Part shown: positions 1 to 44,807 of the stretch, one piece after another
Numbering within the stretch: position 1 is the first letter of the stretch
How the letters are laid out: each line of letters opens with the position of its first letter
Origin: a virus
Taxonomy: Duplodnaviria > Heunggongvirae > Uroviricota > Caudoviricetes
Reading direction: 5' to 3' (one strand)
Virus record (IMG/VR): IMGVR_UViG_2541047834_000005
Span: 1 to 44,807 of that record
DNA: 44,807 nucleotides
Notes under the pieces: generated by a model
The model's input: the letters and a program-made list of their open reading frames with translations, nothing else
What the model was told of the DNA's origin: nothing
The model's database searches: none
Made by a program: the position numbers and the translations under genes

Positions 1-10757: not shown

Positions 10758-12590
10758 TTACCTAAATCTGGTGTACCCAACATCGTGATTAATATCAATG
10801 CCACTGGAACGTGTTTCCGTAACCCGCATACCTGGTGGCATATTCATAAATGAAACCTTGATCTCGCCATCAACTTTTGGCGCAGAAGCTTTGTTAATCA
10901 TGAAGGGATTCGGGCCTGTGGCATCGGAGGCGTTGTTTGACTGAGCCGGATCCACCGCCGGATAAGGTGTGTATCCCCGCGCCGGTATTCCCGTCCCATA
11001 AGCATCATAAGCACCCGCGCCCCACTGCGCAGAGTTAATGGCATCGACCGTGTCACCGGAACTGTCGGTAAACCACTCAATAATTGGCTTCAGCTTGTCC
11101 CACATATCCTGAAACCACTTAACAACCGGTCCCCAGTTATTGATCACCATCCCCAGCGGCGACCAGGCAAAAACTTTCTTAAGGAGTTCCCAGCCAGCCT
11201 CAAAATAAGGACCAATGGTTTCCCAGAGTTTCTTAAAATAAGGTCCGACAACATCCCAGTTAGTGATAATTAATCCCGCAGCCAGGGCTATCGCCGTCGC
11301 AATCATGCCAATCGGCGTCATCGACATGATCCTGCTGACAATACTGATGGCACCGCCAACGCCCATCAATCCCAGTTTCAGAATCGCAAGACCGGCAGCA
11401 AGCCCGACGACGCCGCGAATAACCCGGGGATTTTCATCCGCAAACTTCGTGAATTTCTCCCCCAACTCCCCCAGCCACTGCGTGATATTTTTGGCGTCAC
11501 CAGAAAATGCGCCGCCAATAGCTGCAAGACCGTTAGTTGCGGTCCCCGTCATTGCCTCCCACAGGTTGGACAGCGTACCAAGCTGAGCCTGAACACGTTT
11601 ATTCAGGCTGGCCTGTTTATTCATCTTCTGCTGGATCTGATCGTAGCCATCCTTTCCTTTATCGATTAGTGCATTGACCACCTGAAGGGTTTCGGCATCA
11701 TCACCAAATATTGCCTTAAGTACGCCTGTTCGCTTAACGTCGGTCAGTTTTCGCAGCTTTGCCAGTTGCCTGAACATGTTATCAAGACCGCCAAAACTCC
11801 CTTTGCCGTCAGTAAAATCGAGCTGTACCCCGAGTTTCTGGCGGGCCATGATTTTATTGACGTCCCTGATTTTCTTAACGCTTAATCCGGACTGGATAAC
11901 TTTTCGCAGGGCGTTACCTGCCGACTCCCCGTTCATCCCCATCTGATCCATCATGACGCTGATGGGGGCAAGGCTCTGTGCAGCCTGAAGACCGTCCTTG
12001 TTCACCATCTTCAGAACAGAGCTGGTTTTAGTGAAGAAGGACAACATGTTGGTATCGTCAACGCCCAGATAAAACGCCTTCTGGATAGTGTCGAACAGCC
12101 CCATCATGTCTTTTGACGCCGTTCCGGTAGCATCCTGCATCTTTGCGGCAAACTCGGCAGCCGCTTCCGGTGTTTTTTTCAGTTGTACCGCAAGATAAGC
12201 TGTCGCTTTACCCACACCGCCAAGAATGTTTTCTGCCGGGATCCCCTGACGCACCAGCATCTGCATCATGTTCTGGAAATCAGCCGTTGTACCGGGTAGC
12301 TGATTACCCAGGCCAATAGCCAGTTTATTGATGTCCTGAAAGCTCTTTCCAACCTCGCCGTTCGCATCCATCATGGCGACTTTCAGCCCGGTGGCGGCGT
12401 TTTCCTGATCGGCATAAGATTTCAGGGAAAGCGTCAGACCCGCTGCCAGTCCGCCTCCAAGCGCCAGCCCACCCTGTGACGCTTCTTCCGCCTGGCGTTT
12501 AAATCCCCGGATTTTCTTTTGCATTTTCGACAGCGCGGGAGAAAGCCTGTCGACACCGGTGATCAACGCCTTAAGCTCAAATTCCGCCAT
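10758..12590 (-). CDS. Tail tape measure protein
   Basis: 610 aa, Ala/Gly-rich with central hydrophobic segments; follows chaperone genes. Confidence 0.8.
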   Translation of the reverse strand: MAEFELKALITGVDRLSPALSKMQKKIRGFKRQAEEASQGGLALGGGLAAGLTLSLKSYADQENAATGLKVAMMDANGEVGKSFQDINKLAIGLGNQLPGTTADFQNMMQMLVRQGIPAENILGGVGKATAYLAVQLKKTPEAAAEFAAKMQDATGTASKDMMGLFDTIQKAFYLGVDDTNMLSFFTKTSSVLKMVNKDGLQAAQSLAPISVMMDQMGMNGESAGNALRKVIQSGLSVKKIRDVNKIMARQKLGVQLDFTDGKGSFGGLDNMFRQLAKLRKLTDVKRTGVLKAIFGDDAETLQVVNALIDKGKDGYDQIQQKMNKQASLNKRVQAQLGTLSNLWEAMTGTATNGLAAIGGAFSGDAKNITQWLGELGEKFTKFADENPRVIRGVVGLAAGLAILKLGLMGVGGAISIVSRIMSMTPIGMIATAIALAAGLIITNWDVVGPYFKKLWETIGPYFEAGWELLKKVFAWSPLGMVINNWGPVVKWFQDMWDKLKPIIEWFTDSSGDTVDAINSAQWGAGAYDAYGTGIPARGYTPYPAVDPAQSNNASDATGPNPFMINKASAPKVDGEIKVSFMNMPPGMRVTETRSSGIDINHDVGYTRFR

Positions 12591-12765
12591 GTGCGCGTTT
12601 CTCCTGCTCTATCCTGTTTGCCTGACTGACCAGCAAGGGAATTTCACTGATCGGCATATTCAGCAATTCGAAGGGATTAATGCGCCAGTAGCTGGCGCAG
12701 TCAAAGAAGCGATCAGTGAGGTATTCAGCCGTCAGGCCTGGAGGAAAAAACCAGCCACAAGCCAC
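12577..12765 (-). CDS. Possible -1 frameshift extension of the tail assembly chaperone
   Basis: 62-aa ORF overlapping the 3' end of the chaperone ORF in another frame, directly upstream of the tape measure. Confidence 0.35.
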   Translation of the reverse strand: MACGWFFPPGLTAEYLTDRFFDCASYWRINPFELLNMPISEIPLLVSQANRIEQEKRAHGGI

Positions 12766-13001
12766 GCCGCTGCATTCAGGTCTGCCGGAGACATCTGGTC
12801 GACAGAGCTTTGCGGCACTTTCGCCAGCCGCACAATGTATTTCGATACAACATGCGCCAGAAGTCTGACGGACTCATCCTGATTCATCTGGTAGGGATAC
12901 CCCAGCTCGCGGACATCTTTCCCGGTGGGCTCATCAAACTCCAGTACGGAGAGTGTCTCGCCATGAGCGGTAATCGGTTTCTTTAACTCAAGCTCTTTCA
13001 T
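12732..13001 (-). CDS. Tail assembly chaperone
   Basis: 89 aa between tube and tape measure. Confidence 0.5.
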   Translation of the reverse strand: MKELELKKPITAHGETLSVLEFDEPTGKDVRELGYPYQMNQDESVRLLAHVVSKYIVRLAKVPQSSVDQMSPADLNAAAWLVAGFFLQA

Positions 13002-13357
13002 TACTGGTAATCCCCTTCTTCACCGTGGAACTCAAGATCAACCGTGCCTTCTTCGGCATTATGGTTCGCTTCGCCGTGCAGCCAGGCTGACGACAATACA
13101 TAGACCTGACCGTTCGCCAGCTCAGCAGTGATGGTCATCTCATCAGACGAGGTGATTTTGCTCACCGGAAAATTCTTCGGCACCTTGAAGGTCCCTTTGA
13201 CATAAGGCGCACGGTGAGTTTCCTTGCGGTCCACTGAACCGTCCAGGCCGATGATGTCATCATTGACCGTCCTGTTCATGGGCACCTCAATGCCGCCGGT
13301 CAGCGATAGCTGCTGACCGTCAATTTTGAAATAACAGGTTCCCCCGATACGGGCCAT
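13001..13357 (-). CDS. Tail tube protein (contractile tail)
   Basis: 118 aa immediately after the sheath gene. Confidence 0.7.
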   Translation of the reverse strand: MARIGGTCYFKIDGQQLSLTGGIEVPMNRTVNDDIIGLDGSVDRKETHRAPYVKGTFKVPKNFPVSKITSSDEMTITAELANGQVYVLSSAWLHGEANHNAEEGTVDLEFHGEEGDYQ

Positions 13358-14853
13358 TATGCAGACTCCTCTGAATACTGAAGACGGAACTGGTTAACCA
13401 CGGCAAAAACACGCAACTGGTTAACATAGTCAGGCGGGAACAGCGTGTTCAGGCGGTTCGGATCGCTGGCATCACGCTCCACAACCAGGTACTGCTTAAA
13501 CAGTTCGTAGTTTTCCACGATCCCCGCACGCTCAAGCTGACGGTAGGTTGCCAGCAGTTCCCCTTTGATTACCGCCGGGGTGACAATCGCCTGACCGGGA
13601 CCAAAGCGGGTACCGTCGCTGGCAAGCTTGTGACGCCCGTACTTACTGGTAATGACGGATTTCAGTTTGCGCAGTACATACGCACTGGTATGCAGCGTCT
13701 CGCTGTCGAGGTAGCTGTTATCCGCAACCCCGTAAGAATTTTTCCTGTACGTGGTGACATCACGCTGAATGCGCAGCACCCCGCTTTCGACATACGCCGT
13801 TGCCACGCCATGAGACAACAGGGTCTGCTGCTCGGTCATCGTGAACAGTTTCCCCTTCGGCGCAGGCAGCATACCCACCAGCTCACCGGTCTGCGTGGGA
13901 CGTGCCGGATCGTTGCGGATAAACACCGCTGCGCGGGCGGTACGGCTTGCCGCCAGCTCGTCGGCAGGCGTCTGGGTCTCTTTTTCGTACCCCGCCAGGG
14001 TAATGTGCTGCTGGTTAAACTGGTCACCAGCGGTCACCAGTTCTGACAGCGTGCCGATCTTTGCCGTATACACATGACCGTACAGCTGACGCGCATAGCT
14101 CCAGCGACCGCTGGTATCGTTCATCTCGGTCACCAGCGTGTTAACGGAGGCCGTGTCGTTGAACGGCAGGCCGATATAATCAAACGGCTCATCCGCCATT
14201 GCAGCCACCGCGCCGGTGAGAACCGGAGCACCCGTTCCGGCGGTACCCGTCGCCACGGCAATCTGTACGCCCGCTGGCAGCACTTCGCCCCCACCAAAGC
14301 CATAGTAATTGAGGCTGACAGGAATTTCATTCCCGCAAAGCCCCTTATGACGCGCGGTCAGTGTGACCACGCCTGCCGAAGATGAAGCCGTAAACGGCAG
14401 GGTCGGAACGGCATTGATGGCATCCTGGATACTGCTGACAATCATCGTGACGTTATCGCCGTTAGTCACCGGTGCCTGCACGCGGGTACGTCCCACATAC
14501 ACATTCACCGTGCCGGTTTCGGTTGCCGCCCCGGTCACCGTCAGCGTAACCGTTGCCGCCGCGCCTGTGGATTCAGGAACGGCAATCACATACAGCTCGC
14601 CAAACGGGTCAGTCTGGCGATAAGCCTCGACCATACGCGCCAGCTGACTTCCCGCACCACAAATCTGGCGTGCATAGTCTGCCGACGACATCAGTACCAG
14701 ACTGTTGGCAACAATCTCTGCACCGTTATTGGCATGACCAATCAGCAGCGATGCTCCGCTGTCCTGTGCAGTATTCGCCGCCTGGTTATCCATTTCCGCA
14801 TAAAACAGCGGAACCAGCGTATTCGACGGAATGGTGTTAAAGCTTATCGTCAT
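13357..14853 (-). CDS. Tail sheath protein (Mu L-like)
   Basis: 498 aa; size and position before the tube gene indicate a myovirus-type tail. Confidence 0.8.
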   Translation of the reverse strand: MTISFNTIPSNTLVPLFYAEMDNQAANTAQDSGASLLIGHANNGAEIVANSLVLMSSADYARQICGAGSQLARMVEAYRQTDPFGELYVIAVPESTGAAATVTLTVTGAATETGTVNVYVGRTRVQAPVTNGDNVTMIVSSIQDAINAVPTLPFTASSSAGVVTLTARHKGLCGNEIPVSLNYYGFGGGEVLPAGVQIAVATGTAGTGAPVLTGAVAAMADEPFDYIGLPFNDTASVNTLVTEMNDTSGRWSYARQLYGHVYTAKIGTLSELVTAGDQFNQQHITLAGYEKETQTPADELAASRTARAAVFIRNDPARPTQTGELVGMLPAPKGKLFTMTEQQTLLSHGVATAYVESGVLRIQRDVTTYRKNSYGVADNSYLDSETLHTSAYVLRKLKSVITSKYGRHKLASDGTRFGPGQAIVTPAVIKGELLATYRQLERAGIVENYELFKQYLVVERDASDPNRLNTLFPPDYVNQLRVFAVVNQFRLQYSEESA

Positions 14854-15007
14854 CGGTGTTCACCTTTTTATTCACGCGCCGGATATCACCCGCTGCTTCA
14901 CGGCGCAGCCAGTAGTTGTTCTCGTCAACATTTCGCCCTTCGACGGGCAAAAGGTCACCGCGGGCAGGGTCAGGCACTGACCGCCCTTTAACAGGTTTCA
15001 CAAACAT
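14837..15007 (-). CDS. Small hypothetical protein (56 aa) upstream of sheath
   Basis: ATG ORF (MFVKPVKGRSVPDPARGDLLPVEG...) filling the gap and overlapping the sheath start. Confidence 0.25.
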   Translation of the reverse strand: MFVKPVKGRSVPDPARGDLLPVEGRNVDENNYWLRREAAGDIRRVNKKVNTDDDKL

Positions 15008-15015
15008 GAAGATTC

Positions 15016-15576
15016 TCAGGAAGGAAGGGTTATTTCGGTGTGATGTTCGATATCGCCGTCAGGCCCGTTACCGGGCTCGAGATAATCAACATCAATCGCC
15101 AGCGTTTGCAGTTCATCCAGACTGTTCAGATCATCCTGCTGGCGGGTATCGTCTTCAGTCAGCTCGCTGATGACCGAAAAATCGAACTGATAAATCAGCT
15201 CATGACGATTCAGATCCAGCAGCGTGCCGCCGTCATAGGTAATCGGGTTACCGCACGCTTCCGGGTTCCAGCCCAGCAGGGCCTTAAAGAGCATCTGCCG
15301 GACATCGTCCACCACATCATACGAGGCAAACTGACCGCGCTCATCACGCCCGTTACTCAGTATGACAACCACGGAGAAGCCCTCTTTCAGCTCCTGCCAG
15401 TAGTCGGTCTGGCTTTTGTTTTCTCCCGGAGAGTCATCACCCGGTACCACATACGCCGCCGGGAGTCTCAGCTTTCCGACCTCCGGCAGATTTTTGAACT
15501 GTGCCGCGCCTGCCACCCGGTTTTCAAAATACGGGCAGCGGGCACGCAGCGCAGCAATAACAGGCGTCAGTTTCAT
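15016..15576 (-). CDS. Virion morphogenesis / tail completion protein
   Basis: 186 aa in the head-tail joining block. Confidence 0.4.
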   Translation of the reverse strand: MKLTPVIAALRARCPYFENRVAGAAQFKNLPEVGKLRLPAAYVVPGDDSPGENKSQTDYWQELKEGFSVVVILSNGRDERGQFASYDVVDDVRQMLFKALLGWNPEACGNPITYDGGTLLDLNRHELIYQFDFSVISELTEDDTRQQDDLNSLDELQTLAIDVDYLEPGNGPDGDIEHHTEITLPS

Positions 15577-16079
15577 CTGTGTCGTCTCTCCGGCTTCAGT
15601 GATTTACGCAATTCCCGCGCCAGAAAATAGCGTGTCCAGCTGCGGTTCTTTTCAAGAGTTTCCACCATGAAGTTATTACGTGGAGCCAGTCGCCAGCCGC
15701 TGCCACCGGATGCACCACGATGATGACTACGACGACGTTTTGCTCCTCCCCGGACACCAAAAAACAGAAACGCCGGATAGAAGTCACCAGAGATCATCCG
15801 GTTCCCCTTCCCGTTGCGCTGGTTAGGTGCAATGCGTGTCATAAAACCGGCTCGCTTTTTACTGGCTCTCGGCACCATATAACCAATCGAACGAGCCAGG
15901 CGTCCGGTCTGATAACCGGGGTTTTCACCCGGTGCCGACCGCGCACGGCGCATCACCAGCCGACGGGCATCACGCATATGACGCTGCCCAATCGTGACAA
16001 ACGCCCTCCGGACACGGGCGCGGTTAAAGCGCATCTCGGCGGGCTGCTGAACATCAACGTGAAAAAAGGGAGTCGCCAT
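15573..16079 (-). CDS. Head-tail joining protein (HK97 gp10-like)
   Basis: 168 aa, basic, overlaps neighbours. Confidence 0.4.
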   Translation of the reverse strand: MATPFFHVDVQQPAEMRFNRARVRRAFVTIGQRHMRDARRLVMRRARSAPGENPGYQTGRLARSIGYMVPRASKKRAGFMTRIAPNQRNGKGNRMISGDFYPAFLFFGVRGGAKRRRSHHRGASGGSGWRLAPRNNFMVETLEKNRSWTRYFLARELRKSLKPERRHR

Positions 16080-16464
16080 TGCTGCCTCCGTGACTCTGCC
16101 TACATTCGCCCAGCTCCGTACACTCCAGCAGCAGAAAGCGCCGCGCCCCGTTCAGATCACGCTGACGTTTCACCCGGTACACACTGTCATCACAGACCAC
16201 CTCATAATCAGCAGTGATCCCCCGGCGGTAACGAATGGTGATGTAATGGGTGATGGCGTCCCCGGTCTGCGCGGTTTCCTGCCAGGTGGTGGCACTGGTC
16301 TGGATAACCTTCGCCCATGTCCGGAACGTAACCGGGTATTGAGGCTCCACGCCAAAGTTATCCGCGGGCATATCCACCCGCTGGCGGATCAGGACGCGTT
16401 TATTCAGTTCACCGGGGTCCGGCAGAATGTAGGTTGCGCTGGTCTGCGCCTGACGAATTTTCAT
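16054..16464 (-). CDS. Head-tail adaptor / head closure protein
   Basis: 136 aa following the gp6-like connector. Confidence 0.45.
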   Translation of the reverse strand: MKIRQAQTSATYILPDPGELNKRVLIRQRVDMPADNFGVEPQYPVTFRTWAKVIQTSATTWQETAQTGDAITHYITIRYRRGITADYEVVCDDSVYRVKRQRDLNGARRFLLLECTELGECRQSHGGSNGDSLFSR

Positions 16465-16784
16465 TGCGGAAAGTACCTGTACGGGCCGACAAGCCAGCCA
16501 AAACTCTGCGGCATGTCGAGTTTCTCCACTTCCGTAACCGACGAGCGGTTTTCGTAAAAATGGCTGATAAGCATCAGCATCCCCAGACGAATATCATCCG
16601 GCAGGTGCAGCCCGTCCGGATCGCTGTCCGGAATGGTTTCATCCGGTGCATAGAGCTTCCGGTTCAGATACGTTTCCGTCCGCTTTTGTGCCGCACAGGC
16701 CAGCAGTTGCAGATGGCGGTCATCAGCATCGAAATCCTCATCCAGCCGGAGTTGGGCTTTAATCTCTTCCATTGTCAGAAGCAT
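16461..16784 (-). CDS. gp6-like head-tail connector protein
   Basis: 107 aa, acidic N-terminus, typical family member after the capsid gene. Confidence 0.6.
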   Translation of the reverse strand: MLLTMEEIKAQLRLDEDFDADDRHLQLLACAAQKRTETYLNRKLYAPDETIPDSDPDGLHLPDDIRLGMLMLISHFYENRSSVTEVEKLDMPQSFGWLVGPYRYFPQ

Positions 16785-16786
16785 AC

Positions 16787-16987
16787 TCAGCCCTCTTTAC
16801 TGGTCGTGGCTTTTTTCTCTTTTGCCGCTTTACTGCTTTTTGCACTGATTCCGCGCTCTGCTAACCCGGCCTGAAGTGCAATCTCCTGCACCCGGGCAGG
16901 AAGCGCCCCGTCGTCATACTCACCGGCCCGAATGACCTCAACACGCATACCGTCCGGTGACCATTTCAGATCTTGTTTCAGGATCAT
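16787..16987 (-). CDS. Small hypothetical head-associated protein
   Basis: 66-aa ORF between capsid and connector. Confidence 0.35.
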   Translation of the reverse strand: MILKQDLKWSPDGMRVEVIRAGEYDDGALPARVQEIALQAGLAERGISAKSSKAAKEKKATTSKEG

Positions 16988-17036
16988 GATTCTTCACCCG
17001 TCAGAACAGGGGGCGCGGTTCCGCGCCCCTGAGTGA

Positions 17037-18242
17037 TTACGCCGCTGCAATCTTCAGCAGTTTGATGGCCTGCGAATCGACCAGCATCCCGCCGGTGCGC
17101 TTGGTGGTATAAAAACCGACAAACGGTTTATTGGTGTACGGGTCACGCAGAATGCGGGTGCCGATACGGTCAACGATGGTGTAACCCCGTTTGAAGTTAC
17201 CAAATGCAATGGCTTTCGCATCAGCGGCGATATCCGGCATCTGTTCGTTTTCAGCGATACCGTAACCCGCCAGAGAGGACGGCTGCCCCAGTTCCAGCCC
17301 CGGACGCCACAGATAGTTACCCTCGGTGTCTTTCAGCAGACGTATGGCAAACAGGCTGTTGTTGTTCATCATGAACTTCGCGCCAGTGCGGTGTGCCTTA
17401 CGCAGCGTGTAAATCAGTTTGATAATGGCGTCTGCGGTCACCGCGGTCGCTTCGCCGGATACAATATGCTGAAGTTTGCCGAACGCCCGGACCTTGTCGG
17501 TTTCATCAGTGGATTCATACGCCAGGAACCCTTTCGGCTTCTTGGTGCCATTGCCTGAGGTAAAGGCAATTTCTTCCTGTTCGGCAAATTCGGTTGCCAG
17601 CTCGCTGTTGATCCAGGCCTCCACGTTGAAGAAGGCATCGTCCAGCATTTTCTGGGTAGCCTGCGGGTTGCCGTAGATTTCCCCCATGAGAGGTTCAATC
17701 AGCTCCAGTCTGGAGGTGGCAGTCTGGGATCGCGTATCCGTTTCCCCCACCCATCCGGAAGCCGTACCGCCCAGATTCACCAGTTTTTTGTAGTCGGAAC
17801 CGCCAACGGTGATCACCGTGGCTTCCTGACGCATCACCACTTCATCTTTCAGCAGGTTAAGAATGTTGCGATCCAGTTCTTCCGGCACGGCGTAGCCACC
17901 GTCTTCATCGGTACCCACCTGCAATGCCTTACGCTCCAGATCGCGCAGACCGTCTTCACGGCCTTTACGCAGGAAGCCCACAAACGCCTCTTTATGCTCG
18001 GTGGCCAGTTTATTTTGCGCTCCACCTGCCGGACGTTTCAGCTCAAGCAGCTCTTTTTCAAGGTCGCTTTTGAGATTTTCCAGCTCGCTGAGTTTCCCGT
18101 TCAGGGTTTCCACCTGCCCGGCAAGCTTGCCTTTTTCCTGCTCAATCGCATCCACGCGCTTGTCGTTCTTTGCTTTGAAGTCGTCAAACTTCTGCTGCAG
18201 CTCCTGCGCGACCTGTTCGACATCTTTAATATCAACCGCCAT
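17037..18242 (-). CDS. Major capsid protein, HK97 family
   Basis: 401 aa with N-terminal coiled-coil delta domain, then HK97-fold capsid region. Confidence 0.85.
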   Translation of the reverse strand: MAVDIKDVEQVAQELQQKFDDFKAKNDKRVDAIEQEKGKLAGQVETLNGKLSELENLKSDLEKELLELKRPAGGAQNKLATEHKEAFVGFLRKGREDGLRDLERKALQVGTDEDGGYAVPEELDRNILNLLKDEVVMRQEATVITVGGSDYKKLVNLGGTASGWVGETDTRSQTATSRLELIEPLMGEIYGNPQATQKMLDDAFFNVEAWINSELATEFAEQEEIAFTSGNGTKKPKGFLAYESTDETDKVRAFGKLQHIVSGEATAVTADAIIKLIYTLRKAHRTGAKFMMNNNSLFAIRLLKDTEGNYLWRPGLELGQPSSLAGYGIAENEQMPDIAADAKAIAFGNFKRGYTIVDRIGTRILRDPYTNKPFVGFYTTKRTGGMLVDSQAIKLLKIAAA

Positions 18243-18256
18243 CGTATTTCTCCTGA

Positions 18257-18943
18257 TTAGAAGTTCAGATTTTTCAGTGCATTCAGTGCAGAGCCCACAT
18301 CCTCAGCGTCGCGCAGGGACAGTGCGCCATAGCCCCCGGCCATGAATGCTTTGGCCTGGGTACGGGAGAGTCCGACATCACGCAGGACTCTTTCGATTTT
18401 TTTCTGTTCGGGGATTTCCCCGCGGGCCAGTGCGTTCTTGACGTCGCTGATCCGCGCCTCGTCGTTAGACGGGAACGTCACCAGGCTGACTTCCCAGAGG
18501 TCGATTTCTTTCAGCAGAAAGGCTTCTTTGCTCCGGTCGTATTCCCAGTCTTTCAGGACGTACCCAATAGAAAGGCCGGTTAACGAACCGGCCTTCATGT
18601 GTGCATGTGCGCGTTTTGCGAGGGGATCATCATCAATAAGCAACCGTCCCCTGACGTAAAGCCCGACATCGTCTTCCTTCATTTCGGTGTAAACACCGAT
18701 GGGTTCATCCATGCGGTGCTGCCAGAGCAGCGCAGGTAACGCTTTTCTGTCACTCCACGCCCGCAGGGAAGCAGCAAATGCCCCGGACATCACCACATCA
18801 TCGTGGCTGTCCTTTACACCAAAGACGGAGCCATACCCTTCAAACTCACCGGAGTCACTGACAGATTTCAGACTCAGCGGTACATCAAGACGTTGTTTCG
18901 TCTGCATTGGCGTTATCCTTCTGCTTACCGGCTTTACTGCCAT
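18257..18943 (-). CDS. Prohead protease (HK97 family)
   Basis: 228 aa between portal and capsid. Confidence 0.8.
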   Translation of the reverse strand: MAVKPVSRRITPMQTKQRLDVPLSLKSVSDSGEFEGYGSVFGVKDSHDDVVMSGAFAASLRAWSDRKALPALLWQHRMDEPIGVYTEMKEDDVGLYVRGRLLIDDDPLAKRAHAHMKAGSLTGLSIGYVLKDWEYDRSKEAFLLKEIDLWEVSLVTFPSNDEARISDVKNALARGEIPEQKKIERVLRDVGLSRTQAKAFMAGGYGALSLRDAEDVGSALNALKNLNF

Positions 18944-20126
18944 CGGAGGGTTTCGTGGTCATGTTCATCGGTGTGAGATAGACATCACCACCGGGTCGTG
19001 GATTCATATCTTCCAGGTCGCGGCAGTCATTGGGAGAGTAAATTCCCCAGTTGATCCCGGTGGCGTAGGCTTCAAAACGGGACTTCATATCCCCGCGCAG
19101 TAACGCCCCGGCGTTAAATTTGGCGTAATAAACGCCCTGCTTACTTTTTCGTACCAGTCCGGTGTTGATCCGCTGTTCGATGCGGGTCAGATACGGCACC
19201 AGTGAATAGTTGATAAATCCCAGCCCCAGCTCTTCGATATTGTTGAAGGTGGCGCGATCGGTGTTCTGCACCATGTGCAACGGCACCCGGAACAGACGAC
19301 AGATTTCTTCAAGCTGAAACTTGCGGGTTTCCAGGAACTGGCTGTCCTCGGCGTTCAGCGCCATCGACTTCCAGTCCAGCCCCATCTCAAGGATCATCGG
19401 GCGGTGAGCATTGCCAAGCCCGGTGTGACGCTCCTCAAAATCTTTCTTCAGGCGCTCATAAGCCTGATCTGACAGCGTCTGCTCTGTACGCAACACACCC
19501 GACGTCACCGCGCCATTGCTGAACAGTCTGGCCCCGTGCTCTTCGGTCGCTGCCGCCAGCGATATTGCCTCGCGGGCATAGGCGATGGGATTCAGCCCCA
19601 CCAGTCCGTCCAGCGTCAGCGTGCGCACATGCCAGATATCCTCCTGGCTCAGTACATCCGTGGAGCCATCCGGGAATGTGACCTGATAGACCGGCTCCCA
19701 GCTACTGTTAAGCTTCGGTACCACACAGCCGGGATCGACGGGCAGCAGTTCAGCCACTTCGCCAAATGCTTTCACTTTGTAGGCGTAAAAGTTTCCCCGC
19801 AGGCACAGACAGGTGACCACCAGCTCCCAGAACTCCTGCGGCGTCATATAGCCATTGGGATGCGTGGAGATCAGCTTATGCAGACGTTCGCCAGCGGCTC
19901 TCTGTTTCAGACTGCCGTTCAGGTGATACAGGTTGCAGGGCAACATCCCGACCGACTCCGCCAGCACCCTGACACAGGAAAAAACCGCCGTCAGTCGCAT
20001 GGCCCGCTGGCTGCTGATCTGCTTTCCGGTATAGGTGTCGTAGGACAACCCGATAACATCCGCCAGCTCTGCTGGCGTGGTCACCGGTGCGTCACTTTTT
20101 CGTTGAAATAATCCCGAAAAGAACAC
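18885..20126 (-). CDS. Portal protein (HK97 family)
   Basis: 413 aa following terminase. Confidence 0.85.
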   Translation of the reverse strand: MFFSGLFQRKSDAPVTTPAELADVIGLSYDTYTGKQISSQRAMRLTAVFSCVRVLAESVGMLPCNLYHLNGSLKQRAAGERLHKLISTHPNGYMTPQEFWELVVTCLCLRGNFYAYKVKAFGEVAELLPVDPGCVVPKLNSSWEPVYQVTFPDGSTDVLSQEDIWHVRTLTLDGLVGLNPIAYAREAISLAAATEEHGARLFSNGAVTSGVLRTEQTLSDQAYERLKKDFEERHTGLGNAHRPMILEMGLDWKSMALNAEDSQFLETRKFQLEEICRLFRVPLHMVQNTDRATFNNIEELGLGFINYSLVPYLTRIEQRINTGLVRKSKQGVYYAKFNAGALLRGDMKSRFEAYATGINWGIYSPNDCRDLEDMNPRPGGDVYLTPMNMTTKPSDGSKAGKQKDNANADETTS

Positions 20127-20308
20127 TATTTACCTCCGCCGACAGACGACTGTGTACGGTCGAGATATCGCGCCACCAGCCACGACCAGAACAGACACAA
20201 CGCCCCGGCAACAACAAACCCCGCCGGGGGATAAATCAGCCAGGCACCATACGCCAGCAAAAGCGCCCCCAGCACGCCCACCAGAGGCGCGAGAATCAGC
20301 ATGATCAT
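20126..20308 (-). CDS. Small two-helix hydrophobic protein between terminase and portal
   Basis: 60 aa, [48 protein letters not shown]...; fills the terminase-portal gap. Confidence 0.35.
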
Positions 20309-20319
20309 AATTACCTCAG

Positions 20320-22053
20320 TTAAAGCGAGCGGATCCCATAGGACTCAATGTGGTCAGACAGCGTGTCTTCTTTCTCGTACAGCATGGCTCTGCCAACCGC
20401 CATAATCAGCGCAACTGCACCATCGATTTTGTTTTCCGCCTGCTCTTTGACGGGCTTCACTAAATCATCGTTACCTGGCATGTTTTTGCCGACCACATTG
20501 CCGATACACCAGGTCATGATGGGATTGCCGTCATGATGAAAGCGTCCCGATTCAATCGCTGCCTCCAGCTCTTTCATCGGGTCGGACATATTGGCGAAGT
20601 TCTGGACGATAGTAACGGGATTCAGGTCTTCATCAGCAAGGTCATGTGACAGCCCGGTCGCTCCGAAAGGGTCGATGGGTGACTCACTGACCGGGCTGAT
20701 TTTGTTCGCCGCTTTGGCCTCTTCGAGGATGTAGCGATAATCCACCTCTGCACCATCGGTAACGGTCAGAACGCCCATTTCCACCCATTTCTGAAAGCGT
20801 TCGGCTGTCCGGCGATCTTCATTTTTCTCGACGCTGTACACCGTGTCATACGGTACCCAGAAACGCGGGGCCACACTGTAGTAATGCGTTTTACCGTCAA
20901 TCTCGCGGGTATAAAGTCGCGCCATGCTGTTCATATCCAGCTTACGCGCCAGGTCAAAGGCCAGAATGCACGGCTGCCCCTCGAACTGCTCAAGAGTCAG
21001 TGATTTATCCTCGCAGCTCTGCCAGCTCACCAGGTTGAAATACGCCGAACGCGCCGACACCCAGATATTGAGGTGTTTTGTTTTAAAGACGTTTGCCAGA
21101 CGGGCGTTATTTTTCGCACGCTGCTGCTGACTTAACAAAAATTCGCGATAAACCGACACGCCAATATTTGGATTGGCTTTTTCCAGCACCTGCGGGTCGG
21201 TCCAGTCGTCACCTTCATCAACGGTATAGATGATCCCGAACAGTTCATCGTTAGGCACCGAGCCGTTGAGCATCTCGATGACTTCCCGCCGCTTGTCGTA
21301 GCACGGCCCCTCAATGTTGTACCCGGCGGTGGTGATGGCCCACATCAGTGGCTGACGTCGCGCCCCCATCCCGGTAAGCATTGTGGTATAAAGCGCATCG
21401 GTGGCATGCTCGTGATATTCATCAACCACGGCACAGTGGGGTGATGAACCATCACCTGGGTTGCCGATCAGCGGTTCAAACCGCGCGCCATCCTCCGGAC
21501 GGTTCATGTTTGAGGCGTTAACCTCAATCCCGAACGCTTCCGTCAGCATGGGTGTGCGTTTACACATCAGTCGCGCCGGGCGAAAGACTTCCCACGCCTG
21601 TTTCTCTGTCGTGGCACCGGAATACACTTCCGCGCCAAACTCGTTATCACAGGCAAAACAATACAGGGCAACACCGGCAGAGATTGCTGATTTGCCGTTC
21701 TTACGGGGGATTTCGGTGTACACCTCCCGGAAGCGGCGCAACCGGGTGCCTTTATTGACCCAGCCAAACGCACAGCAGATCACAAATAGCTGCCACGGCT
21801 CCAGCGTGATGGGCATCCGTTTGAATGCCCACTCCCCCTTGGTGTGCGGCAACAGCTGAATAAATTTCGCGGCCCGTTCAGCCAGGTCCTTGTCGAAGCG
21901 GTAACGAAACGACTTACTTTTTTCCGCCATCAGGTCATCAAGATGGCGCTGGCAGGCCTGAATCACAAACTGGCAGGCAACAATCTTTCCGCGGACGACA
22001 TCCCGGGCATACTGATTTGCAGCATTTACGTTGGGGTAAGATTTCCGGCTCAT
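20320..22053 (-). CDS. Terminase large subunit
   Basis: 577 aa, Terminase_1-like with ATPase and nuclease regions. Confidence 0.9.
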
Positions 22054-22553
22054 GATTCGATGATTTTCAGAAACGGGTTAGTGGCTTTCTTCTTCCCCGC
22101 CAGGCCAATCAGACGCTGGCGGCTGCTGGGGTCGAGTCCGAGCATTGCCCCCGTACTGCTCATCTCGGACTCCTGTTCTTTTTTGGCAGTCAGCTCCGGA
22201 TTTTTGACCATACCGCCCATTGCACCGGTGATGGTGTTGCCCTGTCTGGCAATATTTTTCACGGCACGTCGCCAGAACTCGTAGGCCACGCACCACCGCT
22301 CAAGCACCGCAAGGTCAGTCACGCACAGCAGGCCCTGACCGCAGAGTTCTTTAGTTGTCAGTTGCCACATGATCGTAGCGAGAGGGAGATCTTCTTCAGC
22401 GAACCACTCCGGTGGCTCAACACCTTTGATGGGCGTAAAAACAGGTTCATCTTTATTCAGGGCTCGCTTGCCGGGGTTTCCGGCCAGCGCCTTGCGCGCC
22501 GTTGGCTTGGGGCGACGCCCGGAACGCCCCGCCGTTCCAGCCATATGCGGCAC
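22050..22553 (-). CDS. Terminase small subunit (P27-like)
   Basis: 167 aa, basic N-terminus, overlaps the terminase large start. Confidence 0.7.
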
Positions 22554-22594
22554 TCCTGGTTAAATTTCATTTTTCGCGGGTATAAAAAAACGAT

Positions 22595-22643
22595 GGGGCG
22601 GGCAGTCCGGAAGACGCCAGGCCGCAGGGATTTGACCCGCCCC
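22595..22643. repeat. GC-rich inverted repeat GGGGCGGG...CCCGCCCC in the HNH-terminase intergenic region (candidate cos region)
   Basis: 8-bp inverted repeat; in HK97-type genomes cos lies between the HNH gene and the small terminase gene. Confidence 0.25.
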
Positions 22644-22669
22644 TCCCCTCAGGCAGTTGAGAATTATTA

Positions 22670-23020
22670 TCACTTCAACCGTTCACGGGCCGTCTTCGCC
22701 TTATGACACGGCCAGCACAAACTCTGCAGATTACTGTCGACATCAGTGCCGCCATGCGATTTAGGGATGATGTGGTCAACGGTCTTCGCCTCACGCACCA
22801 CACCAGCACGCAGACATAACTGACACAGGCCTTTGTCACGCTTCAGGACACGCGCGCGAATACTGTCCCACTTCGAACCGTAGCCGCGCTGATGACGGGA
22901 TTGTCCAGGTTTGTATTGCTTCCAGCCTTCGCTTTTGTGGCTTTCGCAGTAGCCTGAAGGGTCTGTGGTTGTAGAGCGGCAGCCGCGAACACGGCAGGCT
23001 TTTGGGGTTCGTGAGGGCAT
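22670..23020 (-). CDS. HNH endonuclease (terminase-associated)
   Basis: 116 aa with CxxC...HIIP...CxxCH HNH motif; adjacent to terminase small subunit. Confidence 0.8.
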   Translation of the reverse strand: MPSRTPKACRVRGCRSTTTDPSGYCESHKSEGWKQYKPGQSRHQRGYGSKWDSIRARVLKRDKGLCQLCLRAGVVREAKTVDHIIPKSHGGTDVDSNLQSLCWPCHKAKTARERLK

Positions 23021-23151
23021 TGCATAATACTCTTGGTTGGTTCACGTGCGATATGTGGCATCCTTTTCAGAATCGAAGCGTATTCCACTACGGTTTTGCC
23101 ATAAAAACCTCAGGATTTTTTTGTTAGACAAATCGATAGTAAACGTTCAAA

Positions 23152-23180
23152 TTTACAAGATATTAGCAACAAAATAGCCT
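23152..23180 (+). promoter_or_regulatory. Candidate sigma70 promoter of the AT-rich insert (-35 TTTACA, 17-bp spacer, -10 TAGCCT)
   Basis: Hexamers read directly; AAGGA Shine-Dalgarno 7 nt before the ATG at 23196. Confidence 0.4.
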
Positions 23181-23195
23181 CTACAAGGAATCAAT

Positions 23196-23744
23196 ATGTT
23201 TGATTTTACTCATTTTGAAGAGTTGACTTTAGCATCCCATCAACCCGATAGAATAATGACTATAGTTCGGTCCCAAGATGACATTGGTATCTATCTCCGC
23301 ACTCACCTTTTGATTGAACAAATCTTGGAAGCTTGGATTATCTGTGCCTCTGGTAACAGGGATTTCTTCAGCGGTTTTGGCGAAAATATCAACATGGATT
23401 TTGCCATTAAAGCTCAGCTTGCGATGAACTATGGGATGAGCTCAGAGCTAAACAAATTTATTCGAAGGTTCAACAACTTCAGAAACAAACGTTCACATCA
23501 AATTAACAACTCTGACATCACTAACAGTGAGATTGACTCCTTAACAAGTCTAATGGAGCACGGTTACCCTGATAGCTTGACCCCCATTAGAGATTTTAAG
23601 CTTGGGGTTTACGGAGCAGAAACTAGGGTTGTAAGTTTCACGGGATCCTCTACAAGCTTACGCGATAAGCTCATTATGTTATTCGCTATGTTTTCCATGA
23701 GGGTACATTACGAAGCAAAATGCTTAAGCACGCCACAGAGCTAG
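23196..23744 (+). CDS. Hypothetical protein with R-x4-H motif (possible HEPN-like nuclease), first gene of AT-rich insert
   Basis: 182 aa; RNKRSH at residues 96-101; AT-rich codon usage distinct from flanking genes; own promoter and RBS. Confidence 0.6.
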   Translation: MFDFTHFEELTLASHQPDRIMTIVRSQDDIGIYLRTHLLIEQILEAWIICASGNRDFFSGFGENINMDFAIKAQLAMNYGMSSELNKFIRRFNNFRNKRSHQINNSDITNSEIDSLTSLMEHGYPDSLTPIRDFKLGVYGAETRVVSFTGSSTSLRDKLIMLFAMFSMRVHYEAKCLSTPQS

Positions 23745-23822
23745 GCTCTACTTTGATGCTCTAATAACATTCGATTATTTGCATTTCCTGTTGCATTAGC
23801 GACCTGCCATTGAGGAGTAAAA

Positions 23823-24383
23823 ATGATCCATACGGTACATTTTTTGACAGATGTTACAGTTGCCTCTGTAACTAATCTGATGGATGTCTGCTTAAAAGCA
23901 GTTTCAAATACTAATCAACCAGCAACAGAAATTAAGCTCTATATTTCCAGCAAAGGTGGAGATACAGTTTCAGGCTTTACTGCTTACAATTTTTTAAAGT
24001 CACTTGGTGTAAAGGTTACTACGCATAACCTCAGTAATGTTGAATCAATCGCAAACGTGATCTATATGGCTGGAGAAGTGCGAACTGCCAACCCACTTTC
24101 TCGCTTCCTTCTTCACCCACTGCATTGGGGGTTCGCCGCACCCAGCGCAGATCACCTACGATTGAGAGAATGGGCTTCATGCCTCGATGACGATCTAAAT
24201 CGATTTATTCAAATCATGGATATTGAAACAAAAAAGAAAAATCCAAGTGAGATTGCTGATTGGAAGGATTTGATCACTTCGGCAACCATCCTTCATCCCG
24301 GAAGGGCCTCCGAGTTGGGAATTGTTCATCAAGTCGAGGCTGCAACCATACCCACGGAATCGATCCGCTGGTGGGTACTTTAA
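23823..24383 (+). CDS. ClpP/S14-S49-like serine protease-fold protein
   Basis: 186 aa; ISSKGGDTVSGF, VESIANVIYMAGE and LLHPL segments resemble ClpP oxyanion, Ser and His regions; AT-rich. Confidence 0.5.
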   Translation: MIHTVHFLTDVTVASVTNLMDVCLKAVSNTNQPATEIKLYISSKGGDTVSGFTAYNFLKSLGVKVTTHNLSNVESIANVIYMAGEVRTANPLSRFLLHPLHWGFAAPSADHLRLREWASCLDDDLNRFIQIMDIETKKKNPSEIADWKDLITSATILHPGRASELGIVHQVEAATIPTESIRWWVL

Positions 24384-24404
24384 AATCATAATATTCACCA
24401 TAAT

Positions 24405-24431
24405 GCGGGCTTAGAAGCCCGCTCTTTTTTT
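24405..24431 (+). terminator. Rho-independent terminator closing the AT-rich insert
   Basis: GCGGGC-ttagaa-GCCCGC hairpin followed by tcttttttt. Confidence 0.7.
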
Positions 24432-24668
24432 CTCAGCCTGCCTGATATCAGCCTTATCCCGATTGCACTGGCCAAGTGCCGATAGCAGACTGACATTTAA
24501 ATTAAGACTATTACCCCATGTCATATTATCCGGAATGTCAGGATAAGGCGTTTCAGCCGTCAGGGTGGCTGGTAACGGAACCACCGGAATGCTCACGTAA
24601 ACTGTTCGCGTACTTCCGCAACCGCTCAGCAGCGGCAGCAGGCACAAGGCCTGCAGCACAATCATCAT
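24411..24668 (-). CDS. Rz1-like o-spanin lipoprotein (overlapping Rz in another frame)
   Basis: Internal start MMIVLQALCLLPLLSGC has signal peptide plus lipobox; partially embedded in the Rz frame. Confidence 0.55.
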   Translation of the reverse strand: MMIVLQALCLLPLLSGCGSTRTVYVSIPVVPLPATLTAETPYPDIPDNMTWGNSLNLNVSLLSALGQCNRDKADIRQAEKKRAGF

Positions 24669-24945
24669 CCGCAACAGCCACTTTGATATCTTTCTGGGTT
24701 CTCTGTGACTCCAGTGCGATCTGCTGTTTTGCATGCTGGTTAACCTCTATAACTGTATTGACGAGTTGCAGTGATTGCAGGACGTTACGGGTAATGGCTG
24801 TTGCAGATTCAGCATTTTGTACAGCCTCATCAGCACGTTTCTTTTCGTGCTGATATTTGCTGTAGTAGTGGTTGGCAGACCAGATGAAAGAACCAATGAC
24901 AGTAAAGAAGAATGCAGCGATAACCAGCTTATAGCTCAACTTCAT
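24553..24945 (-). CDS. Rz-like i-spanin
   Basis: 130 aa with N-terminal TM and coiled-coil; follows endolysin. Confidence 0.6.
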   Translation of the reverse strand: MKLSYKLVIAAFFFTVIGSFIWSANHYYSKYQHEKKRADEAVQNAESATAITRNVLQSLQLVNTVIEVNQHAKQQIALESQRTQKDIKVAVADDDCAAGLVPAAAAERLRKYANSLREHSGGSVTSHPDG

Positions 24946-25405
24946 TTACCACCCCACCTGCCTCTTTAAACCGGGAAATCAGGTCACTGATTTTATGTTC
25001 ATACTGACCGTAACCTGCACCAGGTAACGACGCCCAGATATTGCTGCAACGATCGATAGCCTGACGGATATCACCGCGATCAATCATCGGTAAAGCGCCA
25101 CGCTCTTTAATCTGCTGCAATGCCACAGCATCCTGGCTTTTGGGAGAGAAGTCTTTCAGGCCAAGCTGCTTGCGGTAGGCATCCCACCAACGGGAAAGAA
25201 GTTGATAACGGCCTGCAGCTGTTGACTTGAGTTTCGGATTTAGCGTGACAAGTTTGCGAGGGTGATCGGAGTAATCAGTGAATAGTTCACCACCAACAAT
25301 AACGTCATAACCGTGGTTATGTGTCGGTTGTCGCCCGTTATCAGTTCCCTCCGACCACGCCAGCATATCGAGGAACGCCTTACGTTGATTATTGATTTCC
25401 ACCAT
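24929..25405 (-). CDS. R: Endolysin R (lambda-type lytic transglycosylase)
   Basis: 158 aa, near-identical to lambda R as I recall it. Confidence 0.9.
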
Positions 25406-25712
25406 CTTCTACTCCGGCTTTTTTAGCAGCGAAGCGTTTGATAAGCGAACCAATCGAGTCAGTACCGATGTAGCCGATGAACACGCTCGTTATATAAGCG
25501 AGATTGCTACTTAGTCCGGCGAAGTCGAGAAGGTCACGAATGAACCAGGCGATAATGGCGCACATCGTTGCGTCGATTACTGTTTTTGTAAACGCACCGC
25601 CATTATATCTGCCGCGAAGGTACGCCATTGCAAACGCAAGGATTGCCCCGATGCCTTGTTCCTTTGCCGCGAGAATGGCGGCTAACAGGTCATGTTTTTC
25701 TGGCATCTTCAT
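25389..25712 (-). CDS. S: Holin S (lambda S107/S105 dual-start type)
   Basis: 107 aa beginning [20 protein letters not shown]..., lambda S. Confidence 0.9.
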
Positions 25713-26249
25713 GTCTTACCCCCAATAAGGGGATTTGCTCTATTTAATTAGGAATAAGGTCGATTACTGATAGAACAAATCCAGGCTACTGTGTTTAGTA
25801 ATCAGATTTGTTCGTGACCGATATGCACGGGCAAAACGGCAGGAGGTTGTTAGCGCAACCTCATGCCTCCCACTTTCACGAAGATCATGTGTAGAAGGCC
25901 GCAGCGTAACTATCACTGATGAATTCAGGATAGCCAGTGGCTACGGCTCAGTTTGGATTGTGGCGGCCGGAATCGAACCGGCTTCCATCGGTGCGCTGCC
26001 GATTGCAGTACGCGCGGCGGTCAGCTACATGACTAGTATTTTCACTGTCGCCTATCTGCTAGCTCGCCATTGAGCTTCACCACAACGATAAGAGCACTGC
26101 GCGGCACCTTTCACCAATTCCGCGAGGTCTGCGGGTTCAATGCTCTTACCTGTTGTGCAAACAAAAAAAGCCACCGTTGCAACTTAAGAGTCACTAACGG
26201 CAGCTTATGCGAATAGTGTTGCTCATTTGCTCAATGATGTCAACACGTT

Positions 26250-26738
26250 CTATGCTACATGTTTAATTTTCTCTACACGTTTCCGGTTTTTAAACGCACT
26301 ATCCAGAACCGGGTAAATCATAAACAACGAAGCATTGAGGATTTCGTCAACTTCCCGGCGACAGGTTGCGAGCGATGGTTTTTGAATACGCCCGCCGCCA
26401 CGGCATAACATCTTGCGAGGTCTTGCGACACGATGATAGTAAGATGCAATGGCATGCTTGGAAGATCCATGAGCGTAGTAGCTGAGGAGGATGCCAAAGG
26501 CTTTCTTGTCAATGTACATGACGGAATCGACGACCTGAGAAATCAACATTCCGTCATCATCATTGCACATTGGCCTTGTCATAATTCTTCCCGGCTCTAC
26601 GCTCTCCATGAACTTCGCTATTACGCTGCTCATGCGCTTTTCCAGACGACCTGAATAAACCCATGCGCCCCACAGTTCAAGCCAGCCATTCAGCCACTCG
26701 TGCTGTTCTTTGGTGAGGTTTAGTTCTCTTATGCTCAT
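26250..26738 (-). CDS. Late gene antiterminator Q (non-lambda Q family)
   Basis: 162 aa with LELWGAWV...TRPMCNDDDGMLIS motifs typical of a lambdoid Q family; upstream of lysis genes. Confidence 0.7.
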   Translation of the reverse strand: MSIRELNLTKEQHEWLNGWLELWGAWVYSGRLEKRMSSVIAKFMESVEPGRIMTRPMCNDDDGMLISQVVDSVMYIDKKAFGILLSYYAHGSSKHAIASYYHRVARPRKMLCRGGGRIQKPSLATCRREVDEILNASLFMIYPVLDSAFKNRKRVEKIKHVA

Positions 26739-26923
26739 CGTCTTCCCCTCTTGCCCTGTTTGACCATCAGGACGCCGTTAACTATTACGTGACGCTCACC
26801 TTTGCTGTCTCGGTTGTACTTGAGCACTGTTCCTCTTGCACAGGAAAGCATCCTCGCCACCTCGGTCTGATTGCCTCGTGTCTGGATAAGAAGCTCTGGT
26901 ATCGTTTGAATTGTGGCGTTCAT
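26735..26923 (-). CDS. NinH-like small DNA-binding protein
   Basis: 62 aa with YGNQTEVARMLSCARGTVLKY, similar to lambda NinH. Confidence 0.6.
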   Translation of the reverse strand: MNATIQTIPELLIQTRGNQTEVARMLSCARGTVLKYNRDSKGERHVIVNGVLMVKQGKRGRR

Positions 26924-27282
26924 GCGTTCTCCAGTTCGGTGATTTTTATTCCAAGCCGTCCGCCTGGTACTTTCACACCACGAATTACGCGAATGTCATC
27001 GAATTGCTCGTCGTCTTCCGCAAATCCGGCGTGGATAAGGGAATCGAGTAAACCTTTCAGGATGTTATCGAGGTCGCGGCGGCGGGAGTCTGGAACGTCT
27101 GCGATGACTTTGATGCGGAGTCGTGATTTGGTGAAAATGTCTAACTTGAGTTGGCGGATGATTTGCTGAACGTCTTTTCGGTATTTCTGGCCTTTATCGC
27201 TGATGTAGTATTGGCTTCCCCGTCTTCGCCAGTAGGTATTCACCGACGGCGGGTATGGAAGCACAAACTGATATTCGTTCAT
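26920..27282 (-). CDS. rusA: RusA Holliday junction resolvase
   Basis: 120 aa with DVPDSRRRDLDN and GGRLGIKITE motifs. Confidence 0.85.
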   Translation of the reverse strand: MNEYQFVLPYPPSVNTYWRRRGSQYYISDKGQKYRKDVQQIIRQLKLDIFTKSRLRIKVIADVPDSRRRDLDNILKGLLDSLIHAGFAEDDEQFDDIRVIRGVKVPGGRLGIKITELENA

Positions 27283-27557
27283 TGGACAAACACCCTCCCA
27301 TTGTTAACCAATTTTTTAAGGGTAAGCACAATGGCCCGCTCCATTTCAGCCCTTCGCTCTTCCCTGCTCATATCTCTCCCATTATCAATTCTTGAATGAC
27401 AATCAACACATAGCGCAGCAGTAAGGCAATCATCTACTTTAATCCCAACCCCCTTCCCTTCATTTCTGTGAGCGGCCTGAACTCCGTATCTTCCGCAAAG
27501 AACGCAAAATTCAATATCCCTGACTGCCTGAAGCCATTTTTTGCTTCTAAACATCAA
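27279..27557 (-). CDS. DUF1364/YbcO-like Cys-rich putative nuclease
   Basis: 92 aa with C-x2-C...AH...C-x2-CH spacing. Confidence 0.5.
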   Translation of the reverse strand: MMFRSKKWLQAVRDIEFCVLCGRYGVQAAHRNEGKGVGIKVDDCLTAALCVDCHSRIDNGRDMSREERRAEMERAIVLTLKKLVNNGRVFVQ

Positions 27558-28056
27558 TCCCCTCCAAAAAACGTCGGTACGCTGATTTGTTTTTTATGTT
27601 GCACACTGTCTGCGCACAAACACCAAATTCTTTGGCTATATCTCTGTATTTGCCTTTTGATTTATATATTGATTTCACTTGTTCTGGCGTTAGTTTGCAG
27701 AAGTGATGATTAAAACCATGAACAAGCAACCCGGAATCAAATCCATGTTTCGCATTTTCTGTTCGCGTTACCCACTCAAGATTTTCAACTTTATTATTAA
27801 GTTTATTTCCATCCTTGTGATTAACTTCCGGTTTGCCATCTGGGTTATCAATAAATACTTCTGCAACAATTCTGTGAACCATTTTATATGATGGTCTTTT
27901 CCCGCCACCTGGATACAGACCGACAAATGCATATCCTCCTGGTTTAATGCCATGAGATAATTTTTTTGATTTACGGCATGAAATGATGTCTCCATTTTCA
28001 GTTACTTTATATATACCCTCAAAGCCGGGGATATCTTTTTCTTTAACATCATTCAT
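27547..28056 (-). CDS. HNH homing-endonuclease-like protein (NUMOD4 + HNH_3)
   Basis: 169 aa; GFEGIYKVTENGDI (NUMOD4-like) and NHKDGNKLNNKVENLEW (HNH); AT-rich, interrupts the nin gene order. Confidence 0.7.
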   Translation of the reverse strand: MNDVKEKDIPGFEGIYKVTENGDIISCRKSKKLSHGIKPGGYAFVGLYPGGGKRPSYKMVHRIVAEVFIDNPDGKPEVNHKDGNKLNNKVENLEWVTRTENAKHGFDSGLLVHGFNHHFCKLTPEQVKSIYKSKGKYRDIAKEFGVCAQTVCNIKNKSAYRRFLEGIDV

Positions 28057-28261
28057 CGTCTTCTTCCTCGTACATTGAGCTATTCGGATCGCTCATCAGT
28101 TCTGCGCAGCAGTGCTCACACACGTGAACTTCCAGCACATGCAGCTTCTGACCGCAGTTAGCGCACGTTAAAGCCCGCTCGACGCTTTCTTGTTCGTAAC
28201 TTCGATTTGGGTCAATCACCTTGTTTTCCTCGCACGATGTCTTAGCCACCGGATATCCCAC
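28049..28261 (-). CDS. NinF-like protein
   Basis: C-terminal [39 protein letters not shown] as in lambda NinF. Confidence 0.6.
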
Positions 28262-28398
28262 AGGTGAGCCGTGTAGTTGAAGGTTTTTACGTCAGATTCT
28301 TTTGGGATTGGCTTGCGTTTATTTCTGGAGCGTTTCGTTGGAAGGTATTTGCAGTTTTCGCAGATTATGTCGGTGATACTTCGTCGCTGTCGTCTCAT
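28216..28398 (-). CDS. NinE
   Basis: Internal start [52 protein letters not shown], lambda NinE-like; ATGA overlap with upstream gene. Confidence 0.7.
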
Positions 28399-28933
28399 GC
28401 CGCCCTCCTGACGCCCTGCCCGATCGCCATCAATGCCGCTTTGCATACGGTGGTAAACATCCGTCGAGGACTGATGAACGGTCGCCAAATCAGCAGCATG
28501 GAGCCTTTGCTGTTTCCCTTCTTCTCCAGCCCTGTCGATGGTTCGATAAAATTAATCCGTCCATCAGTGATAATGCGAACTTCGTCGACACTCTCCAGAG
28601 CCTTGCTGAACCATCCGACTGACATATCCTCTGGCACAAGCATCACTACCGTCTGTCGCTGTTGTATGCACTGCTCAGCGGCTTTTTCCACCCACGGCCT
28701 GATATTGCTGTACGGTGGGTTATTCCAGATTGCACCGTGGCTTACCCACTCAGAATTGAGCGCGTCGTCGGCCTCAGTTAGCCAGTGAGCACACAGAGCA
28801 TTTTTGTCGCTCGCTGCCGAATCCAGCCAGAATCCAGCCAGAATCCAAACTCAATATCCAGTGCATCAAAAAGCCAAAGCGGCGTTTGCCAGCAGTCCTT
28901 GTCGTGTGCTGGCGTATTTGATTTGATAGTCAT
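28395..28933 (-). pseudogene. Phage Dam-like DNA N6-adenine methyltransferase, frameshifted by an 11-bp tandem duplication
   Basis: 5' fragment (MTIKSNTPAHDKDCWQTPLWLFDALDIEFGFWLD...) and 3' fragment (...NNPPYSNIRPWVEKAAEQ...IIWRPF) are in different frames; removing one copy of the repeat at 28821-28842 restores one ORF. Confidence 0.65.
28821..28842. repeat. Perfect 11-bp tandem duplication (atccagccaga x2) at the methyltransferase frameshift point
   Basis: Read directly from sequence. Confidence 0.85.
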
Positions 28934-29370
28934 GCAGCCCGATCTCCCCATCTCGCTTTCCACTCCAGAGCCAGTCGCGCTTCGTCCGACCACTTAACGC
29001 CACGCTCTGTACCGAATGCCTGTATAAGCTCTAATAACTCCGCAAATTCGCTTACACGCATCCTGCTGGTTGACTGGCCTATTACCACAAAGCCATTCCC
29101 GGCAAGGTTAGGAACAACGTCCTGCTGCTTTAATGCTGCGGTAAACACACACTTCCAGCTTTCTGCATCCAGCCAGCGACCATGCCATTCAACCTGACGC
29201 GAAACGTCACCAAGGCAAGCCCAAAGCTTTCGATTCTGGTCTAAGCTGCGGTTGCGCTCCTGAATGATCACTACGATTGGCTTGGTTGGGTCTGGAAGGA
29301 TTTGCTGTACTGCGTGAATAGCGTTTTGCTGATGTGCTGGAGATCGAATTTCAAAGGTTAGTTTTTTCAT
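28930..29370 (-). CDS. ninB: NinB recombination protein
   Basis: Near-identical to lambda NinB from MKKLTFEIRSPAHQQNAIHAVQQ. Confidence 0.85.
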   Translation of the reverse strand: MKKLTFEIRSPAHQQNAIHAVQQILPDPTKPIVVIIQERNRSLDQNRKLWACLGDVSRQVEWHGRWLDAESWKCVFTAALKQQDVVPNLAGNGFVVIGQSTSRMRVSEFAELLELIQAFGTERGVKWSDEARLALEWKARWGDRAA

Positions 29371-29447
29371 GACTTCCCTCTCCCCCAAATAAAAAGGCCT
29401 GCGATTACCAGCAGGCCTGTTACAAGCTCAGTGATGTAGATGGTCAT

Positions 29448-31328
29448 TTAATACTCCGTCACGTTTTCCTGTCGCCACGCCTCGTCATATTCCGATTTCG
29501 GCATATTGGCGATGTAGCTATATGGCGATCCTGATTCAAGTTGCAGGAACTGGTGCGATTGTTCATCAAGGAACAACGGGACACCACCTTCCCAACCTTC
29601 GCCGTTACGTTGTTTTTCAAGCATCAAAACAGATGCCGGAGATGCCAGTAGCTGTTCGTCCTTCTCTGACATCTTTTCACCACTCTGAACTCTCTGTAAC
29701 GCTCTCTCGCGAGCCTTGTTACGCCAGATGATGAAAAGGTTGTCTGTCAGGTCTGTTATCGCTCCAGAGCCTTTTACGTCCATTTTCCCGGTTGGTTTTT
29801 CTTCGCTGTCTCCTTTTCGCGAGTGAGTAACGAGAATGACGTGGGAGTTTGTTTTGTTTTTGAAGTCGCAAATCGAGTCAACAAACGCCTTCTGCCCGTT
29901 ATAGTCATCGTCGCCTATGCCACATTTCATCAGGCTGTCGATGATGAATAACTGGATGCCGTATCGGCGGCGAGCGTAGTCGAATATTTCGATCAGCCTG
30001 TCGGCTTTCGCCGTTCCGGTCAGGCCAAACACCCAAAGTCTTTCGTCATAAAATTTAAATGCAGAGTCAATTTCCAGCACTGGCGGCATCTTGCAGCACG
30101 TTGCCTGACGGGTAAGTCGCTTAAGGAGAATGCCTGGCTTCAGCTCAAGTGATGCAATGCAGGTCTTTACACCCTGACGCATTGCCTCAAGTGCCATATG
30201 CCCGACAACCTCCGTTTTTCCGTGACCGTTCACACCATTGACCAGCGTCAACTCGGCCTCACGGAACTGGAATTTATCTGCCAGAGATTCCCACGGTGGA
30301 TTAAACAGATACTGCTGCTTGCCGTAGAAAGCGTTGATAGTGTCCTGGTAAAACTCTCGCGCGCTGTAGAGTTCTTCAGGATCGAAGTAGGATGCCGTGC
30401 CGATGTACTGCCAGATTTCATCCTCGGTAACACCGTTCATCAGGCATTCGTTGATGTCTTTGTACGGCAGAGTAACAAGACGGCAACGATGTTCACCGAG
30501 TCGGCTTGCGATTTCCCTTGCGGCTTCACGACCAACATCATCAACGTCCATCGAGATGAATATTTCCTCAAACCTGTCGAGGTTGTGATACTCAAACTCA
30601 ATCCACTGTTGCTTAGCACCTTTCCCGCCACCAAACGGCACGGATAACGCCGAGATGCCGTATTGCGCATAGCTCATACAATCAATTTCGCCTTCGCAAA
30701 GTACAACCGCCCTCACGCCAGCGTCCAGAGCCTGCCATCCGAACAGACAAGGTTCGCAATCACCTTCTGCCATAATGACTTTCTTCCCGTCCGGGCGCTC
30801 AGTGCTGATTCGCTTGACCTGCAACAACTCACCATCGCGTTTGTACGGAAGCACCAGAGCATCCAGTTCTCGTTCTCCATTCCACACCTTGCCGCTGACA
30901 ACCTCGTAGCGCTTTACGACTTCTGGCGATATGCCACGCGATTGCAGGTACTCAAGATGGGATTCTGTTCTGGTAACGTAGCGGGCGATTTTCTTGCGAT
31001 CAGGTCTGGAGAATTTCTTCTCACGTTTGGCATCGAAATGGTGATCGTCATCCTTGATACCGAGAAATGCTTTCGCTTCCTGCATAGCCTGATGCAGGTT
31101 AATTCCTCGACATGCCATCCACAAATCAAGCATGTCACCGCCGTCTCCCTCAGCGAAATCAGCCCATTTTTTCTTGCCGCTAAGGTTGACCTTAAGGCTG
31201 TTTCCCTTGTCACCGTTGACGTTACCGGCAACCCACTCATGCCCCTCTTTTTTGCCGTTTGGCAACAGGTGCGGAGCCACCCTGTCAACCTGCGACCAAA
31301 GCAGGTCGCTGAGTTCACTTGGCGTCAT
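29448..31328 (-). CDS. Bifunctional DNA primase / DnaB-like replicative helicase
   Basis: 626 aa; toprim-like LCEGEIDCMSY segment; Walker A GVNGHGKT and Walker B IIDSL; occupies the P position after O. Confidence 0.7.
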   Translation of the reverse strand: MTPSELSDLLWSQVDRVAPHLLPNGKKEGHEWVAGNVNGDKGNSLKVNLSGKKKWADFAEGDGGDMLDLWMACRGINLHQAMQEAKAFLGIKDDDHHFDAKREKKFSRPDRKKIARYVTRTESHLEYLQSRGISPEVVKRYEVVSGKVWNGERELDALVLPYKRDGELLQVKRISTERPDGKKVIMAEGDCEPCLFGWQALDAGVRAVVLCEGEIDCMSYAQYGISALSVPFGGGKGAKQQWIEFEYHNLDRFEEIFISMDVDDVGREAAREIASRLGEHRCRLVTLPYKDINECLMNGVTEDEIWQYIGTASYFDPEELYSAREFYQDTINAFYGKQQYLFNPPWESLADKFQFREAELTLVNGVNGHGKTEVVGHMALEAMRQGVKTCIASLELKPGILLKRLTRQATCCKMPPVLEIDSAFKFYDERLWVFGLTGTAKADRLIEIFDYARRRYGIQLFIIDSLMKCGIGDDDYNGQKAFVDSICDFKNKTNSHVILVTHSRKGDSEEKPTGKMDVKGSGAITDLTDNLFIIWRNKARERALQRVQSGEKMSEKDEQLLASPASVLMLEKQRNGEGWEGGVPLFLDEQSHQFLQLESGSPYSYIANMPKSEYDEAWRQENVTEY

Positions 31329-31435
31329 GATTCCCTCAGATTGAGATTTTTAAACCAGAAATCGACAAACGAAATACTTAACCAGCCGTGGTTATAACCA
31401 GCGACCAGTAGCGATTTGATTTTTGATTTCATGGT

Positions 31436-32296
31436 TCACCTGTCGAAAAACACGTAGCCAGTTTTCGATACGGTGATTGCGGATAATGGTTTGGATTGTG
31501 GTTGAATAGTTTCTGGCTTCTCGTCGTTCCAGCGTTGACCGTTCAGGTAGCTCGATGGTAACAACCTGTCGAATCCGAACTGCTTACCATTCCTGCATGC
31601 GATGTCTTCTGCCAGCATCGTGGCAAACTCGCTTGCCGTACCACTGGTAGTTTTACGCCATTCCCTGAACTGTGTTCTGAATGCTGAAACTGCGTTTTTC
31701 TTCCCGGCTTTCCGCATGCCTGCACACCAGAATATTTCCTCGAATGCCTTGTCGGTTTCTTCGTGACGGTCAGATGATTTTTCACACTCCGTCCGAACAC
31801 TTTCGGACATAGTGTTTTTATTATTTCTTTTTTCTTTTGTAATAGTTTCTTTTGTGTGTCCCTGTTTTGGTGACAGCGCTGTCACCGTTTTGGTGACACT
31901 TTTTGTCACCAATGTAGTGACATTATCACCAGAGTAGTGACACCCTTCGATTTGCCATTCCTCGATGTTCTTGTTAGGCCCGATTTGCTGGCCTTCGCGA
32001 AGGATAACCTTCATCGCGATAAGCTCATTCTTGGCCTTGTTTACCTTCTGTCTTGGCAGCCTGGTAATTTGAGCTAACTGACTATCAGAGATGCGATCCA
32101 TCTTTTTACCGTAGCCGTATGTTTTACGGCATATGGCGTGGGCAACCTTGCTCTGATTTTTCGTTAAATCTGCGCCGATAAGCTCTTCATACAGGGCATT
32201 TGCAAGACGGGTATAACCATCTTCAACTTCTGCCACACGACGCTCCACAGGCCGTTGTGAAGGCCTTAAATGTGTTACGGTTGCAAGATTACTCAT
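31436..32296 (-). CDS. Replication initiator O-like protein
   Basis: 286 aa; N-terminal domain resembles lambda O ([21 protein letters not shown]...MDRISDSQL); ori iterons lie inside the gene. Confidence 0.75.
31811..31946. repeat. Putative replication origin: AT-rich tract followed by GGTGACA/TGTCACC iteron dyads inside the O gene
   Basis: Five or more copies of the 7-mer as palindromic pairs (tggtgacagcgctgtcacc, tggtgacactttttgtcacca, ...) within ~80 bp, preceded by a ~50-bp AT-rich stretch. Confidence 0.6.
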
Positions 32297-32480
32297 GACC
32301 TTTCTCCTTCTGCATCAGCTTCACTTTTTCCAACTCAGCCCGGAATCGACCAGGCTGCTTGAAGCTGGACAGGAAGCGATCACGTAGTATGTGTTTGTGA
32401 ATTTTGTCCTGGTAAGGACTGAGTTGTTTTGTCATAATGACTCCTGTGGATTGATCCAGTCTTTCTACATCAGGCCTCAA
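32289..32480 (-). CDS. Small hypothetical ORF bridging cII and O
   Basis: 63-aa ORF overlapping both neighbours by a few bp; no recognisable family. Confidence 0.2.
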
Positions 32481-32748
32481 AACTGTTGCCGCAGTCTTGA
32501 GGCTTTTCTTTTGTCAGCACCATGGCTACTTTCTTTGCCAGCTCCGCTAATTCCTCGTCTTCAACACCCCACTCCAGTACAGCCAGAAGCATGGCCATCT
32601 TTGGGATAAAGCTGTCTTTCCATCGCGAAATTTGCGATTCATTGATCCCTAATGCATCAGCAACCTTTCGCTGACCACGTACAGCAATTCGATTTAGGAT
32701 GTTGCTTGTAATTGCATTCGCTTTCTTGCGAGTACTTGTAAGTTGCAT
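32470..32748 (-). CDS. cII: cII transcriptional activator
   Basis: Start at internal ATG ([23 protein letters not shown]...); ESQISRWK...[19 protein letters not shown] matches lambda cII; AAGGAAA RBS upstream. Confidence 0.8.
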
Positions 32749-32781
32749 ATGTAAGTATTTCCTTAACAAATAAGAAGTTAT

Positions 32782-32799
32782 GCGCACCAACTGATGCGC
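32782..32799 (-). terminator. tR1-like hairpin between nutR and cII
   Basis: GCGCA-N8-TGCGC dyad followed on the transcribed strand by a T-rich tract. Confidence 0.35.
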
Positions 32800-32806
32800 G
32801 TTGTAT

Positions 32807-32851
32807 TCCCGCATTTCGGCGGGAATGAGGACCATGACTGTTAAAGAGCGG
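32807..32851 (-). promoter_or_regulatory. nutR (boxA CGCTCTTTAAC plus boxB hairpin TTCCCGCCGAAATGCGGGAA)
   Basis: boxA-like sequence and perfect hairpin between cro and cII; identical boxB found in nutL. Confidence 0.6.
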
Positions 32852-32856
32852 TGTTA

Positions 32857-33051
32857 CTATTTGTTTTTCTTGTTGCTTGGGAAAGGACGAACTTCCTCTC
32901 CAATCACACTGCCATCAGGCTTTACCGTAACCATAATGTTACGGCCTGCCAGAATGGCCTTGCTGATAGCGCACTGGATTACACCAAAGTCACTGGCTGC
33001 TTTAGCCTGTCCATGGATTTTGGCGTAATCGGCAAGTGTCATTCGAATCAT
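32857..33051 (-). CDS. cro: Cro repressor
   Basis: [33 protein letters not shown]...FPSNKK aligns with lambda Cro; GGAGAG RBS. Confidence 0.8.
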
Positions 33052-33080
33052 ATGCACTCTCCGTTATTAACCATGAACAA

Positions 33081-33151
33081 AGAATACTACAGGTATTCAA
33101 AGCAATCAATACTCAGGGTATTTTTAGTTTAAGTACCTTAGTTATTAGAAT
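33081..33151. promoter_or_regulatory. oR region: two AATAC-N5-GTATT operators (33083-33097, 33108-33122), pR (-10 TATTCT, -35 TTGATT on minus strand) and leaderless-type pRM (-10 TAGAAT 33146-33151)
   Basis: Two perfect dyads 25 bp centre to centre overlapping candidate pR hexamers; TAGAAT ends 6 nt before the cI ATG with no SD. Confidence 0.55.
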
Positions 33152-33157
33152 TAAGCT

Positions 33158-33874
33158 ATGGAAAATAAAAAATCACTGACGACAGAACAGCTCGAAGACG
33201 CTAAGCGGCTTAAGGCTTTGTATGAGTCAAAAAAGAAAGAATTGGGAATAACCCAATACTCAATCGCTGATGAACTGGGTATCACCCAAGGAGCGGTAGG
33301 GCATTATCTTAATGGCAGAAACGCGCTAAACGTTGAGGTTGCATCTGGTTTTGCACGACTGTTGCAAGTCTCAATTGCTGATTTTAGCCAGTCAATTGCT
33401 GCCAAGGTTGCAGAACAGGCAGAAAGCCTTAAGAGCGATGCCAACGTAAGGTATGCAGGGGAATACAGAGCAGGAAAGAGGTATCCGGTGTTAAGCAGTA
33501 TCCAGGCTGGCTCGTGGTGTGAAGCATGCGAACCATACACCATTAAAGACATAGATGTTTGGCTTGAGTCTGACGCGCATATTCAAGGTAATGCGTTCTG
33601 GCTTAAAGTGGAAGGTGATTCAATGACGGCACCGGTTGGGTTAAGCATTCCAGAGGGAACATTCGTTCTTTTCGATACCGGAAGGGAGGCGATCAACGGC
33701 AGCTTGGTCATAGCAAAACTTTCTGACTCTAACGAAGCAACATTCAAGAAGCTGATAATCGACGGCGGAAATAAATACCTCAAGGGACTTAACCCTGCAT
33801 GGCCTCTCGTGCCAATCAATGGAAACTGCAAGATTATAGGCGTTGCAATTGAGACAAAACTAAGGCTGGTTTGA
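33158..33874 (+). CDS. cI: cI repressor (HTH + LexA/S24-like autocleavage domain)
   Basis: 238 aa; N-terminal HTH (QYSIADELGITQGAVGHYLNG) and C-terminal S24 region (GDSM...K). Confidence 0.85.
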   Translation: MENKKSLTTEQLEDAKRLKALYESKKKELGITQYSIADELGITQGAVGHYLNGRNALNVEVASGFARLLQVSIADFSQSIAAKVAEQAESLKSDANVRYAGEYRAGKRYPVLSSIQAGSWCEACEPYTIKDIDVWLESDAHIQGNAFWLKVEGDSMTAPVGLSIPEGTFVLFDTGREAINGSLVIAKLSDSNEATFKKLIIDGGNKYLKGLNPAWPLVPINGNCKIIGVAIETKLRLV

Positions 33875-34260
33875 TCACGCAAGGGGCGCTTATGGTTGGA
33901 ACCGCTATAGCAAGCTTTTTTGGGATGTTGGCAATCTCGACAATTTACGGCTTAGCGCATGCTTTTATTGCGAAATCTCTATCAGAAAAAATAAGCCAGG
34001 CTTGGGCGCATAGATCAGCTCGTTTCATGATTCTGGTGATCATAGCAATACAAGGGATATCTGCATTTATCCTCTATGGTTCAAGCTTATACCTGTTGTA
34101 TCAAGGCGCGACATTTACGCCTTACACCAGTGATTACGGAACGCTATACGATGGTAGTGAAGACATCTCTATGGCTTGGATTGTCTTTGGTTTATCTATG
34201 GCCGTGTCTGTTGTAGCAGACATCATTAAGGTAATTCTCGTCTTAACCTTCGCTGACTAA
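33871..34260 (+). CDS. Small polytopic membrane protein coupled to cI (rexAB position)
   Basis: 129 aa with three to four hydrophobic helices; start overlaps the cI stop; between cI and oL/pL. Confidence 0.5.
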   Translation: MITQGALMVGTAIASFFGMLAISTIYGLAHAFIAKSLSEKISQAWAHRSARFMILVIIAIQGISAFILYGSSLYLLYQGATFTPYTSDYGTLYDGSEDISMAWIVFGLSMAVSVVADIIKVILVLTFAD

Positions 34261-34346
34261 CCCATAATCCCGGCAGCAATAGCTATCGGGATCCACTTCA
34301 CATATCCCGCATAAAAAGCACTGAACAAGCAGACACCGAAAAAATA

Positions 34347-34432
34347 AATATCCTTTGTATTCATTTGCTTATCATTATTTCACCAAAAATAAATACCTTG
34401 GGTATTTACACAATAAAATACCTACAGTATTC
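34347..34432 (+). promoter_or_regulatory. oL/pL: three operator dyads (34347-34361 imperfect, 34392-34406, 34417-34431) with -35 TTTACA (34404-34409) and -10 TATTCT (34427-34432)
   Basis: Same AATAC-N5-GTATT dyad as at oR; 17-bp spacer; both hexamers overlap operators. Confidence 0.55.
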
Positions 34433-34479
34433 TTTAGCCATCAGCAGGACGCTGGAAGCCAAACGGAACAGATTGGCAG

Positions 34480-34520
34480 GCTCTTTAACATTGATGGGAT
34501 TGTCCCGCCGAAATGCGGGA
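34480..34520 (+). promoter_or_regulatory. nutL (boxA GCTCTTTAA plus boxB hairpin TCCCGCCGAAATGCGGGA)
   Basis: Same boxB as nutR, downstream of pL and upstream of N. Confidence 0.6.
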
Positions 34521-34851
34521 ACCAAAGAGTAGTTGGCTTTGGGGTGTGGTGAAGGGTTCATGGACGGGAATATGTCGCACGTAAAGCGGCGAGGCCTGCG
34601 GGACTATTGCCGAATTGAAGTCGGACGAAGCGGGTCGAAATGGGTCTCCCACCTACCACACCACCAAAGCTAATCATCTGAGGAACAGAAAATGTTAGAC
34701 ATCATGACCAACCCAATTCTCGGTGGTTTAGTTACCACATTCGCCATCTGCTTCGGTTTCACTATCTGGTCTGAAGTAGATGACTGGATGTGGGAACGCA
34801 AAAACAAATAATCATCGACACACAAGGATGTGCACCTACCCGGAGGTCAAC

Positions 34852-35157
34852 ATGACAGTAGTCATTACATATCTGGCTGACGATAACGCCAGAAATCGCC
34901 GCAGAGCACGCAGACAGGCTCAACGTGAGCAGGCAATGCAAGAACAGCGACTGGCGCGAAAAATTGCGCTAAAGCTCTCTGGTTGCGTCAGAGCAGACAA
35001 AGCAGCATCACTCGGAAGCCTTCTCTGCAAGAGGGTAGAAGAAGTCGAGCGTAAACAGAACCGTATTTACTACCGCAAGCCACGGAGTGAAATGGGTGTG
35101 ACATGCTCAGGCCGCCAGAAGCAACGCGGAAAATCAATTCCAGCTTATTACGATTGA
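34852..35157 (+). CDS. N: N-like transcription antiterminator
   Basis: Arg-rich N-terminus (NARNRRRARRQAQREQA); C-terminus GVTCSGRQKQRGKSIP resembles lambda N; GGAGG RBS; actual start inside the listed 125-aa ORF. Confidence 0.75.
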   Translation: MTVVITYLADDNARNRRRARRQAQREQAMQEQRLARKIALKLSGCVRADKAASLGSLLCKRVEEVERKQNRIYYRKPRSEMGVTCSGRQKQRGKSIPAYYD

Positions 35158-35165
35158 GGTGAGAT

Positions 35166-35417
35166 ATGGAATTTCATGAAAGTGCGATTTGTGATTTTCG
35201 CGCTAACGCAAATTCAGTAAAACCACAGCCAATTGCAGTTCTTTTTAAAACAATGGGTGCGTGGGCTGTTTTATGCTTCGCCGCTGATGACACTGACGCA
35301 AGAATGGCAATAGGCCAAGAGATGGAGATGGACCCGACAAACGATGAATTCATAATTTATGGCGCTCCATCTAATTACTTACTTGATACCTGCAACATTT
35401 ACAACAAGGCTGCCTGA
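35166..35417 (+). CDS. Hypothetical protein
   Basis: 83-aa ORF just downstream of N. Confidence 0.45.
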   Translation: MEFHESAICDFRANANSVKPQPIAVLFKTMGAWAVLCFAADDTDARMAIGQEMEMDPTNDEFIIYGAPSNYLLDTCNIYNKAA

Positions 35418-35456
35418 CGGTGGCTTTTATTTTTGGCATAAACAACAGAGGCTAAC

Positions 35457-35747
35457 ATGGAATTTAAAGGTACTGAAGGTAAGTGGGAAATAATGATGGA
35501 TGGCGATGAGATTAAAATCATCCAGGCAGACTCACTTGAAAATGGCGCAGGCTGGCGTTCGTATATTGCAATCTGTGAGGAAGTTCAATGCATTGAAGAT
35601 GCCAATCTAATAGCGGCAGCACCTGACCTTTTAAATGCCATGAAAGCGATGCTAAACAAGGCATACAAGCAAAACTGGAATGACCATTATCCTGATGAAG
35701 TATCGAAAGCACAGTCAGCAATTAGCAAAGCTCTTGGAGATGAGTAA
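35457..35747 (+). CDS. Hypothetical protein with Ea22 N-terminal-like segment
   Basis: 96 aa; segment IAICEEVQCIEDANLIAAAPDLLNAM resembles the N-terminal region of the Ea22-like protein at 39531. Confidence 0.45.
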   Translation: MEFKGTEGKWEIMMDGDEIKIIQADSLENGAGWRSYIAICEEVQCIEDANLIAAAPDLLNAMKAMLNKAYKQNWNDHYPDEVSKAQSAISKALGDE

Positions 35748-35935
35748 TGAAAGTAAAAATAACTGCTTCTAATACCAGTTTTGTTAGTGTTGGTGATATT
35801 ACAGAAATAATAACAAACCATGATGAAACACAAGTTATGTGGTCTGATTTCTGTAAAAGATATGAGCGAGTTAGTTGGTGTGAAAACGTATGGGGCGTCG
35901 AATACGAAGAATTACCTGAAATGCATGACGAATAA
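35747..35935 (+). CDS. Hypothetical protein
   Basis: 62 aa; ATGA-type overlap with the upstream ORF. Confidence 0.4.
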   Translation: MKVKITASNTSFVSVGDITEIITNHDETQVMWSDFCKRYERVSWCENVWGVEYEELPEMHDE

Positions 35936-36070
35936 GCACTGTGTATTCATTCCAACGAGTGAATACACGGAGCAATGTCGCTCGTAACTAAACAGGAGCC
36001 GACTTGTTCTGATTATTGGAAATCTTCTTTGCCCTCCAGTGTGAGGGCAATTTTTTTTGATGGAGGATAT

Positions 36071-37039
36071 ATGAGTGAAGTAACAGATTTAGTTGTTATT
36101 GAAAAAGCAAATGCAATGACTGTATTTCAGTCTGCCGACCAGATTGAAGAAATCCTTCAAAAGGTTGAACGTGAAGTTATGTCCTTTGTGCCTGATATCA
36201 CAACGGCAAAGGGCAGAAAGGAGATCGCTTCTCTGGCGTATAAAGTTGCGCAGACGAAAACATATCTCGATGGTCTTGGCAAAGACCTTGTTGCTGAACT
36301 GAAGGAAATTCCAAAGCTAATTGATGCTAACCGCAAGACAGTGCGTGATCGCCTTGATGAGCTGAAAGCCAAGGCACGCCAGCCTCTTACTGATTATGAG
36401 GAAGAACAGGCACGGATTAAAGCCGAAGAAGAAGCTAAGGCAGCAGCTGAAGCTCTCGCAAAGCAAATTGAGTCTGACCATGAAATAGCGATTTTGATGG
36501 ATCGCGAATTTGACCGCCAAAGAGAAGAGGCAAGACTCAAAGCGGAGCAGGAAAAGCGAGAGCATGAAGAACGCTTAAAAAGAGAAGCTGAAGAGAAAGC
36601 CAGAGCAGAAGCCGAAGCAAAGGCAAAAGCCGAAATTGAAGCAGCAGCAAGGCGAGAAGCAGAAGCTAAGGCCGCAGCGGAACGTGCAGAGCGTGAACGC
36701 ATTGAAGCCGAGCAACGAGCACAGCGCGAAGCAAAAGAGGCAGCAGAACGAGCTGAAAGAGAAAAGCAGGCGGCAATTGAAGCAGAACGCCGAAAAGCAC
36801 AGGAGGAGGCTGAACGAATCAGGCGCGAGGCTGAAGCAAAAGAGCAAGCCAGAATAGCAGAAGAAAAAAGAATCAAGGAAGAAGAAGAGCGTAGAGCAAA
36901 GGATAAAGCTCACCGGAAAGAAGTAAATAACAAAATACTTGCTGACCTTATCAAGGTTGGCGCATCAGAAGATGTTGCTAAAAATATCATAACAGCCATC
37001 GTAAAAGGCGAAGTATTCGCAACAAAAATAACCTACTAA
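36071..37039 (+). CDS. Hypothetical protein with long charged E/A/K/R-rich coiled-coil
   Basis: Start at ATG 36071 preceded by GGAGG; central ~180 residues are almost pure EAKR repeats; globular N- and C-terminal regions. Confidence 0.6.
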   Translation: MSEVTDLVVIEKANAMTVFQSADQIEEILQKVEREVMSFVPDITTAKGRKEIASLAYKVAQTKTYLDGLGKDLVAELKEIPKLIDANRKTVRDRLDELKAKARQPLTDYEEEQARIKAEEEAKAAAEALAKQIESDHEIAILMDREFDRQREEARLKAEQEKREHEERLKREAEEKARAEAEAKAKAEIEAAARREAEAKAAAERAERERIEAEQRAQREAKEAAERAEREKQAAIEAERRKAQEEAERIRREAEAKEQARIAEEKRIKEEEERRAKDKAHRKEVNNKILADLIKVGASEDVAKNIITAIVKGEVFATKITY

Positions 37040-37063
37040 TAAAACCAACATAAGGAACCACCC

Positions 37064-37195
37064 ATGATTTACGCAATCGCGGGAGGCGCTCGCATGGGTG
37101 CCTTCCAACTAAATGAATCTTTACTTGAACGAATCACCCGTAAATTACGTGACGGATGGAAAAGAGTTGAGGTCTTATTATGCGCAATGAAATAG
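37064..37195 (+). CDS. cIII: cIII-like protease inhibitor
   Basis: 43 aa; ESLLERITRKLRDGWKR matches the lambda cIII core. Confidence 0.75.
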   Translation: MIYAIAGGARMGAFQLNESLLERITRKLRDGWKRVEVLLCAMK

Positions 37196-37332
37196 CCATC
37201 AATCACCAGATGCTTCGTGCTGCACAAAACAAAGCAGTAATAGCCAGATTTATTGGTGATTCAAAAATGTGGCTTGAAGCAAATAAAGCGATGAAATCAG
37301 CTATCAACCTTCCGTGGTATCGCAGGAAATGA
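37180..37332 (+). CDS. Kil-like small protein (possible cell division inhibitor)
   Basis: 50 aa directly after cIII; IARFIGDSKMWLEANKAM segment is reminiscent of Kil. Confidence 0.4.
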   Translation: MRNEIAINHQMLRAAQNKAVIARFIGDSKMWLEANKAMKSAINLPWYRRK

Positions 37333-37499
37333 GTTTTACAGATAACTGGTCAGACGAAGAATTCATTCGTCAGATGAAAGAATTAATCGGTAACGAAGGA
37401 GATATTCATGTCACTTGCAACCACAGTGAAGGAGAGCAAGTTACAGAGACGCATGTACACGCAGCAGGCGTTAATGTATCGCCAGAAGGGAGATCGTGA
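37329..37499 (+). CDS. Small hypothetical protein
   Basis: Internal start MSFTDNWSDEEFIRQMKE... within the listed 61-aa ORF; position upstream of erf. Confidence 0.3.
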   Translation: MSFTDNWSDEEFIRQMKELIGNEGDIHVTCNHSEGEQVTETHVHAAGVNVSPEGRS

Positions 37500-37588
37500 A
37501 GGTGTTCGCGTATTTTTGAATGCGGCAAAGACTGAAGTATTAAATCAGCGTTATTTCCTTGGGCCATGTCCATTCTGAGAACAATCAT

Positions 37589-38194
37589 ATGAGCAAAGAA
37601 TTTTACGCAAGACTGGCAGCTATTCAGGAGAATCTGAACGCGCCAAAGAATCAGTACAACTCATTCGGCAAATATAAATACAGAAGCTGCGAAGACATTC
37701 TTGAAGGCGTTAAGCCGTTACTGAATGGCCTGTTTTTATCAATCAGCGATGAAGTTGTGTTGATTGGTGATCGGTATTACGTGAAAGCCACGGCAACTAT
37801 TACCGATGGCGAAAACAGTCATACGGCAACCGCTCTTGCACGAGAGGAAGAAAGCAAGAAAGGAATGGATTCTGCACAAGTTACGGGAGCTACAAGCTCT
37901 TATGCACGCAAGTATTGCCTCAATGGTTTGTTCGGCATTGATGATGCGAAAGATGCAGATACAGACGAGCATAAACATCAGCAGAACGCAGCAGCAAAGC
38001 AATCAAAGCCATCACCTACACCTGAACAGGTTCTAAAAGCATTCACTGACGCAGCAATGCAGAAAAACACCGTAGAAGAGCTTAAACAGGCGTTCGCCAA
38101 AGCGTGGAAGATGCTCGAAGGCACACCGGAGCAGCACAAAGCGCAGGGCGTTTACAACATCAGACGAGACGAATTAGAAGGAGCGGCTGCTTAA
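37589..38194 (+). CDS. erf: Erf-family single-strand annealing protein (P22 Erf-like)
   Basis: MSKEFYARLAAIQENLNAPKNQYNSFGKYKYRSCEDILEGVKPLL... matches P22 Erf closely as I recall it. Confidence 0.85.
   Translation: MSKEFYARLAAIQENLNAPKNQYNSFGKYKYRSCEDILEGVKPLLNGLFLSISDEVVLIGDRYYVKATATITDGENSHTATALAREEESKKGMDSAQVTGATSSYARKYCLNGLFGIDDAKDADTDEHKHQQNAAAKQSKPSPTPEQVLKAFTDAAMQKNTVEELKQAFAKAWKMLEGTPEQHKAQGVYNIRRDELEGAAA

Positions 38195-44807: not shown

Follow-up and report, generated by a model that had tools for sequence, protein, structure and literature searches.

The late leader between Q and S

The window, the whole 44,807-nt stretch of DNA that we analyzed (IMG/VR virus record IMGVR_UViG_2541047834_000005), carries the antiterminator gene Q and the holin gene S on its minus strand. 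The gap between them spans positions 25713 to 26249, as the earlier note had described, with the Q stop codon at 26252-26250 and the S start codon (ATG) at 25712. Read in the direction of late transcription, the genes and predicted signals are:

26250-26738, minus strand: Q antiterminator gene (162 aa); PHROG 943 "anti-termination protein Q-like," E = 7e-90
26238-26243, minus strand: predicted −35 hexamer TTGACA of the late promoter pR'; exact match, aligned with the −35 of the annotated pR' in HK75 and Sf6
26220-26215, minus strand: candidate −10, AACACT, after a 17-nt spacer from TTGACA; aligned with CATAAT of the HK75/Sf6 pR'
26163-26203, minus strand: intrinsic terminator tR', phage-21 type; hairpin 26203-26170 followed by U7 at 26169-26163; 100% conserved with the annotated tR' of HK75 and Sf6
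25389-25712, minus strand: lambda-type holin S (S107/S105), from its translation and the annotation in a near-identical prophage ("phage holin, lambda family")

The TTGACA hexamer had previously been placed at 26229-26234; the hexamer exists, but its exact match on the minus strand is 9 nt away, at 26238-26243. The T7 run and upstream dyad proposed at 26163-26201 were recovered, with the run at 26169-26163 and the dyad at 26203-26170. The dyad folds as a 17-bp hairpin (−20.2 kcal/mol, z = −4.6), and none of 200 shuffles was equally stable. This strong terminator fold, together with the alignment to the annotated phage-21-type pR' and tR' of HK75 and Sf6, supports the earlier assignment of the two signals as late promoter and terminator. 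The arrangement, with a promoter right after Q and an intrinsic terminator within about 40 nt, is that of a lambdoid late-leader pR'/tR' unit of the phage-21 type, and homology supports this prediction. Consensus promoter and terminator scans of the Q-S region flagged nothing: pR' was missed because its −10 is weak, and tR' because its loop and bulge fall outside the scan rules.

The same promoter-terminator unit is found with lambda 6S RNA, StxS, and the short pR' transcripts of phage 21, and here it lies just upstream of the element described below (PMC7547250). Those short RNAs stop at tR', whereas the element lies beyond it and can be transcribed only by read-through, except in Skatevirus, where a promoter of its own would serve. 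The Q gene is the upstream neighbor of the element and the source of that read-through; S is its downstream neighbor, and the element ends ~240 nt before S. As the earlier note had stated for lambdoid phages, tRNA genes do occur at this position: tRNA-Asn and tRNA-Thr in Sf6, BTP1, and Oslo, and Asn and Leu in phage L (PMC8022706).

A gene for a tRNA-shaped RNA in the Q-S gap

Between Q and S, on the strand of the late transcript, lies the gene of a structured, tRNA-shaped RNA that is non-coding and ~133 nt long. A T-arm motif, GCCGG-TTCGATT-CCGGC, had been noticed within 25962-25990, and it is indeed present on the minus strand at 25982-25966. No complete cloverleaf had been folded around it, but an unbiased MFE fold of 25950-26095 yields one, with a long non-canonical arm in place of the anticodon arm. 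Its parts are:

25954-26086, minus strand: tRNA-like RNA, ~133 nt including the encoded CCA (MFE fold, covariation, RNAalifold, covariance model)
26086-26078, minus strand: acceptor, 5' strand (tRNA-like RNA fold)
26076-26061, minus strand: D-arm (tRNA-like RNA fold)
26059-26056 with 26008-26005, minus strand: proximal stem of the long arm
26055-26053 (AUA) and 26015-26009 (GCGCGUA), minus strand: internal loop of the long arm
26052-26045 with 26024-26016, minus strand: distal stem of the long arm
26044-26025, minus strand: apical loop of the long arm
26032-26037, minus strand: self-complementary hexamer ACUAGU at the center of the 20-nt apical loop; candidate kissing-loop dimerization site
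26003-25987, minus strand: variable arm
25966-25982, minus strand: T-arm GCCGG-UUCGAUU-CCGGC; stem covaries, G53-C61 and loop UUCGAYU invariant
25965-25957, minus strand: acceptor, 3' strand
25956-25954, minus strand: CCA

The "top half" and elbow are those of a class II tRNA. The acceptor has 9 bp and the variable arm 5 bp, GG is invariant in the D-arm, and the T-arm, with the loop UUCGAYU, is canonical. The anticodon stem-loop is replaced by an arm of ~55 nt, consisting of a 3- to 4-bp stem, an asymmetric internal loop, an 8- to 9-bp stem, and a loop of ~20 nt. The internal loop (AUA/GCGCGUA) is conserved in sequence, and the 8- to 9-bp distal stem covaries freely. Acceptor (9 bp) and T-stem (5 bp) form a stack of 14 bp. 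A search for ORFs of more than 50 aa overlapping the element found none.

For the single sequence, MFE z-scores are weak (−1.45 and −1.89), and the T-loop motif GGTTCRANTCC taken alone is not significant, with one match against 0.2 expected and at least one in 19 of 100 shuffles. It is the comparative evidence, not the T-loop motif, that makes the feature real. We gathered 141 copies, representing 63 distinct variants; the covariation alignment comprises 38 variants. The family is shallow, with a mean identity of 85% and an effective sequence number of 1.02 in the covariance model. In the named structure, 94.8% of cells are paired, compared to 29-44% in controls with partners slid, and double compensatory changes occur in 19 of 37 pairs (with partners slid, 2-8). 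Covariation scored 0.308 versus 0.135 in shuffles, and the observed values were reached by none of 500 shuffles; many copies are prophages of related hosts, so these shuffle statistics overstate independence, and the slid controls and pair-type counts are safer. RNAalifold independently yields the same helices, 16 with compensatory pairs. The outer two acceptor pairs covary (GC/AU/GU and UA/GC/AU), and the acceptor stem is therefore 9 bp long; T-stem pairs covary as well (CG/UA/AU and UA/CG/AU). Helix cells contain 70 G.U against 10 A.C combinations, so what pairs here is RNA of the late strand rather than a hairpin in DNA. Altogether, it is very probable that this is a conserved, structured tRNA-like RNA gene. 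The T-arm is thus neither the remnant of a decayed tRNA copy that the earlier note had suspected nor a piece of a canonical tRNA; it belongs to an intact tRNA-like RNA that is under purifying selection and has a novel arm.

We rejected a small hairpin, GCG-CUGC-AAUCG-GCAG-CGC, because CUGC changes to ACCC without a change in GCAG and covaries instead with the 5' GCAG/GGG strand. This hairpin is the pairing used by the tmRNA model and by a 58-nt "tRNA-Ser" annotation. A tertiary pairing between GCGC of the internal loop and GCGC of the variable loop was unsupported (the G93U and G76A variants are uncompensated), and inspection of the internal loop by eye gave no convincing match to a K-turn, loop-E, or 11-nt-receptor motif.

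On the native sequence, ARAGORN in default mode reported zero genes; its relaxed, mitochondrial, and tmRNA modes returned nothing, and its intron mode made only low-threshold calls, which we do not trust. Rfam gave no match at the gathering threshold, and RF00005 gave none even at E ≤ 10. The only Rfam match at E ≤ 10 was the tmRNA model RF00023, over the acceptor and T-arm (18.4 bits, E = 2e-5; gathering threshold 47). The earlier note would have taken such a blank as a sign that the motif belongs to non-coding sequence without an RNA gene. The blank is what ARAGORN and Rfam returned, but that conclusion would be wrong, since covariation shows a structured RNA, of a kind that those tools do not model. 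Indeed, when the long arm was swapped for a 7-nt loop, ARAGORN called the scaffold a tRNA at default settings. Scans for tRNAs and Rfam families thus miss tRNA-derived RNAs with remodeled arms. The covariance model that we built (R1) has a single hit in the window, at 25953-26086 with 152 bits, and can be used to annotate further copies.

The element shares its genomic slot and 3' boundary with class II tRNAs and the tRNA genes between Q and the lysis genes of phages 21, Sf6, L, and 933W; its 3' end aligns with that of the Sf6 tRNA-Thr. In common with class II tRNAs it has the acceptor, the GG D-arm, the 5-bp variable arm, the UUCGAYU T-arm with G53-C61, and, in the two largest groups, CCA. 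The D-loop GG, G53-C61 (columns 111-119), and T-loop UUCGAYU are invariant in all 38 variants, as expected for a tRNA elbow. CCA is encoded in tails reading CCAAAC (71 copies) and ACCAAA (22 copies); among the IMG/VR copies, the group with the ATTGTGATG acceptor (tail CATTAC) and copies with the Skatevirus-type tail (ACTTAA) lack it. In contrast to class II tRNAs, the element has its 55-nt arm where the anticodon stem-loop would be, and the canonical anticodon arm (a stem of 5 bp and a loop of 7 nt with U33, the anticodon, and a purine at 37) is absent. Position 8 is A, not U, and the element is invisible to ARAGORN, RF00005, and PGAP. The canonical stack of a 7-bp acceptor on a 5-bp T-stem (12 bp; 13 bp in tRNA-Sec) is likewise replaced by one of 14 bp. 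RNase P and EF-Tu measure a 12-bp acceptor/T stack, so normal tRNA processing is not guaranteed for the longer one.

Two other tRNA-like RNAs invite comparison. Like tmRNA, the element has tRNA-like ends around a non-tRNA insert, and its acceptor and T-arm match RF00023. However, its length is 133 nt, against about 360 for tmRNA; the D- and variable arms that tmRNA lacks are complete here; and it has no pseudoknots. We rejected a tmRNA or mini-tmRNA since there is no G3.U70 (pair 3 is U-A), no tag ORF (ARAGORN -m found none), and an RF00023 score of 18.4 bits, below 47. YrlA (bacterial Y-RNA-like) is a non-coding tRNA mimic bound by Rsr/Ro and reported in Salmonella and some phages. It also mimics the tRNA elbow (D- and T-arms) and has a long helix in the place of the anticodon stem. 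In YrlA, though, it is the long helix that contains the 5' and 3' ends, and a loop closes the acceptor-like stem; here the acceptor contains the ends, and the cap is on the long arm. We rejected YrlA on this reversed topology, the absence of rsr/rtc within the 40-kb neighborhood, and the lack of an Rfam match.

Leader hairpin, apical loop, and distribution

Upstream of the RNA, and overlapping it, lies a second structure:

26081-26157, minus strand: 5' leader hairpin, CACAAC-AGGU-AAGAGCAUUG ... hypervariable tip ... CAGUGCUCUU-AUC-GUUGUG

This hairpin covaries, and its last 6 nt double as the opening 6 nt of the acceptor stem. The two helices therefore exclude each other, and the MFE fold of the full precursor forms the leader hairpin at the acceptor's expense. 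The long leader stem refolds in about 30 variants of differing sequence (for example, AAUGGCACUG/CAGUGCCAUU, AAAUCAA/UUGGUUU, and AAUCGCUUUG/CAAAGCGAU). It accompanies the element into Skatevirus and the Pantoea phage and is also present in lambda, which retains just the leader hairpin and the closing stem. Going by its title, Daniels et al. 1988 (cited in PMC7547250) reports sites at which RNase III processes the late transcript of lambda.

The center of the apical loop also follows a pattern. In 26 of 26 loop variants, the same position holds ACUAGU, UCUAGA, GCUAGC, UCGCGA, ACCGGU, or UCUGGA, six hexamers that are all self-complementary (UCUGGA through G.U). A second copy of the hexamer within ±300 nt, which might serve as an intramolecular partner, was absent from 139 of 141 copies. 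A homodimer formed through the hexamer is plausible from this pattern, if tentative. Kissing dimers of the HIV-1 DIS type likewise use a 6-nt palindrome in an apical loop; here the hexamer differs between lineages yet stays palindromic, and the loop has 20 nt versus 9 nt in DIS. The ACUAGU contact of this prophage, with 6 bp and rich in A/U, may be weak. ROOL and GOLLD are homo-oligomeric phage-associated RNAs (PMC12286853). They resemble the element in being phage- or prophage-borne beside the tRNA slot, and differ from it in that it is small, tRNA-shaped, and no more than a candidate for oligomerization. For a tRNA relative, the element has an unusual architecture: its acceptor/T stack has 14 bp, the elbow is intact, the anticodon is missing, the loop is palindromic, and a leader hairpin competes with the acceptor.

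The element is a widespread phage accessory RNA, found in 175 of 5426 complete E. coli genomes (about 3%) and in 92 phage records. Carriers include HK75, a large group of Salmonella Skatevirus phages, and a Pantoea phage; covariance-model hits of 124-155 bits extend to Klebsiella, Enterobacter, and Superficieibacter genomes and the Pantoea phage PdC23. Matches of the D-arm pattern in non-enterobacterial genomes were rejected as chance (covariance-model E > 0.03), and lambda and Sf6 gave no covariance-model match. A CUS-3-type insert was considered as a possible larger relative; its 45 copies are almost invariant, so that no covariation signal is possible, and the covariance model does not match it. 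The loops are invariant across lambdoid, Skatevirus, and Pantoea phages.

In lambdoid contexts, the orientation is always that of late transcription. The upstream neighbor is a gene of one of four Q families or an HNH endonuclease gene, and the downstream neighbor belongs to at least five holin families. In Skatevirus, the element stands alone between tail genes on the opposite strand, with a promoter-like TTGACA-17-TAGATT ~165 nt upstream and a terminator-like hairpin and T-run ~100 nt downstream. It is thus a free-standing gene there, with its own candidate promoter and terminator.

PGAP leaves the element unannotated in the 175 genomes. In public records it is never correctly annotated: most are blank, and in the others it appears as a spurious CDS or, in part, as a tRNA-Ser. 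One GenBank record has a "tRNA-Ser" label on part of the element. Our literature searches turned up no description of this RNA, and it is not in Rfam 15. The Q-S leader of lambdoid phages is among the most studied DNA in biology, yet the element is missing from Rfam 15, ARAGORN, and PGAP calls. The Pas sRNAs beside holin genes in Stx phages were considered and are different RNAs.

Possible roles and rival explanations

The explanation that we favor, and regard as likely overall, is a tRNA-shaped RNA gene whose product would be excised and act in trans as a tRNA mimic. Our best guess is a non-decoding mimic, released by tRNA-processing enzymes and possibly dimeric. In this prophage, we infer that the RNA is made only within the pR' late transcript, after Q-dependent read-through of tR'. 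The leader hairpin would form first and hold back the acceptor strand. The tRNA fold would be released by RNase III-like cleavage of the ~20-bp leader duplex, by strand exchange with the 3' acceptor strand, or by both; RNase P and 3' trimming would then yield a stable RNA whose 3' end is the encoded CCA or close to it. Such excision by the tRNA-processing machinery is reasonably likely, judging from the predicted structure.

There is no anticodon loop, and the RNA therefore cannot decode. Its most likely role would instead be to occupy a tRNA-recognizing protein during late infection, possibly as a loop-loop homodimer, with a host tRNA-targeting defense nuclease or transferase, or a tRNA-processing or tRNA-modification enzyme, as candidate partners. 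Around the element in a near-identical prophage (40-kb neighborhood), nothing suggested a gene for a partner protein. Septu and retron-Eco7, two defenses directed at tRNAs, cleave tRNA-Tyr in its variable arm and are countered by phage tRNAs (PMC13096335). A decoy or titration function for the element would be speculative, and our confidence in it is low; if true, an RNA-only counter-defense would join the tRNA arms race. More doubtful still is the full picture of an unrecognized phage RNA class, in which a tail-to-tail homodimeric tRNA mimic with a leader-gated fold and a late processing switch would neutralize a tRNA-directed immune effector or hijack a tRNA-handling enzyme, and the lambda late leader would carry a relic of it.

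A different, cis-acting role is unlikely. As a processing or "punctuation" element, the fold and leader duplex would do no more than attract RNase P and RNase III, which would separate the pR' leader from the lysis mRNA, and the excised RNA would be functionless. The location in the late leader, right after tR' and about 240 nt before S, fits such a role, as does the fact that real tRNA genes can fill the same slot. The leader hairpin resembles a processing stalk, as does the leader-trailer complementarity of one subgroup (paired by eye), and RNase III sites have been reported in the lambda late leader, going by the title cited in PMC7547250. However, the Skatevirus copy is free-standing and antisense to its neighbors, so it has no downstream mRNA to process. 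A cleavage signal also needs no invariant variable arm, conserved internal loop, or covarying palindromic loop, and lambda manages with a hairpin and closing stem alone. Even as a mere processing signal, the element would account for the hairpin conserved in lambda's late leader.

It is very improbable that the element encodes a tRNA that decodes once an intron-like insertion in its anticodon loop has been removed from the transcript. ARAGORN in intron mode with a lowered threshold does propose such a gene at 25954-26085, the scaffold passes as a tRNA once the arm is replaced, and one GenBank record says "tRNA-Ser." Yet the would-be anticodon nucleotides sit in the covarying distal stem and vary (GGC, GUU, GGU, GCU, and others), with none conserved; joining the flanks gives a loop of 10 nt rather than 7, on an acceptor of 9 bp; the insertion itself has a conserved palindrome and internal loop; and RF00005 stays silent even at E ≤ 10. 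We also know of no splicing system in Enterobacteria for such a 48-nt insertion.

Returning to the tRNA mimic that we favor, its conservation leaves next to no room for a functionless pseudogene or recombination scar, the reading of the earlier note: tRNA genes occupy the slot in relatives, standard tools predict no RNA, and the interior can give way to other sequence or disappear, as in lambda and CUS-3, but all six helices, including the non-tRNA arm, are kept by compensatory substitutions, loop sequences do not vary between lambdoid, Skatevirus, and Pantoea phages, and the element occurs in 175 E. coli genomes and 92 phage records. Equally remote is a DNA-level element (a mosaic "boundary sequence," a satellite attachment site, or a homing-endonuclease target). 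tRNA-like sequences are common att sites, a CACAAC direct repeat lies on both sides, HNH endonuclease genes adjoin some copies, and the CUS-3 flanks were annotated by their authors as boundary sequences; against this, the 70:10 ratio of G.U over A.C shows selection for pairing on a single strand, as in RNA, the bases that never change in the T-loop and D-loop match a tRNA elbow, and the orientation always follows late transcription in lambdoid contexts.

A structured tRNA-like RNA gene between Q and S

The gap between the late antiterminator gene Q and the lambda-type holin gene S spans 537 bp, with the limits claimed in the earlier note. The T-arm-like motif and the T-run that it reported are both there, and so is the TTGACA hexamer, which lies at 26238-26243 rather than at 26229-26234.

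Features of the Q-S gap in the window
26252-26250, minus strand: end of Q
26203-26170, minus strand: dyad of the candidate late terminator tR'
26169-26163, minus strand: run of seven T behind the dyad
26157-26081, minus strand: leader hairpin, 77 nt, directly 3' of the T-run
26086-25954, minus strand: tRNA-like RNA (the element), about 133 nt
25982-25966, minus strand: GCCGG-TTCGATT-CCGGC, T-arm
25956-25954, minus strand: CCA
25832-25867, minus strand: hairpin GGCATGAGGTTG-CGCTAA-CAACCTCCTGCC, then GTTTTG, about 120 nt upstream of S
25712, minus strand: start of S

The dyad forms a 17-bp hairpin (-20.2 kcal/mol, z = -4.6; none of 200 shuffles was as stable). By itself, the T-loop motif is weak evidence, with one match against 0.2 expected and at least one match in 19 of 100 shuffles. 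ARAGORN called no tRNA or tmRNA in the window, and Rfam gave no match at gathering thresholds; at E <= 10, its sole match was a sub-threshold tmRNA (18.4 bits vs 47) spanning the T-arm and acceptor only. Folded without constraints, the minus strand of 25950-26095 takes a cloverleaf-like shape at minimum free energy (MFE), with an acceptor stem, a D-arm, a very long arm at the anticodon-arm position, a 5-bp variable arm, and a T-arm. The z-score of this single-sequence fold is weak (-1.45), and we therefore compared relatives. Two seed searches of IMG/VR yielded 141 copies (63 distinct variants), from which 38 diverse variants were aligned and an explicit structure was scored on the alignment.

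Standard pairs occupy 94.8% of cells, and sliding the 3' partners by 1-3 columns lowers this to 29-44%. Both sides have changed in 19 of 37 pairs, vs 2-8 under such sliding. Covariation scores 0.308 vs 0.135 in shuffles, and none of 500 shuffles reached the observed values; because the family is shallow (mean identity 85%; effective sequence number 1.02 for its covariance model, R1) and many copies are related prophages, we trust the slid controls and pair-type counts above these shuffles. Run on this alignment, RNAalifold predicted the same helices independently, 16 with compensatory changes. The T-stem occurs as GCCGG/CCGGC, GCAUG/CAUGC, GCUGG/CCAGC, GUUGG/CCAAC, and GUAGG/CCUAC, while the distal stem of the long arm differs wholly in sequence between lineages and keeps its pairing (GGUUCACGG/CCGUGAGUC and GUUUUGCGG/CCGCAAAAU). 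Two pairs beyond the usual 7-bp acceptor also covary (GC/AU/GU and UA/GC/AU), which makes the acceptor 9 bp and its stack with the 5-bp T-stem 14 bp. Helix cells hold 70 G.U vs 10 A.C, so pairing is selected on the element's strand only, as expected of an RNA and not of a DNA hairpin. No ORF longer than 50 aa overlaps the element.

Across the 38 variants, the D-stem, D-loop GG, G53-C61 pair, T-loop UUCGAYU, variable arm with loop CAGCGCA, and GGAA linker are invariant. ARAGORN makes no call on the native element; when the long arm is swapped in silico for an ordinary 7-nt loop, it calls the window scaffold a tRNA at default stringency, and thus the long arm is the only reason that tools miss the element. 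The two largest groups have a CCA behind the acceptor, placed after the 3' strand CGCCACAAU in the window and as ...CACCACACC-A-CCA in a second group; other groups lack it. Altogether, the element is the gene of a structured, tRNA-like RNA, conserved and strand-specific, in which the anticodon arm is remodelled and a leader hairpin competes with the acceptor.

Leader hairpin and long arm

The leader hairpin reads CACAAC-AGGU-AAGAGCAUUG, a hypervariable tip, then CAGUGCUCUU-AUC-GUUGUG. Its final 6 nt are the first 6 nt of the acceptor, and the CACAAC on its upstream side recurs where the acceptor 3' strand ends. Each copy of this CACAAY direct repeat (26152-26157 and 25957-25962, minus strand) complements GUUGUG at 26086-26081; the repeat either was designed as a toggle for strand exchange or records how the module came to be inserted. 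In the MFE fold of the whole precursor, the leader hairpin is formed and the acceptor open, with the other four arms still folded. The long leader stem refolds in about 30 variants of differing sequence, including a perfect 20-bp version (locus L051), and it accompanies the element in Skatevirus and a Pantoea phage. Members of the "GG...CC-ACCA" subgroup differ: by-eye pairing joins their leader to the trailer or gives a small hairpin, CCAAAG/CUUUGG. That the leader and acceptor helices both covary and yet exclude each other points to an ordered course of folding or to processing. A duplex of about 20 bp is the type of substrate that RNase III cuts. Going by the title of a 1988 paper cited in PMC7547250, RNase III processing sites are reported in the lambda late transcript; a tie to the leader hairpin is only a lead.

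The long arm (about 55 nt) comprises a proximal stem of 3-4 bp (GCAG/CUGC or GGG/CCC), an asymmetric, sequence-conserved internal loop (AUA in the 5' strand, GCGCGUA in the 3' strand), a distal stem of 8-9 bp, and an apical loop of about 20 nt. At one fixed position in the loop centre, all 26 loop variants have a self-complementary hexamer: ACUAGU (window, 26037-26032), UCUAGA, GCUAGC, UCGCGA, ACCGGU, or UCUGGA (via G.U). A second hexamer copy within 300 nt is absent in 139 of 141 copies, so the simplest partner is the same loop on a second molecule, and the RNA may possibly form a loop-loop dimer.

Settings, alternatives, and possible role

The element lies behind four different Q families (PHROG 943 in the window) or an HNH endonuclease gene, and the holins that follow it belong to five or more families, which marks it as a self-contained module of the late-leader slot. 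HNH endonuclease genes directly adjoin it upstream in L089 and downstream in L013, much as homing endonucleases adjoin phage tRNA clusters, and may help mobilise the module. In Salmonella Skatevirus phages, it stands alone in a gap of about 500 bp between opposite-strand tail genes, with TTGACA-17-TAGATT about 165 nt upstream and a hairpin plus T-run about 100 nt downstream, and is thus an independent non-coding gene there, which argues for a product that would act in trans.

In the window, R1 has a single match (25953-26086, 152 bits). It also recovers the element at full length from genomes of Klebsiella pneumoniae, Enterobacter, and Superficieibacter, the Superficieibacter copy having a further compensatory acceptor, GGUGUGACG/CGUCACACC, and it scores 124 bits on a copy in Pantoea phage PdC23; lambda, CUS-3, and Sf6 give no match. 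Searched by itself, the element turns up in 175 of 5426 complete E. coli genomes, each time in the chromosome, and in 92 phage records (83 from Salmonella phages). The family has a narrow phylogenetic range, Enterobacteriaceae plus a Pantoea phage. Another copy, identical to the HK75-type element (155 bits), sits on a 9.7-kb contig from a Cellvibrionaceae MAG (L147, JAUVQU010000080.1); this contig is most likely a misbinned piece of an enterobacterial phage, not a genuine marine host.

Public annotations over the element are wrong or partial. Among 40 E. coli matches listed, it is unannotated save for "hypothetical protein" in two (H94 and H96, RefSeq). Three phage records label it as a partial, 58-nt "tRNA-Ser" (PQ186186.1, 21833-21890), a spurious "polyubiquitin-A" CDS, or a "hypothetical protein" (CDS labels in ON470589.1/ON470594.1 and OP745621.1). 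PGAP leaves the Q-holin gap of a 99% identical prophage blank, and none of the genes nearby there is an RNA-related partner candidate. Neither Rfam 15 nor full-text literature searches gave a description of the element; journals outside them may mention it.

The element could be a purely cis-acting processing signal, which we find unlikely given the free-standing Skatevirus gene and the conserved loops. An intron-containing decoding tRNA is very improbable: the would-be anticodon nucleotides sit in the covarying distal stem and differ between variants, and so the element is not a decoding tRNA. There is slighter chance still of a DNA-level boundary or att site, with pairing selected on one strand, or of a decayed pseudogene; the decayed tRNA hinted at in the earlier note is not borne out, since the element is intact and its helices are kept by covariation. 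It is an intact, widespread, unannotated tRNA-like RNA. Three known families do not take it in: it lacks the anticodon arm of a canonical tRNA, has a 14-bp stack, and gets no match to the tRNA model; unlike tmRNA, it has no tag frame or G3.U70, and its score there is sub-threshold; and its topology is the opposite of that of YrlA, with no rsr context. In kind, it stands nearest to class II tRNAs and other tRNA-derived non-coding RNAs, and the palindrome in its loop is reminiscent of the signals for kissing dimers and of two phage-associated homo-oligomeric RNAs, ROOL and GOLLD (PMC12286853).

The structure is well supported and unusual and its location classic; its function we only infer. In this prophage, the element would be transcribed from the late promoter pR' only when Q reads through tR', and the RNA would be released by leader cleavage or strand exchange, then by RNase P and 3' trimming. 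As it cannot decode, its most probable role would be to mimic tRNA and bind a factor that recognises tRNAs, possibly in the form of the loop-loop dimer. The acceptor, T-stem, and distal stem need only pair; the sequence-invariant D-arm, variable arm, internal loop, and linker would cluster round the core of an L-shaped tRNA fold, the place where a specific protein would dock. Defences that cut or modify tRNAs are documented and are countered by phage tRNAs; Septu and retron-Eco7, for example, cleave the variable arm of class II tRNA-Tyr (PMC13096335); a decoy role is therefore plausible, and we propose it tentatively.

Other fillings of the slot

The feature singled out in the earlier note is real, and its biological neighbourhood was judged rightly there. 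Sf6-type phages have true tRNA-Asn and tRNA-Thr genes in the same slot, the 3' end of tRNA-Thr aligning with that of the element. The window's element recurs in HK75. In CUS-3 and lambda, the outer stem is all that remains, and it encloses different interiors. Lambda (NC_001416, ~44,785-44,990; locus L144, ~985-1190) retains the 5' leader hairpin, CACAACAGGTAAGAGCATTGA...CAGTGCTCTTTCCGTTGTG. Its 9-bp closing stem, GTTGTGCTG/CAGCACAAC, differs from that of the window by a compensatory G>C / C>G change, and its 66-nt interior is not tRNA-like and has no R1 match; the lambda form looks like a relic or minimal version of the module. A third filling occurs in CUS-3 (locus L003, 620-950) and 44 more viral contigs (L164-L207), where the identical 9-bp stem closes an insert of about 225 nt that matches neither Rfam nor R1. 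A D-like hairpin (ACGCA-GGCTGA-TGCGT) stands at the start of the insert and a T-like one (GTCGG-AGTTCAGCA-CCGAC) at its end; its 45 copies are almost invariant and hence beyond a covariation test.

The hairpin at 25832-25867 is kept in lambda, Sf6, CUS-3, and HK75; a simple terminator scan did not flag it, and it may act as a weak terminator, or as a structure that serves RNA processing or forms an RNA 3' end. Extra T-arm-like hairpins, GCAGAGTTCGATTCTCTGC and AGCGGTTCGATTCCGCT, occur in the leader tip of some variants (loci L013 and L076), and the slot seems to gather tRNA-derived fragments.

Follow-up and report, generated by a model that had tools for sequence, protein, structure and literature searches.

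Homing endonucleases are well studied in virulent phages (T-even and SPO1-like) and little in temperate lambdoid phages. One of them, I-HmuI of Bacillus phage SPO1 (PDB 1U3E), is encoded within a group I intron of the DNA polymerase gene and nicks one strand. Others, such as the HNH and GIY-YIG endonucleases MobE, SegF and SegG of the T-even phages, are free-standing and bring about intronless homing and marker exclusion. HNH_3/I-HmuI-like homing endonucleases make up group 2 of the His-Me fingers, and group 7 holds the DUF1364 and DUF968 proteins, whose genes adjoin RusA, Q and antirepressor genes (PMC5714182). A further case is gene 31 of the P22-like/lambdoid phage epsilon34, in which the N-terminus of eaE is fused in frame to an HNH homing endonuclease (PMC2629481).

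The locus described here belongs to a 44,807-nucleotide stretch of Caudoviricetes DNA (the window; IMG/VR record IMGVR_UViG_2541047834_000005) and shares features with each of these systems. Its HNH protein resembles I-HmuI in length (169 and 174 aa) and in the same three-part build, and the two have the general-base His and both Asn residues in common; unlike I-HmuI, it is encoded by a free-standing gene in a lambdoid nin operon and carries Asn at the position of Asp74. As with the free-standing endonuclease genes of T-even phages, the HNH gene is packed between conserved genes, occurs sporadically and would be expected to bring about co-conversion of flanking DNA. MobE, SegF and SegG, however, come from virulent T4-like phages and have mapped cleavage sites, whereas the HNH gene belongs to a temperate lambdoid phage or prophage and is known from sequence, and its co-transferred neighbour is a whole diverged substitute for a resident gene. 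Like gene 31 of epsilon34, 18 relatives of the HNH gene have an ORF whose opening codons are those of a resident phage gene; gene 31 differs in lying in the early left operon, in using another resident gene and in being a single reported case, and the copy in the window has no such leader. The neighbouring gene, orf91, has its closest family in the DUF1364 (HK97 gp66/E. coli YbcO) and DUF968/Ref-like nucleases of His-Me-finger group 7. It is like HK97 gp66 and YbcO in its slot just upstream of rusA or Q, its similar length and its core motif, and unlike DUF1364 and DUF968 in falling below both Pfam cut-offs and in a CxxC N-terminal ligand pattern. The HNH gene itself is already known, being annotated in RefSeq (as 'NUMOD4 motif-containing HNH endonuclease') and in phages Dewey and Louie. 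The literature that we searched held no account of the cassette, of its DUF1364-type linkage or of the leaders, and the Dewey/Louie genome announcement does not mention the HNH cassette.

The HNH gene, its product and orf91

The original prediction was of a 169-aa ORF with a NUMOD4-like N-terminus and an HNH_3 motif in markedly AT-rich DNA, and it stood up in each of these respects. The protein matches Pfam NUMOD4 (PF07463) at residues 7-48 (E=1.1e-6, 29.2 bits, cut-off 23.4) and HNH_3 at residues 58-102 (E=6.2e-11, 42.2 bits, cut-off 24.8), as well as PHROG 59 'HNH endonuclease' (E=1e-50) and the PADLOC 'HEase' (homing-endonuclease) model (E=1e-24); NCBIfam gave zero matches for either the HNH protein or orf91. 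The ORF has a GC content of 36.5% (GC3 27.6%) against 49.7% for the whole window, and only 3.4% of 510-bp windows are as AT-rich. The expected overlap of the HNH start with the NinF stop region is also present and measures 8 nt (Table 1). On the same strand, NinB, a frameshifted Dam methylase gene, NinE and NinF lie upstream, and a 91-aa ORF (orf91), RusA, NinH and Q lie downstream; the neighbours of the interrupted nin order had thus been named correctly, except that the 91-aa DUF1364-like ORF between the HNH gene and rusA had been missed.

Table 1. Features of the HNH-orf91 cassette and its flanks, by position in the window.
Feature	Position	Strand	Description
ninF	28049..28219	minus	56 aa, GTG start, Pfam NinF; conserved left flank
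ATGAATGA	28049..28056	minus	8-nt ninF stop/HNH start overlap; upstream cassette boundary
HNH gene	27547..28056	minus	ATG start, 169 aa; NUMOD4, HNH_3 and C-terminal helix-turn-helix
NUMOD4-like N-terminal beta-strand DNA-binding region (predicted)	27913..28038	minus	aa 7-48; model strands E6-59
HNH_3 catalytic core (predicted)	27751..27885	minus	aa 58-102; N79, H80 (27817-27819), N92, N101
C-terminal helical (HTH-like) DNA-binding domain (predicted)	27559..27687	minus	aa 124-166
ATGTTTAG	27547..27554	minus	8-nt HNH stop/orf91 start overlap
orf91	27279..27554	minus	91 aa, diverged DUF1364/DUF968-like small gene (putative His-Me-finger nuclease)
ATGA	27279..27282	minus	orf91 stop/rusA start overlap; downstream cassette boundary
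rusA	26920..27282	minus	Pfam RusA and alignment; conserved right flank

The HNH gene is probably translationally coupled to ninF upstream and to orf91 downstream and, lying as it does within the early-right (nin) operon, should therefore be made during lytic growth. A promoter scan returned 2 promoter-like sites against 2.7 expected in shuffled sequence, and a terminator scan returned 0 sites, no more than in shuffled sequence; with no excess of either, nothing points to separate transcription of the cassette. Two other identities were considered and set aside. A role as an anti-phage defence system was dropped, PADLOC giving generic 'HEase' models alone for the HNH protein, and orf91 matches no PADLOC model. 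Packaging-assisting HNH proteins of the HK97 gp74 type are encoded beside the terminase genes or cos, and this identity was rejected on position, the gene being flanked by ninF and rusA within the nin region and preceding Q and the lysis genes.

The only solved structure matched by the sequence of the HNH protein is that of I-HmuI (PDB 1U3E, E=9e-19), the alignment spanning residues 6-121 of the HNH protein and 3-116 of I-HmuI. Residues D74, H75, N87 and N96 of I-HmuI fall on N79, H80, N92 and N101 in this alignment. The roles of the catalytic residues of I-HmuI are reportedly set out in its structure paper, by Shen et al. in 2004, and those that we assign here (general-base His, structural Asn, metal-binding Asn and the metal ligand Asp74) are taken over from I-HmuI. 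Across an alignment of 38 relatives N79, H80, N92, N101 and H104 are invariant; H80, N92 and N101, residues of the HNH motif on which the original prediction depended, are thus conserved, and since N79 is invariant across the clade, Asn is the normal residue of the family at that position. The first metal ligand is nonetheless Asp in I-HmuI and Asn here, an observation that weighs against homing. An AF2 model of the HNH protein built on the 38-relative alignment reached a mean pLDDT of 90.6, and a Foldseek search of the PDB with this model returned I-HmuI as the sole significant match (162 aligned columns, 30% identity, E=2e-10), in an alignment that takes in the C-terminal helices. These helices (H124-132, H137-144, H148-155 and H161-166 in the model) give a weak match to the CENP-B_N HTH and carry a motif, YRDIG..FGVCAQTVCNIK, that is conserved among the relatives. 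[quoted passage not shown]

Between the HNH gene and its relatives synonymous sites are saturated and dN is only 0.2-0.3; dN/dS ratios are unusable at such saturation and the qualitative result alone, dN far below dS, holds, which indicates long-term purifying selection on the enzyme. We regard it as highly improbable that the gene is an inactive relic, left from a formerly mobile endonuclease gene, that has lost the ability to cut and is maintained by hitch-hiking. Such a relic would fit the Asn in place of the I-HmuI metal ligand Asp74, the existence of a deleted copy and the rarity of the cassette, whereas the invariance of N79 across the clade, an ORF intact in 33/34 genomes at 98.2-100% identity, a dN far below the saturated dS and a model that is confident over its full length all speak against it.

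The second gene, orf91, matches PHROG 131 (E=1e-30) and remains under the Pfam cut-offs for both YbcO (PF07102; 19.4 bits against 29.9) and DUF968 (19.8 against 27.8). Comparison with the core of HK97 gp66 by hhalign gave a probability of 94% (E=1.4e-7) over ~26 alignable core columns; the core motif KG.G.K.DD...C..CH..ID is common to orf91 and DUF1364-type proteins, and a 62%-identical homologue of orf91 is annotated in RefSeq as 'DUF1364 family protein'. As to a His-Me-finger fold such as that of YbcO (PDB 3G27), a profile search of PDB sequences with orf91 found nothing significant, and a single-sequence AF2 model was poor (pLDDT 53). From the homology of its His-Me core and its slot before rusA or Q, orf91 is, as far as sequence allows, a distant relative of DUF1364/DUF968. 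It lies downstream of the HNH gene in every window-type cassette found and in most relatives.

Boundaries, distribution and diversity of the cassette

Alignment shows that homology to HK97 and mEp043 ends at the ninF stop, and that homology with HK97, mEp043 and 683R2 is back exactly at the rusA ATG. The last ~55 nt of ninF are identical in HNH-carrying and HNH-lacking phages. The slot after ninF is filled by roi in HK97, by a 70-aa ORF in mEp043 and vB_EcoP-683R2 and by the HNH gene in Dewey; roi (HK97), the 70-aa ORF (mEp043) and the HNH gene overlap the ninF stop by the same 8 nt. The DNA of orf91 is likewise unalignable with HK97 gp66 (DUF1364). As both the HNH gene and orf91 are non-homologous to their counterparts in relatives, the unit is a two-gene cassette of 0.78 kb, which on these alignments takes the place of gp66 together with roi or the 70-aa ORF. 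Alignment with relatives, proposed as the way to define an insertion point, therefore yielded boundaries (the ninF stop and the rusA ATG) and no allele free of the HNH gene alone: what had been read as a simple insertion is a block of two genes, with other genes in the slot of relatives. Among 5,426 complete E. coli genomes queried with the region and with orf91, none had an allele that lacks just the HNH gene between two homologous flanks. Two observations at this slot weigh against homing: there is no clean empty site among the alleles compared, and lambdoid mosaicism ordinarily swaps heterologous blocks across conserved flanks with no need of an endonuclease.

When positions 26700-28700 were compared by megablast with phage records, 431 related records were retrieved and only 2/431, the P22-like coliphages Dewey and Louie, covered the whole stretch; HK97, HK140, mEp043, HK022, HK620 and others covered ~46-60% of the query. 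The HNH gene is present in 34 of the 5,426 E. coli genomes (0.6%), always on the chromosome and at 98.2-100% identity (the copy in E. coli 042 is identical), and its flanks are found in 2,102 of them. It is thus sporadic among related genomes and phages, as a mobile element should be, and far from universal with matching GC, the outcome that would have told against the original prediction. A frequency of 0.6% also argues against efficient drive.

Window-type orf91 occurs in 37 genomes, 33 of them with an intact HNH gene. In AH19B041 an in-frame deletion of 330 bp takes out the HNH domain and leaves orf91 intact, and the HNH copy of one IMG/VR locus (L125) is similarly truncated. In RM8082, DETEC-S565 and NCTC9104, orf91 (98.5% identity) lies directly behind a different ninF-family gene, with no HNH gene, and 9 further genomes have a ~69%-identical orf91-type gene, annotated as DUF1364 family, again with no HNH gene; from these 12 E. 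coli genomes it follows that orf91-type genes can stand alone. Genome QML220601 and IMG/VR loci L116 and L117 have roi upstream of the cassette, and between the two lie 27 nt of the 5' end of gp66, joined to ~13 nt resembling the 3' end of ninF. We read this junction, from its sequence, as a joint at short imperfect homology.

Population data point to recent movement of the whole unit. In 19 IMG/VR loci, classified for presence of the window-type cassette and a visible Q gene, the HNH-orf91-rusA-ninH block is constant, and the adjoining Q genes are of window type (6), HK97 type (6) or 683R2 type (7); upstream of the cassette, IMG/VR loci have NinE-NinF, NinX-NinF, Dam, roi or a second HNH gene. 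Across 17 loci, nucleotide diversity is 0.0076 for the HNH gene and 0.0044 for orf91, against 0.028 for rusA and 0.029 for ninH, so that the cassette lies 4-7 times below the adjoining genes. A sliding-window profile of 15 loci steps at the orf91/rusA junction, and on the left side diversity climbs ~45 nt upstream of the HNH start; the ninF stretch by this start is also invariant in cassette-free phages, and the left edge is therefore placed no more precisely than this. Low diversity in such varied backgrounds implies that one cassette haplotype, orf91 included, has spread recently.

The cassette might nevertheless be a passive module, one interchangeable ninF-rusA allele among others that is spread by ordinary homologous recombination in its flanks without being driven by the endonuclease, whether this is active or not. 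The slot has at least three contents (roi, the 70-aa ORF and the HNH gene) with identical 8-nt ninF overlaps, each boundary coincides exactly with the edge of a gene, the usual position of lambdoid mosaic joints, and the cassette is rare (0.6% of genomes). We consider passive spread unlikely: diversity is 4-7 times below that of rusA and ninH although the cassette adjoins three types of Q and several kinds of upstream sequence, the catalytic residues do not vary and show purifying selection, and in relatives the left junction falls repeatedly within codons 13-18 of DUF1364, the leaders following natural alleles (see below).

Relatives in other bacteria and DUF1364 leaders

A database search with the HNH protein revealed a graded clade of relatives. 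Those of 58-75% identity come from E. coli, Salmonella, Citrobacter koseri, Klebsiella aerogenes and Superficieibacter, with the rest from metagenome contigs. In all contexts examined the HNH gene is followed, with an overlap of 8-14 nt, by a small nuclease gene; in two cases this gene is Ref-like and specifies a RecA-dependent nuclease, and in the others it is a homologue of orf91. Beyond this pair the surroundings vary: NinF with an 81-aa ORF, a 100-aa ORF, a cytosine methylase or DUF1367, among others, lie upstream, and RusA or Q is the outer downstream neighbour. Loci L008 and L009 are homologous from 4001 to ~4805 (leader ATG to orf91 stop) and unrelated on either side, and in L011 and L017 the homology begins with the HNH gene and finishes where orf91 ends. 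Saturation of synonymous sites together with a kept HNH-orf91 pairing means that the pairing is old. The overlaps at both ends, the saturated dS and the conserved pairing resemble a long-resident operon member rather than a recent invader, a point against homing. Exchange of the HNH gene apart from orf91 was considered for L011 and L015, which differ far more in the HNH protein than in orf91, and was rejected: in the nucleotide profile both genes have diverged, so the difference is one of constraint and not a clear recombination event.

Further out, at 46-54% identity, the order is reversed: in relatives from Haemophilus, Neisseria and a metagenome contig, a complete DUF1364 or Ref-like gene lies immediately upstream of the HNH gene. 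Every relative examined at or above ~46% identity is in contact with a DUF1364, DUF968 or Ref-like gene, and below ~45% (L189 and L190) the link to a DUF1364-type gene is gone. A scan of genome contigs returned mainly distant generic NUMOD4-HNH genes, with L017, L018 and L022 alone informative.

So durable an association raises the alternative of a domesticated pair, in which an HNH nickase and a DUF1364-like His-Me-finger protein would be co-inherited as partners that serve the phage, for example in starting recombination, in replication-linked processing alongside NinB/RusA or in making a double-strand break from two nicks. In Escherichia, Salmonella, Citrobacter, Klebsiella and Superficieibacter the pairing has persisted although synonymous sites are saturated, the stop of the first gene overlaps the start of the second, relatives further removed adjoin Ref-like RecA-dependent nuclease or complete DUF1364 genes, and the neighbours are recombination genes. 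Yet 12 E. coli genomes have an orf91-type gene on its own, deletion of the HNH domain has left orf91 intact, gene order and the small-nuclease subfamily vary between lineages, and in most lambdoid phages the small nuclease is present and an HNH gene absent; on balance such a partnership seems quite improbable.

The left edge of the relatives bears more directly on homing. Most relatives of 58-75% identity start with the N-terminus (first 13-18 codons) of a genuine DUF1364 gene; the relative P0003, for example, begins with MANLRKEARGRECQV, followed at the junction by LDIDGYVGRY, and HK97 gp66 begins with MANLRKEARGRECQVRIYG. In L008 and L009 the leader DNA matches gp66 for 44-45 nt and then diverges, and the DNA upstream of the leader is unlike between the two. 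The 18 leader-bearing proteins have 16 distinct leaders, and 9 leaders, of 7 distinct types, are an exact match to a natural DUF1364 N-terminal 14-mer in a comparison set of only 34 natural DUF1364 variants, drawn from the top 120 gp66 relatives. The leader/HNH junction varies only between about codons 13 and 18. Because the leaders track the allelic diversity of real DUF1364 genes, these sequences suggest repeated recombination, at a single place, between the left edge of the cassette and resident DUF1364 genes. The window's HNH copy has no leader, its start being fused to the ninF stop, and we take this to be a derived state. A DUF1364 leader could alternatively result from an internal deletion in an ancestor with the order DUF1364-HNH, an order that occurs in Haemophilus and in a metagenome contig. 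That the leader can be explained by such a deletion, and that the window copy is leaderless, are further observations against homing.

Proposed homing into the DUF1364 slot and its significance

The identity of the protein, its fold and active site, the boundaries, the sporadic occurrence, the low diversity, the pairing, the decay, the ties of relatives to DUF1364-type genes (leaders, neighbours and the gp66 remnant of QML220601, L116 and L117) and the precedent of epsilon34 gene 31 all favour homing. On this comparative and population evidence, homing and marker exclusion by the HNH gene are inferences, and we lean, with modest confidence, towards a free-standing homing endonuclease aimed at the DUF1364 slot, its cleavage, target and homing all being part of this proposal. 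The enzyme would be made from the early-right operon in lytic growth. In an encounter between a cassette-bearing phage and a cassette-free related phage or prophage, it would nick or cut the cassette-free genome in or beside the DUF1364 gene, possibly near gp66 codons 13-18 (GAATGCCAGGT^ACGTATTTACGG), and repair on the cassette-bearing template, with crossovers in the conserved 3' end of ninF and in rusA, would replace the resident genes by the HNH gene and orf91. The latter would then supply the function of the DUF1364 gene that was replaced.

A more far-reaching version, to which we give limited credence, would make the cassette a natural 'cleave-and-rescue' selfish element, in which the HNH enzyme would act on the conserved 5' ends of ordinary DUF1364/ybcO-type genes and orf91 would be a diverged substitute that it cannot cut. 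Targets would then lie in competing lambdoid phages and prophages, each repair would install the HNH gene together with orf91, and the DUF1364 leaders would be scars of repeated invasions into different resident alleles. Were the enzyme to cut the DUF1364 slot, the cassette would provide a case from nature of an endonuclease accompanied by a replacement for the gene that it destroys.

The main value of the locus is that the homing hypothesis is directly testable with existing phages: Dewey and Louie infect K-12 and carry the cassette, and HK97, HK022 and mEp043 are without it. Should the enzyme not cut, the gene would be one more annotated HNH gene in a variable slot. The mosaic evolution of lambdoid phages is usually ascribed to undirected recombination, and the present case connects one mosaic joint with a nuclease gene. 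Cutting of the DUF1364 slot by the enzyme would place nuclease-driven gene replacement among the processes that shape lambdoid mosaicism.

The joint upstream of the HNH gene and the start of orf91

In three of the loci compared, one of them in an E. coli genome, inspection of the roi side of the HNH gene revealed a recombinant joint, in which roi is followed by 27 nt of the 5' end of an HK97-type gp66 (the DUF1364 gene of HK97), approximately 13 nt resembling the 3' end of ninF and then the HNH gene itself. The joint falls where gp66 codons 7-12 and the tail of ninF share a short stretch of imperfect homology. A DUF1364 gene lies directly upstream of a more distant HNH relative (51% identity) on a metagenome contig (L102, 1764-2076), where it is broken across two reading frames, through a genuine frameshift or a mistake in the assembly. 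As for orf91, the diverged DUF1364/YbcO-like second gene of the cassette, the mechanical ORF list starts it at a TTG at position 27557 (92 aa, 27279-27557), while in RefSeq and in the annotations of the phages the gene begins one codon further on, with the ATG at 27554 (91 aa); it is because of this ATG start that orf91 overlaps the HNH stop by 8 nt.

Degenerate genes and the left end of the window

Two copies of the cassette HNH gene are degenerate. The remnant in E. coli AH19B041 is a 59-aa ORF that retains only NUMOD4, and orf91 is intact in this genome despite the deletion. Within the window, comparison with HK97 revealed an 11-bp tandem duplication (TGGATTCTGGC, at about 28819-28847) that shifts the frame of the Dam-type gene, which is thus likely a pseudogene. 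Taken together, the genes at the left end of the window (1-3674) resemble a gtrABC-type prophage module for O-antigen glucosylation; nowhere is the window more AT-rich than around the membrane ORF of this segment, where GC falls as low as 0.27, and no Pfam match was found for this ORF.

Features of the window and of the loci compared
Feature	Location	Context or remark
PEBP-family ORF	window 1-477	
GtrA-like gene	window 926-1288	
GtrB-like gene	window 1285-2202	
491-aa multi-pass membrane ORF	window 2199-3674	
Dam-type N6-adenine methyltransferase gene	window 28395-28993	between ninB and ninE; two ORFs
Recombinant joint	L006 2857-2895 (E. coli QML220601); L116, L117 2960-3000	roi side of HNH gene
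Degenerate HNH gene copy	L007 2348-2527 (E. coli AH19B041)	330-bp in-frame deletion
Degenerate HNH gene copy	L125 1540-1701	apparently truncated in a similar way
Second HNH_3 gene, unrelated to cassette HNH	L113 2299-3000; also L125	inside ninF
Other HNH_3 genes of related prophages	L007 314-826; L009 2996-3544; L120 1286-1474	nin/Q regions

Further HNH genes in the nin and Q regions

Two IMG/VR loci that carry the window-type cassette (L113 and L125) harbor a second HNH_3 gene, which encodes 168 aa and matches Pfam at E=1.2e-19. Its insertion leaves ninF in two pieces, one comprising codons 1 to about 36 and the other the final 16 codons, so that these phages possess two HNH genes in tandem. 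Other HNH_3 genes, one of which includes an AP2 domain, are present in related prophages and in phages N7 and HZ41. They sit downstream of Q, close to ninB or two genes upstream of the cassette. The nin/Q part of lambdoid genomes seems to be a repeated collector of HNH genes.

Follow-up and report, generated by a model that had tools for sequence, protein, structure and literature searches.

An 11-bp tandem duplication interrupts the accessory dam gene of an Escherichia coli prophage lineage

The phage dam gene located between ninB and ninE in an apparently otherwise complete Escherichia coli prophage contains a perfect 11-bp tandem duplication, which is very probably a null allele generated by slipped-strand mispairing; we estimate the probability of this reading at roughly 0.9. 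The DNA analyzed, hereafter referred to as the window, is the whole of a 44,807-nucleotide stretch (positions 1 to 44,807 of IMG/VR virus record IMGVR_UViG_2541047834_000005), and its features are listed in Table 1. Neither the gene family nor the mechanism of mutation is new, and the allele is an ordinary, recent loss-of-function variant of a well-known accessory phage gene, present in one E. coli prophage lineage. It matters little outside annotation, where a single frameshifted pseudogene of a phage N-6-adenine-methyltransferase is the appropriate entry for the locus; public assemblies instead list a 51-aa "hypothetical protein" and an apparently spurious 174-aa antisense ORF.

Table 1. Coordinates, strand and supporting evidence for the features discussed in the text (window numbering).
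Feature	Position	Strand	Evidence or location
11-bp tandem duplication	28819..28847	.	Tandem Repeats Finder and single-copy homologues
Disrupted phage Dam (orphan N6-adenine, predicted GATC-type) methyltransferase gene	28395..28933	-	PF05869 match of the restored ORF
N-terminal fragment ORF, 51 codons and TAA	28778..28933	-	Translation
Downstream part of dam, native frame, residues about 36-175	28395..28819	-	
NPPY catalytic motif (motif IV)	28710..28721 (28721-28710)	-	Downstream frame
ninB (orf), recombination mediator	28930..29370	-	PF05772 on the identical gene in GCA_006352165.1 (L002)
ninE	28216..28398	-	PF05322 on the identical gene in GCA_006352165.1 (L002)
Antisense ORF, 174 aa	28264-28788	+	Inside the broken dam; without a Pfam match
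NUMOD4/HNH endonuclease gene, 169 aa	27547-28056	-	Between ninF and a 91-aa gene
182-aa gene without a family	23196-23744	+	Between the lysis cassette and the HNH/terminase genes
186-aa gene, ClpP-family (PF00574) match	23823-24383	+	Between the lysis cassette and the HNH/terminase genes

The disrupted gene is 539 bp long, compared with 528 bp for its single-copy parent. Its first frame runs from the ATG at 28933–28931 through MTIKSNTPAHDKDCWQTPLWLFDALDIEFGFWLDSGWIRQRATKMLCVLTG to the TAA at 28780–28778; residues 1–35 of this product are those of the native protein, and the other 16 are out of frame. The second frame reads ...FWLDSAASDKNALCAHW...NNPPYS...GVRRAA and terminates with the TGA at 28397–28395. 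Past the break, the single ATG, GTG or TTG start codon in that frame is a GTG at 28691, which lies beyond NPPY and opens a 98-aa ORF; ribosomes initiating at the ATG of the gene are not expected to reach the downstream part. When positions 28821–28831 were deleted in silico, a single uninterrupted ORF of 175 codons was obtained, and no lesion besides the duplication was found in it. The restored ORF matched the Pfam profile PF05869 ("Dam", DNA N-6-adenine-methyltransferase) from end to end, with an E value of 2.8e-64 and 216.3 bits against a cut-off of 28.1 bits (residues 4–169 on profile positions 1–167 of 169). Even in its truncated form, the 51-aa product carries a PF05869 tag in the public collection. 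An earlier note on this DNA had described a phage N6-adenine methyltransferase split over two frames, with NPPY in the downstream one, a frame break exactly at a perfect 11-bp duplication, and a continuous ORF once one copy was removed, and the translations, the profile match and the in silico deletion bear out this description.

Two motifs of the family allowed the consequences of the break to be predicted. Across 14 aligned homologues, the most distant of them 59% identical, residues E28, F29, G30, F31, L33, D34 and A36 were invariant, as were N68, P69, P70 and Y71. The duplication falls between D34 and S35; it thus splits the invariant EFGFxLDxAA motif and lies upstream of NPPY. Both motifs are encoded in the disrupted DNA, but in different frames, and no single ORF spans them, the frameshift occurring after residue 35 and the stop after 51 residues. 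Judging from these positions, neither fragment is likely to be an active enzyme, and the locus appears to be a pseudogene of the PF05869 family rather than a functional member.

We then characterized the repeat itself. The sequence ATCCAGCCAGA is found at 28821 and 28832 and has no other occurrence in the window. Tandem Repeats Finder reported the array with a period of 11, 2.6 copies, 100% matches and a score of 58, the highest among the 10 arrays in the window. The units, AATCCAGCCAG, occupy 28820–28830 and 28831–28841 or, equivalently, 28821–28831 and 28832–28842, and the 2.6 copies correspond to two full units and a 7-base partial copy. Three GAATCCA 7-mers (TGGATTC on the coding strand) bound the duplication at 28819–28825, 28830–28836 and 28841–28847. 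The periodicity is longer than the earlier note had recognized and reaches 29 bases, since the single-copy parent already has TGGATTC twice, 11 bases apart. A perfect 22-base repeat of period 11 is expected by chance about 0.01 times per 44.8 kb (44807 × 4^-11); shorter repeats of about two copies of 9–10 bases occur elsewhere in the window, and repeat statistics alone are therefore weak evidence. A search of the whole window against Rfam gave nothing at gathering score, and therefore no RNA element explains the duplication site.

It is the comparison of homologous sequences that shows the extra 11 bp to be an insertion. A 101-base query across the site aligned as 90 bases, the length of the single-copy form, at each of 2,082 places, which were distributed over 1,545 of the 5,426 complete E. 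coli genomes, and also in all 244 phage records; the few rows of higher identity were split alignments of 80–90 bases and were likewise single-copy. All 12 one-copy genes that we fetched read GAGTT-TGGATTC-TGGC-TGGATTC-GGCAGC. The two 7-bp direct repeats of the parent are spaced by exactly one unit, which is also the amount of sequence that the mutant has gained. From these alignments, we conclude that the single copy is ancestral and the duplication derived. The earlier note had called for this comparison and had asked whether intact homologues might carry the duplicated 11-mer; none did among the E. coli genomes and phage records searched. Searches through the neighboring NinB, primase-helicase and HNH proteins yielded mosaic relatives only and no exact one-copy sibling with otherwise identical DNA, the nearest one-copy relative found (L018) showing 20 mismatches over 6.9 kb. 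It is thus from the comparison across the whole family that the order of events is deduced.

The intact relatives are numerous and well conserved. The restored protein is identical at 174 of 175 residues to Orf32 (M.EcoVT2Dam) of the Stx2 phage VT2-Sakai, whose gene is also located between ninB and ninE homologues, and it is 100% identical in amino-acid sequence to a gene product of the Stx1a phage LC645428. The gene in the window is thus the same gene, in the same ninB–ninE slot, as those encoding M.EcoVT2Dam and the other lambdoid nin-region Dams of PF05869; unlike in these relatives, the 11-bp duplication truncates its product at 51 residues. M.EcoVT2Dam of prophage VT2-Sa has been described as an orphan methyltransferase, with its target stated as GATC (PMC6602927), and at 99% identity the parent allele probably had the same specificity. 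Copies of the gene at 90–99% DNA identity were present in 1,566 of 5,426 complete E. coli genomes (29%) and in 244 phage records, protein-level relatives were present in 1,898 phage records, and the 90% cluster of the intact Dam protein has 2,325 members. Summed over 12 comparisons between the restored ORF and intact copies, there were 82 synonymous versus 29 non-synonymous differences, a pattern that points to purifying selection on the intact family. A sequence search of the PDB with the Dam protein returned no relative.

To what extent the two-copy allele recurs was assessed at the protein and DNA levels. The exact 51-aa product was found on 8 contigs of the public collection, and it has been deposited as a "hypothetical protein" of E. 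coli HVH 206 (EQU51250.1). Two NCBI assemblies (GCA_006352165.1, L002; GCA_964049255.1, L009/L029) and two Logan assemblies, each from its own run (SRR23185591, L003; SRR7211952, L004), were 100% identical to the window, duplication included, over 4.2–16.3 kb. Such flanks show that these carriers are identical by descent and belong to one lineage. The lesion accordingly reads as single, recent and private to that lineage; we judge it recent from the complete amino-acid identity between the restored protein and its counterpart in phage LC645428 and from the mostly synonymous differences of the intact copies. An exact 37-mer across the duplication had no match in GTDB (one genome per species) or in IMG/VR. 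A metagenome search with the 28-mer core gave a sole match, which we rejected because the contig was non-homologous; on that contig (Ga0136641_1025903, L001), positions 1380–1570 hold a longer, imperfect array of AATCCAGCCAG that lies outside any dam homologue, and the match is coincidental.

Other changes in the same gene were also observed. The cluster of the 51-aa product contains five other sequences only, all of them 47-aa products of different single-base deletions (P0002–P0006) within about 15 bases of the duplication site and mostly derived from short Logan or ENA contigs. Another allele (P0031) has an in-frame deletion of 28 residues that removes the first motif, and a group of 41 member sequences (P0037) encodes a 233-aa Dam-NinE fusion.

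The genomic context of the gene was examined next. The right end of the window is 99.5% identical to ybhC and the adjoining integrase and excisionase genes in E. coli KE40 and related strains, and the prophage is therefore integrated beside ybhC in the E. coli chromosome. The early region, whose gene content was read from loci with a sequence identical to that of the window, is uninterrupted and comprises cI, cro, cII, O, a gene for a 626-aa primase-helicase, ninB, dam, ninE, ninF, the NUMOD4/HNH endonuclease gene, rusA, ninH, Q and the lysis genes. In the late region, the TerS, TerL, portal, protease, major head, tail sheath, tape measure and baseplate proteins are all encoded at full length. 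Apart from dam, we are apparently dealing with a complete lambdoid prophage with a contractile tail. The reading frames around dam overlap on both sides, the ninB TGA with the dam ATG (ATGA, 28933–28930) and the ninE ATG with the dam TGA (ATGA, 28398–28395), and the premature stop probably also abolishes translational coupling from dam to ninE. Sibling prophages differ in what follows ninB, namely Dam, NinD, a PAPS reductase, an HNH gene or nothing; this slot is mosaic, and Dam is therefore an optional module.

We propose that the duplication arose during replication, when the nascent strand would have slipped between the two pre-existing 7-bp repeats (TGGATTC...TGGATTC, 11 bp apart) and the intervening 11 bases would have been copied twice. 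The extra bases would shift the frame after residue 35, within EFGFxLDxAA and upstream of NPPY, translation would stop after 51 residues, and no active enzyme would be made. The lesion would then have been inherited by descent within one prophage lineage, its effect presumably being tolerated since the E. coli host supplies a Dam of its own and the phage dam is an optional module. The slippage mechanism, the loss of activity and the neutrality of that loss are what we infer from the comparisons above, and none of our results speaks against this account. Slipped-strand mispairing between short direct repeats is a classical source of spontaneous duplications and deletions, as exemplified by the lacI CTGG hotspot. 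As in classical slipped-strand frameshifts, the parental direct repeats lie one unit apart and the mutant has one extra unit; the flanking repeats were present in each of the 12 one-copy genes, the lesion is derived and the parent is intact. The locus is a clean textbook case of a slipped-strand duplication of 11 bp, in which the two parental 7-bp repeats can still be seen. Exact look-up in a collection of 15 billion proteins returned neither the product of the reciprocal 11-bp deletion (three SNP backgrounds), nor the three-copy product (two backgrounds), nor the in-frame four-copy product, nor the two-copy product on two other backgrounds. Unlike the lacI CTGG hotspot, the dam site thus shows no signs of a hotspot, the reciprocal deletion and further expansions not having been found in that collection. 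The two-copy allele could act as a lineage marker for the prophage.

The same lesion might have been selected rather than tolerated, if the lysogen gains from losing the extra Dam, whose surplus activity could for instance interfere with mismatch repair or with the stability of the prophage. We consider this unlikely. The other independent dam lesions, namely the single-base deletions and the in-frame 28-residue deletion described above, are compatible with selection, and the host Dam level affects the stability of Stx prophages (Murphy et al. 2008, as cited in PMC3342100). However, broken copies are rare compared with thousands of intact ones (2,325 members in the cluster; 29% of complete E. 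coli genomes), the intact copies show an excess of synonymous differences, and several of the single-base-deletion alleles, found on short Logan or ENA contigs, are possibly errors of assembly.

The earlier note had also suggested that the duplication could be an on/off switch rather than simple decay. According to this reading, the two-copy allele would be the OFF state of a slippage-driven contingency locus, in which gain and precise loss of the 11-mer toggle the prophage Dam at a useful rate; if true, it would be a rare case of duplication-based phase variation in a phage methyltransferase, and the comparative evidence is contrary to it. The locus does resemble the phasevarion mod, hsdM and hsdS genes in that a methyltransferase ORF is interrupted by a repeat whose unit, here 11 bp, is not divisible by three. 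Moreover, both copies are perfect and a third 7-mer flanks them, so that precise excision would give the wild-type gene. Phase variation has been defined as reversible variation at one locus that occurs at a rate high enough to be detected without selection (PMC11868660). In surveys of phase-variable methyltransferases, repeats with units of at least 4 bases qualify from three units upward, and the absence of copy-number variation between strains is counted against switching (PMC7383803); at dam, by contrast, there are only two full units, and about 2,300 homologous copies are uniformly single-copy. The zero-copy, three-copy, in-frame four-copy and other-background two-copy products were those absent from the 15-billion-protein collection, and all two-copy carriers are identical by descent. 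Phasevarions are host-expressed Type I or Type III systems driven by simple sequence repeats, whereas the prophage dam belongs to neither type and is an orphan gene in a repressed prophage operon. From lambda biology, the delayed-early nin operon in which dam lies should be largely silent in a lysogen, and with the host Dam present, switching would be expected to have little phenotype. One study did report expression of a phage Dam in cultures of Phi24B lysogens (PMC3342100). The two units, the lack of variants and the single lineage favor a one-off inactivation, in line with the simple decay offered in the earlier note, and we regard its switch as very improbable.

A precedent for reversible, duplication-based switching is cap3A of Streptococcus pneumoniae (Waite et al. 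2001, as described in PMC11163986), where an in-ORF tandem duplication is likewise the OFF state and its precise loss would be the ON state. Unlike cap3A, for which that account reports demonstrated reversion, dam has a single fixed allele in one lineage. The same slippage can in principle delete one copy, and occasional revertants are possible; nothing in the sequences suggests reversion at a meaningful rate. A low-rate, cap3A-like OFF state, from which the carrier lineage would yield one-copy revertants at a frequency that matters once the phage enters a dam-deficient or GATC-restricting host, is likewise very improbable.

It is highly implausible that the break is bypassed by −1 ribosomal frameshifting or by slippage of the transcribing polymerase, at some point from the duplication to the TAA, to yield a full-length enzyme with a short substituted segment. 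A shift of −1 is the right direction for restoring the frame, and the 60-base overlap of the two frames includes a run of five A residues (ACAAAAATG). The tracts known to support efficient transcriptional slippage are longer than five A, however, and neither a long A run nor a zero-frame X XXY YYZ heptamer was found in the 60-base overlap, the codons at the five-A run being ACA AAA ATG. The homologues are all single ORFs, none of them frameshifting, and the bypass product would have the AASD of the invariant LDxAA motif replaced by eight other residues.

Finally, an artefact in a genome that is truly single-copy, with dam intact, can be set aside: the sequencing or assembly error that the earlier note had kept in view is excluded, to judge from the identical allele with 100% identical flanks in the four separately assembled data sets listed above and from the product-level match in E. 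coli HVH 206, and read errors are not typically perfect 11-base duplications.

Additional observations were made on the surroundings of the inactivated dam. The 174-aa antisense ORF is annotated as a gene in public assemblies that carry the two-copy allele (positions 10146–10670 in GCA_006352165.1), and it is most likely a gene-caller artefact due to the frameshift. In the same assembly, identity to the window ends at position 16347 (window position 22587), between the HNH gene and terS, and a different antiterminator/holin region follows, whereas the contig of GCA_964049255.1 designated L029 passes the same point unchanged; the prophage may have been rearranged or be a recombinant there, or else the contig is chimeric. 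The NUMOD4/HNH gene is present in some sibling prophages only, other HNH genes occupy different nin slots, and the gene looks like a mobile, homing-type insertion. The 182-aa and 186-aa genes are on the strand opposite to that of their neighbors and are possibly a moron; PADLOC gave no match for the neighboring unexplained genes, these two included. A 322-aa early-region ORF without a Pfam or PADLOC match contains a degenerate array of the hexamer AGAAGC (about 14 copies, 63% matches) at 36583–36666 and a 15-bp repeat at 36539–36568. Lastly, the window contains 129 GATC sites compared with 175 expected (length/256, uncorrected for composition), a count that agrees with the GATC-poor regions reported for prophages (PMC6602927).

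Follow-up and report, generated by a model that had tools for sequence, protein, structure and literature searches.

How does a lambda-like prophage initiate DNA replication if the place of the helicase loader P is taken by a gene of quite another kind? This question arose from a viral DNA stretch of 44,807 nucleotides, which was analyzed as a whole and is referred to as the window. The locus is a lambda-like prophage replication module, in which an origin-binding protein of the lambda O type is combined with a primase-helicase of the T7 gp4/Twinkle type and in which P is replaced. We read it as a lambdoid module of the ES18 type, i.e., a lambda-style origin residing within the initiator gene and partnered with a phage-encoded helicase-primase. 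Taken jointly with the mechanism proposed below, we give this reading a probability of roughly 0.85. The architecture as such is already known; since it has been annotated in ES18 and many other phages, the arrangement has to be regarded as ordinary.

Gene content and layout of the module

All genes of the module are located on the minus strand (Table 1). The part of the initiator gene encoding the C-terminus is followed by a 35-aa gene, the 626-aa primase-helicase gene and, farther downstream, the nin region, which is the gene order of ES18-type modules. The reading frames of the initiator, the 35-aa protein and the primase-helicase (3/3) are intact. The terminator-like hairpin lies directly behind the stop codon of the primase-helicase gene and in front of ninB, the position occupied by tR2 in lambda. 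A search for known RNA families within positions 28800-33400 disclosed none, the single match having an E-value of 0.28.

Homologues of lambda P and ren were not found in the window by tblastn with both proteins (best E = 0.49), which agrees with the initial annotation that a primase-helicase is present instead of P. The latter had also regarded the 626-aa gene as the one next to the O-like gene. It is indeed situated downstream of it, but the two genes are separated by the 35-aa gene, whose stop codon overlaps the start codon of the primase-helicase gene (ATGA). In 14 out of 18 Enterobacterales loci a gene of the same length and with the same motif was detected, down to a primase-helicase identity of 54%. 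By family profile search, the 35-aa protein matched no known family.

Table 1. Features of the replication module and their positions in the window
Feature	Position	Strand	Remarks
NinB gene	28930-29388		profile match
Terminator-like hairpin	29395-29418	-	8 pairs, 6 of them G-C, then T run
Primase-helicase gene, 626 aa	29448-31328	-	bifunctional, T7 gp4/Twinkle type (activities predicted)
SF4 RecA-type helicase domain (aa 355-540)	29709-30266	-
Primase RNA-polymerase domain with Toprim fold (aa 100-310)	30399-31031	-	EGEID at 212, DVDD at 261, KDINE at 290
N-terminal domain of the primase-helicase (aa 1-95)	31044-31328	-	strongly conserved, without Cys/His zinc ligands
Conserved 35-aa gene	31325-31432	-	ES18 gp60 equivalent; product MKSKIKSLLVAGYNHGWLSISFVDFWFKNLNLRES
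Lambda O family initiator gene, 286 aa plus stop codon	31436-32296	-	ORF and profile matches
C-terminal, partner-specific part of the initiator (aa 165-286)	31439-31804	-	conserved core aa 177-269
Palindrome beyond the A+T-rich tract	31784-31815		arms 31784-31797 and 31802-31815; perfect 7-bp core GTCCGAA/TTCGGAC
A+T-rich tract, 42 bp	31811-31852		83% A+T (50% in the whole window); encodes 14 aa
Four 19-bp dyad iterons	31857-31942		consensus TGTCACC-N5-GGTGACA; encode initiator aa 119-147
N-terminal origin-binding domain of the initiator (aa 20-114)	31955-32239	-	extent of Pfam match; binding predicted

Domain structure of the primase-helicase

The 626-aa product had been described as a toprim plus DnaB-like protein, and a domain search lacking primase or helicase motifs had been named as the outcome that would speak against this. 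Motifs of both kinds were found. The protein matched Toprim_2 (3.1e-12) and AAA_25 (2.1e-06), the latter with 28 bits barely exceeding the cut-off of 27, while the match to DnaB_C (23.8 bits) stayed under its cut-off of 27. A DnaB N-terminal domain, which would be expected in a member of the DnaB family, was not found by Pfam search. PHROG 239 'DNA primase/helicase' was matched with 2e-171. T7 gp4 chains in the PDB were hit with about 1e-23, phmmer gave 2.7e-23 for T7 gp4 and 6.5e-14 for Twinkle, and hhalign to T7 gp4 reached a probability of 99% over aa 100-538. The toprim and helicase parts of the description therefore hold, but the protein is of the T7 gp4/Twinkle type and, judged by its sequence, its helicase shares the SF4 class with DnaB without being an orthologue of it, the term 'DnaB-like' being correct only at the level of the SF4 superfamily.

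The three acidic motifs of the Toprim domain align to EGEID, DMDE and KDANE of T7 gp4 (T7 E157, D207/D209 and D237), and the metal-binding residues E212/E214/D216, D261/D263 and D291 are 94-99% conserved in the relatives. On the same polypeptide, C-terminal to the primase, the SF4 motifs H1, H1a, H2, H3 and H4 are present: Walker A GVNGHGKT at 365 with K371, SLE at 393 with E395, Walker B FIIDS at 461 with D464, H502 and the arginine finger R536 (residue conservation 95-100%). Over both domains, none of the catalytic residues falls below 94% conservation among 123 diverse relatives, which share roughly 35-62% identity with the query. Comparison of an AlphaFold model, which was of moderate confidence only (mean pLDDT 66, pTM 0.41), by Foldseek gave Twinkle, T7 gp4 and Aquifex DnaG as top matches; with E-values of 2.5e-21 over 621 columns for Twinkle (7t8c) and about 1e-19 for T7 gp4 (6n9x, 5ikn, 1q57), the overall fold corresponds to that of these proteins. 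Like T7 gp4 and Twinkle, the protein thus unites a Toprim primase domain with an SF4 helicase, joined by a linker, on a single polypeptide, and all motifs checked can be aligned, whereas the identity amounts to only about 20-26%.

A possible docking tail for a polymerase or SSB (...NVTEY, resembling the acidic aromatic end of T7 gp4) was dropped, as it is not conserved: F, Y or W is the last residue in 19% of 124 family members against a background of 9%, and the mean charge of the tail is -0.8.

The N-terminal domain and the question of priming

A Cys4 zinc-binding domain is present in T7 gp4 and in plant Twinkle, but not in animal Twinkle, and for a form of T7 gp4 without it template-directed priming is not possible. 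In the window protein an N-terminal Cys4 domain was not found. C73 is the sole cysteine within aa 1-190, the 123 relatives exhibit neither a conserved Cys4 or CHC2 pattern nor any conserved Cys/His columns, and the hhalign alignment to T7 gp4 begins only at T7 residue 53. A match to the NCBIfam model dnaG extends across aa 26-143. The alignment of the domain with aa 30-99 of E. coli DnaG is weak (hhalign E = 0.002, only 14% probability), and in it the zinc-ligand positions of DnaG fall on G35, N38, D57 and E60. When a profile of 22 N-terminal domains was run against all PDB sequences in order to find a link to solved zinc-binding domains, only chance matches (E > 0.2) were obtained; a Pfam search with aa 1-201 yielded nothing even at E = 10.

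These data would suit a protein that acts as a helicase only, its primase half being a non-priming structural or recruitment domain and the primers being made by DnaG of the host. A precedent is metazoan Twinkle, which according to a passage in PMC3610141 has lost its primase activity through sequence changes in the primase domain and shows helicase activity alone, and the missing ligands might matter in view of a statement in PMC10557236 that template recognition by plant Twinkle is directed by its zinc finger. Nevertheless, we consider a mere helicase rather unlikely. The window protein shares with animal Twinkle an N-terminal domain devoid of zinc ligands, but unlike the latter it keeps the Toprim acidic residues; throughout the family, conservation is 79-99% for E212, E214, D216, D261, D263 and D291 and for the basic K172, K182 and K183. 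Furthermore, the degree of conservation in the cysteine-free domain (aa 21-80) is close to that in the catalytic ones, which argues for a working, zinc-independent domain.

For the bifunctional primase-helicase that we prefer, it can be inferred with good reason that host DnaB is not required. Independence from DnaG is also probable but less certain, because the N-terminal domain carries no Cys/His ligands where T7 gp4 and DnaG possess a zinc finger. In the searchable literature we found no published test of DnaB or DnaG independence and no experiment on this type of module; PMC8951638 remarks that nothing is known about the proteins by which the related 'Eru' types replicate.

The initiator gene and the origin

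The N-terminal domain of the initiator clearly exceeds the curated cut-off of Pfam Phage_rep_O (PF04492; aa 20-114, 1.5e-37, 128.5 bits, cut-off 28.7) and thus belongs to this family. It also matched NCBIfam phage_O_Nterm (TIGR01610; 1.7e-30, 105.3 bits, cut-off 45.5), and PHROG 277 'replication initiation O-like' was hit with 3.6e-55. The C-terminal part (aa 165-286) matched no Pfam family, and no structure related to the full-length initiator was present in the PDB. This part is only 21% identical to lambda O, and neither a P-contacting C-terminal domain of the lambda type nor a downstream P gene was found. While lambda encodes a loader for host DnaB, the window encodes a helicase-primase.

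The geometry of the origin is that of the lambda ori. GGTGACA/TGTCACC dyad iterons in the O-like gene, adjoining an AT-rich tract, had already been noticed in the initial annotation, and this description was fully corroborated. Four copies (31924-31942, 31904-31922, 31880-31898 and 31857-31875) are arranged with start-to-start distances of 20, 24 and 23 bp in the coding direction, exactly as in the four iterons annotated for lambda, and the region can be aligned with the lambda ori. An intragenic origin composed of four dyad iterons and an A+T-rich tract behind them is typical of the lambda O family. The sequence TGTCAC-N5-7-GTGACA occurs twice as compared to 0.02 expected occurrences; GGTGACA was counted 14 times in the window (5.1 expected), four of these copies residing within positions 31869-31910. 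The coding strand of the A+T-rich tract contains 29 A, and by analogy with lambda the tract is presumed to be the unwinding element. Lambda has an almost identical tract encoding TITKEKR, a palindrome beyond it, and likewise a two-domain initiator with a recombination joint at the tract, whereas the sequence of the iterons is different in the window. Folding of the ori region as single-stranded DNA gave a z-score of -7.2.

Natural domain swaps link the initiator C-terminus to the primase-helicase

The two parts of the initiator have different relatives. The initiator of PhiR12_2, a phage with a P of the lambda type and ren, is 99% identical to that of the window in the N-terminal part but 21% in the C-terminal part, while for the ES18 initiator (gp59), whose phage possesses the primase-helicase, the values are 49% and 95%. 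Lambda shares 100% identity with PhiR12_2 in the C-terminal part and 88% with ES18 in the N-terminal part, and the N-terminal domain of the window is about 50% identical to that of lambda O. The iterons change along with this domain: ES18 combines its lambda-type domain with ATCCCTC iterons, whereas the different domain of the window is accompanied by TGTCACC iterons. A third type of N-terminal domain is found in Stx2a_F451, where HTH_36 is fused to the same C-terminal part with the same partner downstream. As far as sequence comparison goes, it follows from these swaps that the primase-helicase is accompanied by the C-terminal ~120 aa of the initiator, and the iterons by its N-terminal domain. 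To judge from the same alignments, the mosaic crossover point is the A+T-rich tract; relatives on Stx phages have the window sequence in common only up to position 31820.

All 74 informative IMG/VR loci, defined as carriers of the C-terminal part with at least 2.1 kb downstream, harbored the 35-aa ORF and the primase-helicase (74/74) and none of them P (0/74), although this is not a set of independent events because the 80 IMG/VR loci represent the closest matches (at least 96% identity). Beyond these, the core of the C-terminal part was detected upstream of 38-45% identical primase-helicases in Pelagibacterium, Variovorax and Acidovorax. On the whole, among 76 proteins whose genes lie upstream of relatives of the primase-helicase, the C-terminal part could be recognized in only 18. 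Across the Proteobacteria, very different N-terminal domains were found in these upstream products (DUF1376 12, Phage_rep_O 9, HTH_36 7, and others), and the upstream partner is therefore not fixed.

The latter observation could be taken to mean that the primase-helicase is a self-sufficient initiator that recognizes an origin of its own, similar to P4 alpha or the Rep primase-helicases of plasmids and islands, with the O-like protein and the iterons being dispensable or regulatory. We judge this to be very improbable, since P4 alpha contains an SF3 helicase but the window protein one of the SF4 gp4 type, an ORF of 113-446 aa ends not more than 450 nt upstream of the primase-helicase gene in 75 of 78 loci, and the C-terminal part co-segregates with the primase-helicase through three types of N-terminal domains. 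Moreover, the ori architecture copies that of lambda, for which O is essential, and no iteron set was seen in or beside the primase-helicase gene by a repeat search that covered positions 31700-32050 only.

Proposed course of replication

According to the ES18-type reading, replication would proceed as follows. The layout suggests that early rightward transcription sets out from the cI/cro region, passes cro, cII and a small DUF2740 gene, continues over the genes for the initiator, the 35-aa protein and the primase-helicase, and is stopped or modulated at the hairpin behind the last of these. The N-terminal domain of the initiator would bind to the four TGTCACC/GGTGACA iterons inside its own gene, as indicated by the homology to lambda O and the co-variation of this domain with the iterons. 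By analogy with lambda, the resulting nucleoprotein complex may open the adjacent 42-bp A+T-rich tract. In lambda, the P-DnaB complex is brought in at the corresponding step. Here, as the domain swaps suggest, the C-terminal ~120 aa of the initiator would recruit a hexameric primase-helicase resembling T7 gp4. More speculatively, the ring would need no special loader to be placed on the opened DNA, although the 35-aa protein may assist. Given the catalytic residues present, the SF4 motor is predicted to unwind the DNA and the Toprim domain to synthesize primers. As the proteins scanned did not include a phage polymerase, synthesis would be left to the host polymerase. If replication follows this mechanism, host DnaB and the DnaB loader should be dispensable and DnaG probably, too.

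A more far-reaching version is doubtful. It holds that the lambda-O-type origin complex directly loads the gp4/Twinkle ring via the C-terminal domain, that the 35-aa protein serves as a tiny adaptor or loader restricted to Enterobacterales, and that the cysteine-free N-terminal domain replaces the zinc finger in template reading or in docking to the initiator. Should it be true, the phage helicase-primase must work with the host polymerase III holoenzyme in a hybrid replisome. Two points on which the module bears are the recruitment of a gp4-type helicase by an origin-binding protein without loader and the function of a primase without zinc finger.

Relatives of the module

A closely related, described system is encoded by genes 59-60-61 of the Salmonella phage ES18 (GenBank AY736146), with the same order as in the window from the initiator with internal ori through the nin region. 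ES18 DNA is 88% identical to the window within 29452-31869, the half comprising the primase-helicase (gp60-gp61). Its GenBank record contains the notes 'similar to lambda ori' and 'putative primase/helicase; similar to phage T7 gene 4', with which PMC2629481 and PMC10307801 agree. The ES18-type module also occurs in epsilon34 and the Anderson typing phages STMP5/17. Our interpretation is not new, since the ES18 GenBank record, PMC10307801 and PMC3430580 state the same, and as the architecture is already annotated and widespread, it carries little weight as a discovery. The 35-aa gene, the N-terminal domain without zinc-binding cysteines and the natural domain swaps are points that go beyond the initial annotation.

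The whole module, including the N-terminal domain and the iterons, is 98.3-98.5% identical over 3 kb to those of mEp043, Sf101 and vB_EcoP-720R6 and 91.4% identical over 3 kb to that of SEN22, so that within the module there is essentially no difference to these phages. The virion genes of the window are SfII/SfI-like, and the window thus represents a mosaic combination different from the mEp043 group. As mEp043 and Sf101 are isolated phages, a module of this sequence evidently works in viable phages. That it is a decayed, non-functional prophage remnant whose repeats are a by-product of repetitive coding sequence is hardly credible, for, although the window is prophage-like and the iterons lie in sequence coding for a repetitive peptide, the three reading frames are intact, the identity to the modules of mEp043 and Sf101 is 98.5%, the position and spacing of the repeats exactly match the lambda iterons and the dyads are far above chance.

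Genes 18 and 12 of P22 offer a similar solution, since in this lambdoid module the gene behind the O-like initiator codes for a replicative helicase of the phage itself and not for a loader (PMC10307801). However, gp12 is a DnaB-like helicase to which the primase-helicase is non-homologous (PMC10307801), whereas the helicase of the window is gp4-like and fused to a primase. A difference to T7 gp4 and Twinkle is that the window protein is putatively recruited by the origin-binding protein of a temperate phage and that no phage polymerase partner was seen.

The same C-terminal part, 35-aa gene and primase-helicase are present in the Stx phages phi24B, Min27 and Stx2a_F451/F403 ('O2/P2', 'Eru5' type), with 96.8-98.2% DNA identity over window positions 29448-31820. 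These phages differ from the window by an HTH_36 domain instead of Phage_rep_O at the N-terminus of the initiator and by an intein inserted after the Walker A lysine of the primase-helicase, which in phi24B comprises residues 372-702 (PMC3430580) and was also seen in P0012. In Min27, the initiator gene apparently changes frame and the primase-helicase gene is split; these features were set aside as record errors or mutations and not as biology, because Stx2a_F451 has intact, in-frame versions of the two genes. An escape of the prophage from dependence on host DnaB, DnaC or DnaG would bear on the replication of Stx phages and on toxin output. The module is common in Stx2a-converting phages of the phi24B, Min27 and F451 type as well as in E. 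coli genomes, matching sequence being present in 846 of 5,426 complete genomes of this species.

Layout of the replication module

The replication region forms part of the early-right operon in a lambda-like prophage; its reading direction is that of the minus strand. Its features are compiled in the table. The initial annotation had described an O-like initiator gene with intragenic iterons next to an A+T tract, followed by a 626-aa primase-helicase in place of lambda P. Its coordinates, protein length and description were all correct, and its interpretation is supported. Our analysis adds to it a 35-aa gene, a zinc-free N-terminal domain and the C-terminal part of the initiator as a putative recruitment handle.

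Features of the early-right region and the replication origin in the window
Feature	Position	Strand	Remarks
cI	33158-33874	+	early-right region
cro	32857-33057	-	early-right region
cII (ORF)	32470-32835	-	early-right region
small DUF2740 gene (ORF)	32289-32480	-	between cII and initiator (P22 orf48 position)
initiator	31436-32296	-	Pfam Phage_rep_O, NCBIfam phage_O_Nterm
four iteron dyads, 19 bp each	31924-31942, 31904-31922, 31880-31898, 31857-31875		inside initiator gene
A+T tract, 42 bp	31811-31852		after iterons; 83% A+T (whole window 50%)
palindrome	arms 31784-31797 and 31802-31815		beyond A+T tract
35-aa ORF	31325-31432	-	between initiator and primase-helicase
primase-helicase (626 aa)	29448-31328	-	downstream of 35-aa ORF
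strong terminator-like hairpin	29395-29418	-	8 pairs, 6 of them G-C, then T run
ninB	28930-29388	-	after primase-helicase

Located where lambda has tR2, the hairpin separates the stop codon of the primase-helicase gene from ninB and closes the module. PHROG 1913 and RefSeq phage records label the DUF2740 gene 'tail protein', which, given the location of the gene, looks like a propagated mis-annotation. In the nin region, a 169-aa ORF (27547-28056, minus strand; …IPGFEGIYKVTENGDI…NHKDGNKLNN…LEWVT…) looks, judged by eye, like a putative HNH/NUMOD-type homing endonuclease gene.

Initiator and origin

The N-terminal domain of the initiator matched Pfam Phage_rep_O over aa 20-114 (1.5e-37) as well as NCBIfam phage_O_Nterm (1.7e-30). 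The iteron motif is strongly enriched: TGTCAC-N5-7-GTGACA occurs twice compared to 0.02 expected occurrences, and GGTGACA was found 14 times in the window (5.1 expected), four copies residing within 31869-31910. When the ori region was folded as single-stranded DNA (z = -7.2 against shuffled sequence), the dyads were paired and the A+T tract remained unpaired.

The window and lambda origins can be aligned throughout. Start-to-start distances of the iterons in coding direction (20, 24 and 23 bp) recur exactly in lambda, whose four iterons are annotated at 39034, 39054, 39078 and 39101. The A+T tracts are almost the same (…CACAAAAGA-ACTATTACAAAAGAAAAAAGAAA…), both encoding T-I-T-K-E-K-R. The iteron sequences differ; lambda has ATCCCTC…GAGGGA where the window has TGTCACC…GGTGACA.

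The 626-aa protein is a primase-helicase of the gp4/Twinkle kind

Full-length similarity of the 626-aa protein to PHROG 239 'DNA primase/helicase' (2e-171) was accompanied by Pfam matches to Toprim_2 (3.1e-12) and AAA_25, the latter barely passing its cut-off (28 bits; cut-off 27). Among solved structures, T7 gp4 (2.7e-23) and Twinkle (6.5e-14) gave the best sequence matches, and hhalign aligned aa 100-538 with T7 gp4 residues 53-505 at 99% probability. A structure search with an AlphaFold model of moderate confidence (mean pLDDT 66) yielded human Twinkle as top match (621 columns, E = 2.5e-21), with T7 gp4 chains and the zinc-binding plus polymerase domains of Aquifex DnaG ranking next.

The initial annotation had named the lack of primase or helicase motifs as a possible refutation; both kinds were detected. 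The Toprim motifs are EGEID at 212, DVDD at 261 and KDINE at 290, while the helicase part contains Walker A at 365 (GVNGHGKT), SLE at 393, Walker B at 461 (FIIDS), H502 and R536 as arginine finger. The motif residues align with their T7 gp4 counterparts. Their conservation is 94-100% across 123 full-length representatives, whose identity to the query is roughly 35-62%. The family is large, comprising 8,342 cluster representatives when E ≤ 1e-3 is required and still 852 with E ≤ 1e-30. The label 'DnaB-like' is apt as far as the SF4 class shared with DnaB is concerned, but with DnaB_C scoring below its cut-off (23.8 bits; cut-off 27), the helicase is by its sequence of the gp4/Twinkle kind and no DnaB orthologue.

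N-terminal domain and priming

T7 gp4 and DnaG possess an N-terminal zinc finger. Residues 1-95 of the primase-helicase (31044-31328, minus strand) contain C73 as sole cysteine and no Cys/His ligand pattern, nor was a zinc-ligand pattern conserved across the family alignment. Nevertheless, aa 21-80 (LLPxGK..G.EW..G…G..G.SL.V.L.G…W.DFA.G..GDLLDLW) are conserved on a par with the catalytic domains. A profile search of the PDB with the N-terminal domain gave no match. Weak similarities to DnaG were obtained with NCBIfam dnaG (aa 26-143, far under the cut-off) and by hhalign, which at E = 0.002 and 14% probability paired the domain with aa 30-99 of E. coli DnaG and set the zinc ligands C40/H43/C61/C64 against G35/N38/D57/E60. 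With low certainty, the domain can be regarded as related to the zinc-binding domain of primases but free of zinc.

T7 gp4 deprived of its zinc domain cannot perform template-directed priming. Animal Twinkle is a helicase only (PMC3610141). Because of these two precedents, the zinc-free domain bears on the reduced dependence on host DnaB and DnaG suggested by the initial annotation, and independence of DnaG is less certain than that of DnaB. A dead primase is opposed by the fully conserved acidic residues of the Toprim domain.

Domain swaps link the C-terminal part of the initiator to the helicase

The N-part (aa 1-148, with the iterons) and the C-part (aa 165-end) of the initiator have different relatives. 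Compared with the PhiR12_2 initiator, which is followed by lambda-type P and ren, they are 99% and 21% identical, respectively, and compared with gp59 of Salmonella phage ES18, whose partner is a primase-helicase, 49% and 95%. The corresponding values for lambda are 50% and 100% against PhiR12_2 and 88% and 21% against ES18. The PhiR12_2 initiator (L086 3042-3947) is a natural hybrid: its N-part and iterons are of the window type (99.8% identical as DNA), whereas its C-part, which begins beyond a joint in the A+T tract, is that of lambda (100% identity). It is the reciprocal recombinant of ES18. The A+T tract is the swap joint; similarity of Stx-phage relatives to the window ends at 31820. The initiator of Stx2a_F451 combines a window-type C-part (84% identity, aa 143-286) with a third kind of N-domain, HTH_36, unrelated to the other two, again with the 35-aa gene and primase-helicase downstream.

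Among 80 IMG/VR loci found with the C-part, five of which have a lambda-type N-part, all 74 with enough downstream sequence contained the 35-aa ORF and the primase-helicase and none lambda P, although this is not a tally of independent events since the loci are near-identical relatives. Primase-helicase relatives of 37-48% identity (Legionella, Coxiellaceae, Bartonella, Pelagibacterium, Variovorax and others; L107-L169) are almost always directly preceded by a gene for 113-446 aa. Such an ORF, ending ≤450 nt upstream, was present in 75 of 78 bacterial loci; its N-domains were DUF1376 (12), Phage_rep_O (9), HTH_36 (7), Lin1244_N (3) and DnaD_N (2). The C-part core (aa 177-269) was detected by an iterated profile in 18 of 76 upstream proteins, including those of Pelagibacterium, Variovorax and Acidovorax. 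As a gene with varied N-domains almost always directly precedes distant primase-helicases, the data suggest a widespread two-gene cassette of initiator and primase-helicase.

On the reading with the best support, the N-part would recognise the iterons and the C-part would serve as handle for the primase-helicase, which parallels the known division of labour in lambda O and P. The sequences themselves show the gene identities, the ori geometry and the catalytic residues, and also that P is missing and that C-part and primase-helicase are linked. The initiator would bind the iterons, the A+T tract would then open, and the C-part would recruit the primase-helicase, whose ring would load without a loader. 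Priming would be accomplished by the primase-helicase and synthesis by a host polymerase; no phage polymerase was seen in the scan of left-arm proteins, which covered Erf, Ead/Ea22, DUF551 and an integrase.

The 35-aa gene

This ORF begins 3 nt past the initiator stop codon and ends in a stop codon that shares ATGA with the start of the primase-helicase gene; it is translationally coupled at both ends. Its counterpart is ES18 gp60. In Min27, where the DNA is 77% identical, nine codon changes are synonymous and ten non-synonymous, but no indel occurs and the length is kept. Of 18 Enterobacterales loci, 14 retain both this length and the motif LLIAGYNHG..S..FV..WF, with primase-helicase identities as low as 54%. 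In the loci surveyed, the gene is missing in Xenorhabdus, Phaseolibacter and all distant relatives, and the protein matched no known family. The ORF is very likely a real gene; that its product acts as an adaptor is speculation.

Relatives of the module

The module is known and common, and the initial annotation read it correctly. Over its whole length it is 98.5% identical to Sf101 and mEp043, 98.3% to vB_EcoP-720R6 and 91.4% to SEN22. Matching sequences occur in 846 of 5,426 complete E. coli genomes, 167 of which cover ≥80% of the query. In the window, positions 839-22669 are ~96% identical to virion genes of Shigella phages SfII/SfI, among whose annotated genes is the tail sheath, and a lambda-type integrase is encoded at 42319-43389. 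Since SfII-like structural genes are combined with an mEp043/Sf101-type replication module, the window is, by these similarities, a mosaic.

In the ES18 GenBank record, gp59 is 'similar to phage lambda gpO', a rep_origin is 'similar to lambda ori' and gp61 is a 'putative primase/helicase; similar to phage T7 gene 4', while gp60 is listed as unknown. The corresponding region was noted in epsilon34 (PMC2629481). PMC8951638 assigns the Stx version to the 'Eru5' replication type and states that experimental knowledge of such proteins is lacking. We found no functional study of this module type in the searchable literature.

Unlike its Stx-phage relatives, the window primase-helicase is devoid of an intein. 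In relatives from Stx phages and Cronobacter, an intein of ~340 aa (Hint and LAGLIDADG endonuclease) is inserted directly after the Walker A GK (Min27, L003 2501-5409; Stx2a_F451, L089 1201-4107; protein P0012). For phi24B 'P', the intein has already been published together with TOPRIM and GP4d_helicase domains (PMC3430580). In the Min27 record (EU311208), the annotated 'O' (L003 5520-6295) shifts reading frame over the C-part, and the primase-helicase (L003 2501-5409) appears as two genes, 'P' and 'ORF31', probably due to sequencing errors or mutations in the record; in Stx2a_F451, both genes are intact and in frame.

Follow-up and report, generated by a model that had tools for sequence, protein, structure and literature searches.

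AATAC-N5-GTATT dyads at oR and oL of a lambdoid prophage are very probably operators of the HK620 immunity type

The perfect dyads AATAC-N5-GTATT (AATACNNNNNGTATT) in the immunity region of this prophage are, judged from sequence, almost certainly the repressor and Cro binding sites of the prophage switch, and we consider it very probable that they act as operators in a bistable, lambda-style switch that belongs to the HK620 immunity type. Their specificity is already known: the prophage is an ordinary member of a common, non-lambda immunity type. The first-pass annotation of this DNA had called for a comparison with the operator sets of known lambdoid phages, implying that the specificity was new. 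That implication fails, since the dyads match a published operator family, that of HK620 (GenBank AF335538). The switch has been annotated since 2001 and its discovery value is therefore little; its use lies in giving a clean consensus across genera for a repressor and its operators, a pair orthogonal to that of lambda and apparently never footprinted.

We searched the window, that is, the whole 44,807-bp stretch of DNA analysed, and found exactly four perfect dyads, all on the + strand and all confined to two regulatory regions, oR (33083-33097 and 33108-33122) and oL (34392-34406 and 34417-34431). Dinucleotide-preserving shuffles yielded a mean of 0.02 copies and a maximum of 1, and none of 100 shuffles gave four. 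A mismatch scan detected one degenerate copy in each region, at 33132-33146 (2 mismatches; the second oR dyad is 24 bp away) and at 34347-34361 (1 mismatch; the first oL dyad follows 45 bp downstream). With these copies, read as OR3 and probably as OL3, there would be a three-site set at each of oR and oL. The earlier count of two dyads at oR and two to three at oL thus holds, with 2 + 2 perfect copies plus the degenerate one at 34347-34361. The full operator site spans 17 bp, with the consensus n-AATAC-y-N3-r-GTATT-n. A position weight matrix trained solely on the sites of three other phages (Hafnia, Serratia, Erwinia) ranked the four perfect dyads 1-4 of 44,791 window positions, and OR3 ranked 8 of 44,791. 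An RNA element was rejected as an explanation of the dyads or of the long pL-N leader: an Rfam scan of 32400-35400 (E<=1) returned a match to SCARNA7 alone, which is meaningless. The features of the region are listed in Table 1.

Table 1. Features of the immunity region, in window coordinates.
Feature	Position	Strand	Description
cII (92 aa)	32470-32748	-	Pfam Phage_CII, E=7e-45; aligns with HK620 cII
nutR	32805-32850	-	boxA GCTCTTTAAC, boxB TCCCGCCGAAATGCGGGA, both as in nutL; aligns with HK620 nutR feature
cro (64 aa)	32857-33051	-	Pfam Cro, E=4e-26; PDB lambda Cro 1cop, E=5e-19; aligns with HK620 cro
pR	33081-33109	-	-10 TATTCT (33086-33081), 17-nt spacer, -35 TTGATT (33109-33104)
OR1	33082-33098	.	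GAATACTACAGGTATTC; perfect 17-bp dyad; covers pR -10 and spacer; centre -68 from cI ATG
OR2	33107-33123	.	CAATACTCAGGGTATTT; overlaps pR -35 by 3 bp; abuts pRM -35; centre -43
OR3	33131-33147	.	AAGTACCTTAGTTATTA; 2 mismatches in 15-bp core; overlaps pRM -10; centre -19
Putative pRM	33123-33151	+	weak -35 TTTAGT (33123-33128), 17-nt spacer, -10 TAGAAT (33146-33151)
cI repressor (238 aa)	33158-33874	+	HTH N-terminal domain with helix 3 TQGAVGHYLNGRN; S24 autoprotease domain
hkaS-like hydrophobic protein	33892-34260	+	downstream of cI (rex place in lambda); aligns with HK620 hkaS
Probable true OL3	34346-34362	.	AAATATCCTTTGTATTC; 1 mismatch; 45 bp from OL2; weight-matrix rank 6 of 44,791
HK620-annotated OL3 position	34369-34385	.	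TTATCATTATTTCACCA; operator role unsupported; weight-matrix score -20.9, rank 19,204 of 44,791
OL2	34391-34407	.	AAATACCTTGGGTATTT; perfect 17-bp dyad; overlaps pL -35 by 3 bp
pL	34405-34433	+	-35 TTTACA (34405-34410), 17-nt spacer, -10 TATTCT (34428-34433); found by promoter scan; inside HK620 pL feature
OL1	34416-34432	.	AAATACCTACAGTATTC; covers pL spacer and -10
nutL	34479-34520	+	boxA GCTCTTTAAC, boxB TCCCGCCGAAATGCGGGA; aligns with HK620 nutL feature
N antiterminator (101 aa)	34852-35157	+	arginine-rich N-terminus; start region identical to HK620 N

We used the HK620 record AF335538 (Clark, Inwood, Cloutier & Dhillon 2001, J Mol Biol 311:657) as the operator reference. This record annotates OR1, OR2, OR3, OL1, OL2, pR and pL, and each of these features coincides to the base with a dyad or promoter of the window; its pR feature maps to 33074-33109 and encloses the pR hexamers that we read. 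The segment 32800-34547 (cro-oR-cI-hkaS-oL-nutL) is 98.7-99.2% identical to HK620, mEpX2, HK630, HK140 and HF4s, phages that carry the HK620-type immunity region as do some Stx2c phages, and the DNA of the immunity region is 98.8% identical to that of HK620. Only 1 of 131 oR bases differs from HK620, in OR3, and OR1, OR2, OL1 and OL2 are identical; oR of mEpX2 likewise differs by one base. The N-terminal domain of cI is 98.9% identical to that of HK620 and 100% identical to those of mEpX2 and HK140. Unlike HK620, the nutL-N spacer from about 34547 consists of a 933W-like segment and a 39-aa ORF. Among 5,426 complete E. coli genomes, 146 have the HK620 immunity type, and at least 1,000 public contigs encode precisely these cI and Cro proteins. 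The operator annotation of HK620 may have been made from inspection of the sequence alone: a full-text search for the cores of the six operators, read in either direction, found no open-access paper that prints them, and the literature searched on the HK620 operator, repressor or immunity yielded neither a binding study nor footprints, EMSA results or operator mutants for an HK620-type repressor.

We then compared the window with relatives from other Enterobacterales, comprising three phages (Hafnia phage Pocitis76, Serratia phage vB_SspS_OS31 and Erwinia phage vB_EhrS_49) and 30 of 31 fetched chromosomal loci (L039, a 25-residue match, was omitted), among them prophages of Yersinia, Pantoea, Pectobacterium, Proteus, Morganella, Kluyvera and others. 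This gave 34 loci including the window, and the cI N-terminal domains of the relatives were 59-84% identical. The relatives share the cI helix 3 motif of the window, their Cro helix is identical or nearly so, and the dyads recur in them at unchanged distances from the cI ATG. All 32 loci with the helix [ST]QG[AG][VI]GHY[LM]NGR carried a dyad with at most one mismatch in the stretch from 76 to 25 bp before the cI ATG, and most of them had a second dyad cluster downstream of cI; no further match of such quality was found within +/-2.5 kb at the dyad-bearing loci. At the two loci with a QSAVGHY helix, the dyad was absent at oR. Spacers and flanks have diverged in the relatives, and the dyad arms are kept.

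These data bear on whether the dyads could be chance palindromes in AT-rich promoter DNA, or parts of promoter hexamers, that have no operator function. The right arm GTATTC, followed by T, does form the -10 TATTCT of pR and pL, and its conservation could partly reflect the promoter; however, OR2, OR3, OL2 and OL3 do not coincide with same-strand -10 hexamers, and across about 30 genera-level lineages both arms are conserved while the N5 spacer is free. With four copies against 0.02 expected, the shuffles, the weight matrix and the cross-locus conservation effectively refute this explanation, to which we assign a negligible probability.

The proteins of the switch are those of a lambdoid phage. 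Full-length cI matched lambda repressor (PDB 3bdn, E=3e-52) with 43% identity to lambda cI, and contained the Pfam domains HTH_3 and Peptidase_S24; its self-cleavage residues are Ala117-Gly118, Ser155 and Lys197, the Ala-Gly site, the Ser and the Lys being kept relative to lambda cI. Cro is a member of the lambda Cro family, 63% identical to lambda Cro, and its gene comes first in the pR operon. Structure prediction was deemed needless, the homology to the solved lambda cI and Cro structures being already decisive. No significant Pfam family was found for the hkaS-like protein, and the Pfam N_peptide match of the N protein was weak and below the cut-off.

We next assessed whether the recognition residues agree with the dyads. 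The Cro 'evolutionary code', as restated in PMC6649833, pairs Gln at H1 with A+2, Ala at H3 with A+5 and Lys at H6 with C+6. The Cro protein of this prophage has Gln, Ala and Lys at H1, H3 and H6, and the half-site n-A-A-T-A-C of the 17-mer gives A2, A5 and C6 as the code predicts. This test bears directly on Cro alone, and the literature searched yielded no cI binding data. In a rival reading, Cro alone or some other factor would occupy the dyads, and cI would recognise a different, unnoticed sequence. To our knowledge, however, cI and Cro use common operators in every characterised lambdoid switch (lambda, 434, P22). Moreover, the presence of the dyad follows the cI helix-3 sequence across the 34 loci, inspection of the sequence between cro and cI revealed no other repeated dyad, and the positions of the sites relative to pRM equal those for lambda cI. 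We regard a separate cI target as very improbable and operators common to cI and Cro as the preferred reading.

A natural variant was also observed among the relatives. Phage Fostie (L031), whose helix carries a Gly-to-Ser change, has AGTAC-N5-GTACT and AGTAT-N5-ATACT dyads at oL; its oR sites are ambiguous, AGTACT itself being palindromic. From its sequence, the variant appears to use AGTAC-type half-sites, which, if true, would provide a ready-made specificity switch of one residue and one base.

We examined whether the operators belong to other known immunity types. The lambda operator half-sites TATCACCGC had no match at oR or oL with up to 2 mismatches allowed, and the cI and Cro recognition helices also differ from those of lambda (cI helix 3, QGAVGHYLN here vs QSGVGALFN; the Cro helix differs from lambda YQSAINKAIH), so the prophage does not belong to imm-lambda. 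Nor does it fall into 434 immunity, as ACAA-N6-TTGT had no match at oR or oL with up to 1 mismatch. The P22 immC operators have an 18-bp consensus of the ATTTAAG-N4-CTTAAAT type; the best match to it at oR and oL was a single one with 4 mismatches in an A/T run at oL, and membership in this type was rejected as well. These results agree with the first-pass annotation, which had read the operators as not lambda and, as far as it could tell, not 434, and had expected the prophage to be hetero-immune. Consistent with this, mEpX2, which has the same cI N-terminal domain, is hetero-immune to lambda: it is assigned to a different immunity group from those of lambda, HK022, phi80 and others, and triple lysogens of lambda, HK022 and mEpX2 have been constructed (PMC3442831). 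The half-site nAATACyn differs from the lambda half-site TATCACCG at positions 1, 3, 4, 7 and 8, and this difference runs parallel to the helix-3 difference. A lysogen is therefore expected to be immune to HK620, mEpX2, HK630, HK140-type and some Stx2c phages, and not to lambda, 434, 21, P22, HK022 or phi80. Outside the operators, the reading of lambda-type int/att was confirmed, as an integrase with the lambda Int arm-binding domain and an excisionase lie beside ybhC, while that of lambda-type nut sites stood for the layout and not for the sequence (boxB TCCCGCCGAAATGCGGGA here vs GCCCTGAAGAAGGGC in lambda nutL).

The dyads had also been described as overlapping the -10/-35 elements of pR and pL and abutting a leaderless-type pRM, and the hexamers were indeed read at those positions, with pRM as a putative promoter. 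At the level of sequence, the lytic promoter shares bases with O1 and O2, the pRM -10 shares bases with O3, and O2 lies directly beside the pRM -35. The cro-cI intergenic region is 106 bp long, and the centres of OR1, OR2 and OR3 are 25 and 24 bp apart. With 8 of 12 consensus matches, pR fell under the threshold of the promoter scan and so was not called by it. TAGAAT at 33146-33151 precedes the cI ATG (33158) by 6 nt without a Shine-Dalgarno sequence, and a TA(G/C/A)(A/T)AT hexamer 6-7 nt before the ATG, also without one, is conserved in about 30 related loci. An OR3-like site starting at -26/-27 is kept in most relatives. We infer that pRM, which has no annotation in the HK620 record, is leaderless and starts at or beside the cI ATG.

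By homology with lambda, cI dimers would bind OR1 and OR2 as well as OL1 and OL2. Bound there, the dimers would occupy the -10, the spacer and the -35 border of both pR and pL, and would thereby turn off transcription of cro-cII-replication and of N. At OR2, abutting the weak -35 of the leaderless pRM, cI would probably activate pRM; at OR3, over the pRM -10, it would exert negative autoregulation, and OR3 would likely be the first target of Cro. SOS-activated RecA would promote self-cleavage of cI at Ala117-Gly118 through the Ser155/Lys197 dyad, leading to prophage induction. The physical binding and occupancy order in this scheme are inferred, and pRM activation and cooperative binding are assumed from lambda. 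The position of the lambda positive-control residue Glu34 is occupied by Tyr in this cI.

The third oL site differs from that in the reference record. We propose that the true OL3 is probably 34346-34362, in which case the OL3 of the HK620 record is a probable mis-annotation. The record places OL3 at 34369-34385, which is 22 bp from OL2 and close to the 20 bp of lambda and the 21 bp of Erwinia, Pantoea and Lonsdalea relatives, and 34346-34362 could then be a chance match, as matches scoring equally well occur elsewhere in the window (2743 and 5312). However, TTATCATTATTTCACCA is unlike the consensus, with the low score and rank given in Table 1, and the 45+25 bp layout recurs: Kluyvera (L035) and Phytobacter (L036) prophages have it with three perfect dyads, and Serratia phage OS31 has it with one copy degenerate. 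The recorded position therefore seems to us unlikely, and 34346-34362 remains the preferred OL3. A 35-aa minus-strand ORF that starts in the OL3-OL2 gap was rejected as the cause of the 45-bp spacing, as it is absent from other 45-bp lineages. The OL2-OL3 spacing in relatives is 21, 29-30 or 45-47 bp, and the 45-bp distance is a non-integral number of helical turns. Given three discrete distances in the family (21, about 30 and about 45 bp), OL3 may act differently from its lambda counterpart in any oL-oR loop. We see about even chances for the broader proposal that OL3 really lies 45 bp upstream of OL2 and that AATAC-N5-GTATT / QGAVGHYLNGRN is one specificity class across many Enterobacterales genera.

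Finally, we compared the switch with those of lambda and epsilon34. Lambda has three 17-bp dyads with centres at -66/-42/-19 from its leaderless cI start, and the corresponding centres here are -68/-43/-19 from the cI ATG; a second operator set at pL is likewise lambda-like. The half-site positions A2, A5 and C6 are common to both phages, as are the cI equivalents of Gln33, Gln44, Asn52 and Asn55. In contrast, the Cro helix differs from that of lambda at H0, H2, H5 and H9, the OL2-OL3 spacing is probably 45 bp vs 20 bp in lambda, and the rexA/rexB genes of lambda are absent. The putative operators WTACRAWWTGTAT of Salmonella phage epsilon34, proposed from sequence only, have similar arms of the TAC/GTA type and lie in an immunity region that is P22-like or lambdoid, but the epsilon34 site is 13 bp, with a shorter spacer than the 17-bp sites described here (PMC2629481).

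Across the 44.8-kb window, the pattern scan returned exactly four AATAC-N5-GTATT dyads, against a chance mean of 0.02 (dinucleotide-preserving shuffles of the window). One pair sits in the 106-bp gap between cro and cI (oR). The other lies 1.2 kb downstream, past a hydrophobic hkaS-like ORF (oL), with nutL and an arginine-rich N gene directly downstream of it. Near the perfect dyads, the mismatch scan revealed no extra copies beyond two: one at oR with two mismatches (33132-33146, spaced 24 bp from the second perfect dyad there) and one at oL with a single mismatch (34347-34361, 45 bp from the first perfect dyad there). The first-pass annotation had described the dyads accurately.

Positions 32800-34547 shared 98.7-99.2% identity with HK620, mEpX2, HK630, HK140, HF4s, and several Stx phages. 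The HK620 GenBank record AF335538 (Clark et al. 2001) annotates OR1-3, OL1-3, pR, pL, nutL, and nutR, and its features were mapped as window = locus + 31299. OR1-3, OL1, and OL2 of HK620 fall on the dyads, which therefore match a published operator set. The first-pass annotation had implied a new specificity and had named such a match as evidence against it; the dyads are the published HK620 operators. Published work places mEpX2 in an immunity group distinct from those of lambda, HK022, phi80, and others, and describes lambda/HK022/mEpX2 triple lysogens (PMC3442831), so the hetero-immunity it predicted is already an experimental fact for the HK620 immunity type. These results indicate that the feature is real, was correctly interpreted, and is already known as the HK620-type lambdoid immunity region. 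Our literature search found no footprint or EMSA for an HK620-type repressor.

In a 131-bp alignment, a single base separated the oR of the window from that of HK620 and mEpX2: position 33142 in OR3, T in the window (AGTTATT) and C in both phages (AGCTATT). OL1 and OL2 showed no differences. Of 5,426 complete E. coli genomes, 146 carried the immunity module. At least 1,000 public contigs encode exactly these cI and Cro proteins, with Salmonella, Shigella, and Klebsiella contigs among them.

Features of the immunity region in window coordinates
Feature	Position	Strand	Details
nutR	32805-32850	minus	boxA GCTCTTTAAC, boxB TCCCGCCGAAATGCGGGA
Cro, 64 aa	32857-33051	minus	Pfam Cro, E=4e-26
Perfect dyads, oR	33083-33097, 33108-33122		
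OR1	33082-33098		HK620 feature; dyad + 1 base each side
OR2	33107-33123		HK620 feature; dyad + 1 base each side
OR3	33131-33147		HK620 feature; dyad + 1 base each side
pR		minus	TTGATT-17-TATTCT; sequence reading; HK620 pR feature
TAGAAT	33146-33151		6 nt before cI ATG; no ribosome-binding site
cI repressor, 238 aa	33158-33874	plus	HTH_3 + Peptidase_S24
Perfect dyads, oL	34392-34406, 34417-34431		
OL2	34391-34407		HK620 feature; dyad + 1 base each side
OL1	34416-34432		HK620 feature; dyad + 1 base each side
pL			TTTACA-17-TATTCT
nutL	34479-34520	plus	boxA GCTCTTTAAC, boxB TCCCGCCGAAATGCGGGA
N, arginine-rich	34852-35157		

OR1 covers the -10 and spacer of pR, OR2 shares 3 bp with its -35, and OL1 and OL2 are placed on pL in the same way. 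The TAGAAT hexamer and the missing ribosome-binding site before the cI ATG form the layout predicted for a leaderless pRM; relatives likewise conserve the -10-like hexamer just past OR3 and lack a leader.

Used as a tblastn query, the N-terminal domain of cI retrieved Hafnia, Serratia, and Erwinia phages (67-84% identity), and a one-genome-per-species scan added 31 loci (59-84% identity in this domain), including Yersinia, Serratia, Pectobacterium, Pantoea, Lonsdalea, Proteus, Morganella, Photorhabdus, Providencia, and Kluyvera. With L039 left out (a locus with a 25-residue match only), 34 loci including the window were tabulated. In 32/32 loci carrying [ST]QG[AG][VI]GHY[LM]NGR, a dyad with at most one mismatch lay between -76 and -25 relative to the cI ATG, usually starting at -74, -50, and -26, and most of these loci had a second cluster downstream of cI; the +/-2.5 kb examined held no further match of this quality. 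The dyad was absent at oR of the two QSAVGHY loci. For Serratia phage vB_SspS_OS31, the cI start given in the annotation (2453-2500) is probably wrong: it precedes the conserved leaderless ATG by 48 nt, and the gene then runs through OR2 and OR3. Hafnia phage Pocitis76 has an annotated tRNA-Gly (3923-4002) in an unusual place, between pL/nutL and N.

A four-lineage alignment showed invariant arms and variable N5 spacers and inter-operator DNA. The window together with the Hafnia, Serratia, and Erwinia phages supplied 48 half-sites, of which 48 had A2, 45 A3, 48 T4, 47 A5, 36 C6, and 43 a pyrimidine at position 7. The cross-genus operator consensus is nAATACy-N3-rGTATTn. A weight matrix built solely from the three foreign phages, without the window sites, placed the four dyads at ranks 1-4 among 44,791 positions of the window, with the distal oL site in 6th place and OR3 in 8th.

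The same matrix was applied to OL3. The HK620-annotated OL3 maps to 34369-34385 (TTATCATTATTTCACCA), scores -20.9 (rank 19,204 of 44,791), and does not resemble the operator consensus, whereas AAATATCCTTTGTATTC at 34346-34362, a one-mismatch dyad 45 bp upstream of OL2, scores 14.7. This 45+25 bp layout recurs in one Kluyvera and one Phytobacter prophage, where all three dyads are perfect, and in Serratia phage OS31, where one copy is degenerate; in other lineages OL3 lies 21 or about 30 bp from OL2. We favour 34346-34362 as the probable OL3 over the annotated site, a re-assignment made uncertain by two chance matches of similar score elsewhere in the window. The ATG of a hydrophobic 35-aa minus-strand ORF (MNTKDIYFFGVCLFSAFYAGYVKWIPIAIAAGIMG; 34257-34364, between hkaS and oL) overlaps this probable OL3; HF4s is the sole phage in which this ORF is annotated, and other lineages that share the operator spacing do not conserve it.

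A sister repressor with TQSAVGHY replacing TQGAVGHY in helix 3 occurs in Escherichia phage Fostie (L008; 2400-2500, 3280-3335) and in locus L031. The Fostie-type locus has no AATAC-N5-GTATT; its oL carries AGTAC-N5-GTACT and AGTAT-N5-ATACT dyads, and its oR sites are ambiguous. The replacement could represent a naturally occurring specificity switch brought about by one residue. The L031 record is labelled 'Chryseobacterium sp.' yet bears an enterobacterial-type module, so it may be contaminated or mislabelled.

Outside the operators, the claim of lambda-type int/att was borne out: an excisionase and a 356-aa integrase that has the arm-binding domain of lambda Int lie beside ybhC, the lambda attB flank. 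The claim of lambda-type nut sites held for layout but not for boxB, which is identical, like boxA, in nutL and nutR and differs from lambda's (TCCCGCCGAAATGCGGGA versus GCCCTGAAGAAGGGC); N specificity is therefore also predicted to be non-lambda. Between nutL and N, a mosaic joint (~34547-34851) replaces the HK620 spacer. Positions 34540-34676 shared 95.6% identity with 933W, Stx2 phages, and mEp234, and the remainder of the joint had no megablast match in the phage collection; it encodes a 39-aa putative membrane peptide (34692-34811) found on about 800 public contigs. Past cII, the putative replication ORFs (286 and 626 aa; 29448-32296, minus strand) are not the same size as O and P of HK620, so the immunity module probably sits in a different mosaic context. 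At the far prophage end (926-3674), three ORFs (120, 305, and 491 aa) resemble the gtrA/gtrB/gtrC O-antigen modification genes in size and order, followed by a long minus-strand block of virion-sized ORFs (3973-22053).

Finally, we compared the module with lambda, 434, and P22. None of their operator consensuses was present at oR or oL, in agreement with the earlier reading that the dyads are neither lambda nor 434 operators. The cI protein matches lambda repressor over the full length (PDB 3bdn, E=3e-52) with 43% identity, Cro is 63% identical to lambda Cro, and operator centres lie at -68, -43, and -19 from the cI ATG, compared with -66, -42, and -19 in lambda. The Ala117-Gly118 cleavage site and catalytic Ser155 and Lys197 are conserved, so the prophage is expected to be SOS-inducible. 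Residues that read the DNA are different: cI helix 3 is Q-G-A-V-G-H-Y-L-N rather than Q-S-G-V-G-A-L-F-N, and the Cro recognition helix differs from lambda's Y-Q-S-A-I-N-K-A-I-H. In the published Cro 'evolutionary code' (PMC6649833), A+2 goes with Gln H1, A+5 with Ala H3, and C+6 with Lys H6. The window Cro has Gln, Ala, and Lys at these positions, and in the 17-bp register the half-site n-A-A-T-A-C agrees with the code at A2, A5, and C6, providing an independent check on operator register and cognate protein. These three positions are shared with the lambda half-site (T-A-T-C-A-C), and specificity has changed relative to lambda at positions 1, 3, 4, 7, and 8.

Follow-up and report, generated by a model that had tools for sequence, protein, structure and literature searches.

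What does a temperate phage make from the gene slot directly behind its repressor, and what would the product do for a lysogen? The question is raised by a 44,807-nucleotide Caudoviricetes sequence (IMG/VR record IMGVR_UViG_2541047834_000005, here called the window), in which the rexAB position is filled by a single small gene, hkaS. The lambdoid immunity region of the window is in inverted orientation and runs from cII and cro, on the minus strand, through the OR operators, cI on the plus strand, hkaS and the OL operators with pL to an N-like antiterminator gene. The cro gene (32857..33051, minus strand), divergent from cI, encodes a member of the lambda Cro family (Pfam Cro, E 3.6e-26), and the cro annotation of coliphage HK620 maps to the same place. 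OR1-OR3 with pR/pRM, mapped from the HK620 annotation to 33082..33147, include exact operator cores ATACnnnnnGTAT at 33084 and 33109. The first cistron of the immunity operon is the repressor gene cI (33158..33874, plus strand; HTH_3 and Peptidase_S24 domains). Directly behind it and ahead of the oL/pL operators lies the plus-strand reading frame of 129 codons, opening with TTG and spanning 33871-34260, that the first-pass annotation of this DNA had reported, and its assignment of the gene to the rexAB position, between cI and oL/pL on the cI strand, is correct.

The gene is a known one, annotated in HK620 since 2001, which the first-pass annotation did not recognise. The HK620 record (AF335538) names the reading frame hkaS, gives its function as "unknown", and annotates tIMM and OL3-OL1/pL past it. 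Positions 33100-34554 of the window are 98.6-99% identical to the immunity regions of HK620, HK630, HK140, mEpX2, HF4s and HZ41, and the same identity extends to several vB_EcoP phages and two Stx2c-converting phages. At the protein level the product is 97.5-99% identical to HkaS of HK620, HK630, mEpX2 and HK140 (97.5% for HK620 by tblastn). It matches PHROG 6534, a family of function listed as unknown, across 122 of 122 positions (E 3.6e-79). The HK620 protein is AAK28867 and the RefSeq entry WP_000233125 a hypothetical protein; "unknown" or "hypothetical" is the wording in all records seen. HK620 thus has the same gene in the same place after cI with the same operators, and nothing material differs. 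A literature search returned no paper naming hkaS together with HK620, and none of the mEpX2 papers is a functional study. Taken by themselves, the identity and anatomy of hkaS are very nearly certain.

The mechanically called frame begins at a TTG (33871) that overlaps the cI stop. All homologs share a different start, the ATG at 33892, from which their products begin M-(V/I)-G and which gives a protein of 122 aa. This ATG has its own Shine-Dalgarno sequence, AAGGGG (33881..33886, plus strand, as read from the sequence), 5 nt upstream, and divergent loci retain an AAGG 7-10 nt ahead of it. The Salmonella loci carry an in-frame TAA directly 5' of the ATG, and at a further divergent locus, L007, there is no in-frame start codon upstream of it. 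Both RefSeq and the HK620 record also take the ATG as the start. Since the homologs share this ATG, the Salmonella genes are closed off by TAA and L007 offers no start further upstream, we take the product to be 122 aa and the gap between cI and hkaS to be 17 nt; judged by these homologs, the TTG is an over-extension and not the start of the gene. The first-pass annotation had the start overlapping the cI stop and the two genes translationally coupled by that overlap. The start was misplaced, and with the cistrons 17 nt apart coupling of this kind is not apparent.

How would the gene be expressed? It lies on the cI strand, and the 17-nt gap contains no ORF and no promoter-like or terminator-like site. 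Given this gap and the lack of such sites within it, it is very likely that hkaS is co-transcribed with cI, from pRM in lysogens and, as lysogeny is being established, from pRE, and the operon layout leads us to infer expression in lysogens. Seven nucleotides past the hkaS stop is a GC-rich hairpin (34267..34292, plus strand) that appears in the centroid fold and in the minimum-free-energy fold alike. The immunity transcript probably ends at this hairpin or is stabilised by it; hairpins also occur at the matching site in divergent loci, but they differ from this one. The HK620 authors placed the immunity terminator after hkaS, and their tIMM (34342-34372) encloses an operator-like palindrome, AAATATCCTTTGTATTC (34346..34362), which contains an operator core with one mismatch. 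This stretch is conserved in five divergent loci except at a few spacer positions, and the palindrome is probably the true OL3. OL2, OL1 and pL follow at 34391..34433 (plus strand), as in the HK620 annotation, with exact operator cores and a promoter-like match, TTTACA-17-TATTCT. The best explanation of the arrangement is that the immunity operon has two cistrons and that hkaS (33892..34260, plus strand) is the second of them, in the order pRM/pRE - cI - hkaS - hairpin - oL/pL.

Such a gene might be a decaying or functionless remnant, carried along by its linkage to cI. It has no known function, and frameshifted copies do exist, in HF4s and in the singleton clusters P0005, P0007 and P0009. They are rare: the three frameshifted clusters have 1-2 members each, as against hundreds of members in the intact clusters. 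In comparison with a Hafnia-like homolog the dN/dS of hkaS is 0.13 (0.03 for cI), and its values range from 0.13 to 0.2, well below 1. In comparisons with the Salmonella and L007 homologs, cI and hkaS have reached the same level of synonymous saturation (pS ~0.8), with amino-acid identities of 86-89% for cI and 52-61% for HkaS. This equal synonymous saturation, combined with differing protein identity, indicates that the two genes have long co-diverged and that HkaS is constrained while evolving about four times faster than cI. Across lineages with saturated synonymous sites the length is kept at exactly 122 aa and 38 residues are invariant, and the confident AlphaFold2 model described below supports a folded protein. 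On these substitution patterns hkaS is a real gene under purifying selection and not a chance ORF; the remnant explanation is largely refuted by the selection analysis, and we regard it as extremely remote.

The family is very narrow. A word-indexed search of 5.8 billion proteins found 12 HkaS clusters at 90% identity, an exhaustive profile search through the full set of 1.84 billion representatives at 50% identity yielded a single full-length HkaS and a 44-aa fragment, and neither search brought up distant relatives. All members are in lambdoid prophages of Enterobacterales, the named sources being E. coli, Hafnia and Salmonella, with a Buttiauxella copy found by locus scanning. Among 5,426 complete E. 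coli genomes, 146 (~2.7%) carry a full-length hkaS, always on the chromosome, and these strains are diverse, coming from animals, food and humans.

The 122-aa form of the protein is strongly hydrophobic, and its Kyte-Doolittle profile peaks over three stretches (about residues 3-27, 45-70 and 92-121). An AlphaFold2 model based on a seven-sequence alignment (pLDDT 92.3, pTM 0.79) has helices at 2-29, 31-38, 41-73 and 89-121, three of them long (2-29, 41-73 and 89-121), and its second loop forms a small hairpin. The first-pass annotation had predicted three to four transmembrane helices; the hydrophobic helices are present, and both the hydropathy profile and the model put their number at three, not four. 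In six divergent homologs loop 1 has a net charge of +3 to +5 and loop 2 of -1 to -4. From these charges and the positive-inside rule, HkaS is predicted to be a three-pass inner-membrane protein whose N-terminus and loop 2 are periplasmic and whose loop 1 and C-terminus are cytoplasmic (N-out/C-in). Conservation is unevenly distributed along the chain. The C-terminal tail, (I/F)(L/F)VLTFAD, has a mean pairwise identity of 87% (7 of 9 positions invariant) and the cytoplasmic loop 1, K(I/V)(S/T)QAW.H(R/K).ARF, one of 65% (6 of 17). The least conserved region is the predicted periplasmic loop 2, acidic and fast-evolving, at 46% (2 of 21). By the predicted topology the best-conserved parts, loop 1 and the tail, face the cytoplasm. 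Within the helices there are invariant polar residues (Q54, S106, D110 and K113). Almost all of the protein is transmembrane, and there is no soluble sensor domain.

Comparison with known proteins did not place HkaS in any established group. Searches of Pfam, NCBIfam and PADLOC gave nothing significant, the sole match being TssN at E 0.03, under its cut-off, and fold searches returned non-specific helical bundles only; no solved structure of a relative was found. Profile alignment with hhalign gave probabilities of 0.7% for RexB, 0.3% for P22 SieA (the P22 type alone was compared), <1% for P22 SieB, 0.5% for the P22 class I holin gp13 and 0.1% for 434 Hex. Because no homology is detectable in profile, family or fold searches, HkaS is, as far as sequence and predicted fold can tell, outside every characterised exclusion family. 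In position it is closest to RexB and Hex. Like RexB, it is encoded between cI and oL/pL on the cI strand, is a small polytopic inner-membrane protein by prediction and is presumably produced in lysogens. RexB has 144 aa and is conventionally drawn with four helices; HkaS, by contrast, has 122 aa and three helices, no sequence relationship to RexB, and no gene for a RexA sensor beside it. The first-pass annotation had proposed a remote homology search, had held that the protein does not look like RexB and had seen no RexA-like partner. The search, now run, gave no match to a known defence or exclusion protein, and the two other statements are upheld, with no PADLOC or Pfam match to the protein and, between hkaS and pL, a single other ORF. 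This is a 35-aa hydrophobic antisense frame at 34257-34364, annotated in some phage records. We rejected it as a partner or toxin, as it is not conserved in L003, L007 and L009.

We scanned for relatives of the window's cI, taking one genome per species, and obtained 80 loci, which were then searched with an HkaS profile. Across them the position after cI is hypervariable and holds RexA, BstA, Hex-like proteins, PDC candidates, other cargo or no ORF of at least 45 aa. Strong PADLOC matches were found for 7 of 20 sampled genes directly downstream of Enterobacterales cI relatives: RexA (L014), BstA (L017), PDC-S42 (L021), PDC-M63A / DUF6932 (L026), the HipA-like PDC-M03A (L059), PDC-S43 (L064) and a CapP-like metalloprotease (L070). 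Hex homologs occupy the slot in L066, L067 and L075. Further cargo includes an NYN-domain protein, a Tlde1-domain protein, a DUF1275 membrane protein and several small membrane peptides; some slots have no ORF of at least 45 aa, and that of P22 is empty. None of the small membrane or secreted cargo proteins examined, Hex relatives included, is covered by a PADLOC model. The survey agrees with the literature, in which mosaicism and accessory loci are said to concentrate between repressor and N (PMC7067206 and PMC8585504, each with reference to Degnan et al. 2007), exclusion genes such as rexAB, 933W stk and 434 hex are described as common on pRM transcripts (PMC3564112), and bstA is counted as a further accessory or exclusion locus of the cI-N region (PMC8585504). 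The first-pass annotation had regarded the slot as one for exclusion functions, and the RexA, BstA, PDC, CapP-like and Hex homologs behind cI relatives agree with this; its exclusion reading was a fair positional inference, which the slot survey has strengthened. A position in this slot is suggestive of a lysogen-expressed exclusion or defence role, and is not diagnostic of one.

About half of the sampled slot cargo genes carry no defence annotation. HkaS might instead act on the host, as a lysogenic-conversion factor unrelated to phages that would raise lysogen fitness through envelope physiology, for example through stress or acid tolerance, as a transporter, or by modulating a signalling protein. 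Lambda lysogens also express accessory genes with no defence function, among them lom and bor (PMC7067206), and other slot cargo includes membrane proteins that do not look like defence genes, such as the DUF1275 protein. A conserved cytoplasmic loop and C-terminal tail would fit binding to a conserved host protein, and the diversity of the E. coli that carry hkaS is in keeping with such a role. The extreme narrowness of the family, and amino-acid change about fourfold that of cI, are more typical of conflict genes, and known defence genes are enriched in the slot. We therefore consider a conversion factor unlikely.

A second set of observations concerns the company that hkaS keeps. At all loci examined it immediately follows cI, which is beside cro, and this cro-cI-hkaS cassette is found with differing, unrelated N, O/P and recombination genes. 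Its hosts include podoviruses (HK620, HF4s), siphoviruses (HK630, mEpX2, HK140) and Stx2c phages, and the prophage in the window is of myovirus type, with a tail sheath, a baseplate hub, gtrABC and a lambda-type integrase gene adjoining a ybhC-like gene. Of the 80 cI-relative loci only one has hkaS, L038 from Buttiauxella (E 1e-47). There the N-terminal DNA-binding domain of cI differs and Cro is unrelated, and the C-terminal S24 domain is 88% identical to that of the window. As L038 keeps the S24 domain only, hkaS tracks the 3' half of cI and not immunity specificity. Each of the five divergent hkaS lineages, L038 included, has next to hkaS a cI whose C-terminal domain shares 88% identity or more with the window's. 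An obligate tie of HkaS to this type of cI was nevertheless rejected, since six loci whose cI C-terminal domains are 84-90% identical lack hkaS: L014 has RexA, L013, L030, L033 and L035 have other cargo, and the L031 slot contains no ORF of at least 45 aa. With similar C-terminal domains preceding other cargo or none, the association is most simply one of physical linkage. The best explanation of the gene is that it is accessory cargo (a moron) in the hypervariable cI-N slot.

The same observations bear on whether HkaS could act on its own prophage switch, as 434 Hex does. Hex brings about heterologous exclusion and lysogen stabilisation (PMC3564112), the latter by keeping the 434 and P22 repressors from RecA-stimulated cleavage (PMC3564112). 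A switch modulator of this sort would target either the C-terminal domain of cI or its RecA-stimulated autocleavage, possibly in response to the state of the membrane, and would make lysogeny more stable or adjust induction. The slot is shared by Hex, whose gene, like hkaS by its layout, follows cI as second cistron of the pRM transcript; the consistently similar cI C-terminal domain next to hkaS and the predicted cytoplasmic exposure of the conserved HkaS faces would also suit such a role. The two proteins are otherwise dissimilar. Hex as re-annotated has a start that overlaps the cI stop, a signal-peptide-like N-terminus and a soluble body, whereas HkaS is predicted to be an integral membrane protein, hydrophobic throughout, starts 17 nt past cI and shows no homology to Hex. 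An integral membrane protein is, in addition, an unlikely direct inhibitor of the cleavage of DNA-bound repressor, and equally similar cI C-terminal domains (84-90%) precede other cargo or none, leaving a switch modulator improbable. A compound version, in which HkaS is both a defence protein and a membrane-embedded partner of the repressor, draws on the co-occurrence of HkaS with the S24 domain even where DNA-binding domain and Cro have been swapped (L038). Loop 1 and the VLTFAD tail would then contact the S24 domain of cI, so that envelope state or phage attack would be coupled to repressor cleavage and prophage induction. We rate this compound version as quite improbable.

We prefer the reading in which HkaS, an accessory protein of the membrane, is expressed in lysogens and acts against phages. 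On present evidence the case for this reading as a whole is evenly balanced, and some anti-phage role, of whatever mechanism, is slightly favoured. Lysogens would produce HkaS alongside the repressor, and it would shield them from other phages at the inner membrane. It is a reasonable defence candidate and probably a member of the known class of repressor-linked accessory and exclusion genes; it is not a new kind of system. That HkaS founds a single-gene, sensor-less inner-membrane anti-phage family absent from current catalogues is an idea we put forward tentatively, as falling just short of even. Set beside the anti-phage reading as a whole are the lack of homology to any known defence or exclusion protein and the non-diagnostic nature of the slot, both of which weigh against a defence role.

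Within the anti-phage reading the leading sub-mechanism is a block of genome entry, which HkaS alone would impose in the manner of P22 SieA, T4 Imm and HK97 gp15. It leads because HkaS is small, has neither sensor domain nor partner, and evolves fastest in its periplasmic loop. By analogy with these proteins an entry block is conceivable, and as a specific claim we hold it to be doubtful. P22 SieA, which resides in the inner membrane, blocks DNA injection alone and has three predicted transmembrane segments (PMC10883804), offers the best mechanistic analogy and the closest architecture; HkaS resembles it as a small prophage protein with three transmembrane segments, which are likewise prediction only. 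The genetic settings differ. The sieA gene adjoins ejection-protein genes and has its own promoter outside the immunity operon, and SieA is matched to one ejection apparatus, whereas HkaS travels with the repressor across virion types, a difference that speaks against an entry block. Separately, the cytoplasmic position of the best-conserved HkaS surfaces in the predicted topology is at odds with a purely periplasmic injection blocker.

An abortive-infection effector resembling RexB ranks second; it too falls under the anti-phage reading and competes with the entry block. An infecting phage would trigger HkaS directly or through a host factor, HkaS would depolarise or permeabilise the inner membrane, and the infected lysogen would die before phage release. 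The slot is shared with RexAB and with BstA (PMC8585504), and the invariant polar residues inside the helices (Q54, S106, D110, K113) would fit an oligomeric pore or channel. The predicted layout of three transmembrane segments, N-out and C-in, also resembles that of class I holins. These holins typically have a charged C-terminal tail and a dual-start motif and are encoded in a late lysis cassette. HkaS has neither the charged tail nor the dual-start motif, ends in a hydrophobic C-terminus (VILVLTFAD), is encoded in the immunity operon, and is homologous neither to holins nor to RexB; nor does it possess a sensor partner or soluble domain through which infection could be sensed. An abortive-infection effector is accordingly a distinctly unlikely form for HkaS to take. 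Single-gene defence cargo directly downstream of a prophage repressor does have precedents in BstA of BTP1 and Stk of 933W (PMC8585504, PMC3564112), and it is a BstA homolog that lies behind the relative of the window's cI in L017. BstA, a DNA-binding Abi protein, and Stk, a kinase, are large and soluble and are unrelated to HkaS in sequence or architecture.

Should HkaS exclude phages, the catalogue would gain a defence that is very small, encoded by a single gene and confined to the membrane, and the small membrane or secreted proteins of the cI-N slot would constitute a neglected reservoir of prophage defences. The result would also bear on host range in phage therapy. If it has no phage phenotype, HkaS would be one more orphan prophage membrane protein. 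The carriers concerned include ~2.7% of complete E. coli genomes, Stx2c-converting phages and the laboratory phages HK620, HK630 and mEpX2.

Two minor points complete the description. For prophage NC-SV, an sRNA named svsR has been reported whose site is the 3' end of cI (PMC12803456). Rfam and tRNA scans of the window gave no matches. Finally, an exact operator core, one of only five in the window, lies within hkaS at 34089-34101. It has no nucleotide-level conservation in five divergent homologs, and we rejected it as a functional operator: it corresponds to the codons of an invariant Y-L-L-Y motif, and its resemblance to an operator is coincidental.

Small membrane proteins other than HkaS, the 122-aa three-helix predicted inner-membrane protein encoded at 33892-34260 (+), are found directly downstream of cI relatives in comparison loci L016, L018, L035, L050, L056 and L083. 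They include peptides of 50-52 aa, a 260-aa DUF1275 protein, and a 122-aa three-transmembrane protein carrying a CxxC...CxxC motif. None of the four slot proteins submitted to PADLOC (those of L016, L035, L056 and L083) gave a match. The small membrane proteins of the cI-downstream slot form an unexplored pool of possible exclusion factors.

The same slot in phage 434 is occupied by the exclusion protein Hex, which is without homology to HkaS. As re-annotated (L095:2427-2831), 434 Hex is a 134-aa protein whose start overlaps the cI stop, and homologs are present in this slot behind other cI relatives (L066, L067 and L075, at about 3609-4040). The N-terminus of the re-annotated protein, MIRIAALLSILLTTSANS/ECW, looks like a cleavable signal peptide. 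A periplasmic location, if that is where Hex resides, would be hard to square with the published model, according to which the protein acts in the cytoplasm to prevent RecA-stimulated cleavage of the repressor (PMC3564112).

At L038:3007-4043, from an uncultured Buttiauxella, the N-terminal DNA-binding domain of the repressor and Cro are unrelated to those of the window, whilst the S24 C-terminal domain of the repressor is 88% identical to its window equivalent and is followed by hkaS. The locus is a clear case of recombination within cI, between its two domains. For another cI gene, that of the lambdoid prophage NC-SV, a 2026 paper reports that the 3' end encodes a defence-related sRNA, svsR (PMC12803456); in the window the 3' end of cI lies at 33790-33874.

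An operator-like palindrome, AAATATCCTTTGTATTC, lies at 34346-34362, inside the stretch annotated in phage HK620 as the terminator tIMM (34342-34372). This palindrome is kept in five divergent loci with the exception of a few spacer positions, and the stretch annotated as OL3 (34369-34385) shows no conservation among the divergent loci compared. The true OL3 is probably the palindrome within the annotated tIMM and not the annotated site. An exact repressor-operator core, ATACCTGTTGTAT, is also present within hkaS at 34089-34101, one of five exact matches in the 44.8 kb. Because these bases are the codons of the invariant YLLY motif, and synonymous changes remove the core in divergent homologs, we reject it as a real operator and regard it as a coincidence.

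A GC-rich hairpin (34267-34292) begins 7 nt past the hkaS stop, and unrelated hairpins are found at the equivalent place in the Salmonella and L007 loci. Despite the absence of a T-run after it, the window hairpin is likely to act as the 3' end of the immunity transcript or as a stabilizer. Convergent with hkaS is a 35-aa hydrophobic ORF (34257-34364, minus strand) whose start falls among the operators. The HF4s record annotates it as a hypothetical protein, and those of HK630 and HK140 probably do so too, since each lists one more hypothetical protein there. This ORF is probably not a gene, because L003, L007 and L009 do not conserve it.

From about 34535 the HK620-like sequence gives way to 933W/Stx-phage-like sequence, a switch that marks a mosaic joint just 3' of the immunity cassette. 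Between nutL and the N-like gene is a 39-aa hydrophobic ORF (34692-34811, plus strand; PHROG 7482, E 8e-25). Further downstream, a 354-aa protein (35975-37039, plus strand) belongs to PHROG 1376, of unknown function. Its middle portion is a long low-complexity region rich in Glu, Lys, Ala and Arg. RefSeq names the homolog 'cell envelope biogenesis protein TolA', a label that looks to be a misannotation driven by composition.

Three stretches of the window (926-3674, 3973-22553 and 42319-44807) bear on the make-up of the prophage as a whole. Alongside its lambdoid early region it has morphogenesis genes of myovirus type, including those for the baseplate hub (8986-10311) and tail sheath (13357-14853). 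One end carries a gtrA/gtrB/gtrC-like O-antigen conversion module and the other a lambda-type integrase adjoining a pectinesterase (ybhC-like) gene, a layout typical of serotype-converting phages.

Follow-up and report, generated by a model that had tools for sequence, protein, structure and literature searches.

The protein family considered here carries a single functional annotation, that of Agt/Mog from phage phi80 (Lula; NC_021190, YP_007947961), whose GenBank label is 'anti-toxin for Gam'; in the same record, agt is given as 'anti-toxin for Gam / Mog' and gamL as 'toxic without Mog', wording taken here from the GenBank annotation alone. Other described members, such as Sf6 gp33 and D3 orf53, are gathered in PHROG 1376 under the label 'unknown function'. 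Literature searches on agt, Mog, GamL, TolA combined with Erf, and hendecad combined with phage found no study of the protein, and the gene goes unnamed in the searched passages of a 2025 survey on lambdoid recombination modules, among them the part on further proteins that such modules may contain. A similar arrangement is seen in phages of Firmicutes, where DUF1351 proteins of 319-364 aa, whose function is likewise unassigned, are encoded beside Erf, Sak or RecT. Here, we investigated the family member found in the window, by which we mean the whole analysed stretch of 44,807 nt (IMG/VR record IMGVR_UViG_2541047834_000005, Caudoviricetes), and the setting in which its relatives occur.

The gene is a 322-codon ORF at 36071-37039 on the + strand, with its stop codon at 37037-37039. 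As a preliminary description made from the sequence had stated, it is flanked by an N-like gene on one side and cIII on the other, and the order from there on is rod gene, cIII, kil, a small ORF, Erf, SSB and Abc2. The genes and upstream signals are as follows.

34780-35157: N-like gene (phrog_271, E 5e-36)
36029..36060, + strand: intrinsic-terminator-like hairpin TTGCCCTC-CAGTGT-GAGGGCAA, then T8 (8-bp stem with 5 GC pairs, tail TTTTTTTTGA)
36062..36067, + strand: Shine-Dalgarno sequence GGAGGA, 3 nt ahead of the ATG at 36071, read from the sequence
36071..37039, + strand: coding sequence of the Agt-like rod protein, 322 aa, orthologue of Sf6 gene 33, mEp213/IME10 Orf53 and phi80 Agt
37064..37195, + strand: cIII, the downstream neighbour in the same operon (Pfam Lambda_CIII, E 4e-15)
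37180..37332, + strand: kil (Pfam Lambda_Kil, E 1.7e-20)
37589..38194, + strand: Erf-family single-strand-annealing recombinase (Pfam ERF, E 2.1e-44)
38194..38577, + strand: SSB-like protein of the recombination module (phrog_44, E 2.9e-27)
38601..38894, + strand: Abc2 anti-RecBCD protein (phrog_656, E 2.6e-55)

We place the start at 36071 rather than at the in-frame ATG further upstream, at 35975, a choice that the conserved N-termini of aligned homologues support. The hairpin ends about 10 nt 5' of the start codon, and its counterpart in Sf6 is the annotated terminator tL2A, which lies immediately 5' of gene 33. The rod gene is thus the first gene past a tL2-type terminator, while the ral-like slot of Sf6 lies upstream of tL2A; it is an early gene of the pL operon and, being first after such a terminator, probably requires N antitermination for its expression. 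Between 34000 and 38600, Rfam gives no RNA element in or around the rod gene at E <= 0.1.

This is an already catalogued early phage gene, known as gene 33 in Sf6 and agt in phi80. The phrog_1376 profile spans residues 1-322 of the window protein (E 7.8e-110), and its DNA is 98-99% identical to that of 35 phage records, Sf6 gene 33, mEp213, IME10 and CUS-3 among them. With copies in Sf6, mEp213 and CUS-3 and in some 10% of the complete genomes of E. coli (530 of 5426), the sequence itself is ordinary; phi80 Agt is more distant, at 51% identity across 322 aa (E 4e-65). With residues 1-150 as the query, the family comprises 5050 clusters at 50% identity, more than 3600 of them at E <= 1e-10, and 101 diverse members range from 303 to 429 aa in length, with a median of 331. 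Pfam, NCBIfam and PADLOC assigned no family to the full protein, to either end domain or to the 101 relatives and gave only chance matches to helical proteins. Sequence searches of solved structures gave compositional matches only (best E 0.018), and a DNA- or protein-binding fold was recognized in neither end domain. A clear match to a known structural or scaffolding protein, which the preliminary description had named as grounds for rejecting its reading, is likewise absent from Pfam, NCBIfam, PADLOC and PDB. One point worth attention is that the family is of interest for its setting: very large yet without a Pfam model or a solved structure, it keeps a constant spot near Erf, RecT, Bet or Sak4 genes.

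The picture of a long charged Glu/Ala/Lys/Arg helix with small ends, drawn earlier from the sequence, agrees with the composition, with the helix predicted by AlphaFold and with the conservation of both end domains. The parts of the gene are listed below.

36071..36391, + strand: conserved N-terminal domain, residues 1-107, predicted helical (alignments; phrog_17211, E 2.2e-75)
36392..36919, + strand: E/A/K/R-rich helical rod, residues 108-283 (composition, spectrum, 11-mer register, AlphaFold)
36425..36451, + strand: left 27-nt direct repeat GAAGAAGAAGCTAAGGCAGCAGCTGAA, encoding EEEAKAAAE, the left crossover site of a 231-nt deletion whose junction is seen in L188-L190
36470..36520, + strand: conserved rod motif ESDHEIAILMDREFDRQ, residues 134-150 (family alignments)
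36656..36682, + strand: right 27-nt direct repeat, 89% identical, 231 nt (77 codons, 7 x 11) past the left copy
36902..37036, + strand: conserved C-terminal domain, residues 278-322, with D278-x-x-H281-R-K, a short helical unit and an I/F-x-Y/F tail

Over residues 150-283, E makes up 30%, A 26%, R 19% and K 12%, whereas large hydrophobics reach only 6%, and the rod holds 0.57 opposite-charge i to i+3/i+4 pairs per residue. The heptad-like repeats that had been reported for it proved to be repeats of 11 residues: the hydrophobicity spectrum of the window protein peaks at 3.68 residues (11/3) with a power of 58.9, where the background is about 10, the same peak appears in the average over 97 linkers (z about 9-10 vs shuffles), and there is no signal at a period of 3.5 (z = -2.3). 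Together with the share of large hydrophobics at a/d positions, which is at most 15% in any register while 48-65% of these positions are charged, this excludes a classical heptad coiled coil. The visible repeat unit is an 11-mer, roughly E-R-A-E-R-E-A-K-A-A-A, in which positions 2, 6, 9 and 10 are filled by Ala or Ile. An apolar periodicity of 3.67 residues, coherent along the helix, is that of a hendecad; the charge pattern is that of an ER/K single alpha-helix, yet a significant Ala/Ile stripe is also present. The two AlphaFold monomer models disagree, the shallow one predicting a single helix over residues 108-295 and the deep one two helices, 46-172 and 183-295, with a low-confidence break at 172-183, so that the linker may form either one extended rod or an antiparallel hairpin.

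The spacing of the two ends is phased. Anchor-to-anchor spacings fall into mod-11 classes 8, 1 and 4 in 73 of the 97 representatives, where 26 are expected, and when each distinct spacing is counted once, 20 of 39 do so (p = 0.001). The Rayleigh phase of the spacing peaks at 3.63 residues (R = 0.70 vs a null maximum of 0.32); a spacing phased in this way indicates that the angular relation of the two ends is fixed. The linker thus offers a plain example from nature of a helix whose length changes by whole turns alone, often by 11 residues, a pattern that implies a rigid rod whose ends must keep a given orientation. In phi80 Agt, two compensating 11-residue indels leave the total at the same 322 aa. 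Klebsiella and phi80 forms carry the ESDHEIAILMDREFDRQ motif twice, and a DHE-type signature (DHE or [DE]H[ED][ILMF]A) occurs in 29 of the 76 representatives in which both end anchors were located.

At the DNA level, the length variation anticipated in the preliminary description does occur. An in-frame 231-nt deletion between the 27-nt repeats is found naturally in at least 24 contigs and yields a product of 245 aa (P0010) that has lost the rod motif, and an 11-residue duplication is present in P0024; the deletion is a minority allele, nearly all E. coli copies being exactly 969 nt long. The description of this DNA as highly repetitive did not hold: Tandem Repeats Finder reports no more than a 15-mer in two copies and a 6-nt periodicity that is weak (63% matches), which rules out tandem-repeat DNA, and the direct repeats measure 27-37 nt at 70-89% identity. 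Antisense shadow ORFs do exist, as had been noted (160, 112 and 82 aa on the - strand, besides one of 73 aa on the + strand), but they were wrongly ascribed to repetitiveness, since the sense strand between 36521 and 36900 contains only 5.5% T and antisense stop codons are therefore rare.

Both end domains are conserved, and the three-part architecture recurs in phages of alpha- through to gamma-proteobacteria. Conserved positions in the N-terminal domain, which is predicted to be helical (pLDDT 83-91 with the deep alignment), include L7, F19, D42, T45, G48, R49, V59, K63 and G70, followed by K71, K78, D85, R88, L95, R103, P105, L106 and E110, so that Lys and Arg account for 6 of the 18. Across 101 sequences, R49, G70 and R88 are invariant, and D42, T45, G48, K63, K71, K78, R103, P105 and E110 are conserved at 90% or more; the family signature VPDxSTxKGR ... 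KTxLD..GK ... RxPLTxWE is present in the window protein. In the C-terminal domain (pLDDT 91-97 in the deep model), H281 is invariant and D278 nearly so, and the last residue is Y or F in 98 of the 101 representatives.

A seed-based search over all + strand ORFs of 172 rod-gene loci, a sample that represents three clades and eight annotated phages, located an annealing-recombinase gene on the same strand in 169 of them, at most 2 kb downstream in 168 and about 0.4 kb upstream in one; the distances of D3-type loci, near 1.8 kb, are an artefact, the longest recombinase ORF there overlapping the end of the rod gene. The recombinase is of the Erf type in 110 loci, RecT in 49, Sak4 in six and Bet in four. 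It is a direct neighbour, or no more than about 2 kb away, in phages of E. coli, Klebsiella, Pseudomonas, Acinetobacter, Vibrio, Iodobacter and Sinorhizobium as well as in metagenomic contigs, and the fixed place beside recombinase genes spans phages of alpha-, beta- and gamma-proteobacteria. The rod gene directly abuts Erf in D3 and phiLM21 and Bet in PhiPLPE; in phi80 and Mulock, it abuts GamL, after which come RecT or Bet and then Exo; in Acinetobacter phi5013-M1, it abuts the gene of a RecT-like protein, followed by Exo; and in Vibrio 1.132.O, a single small gene stands between it and Erf. The lambdoid group of E. coli, to which the window belongs, has cIII, kil and a small ORF between the rod gene and Erf, and one 99%-identical rod allele occurs with Erf, Rad52-type, RecT or Sak4 modules. 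Independent metagenomic contigs with Pfam labels show ERF and then an adjacent rod gene, or a rod gene and then an adjacent AAA_24 (Sak4-type) gene; others carry YqaJ, a 186-aa gene and then the rod gene, or Erf-YqaJ 2 kb upstream, and of the remainder three are too short to judge and one has only small unlabelled genes downstream.

Considering the early position of the gene, the architecture of its product, the phased spacing and the synteny, we tentatively favour, at somewhat short of an even chance, the reading that the protein is an accessory or adaptor of the phage recombination module. The analysis establishes the gene, its architecture, the 11-residue periodicity, the phased spacing, the size of the family and the synteny, while its role in recombination, its binding partners and its oligomeric state are what we infer here. 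The protein has an N-terminal domain of about 105 residues, helical and with invariant Lys/Arg, a helix of about 175 residues and a C-terminal domain of about 45 residues ending in an aromatic residue; the helix, with its narrow Ala/Ile stripe every 11 residues, would act as a stiff rod that measures about 26 nm when stretched to its full length. The two ends of the protein might engage DNA or proteins of the module at a set spacing, the proposed partners being the single-strand-annealing recombinase, with or without the exonuclease, SSB and the anti-RecBCD protein. By this means, the rod protein could position or moderate the proteins that act on DNA ends, and the relief of GamL toxicity annotated for phi80 Agt would be a special case of that general activity.

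The phi80 labels lend themselves to a narrower explanation, in which the protein is a dedicated antitoxin or modifier of the anti-RecBCD protein (GamL in phi80, Abc2 here) that limits toxicity to the host and has no wider role in recombination. Besides those labels and the 51% identity to Agt, the rod gene abuts GamL in phi80, Mulock and loci L069, L078, L083 and L087, and Abc2 lies downstream in the window and in 50 of the 172 loci. Against this stand 116 of the 172 loci that have neither GamL nor Abc2, a count from seed searches in which lambda Gam and Mu Gam were not seeds and inhibitors were possibly missed; D3, phiLM21, PhiPLPE and the Acinetobacter phage lack both, and recombinase and exonuclease adjoin instead. 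A 26-nm phase-locked rod with two conserved ends also seems over-elaborate for a stoichiometric antitoxin, and we regard this explanation as unlikely, though worth keeping in view. Another explanation, to which we would give a similarly small share and which follows the host-interaction factor suggested in the preliminary description, is that this is a pL-operon accessory gene for host interaction, exclusion or take-over, aimed at some host structure, for instance the nucleoid, the division machinery or a defence system, and that its position near recombination genes is incidental. Its place is within the mosaic stretch that separates N from cIII-kil, E. coli phages keep the block of rod gene, cIII and kil constant while the recombination module downstream varies, and a UTI89 prophage region with a frameshifted copy of the rod gene scored in a filamentation screen, an effect that was attributed to kil. 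Accessory 'moron' genes are sporadic, which contrasts with the more than 3600 clusters counted above; adjacency to the recombinase is kept in unrelated phage lineages without cIII or kil, and there is no match to PADLOC defence-system models. The more specific suggestion of a ral/sieB-type accessory function, made in the preliminary description, does not agree with the 5050 clusters, with the recombinase neighbours in diverse phages or with a slot after tL2A rather than before it; the sole recorded function, that of phi80 agt, also points to the recombination module instead.

Two further identities come from database names and from Firmicutes phages. Most RefSeq and GenBank records name the protein as a TolA-like cell-envelope protein (e.g. 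'cell envelope biogenesis protein TolA'), and the composition of its Ala/Lys/Glu-rich helix is indeed similar. The NCBIfam model TIGR02794 (tolA_full), however, scores it at 8.6 bits vs a cut-off of 59.45, the Pfam TolA domain is absent from the window protein and 101 relatives, and residues 277-322, where domain III would be sought, match no Pfam family at E <= 10. A transmembrane segment is missing as well, the top Kyte-Doolittle 19-residue mean (1.03) lying in the C-terminal domain and not at the N-terminus, and the gene belongs to a phage early operon. Model score, missing domain and missing anchor effectively refute this identity, to which we attach hardly any probability; the TolA names are compositional artefacts, and the wrong label spreads via automated annotation. 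The tail-fibre annotation in PhiPLPE is ruled out by the early-operon position. The proposal that the rod protein is a very distant homologue of the DUF1351 proteins (PF07083), both belonging to one ancient recombination-module family, would complement rather than replace our preferred reading. It draws on the similar sizes (319-364 vs 303-429 aa), the spot beside Erf, Sak, RecT or Sak4, the central charged helix and the colinearity, across the N-terminal ~95 residues, of the sole hhalign alignment. That alignment has a probability of 0.35% and an E of 0.17, with a DUF1351 profile of only 9 sequences, which is shallow in that a search seeded with the phage 7201 protein gave only relatives at least 74% identical, and hhalign thus rejects homology at the sequence level. 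PF07083 matches neither the window protein nor any of the 101 members at E <= 1, the C-terminal region of DUF1351 proteins is different and has no terminal I-x-Y tail, and we consider such ancient kinship improbable.

If the accessory or adaptor reading is right and the link to recombination is functional, the rod protein becomes a candidate for a missing accessory factor in phage recombination and recombineering. A broader version, which we offer as a possibility and hold to be rather doubtful, is that the Agt/gp33 family is an unrecognized, near-universal accessory of annealing modules in proteobacterial phages, the counterpart of DUF1351, with the phase-locked rod serving as a ruler or tether. 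In recombination-dependent replication, it might then set how far apart and in which orientation DNA ends, filaments of recombinase or SSB, or nuclease inhibitors are held, and omission of the rod protein might partly explain the poor transfer of phage recombinases from host to host in recombineering.

Set beside known systems, the long Ala/Glu/Lys/Arg helix is shared with TolA domain II, ER/K single helices and hendecad coiled coils, a likeness of structure only; a pure ER/K single helix differs from the rod of the window protein, which combines an apolar stripe that stays coherent with a phased distance between its ends, and so does a classical coiled coil, whose heptad signal the rod lacks. 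The adjacency to recombinase genes shared with DUF1351 is a common context and not evidence of homology, and DUF1351 genes usually lie downstream of the recombinase, whereas the rod gene mostly lies upstream. Within the family, D3 orf53 (354 aa) has its N- and C-terminal domains in common with the window protein but differs in a helix segment without the DHE motif and in abutting Erf directly. The enterobacterial copies (Sf6 gene 33, mEp213/mEp043/mEp234, IME10 Orf53, CUS-3 and HK544) have the same flanking terminator, cIII and kil, and those of E. coli and Shigella phages are the same gene as that of the window, with no difference of substance. phi80 Agt is like the window protein in its 322 aa, its three-part architecture and its pL-operon position upstream of recombination genes; agt directly abuts gamL-recT-exo, whereas in the window, where GamL is absent, cIII, kil and a small ORF come after the rod gene and precede Erf, SSB and Abc2.

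The product of gene X, the 322-aa ORF at 36071-37039 on the plus strand, is best explained as a protein that would serve the phage recombination module in an accessory or adaptor role, the module being the set of genes for an annealing recombinase with or without exonuclease, SSB and anti-RecBCD functions. The gene itself is already catalogued and common. It is gene 33 of Sf6 (98-99% nucleotide identity), and the same gene, at 98-99% nucleotide identity, encodes hypothetical proteins in mEp213, mEp043, mEp234, IME10 (Orf53), CUS-3, HK544 and Sf101. The alignment spanned the full query in 35 of 37 phage records, nearly all exactly 969 nt long (970 nt in CUS-3), and 530 of 5426 complete E. coli genomes were positive, 496 of them with a copy that spans 80% or more of the gene; the E. 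coli copies listed are almost all 969 nt. PHROG 1376 ('unknown function') matches the protein over its full length, and Pfam, NCBIfam and PADLOC gave no family match for it or for 101 relatives. Databases commonly call it 'cell envelope biogenesis protein TolA', a name that is an artefact of composition: with the TolA model the protein reaches 8.6 bits where the cut-off is 59.45, and it has no transmembrane segment. When residues 1-150 were searched against 1.84 billion cluster representatives, 5050 proteins were recovered at E <= 1e-3 and 3618 at E <= 1e-10, full-length members measuring 303-429 aa (median 331). What makes the family of interest is its great size, its missing annotation and wrong label, its consistent linkage to recombination genes and an unusually clear phase-locked helical spacer.

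The preliminary description placed this gene between N and cIII, and both the feature and its location hold in the annotated window:

34780-35157, N-like antiterminator gene (phrog_271, E 5e-36; weak Pfam N_peptide match), lying upstream of gene X together with three small ORFs of no known function
35936-35973, inverted repeat (17-nt arms, 82% complementary, 4-nt loop, without a T-run)
36029-36060, strong intrinsic-terminator-like hairpin with a T8 tail, ending about 10 nt before the gene X start codon
36071-37039 (+), gene X, 322 aa
37064-37195, cIII
37180-37332, kil
37314-37499, 61-aa ORF overlapping the end of kil, just upstream of Erf
37589-38194, Erf
38194-38577, SSB-like gene
38601-38894, Abc2 anti-RecBCD gene

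A longer in-frame version of gene X would start at 35975; the shorter start is preceded by a GGAGGA site, and its N-terminus, MSEVTDLVVIEK..., is common to all homologues. In Sf6, the equivalent of the hairpin at 36029-36060 is annotated as tL2A and stands just before gene 33. Such a tL2A-like element implies that gene X, cIII, kil and the whole recombination module would be delayed-early and dependent on N antitermination. The inverted repeat at 35936-35973 directly follows the stop codon of a 62-aa ORF (35747-35935). The 61-aa ORF matches phrog_2123, labelled 'recombinase', and occupies the position that the small Arf accessory recombination gene has in P22. Further along the early-left region, two mid-sized ORFs (39531-40220 and 40416-41129) each match many different PHROG families of unknown function, with the matches falling on different segments; this suggests highly mosaic, multi-module proteins.

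The association with recombination genes extends well beyond the window. In annotated phages, gene X stands immediately next to recombination genes, apart from one intervening gene in Vibrio 1.132.O, in the following orders:

Gene order around gene X (X) in annotated phages
D3: X-Erf-YqaJ exonuclease
phiLM21: X-Erf-exonuclease-NinB
PhiPLPE: RecE-Bet-X-RdgC
Vibrio 1.132.O: Erf-hypothetical-X
Acinetobacter phi5013-M1: X-RecT-like-Exo
Mulock: kil-X-GamL-Bet-Exo
phi80: X-GamL-RecT-Exo

In six of these seven phages the genes lie 1-17 nt apart; in Vibrio 1.132.O the intergenic gap is 60 nt. We then considered a redundant set of 172 loci for which 2.5 kb or more of sequence lay downstream, comprising eight annotated phages and the IMG/VR loci found with the window protein, D3 orf53 and phiLM21 p010. 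A same-strand annealing-recombinase gene was present in 169 of them (Erf in 110, RecT in 49, Sak4 in 6, Bet in 4), less than 2 kb downstream in 168 and about 0.4 kb upstream in one. As an independent check, seven distant metagenomic representatives were inspected; three contigs were too short to judge, and in all four others an Erf, YqaJ exonuclease or Sak4-type AAA_24 gene adjoined gene X or lay at most 2 kb away. In one distant metagenomic relative (L193, JGI 3300031692), a DUF3127 gene (2718-3056) lies directly upstream of gene X, with Erf-YqaJ 2 kb further upstream. The same E. coli allele, at 99% identity, is paired with Erf, Rad52-type, RecT or Sak4 modules, so that gene X cannot be specific to a single recombinase. 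Across loci L009-L088 and L188-L190, a constant X-cIII-kil block is joined to at least four recombinase types (ERF PF04404, Rad52-type PF04098, RecT, and Sak4 with a DUF669-like SSB), and a recombination breakpoint appears to lie just downstream of kil. In the passages searched, including the section on possible additional module proteins, a 2025 survey covering the recombination modules of 325 lambdoid phages does not name gene X.

The underlying DNA, initially described as highly repetitive, proved instead to be compositionally biased. Tandem Repeats Finder detected nothing beyond a weak periodicity of 6 nt and a 15-mer in two copies, and the direct repeats are imperfect (27-37 nt, 70-89% identity); Rfam has no family matching the region. 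The sense strand of 36521-36900 contains 43% A, 33% G and 5.5% T, and because trinucleotides that read as stops on the opposite strand are consequently nearly absent, this bias accounts for the antisense (160, 112 and 82 aa) and out-of-frame (73 aa) shadow ORFs. The expected length variation was borne out. P0010, a 245-aa allele, equals the window protein minus 77 residues, a clean 231-nt deletion with its junction within a 27-nt repeat pair (36425-36451 / 36656-36682); since 24 contigs or more carry the exact protein, their prophages differing in recombination module, the allele is established and presumably functional. In P0024, a further allele, 11 residues (QREAKEAAERA) are duplicated. Frameshifted copies occur, for example, in CUS-3, IHE3034 and UTI89 (970 nt), in L071-L073 (952 nt) and in P0003. 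In several prophage copies, indels of 1 nt or 14-17 nt break the gene into two or three ORFs (L071-L073, L047, L049, L055, L056 and L059 in IMG/VR; CUS-3, match H20; IHE3034 and UPEC129, matches H110 and H126), which explains the separate 'half-gene' families phrog_17211 and phrog_21365 and the records annotating two hypothetical proteins. Two chimeras, P0070 (E. coli, 111 aa) and P0114 (130 aa), join the first ~70-80 residues of the window protein to a different sequence, which in P0070 comes from the C-terminal part of Abc2 (PF11043); they probably arose by prophage deletions removing cIII, kil, Erf and SSB.

Alignment of phage proteins from E. coli, Klebsiella, Pseudomonas, Vibrio, Iodobacter, Sinorhizobium and Acinetobacter resolves three parts: a conserved N-terminal domain, a variable charged helix and a conserved C-terminal unit. 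In 101 sequences, R49, G70 and R88 are invariant, and positions with 90% or higher conservation include K63, K71, K78 and R103; given its invariant Lys and Arg, the N-terminal domain may contact nucleic acid. The C-terminal unit comprises D278-x-x-H281-R/K, a short helical domain and an I-x-Y tail, Tyr or Phe being the last residue in 98 of 101 members. Between them, residues 150-283 contain 30% Glu, 26% Ala, 19% Arg and 12% Lys, only 6% large hydrophobic residues, and neither Pro nor Gly. The heptad-like pattern first ascribed to this segment fails: in all seven registers, large hydrophobics fill at most 15% of a/d positions and 48-65% of these are charged, and the linker hydrophobicity spectrum has no signal at period 3.5 (z = -2.3). 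Its single sharp peak falls at 3.68 residues (11/3; power 58.9 against a background of ~10), as does that of the mean over 97 family members' linkers (z ~9-10 versus shuffles). Rows of 11 reveal the unit (e.g. ERAERERIEAE / QRAQREAKEAA / ERAEREKQAAI), with Ala/Ile at positions 2, 6, 9 and 10 and Glu/Gln at position 0. In coiled coils, an 11/3 repeat makes the apolar stripe run nearly straight, as is typical of bundles that are non-supercoiled or slightly right-handed and not of classical left-handed coiled coils.

The length of this helix is itself constrained. The spacing between conserved P105 (N-terminal domain) and D278 (C-terminal domain) ranges from 60 to 260 residues in 97 representatives (mostly 133-217; 173 residues, if extended, would measure ~26 nm), and falls into mod-11 classes 8, 1 and 4, which are spaced 4-3-4 and thus correspond to whole helical turns, in 73 of 97 cases against 26 expected, or in 20 of 39 distinct spacings (p = 0.001). 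A Rayleigh period scan gave one dominant peak at 3.63 residues (R = 0.70 for all sequences, null maximum 0.32; R = 0.52 for distinct lengths, null maximum 0.49), and the natural indels (77, 11, and 11 + 11 compensating) obey the same rule. These statistics are not fully independent, the sequences being related; even so, the phased pattern across many distinct lengths points to an unbroken, rigid helix with two end domains that would have to keep a fixed azimuth. AlphaFold with 101 sequences (mean pLDDT 85) predicted helices at 12-20, 22-38, 46-172 and 183-295; confidence was low at a break spanning 172-183 and very high in the C-terminal domain. With 9 sequences, it predicted one uninterrupted helix (108-295) without that break. 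On these models the protein could be a straight rod or an antiparallel hairpin, and fold searches with the protein returned no solved or named relative.

A role as adaptor, in which a rigid rod of 11-residue repeats would present two conserved end domains in fixed register, has to be weighed against two other possibilities. A ral/sieB-like host-interaction function, suggested by the slot between N and cIII, is conceivable for the E. coli group, where gene X travels with cIII and kil, but fits poorly with synteny maintained across phyla. Possibly, the product has the narrow role of an antitoxin of the anti-RecBCD protein, and Abc2 is indeed encoded in the window; this would not generalise to the many members without detectable GamL or Abc2, one or the other being found in only 56 of the 172 loci.

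Among known systems, the DUF1351 proteins of Firmicutes phages resemble the gene X family in size (319-364 aa), in their central charged helix and in lying beside Erf, Sak or RecT. No gene X family member matches PF07083 (DUF1351), and by profile-profile comparison the two families were not significantly similar (probability 0.35%, E 0.17), the sole alignment being colinear over the N-terminal ~95 residues; DUF1351 is therefore a family sharing gene context, not a demonstrated homologue. The closer comparison is with phi80 Agt, 51% identical to the window protein over all 322 residues (E 4e-65). Both are exactly 322 aa (Agt at 4001-4969 of the phi80 locus L001), Agt having 11 additional residues near 126 and 11 fewer near 246, compensating changes that keep the total length. 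The phi80 RefSeq record annotates agt as 'anti-toxin for Gam; Mog (modifier of Gam)' and the adjoining gamL as 'toxic without Mog', an activity that could be one expression of the recombination-module adaptor role.
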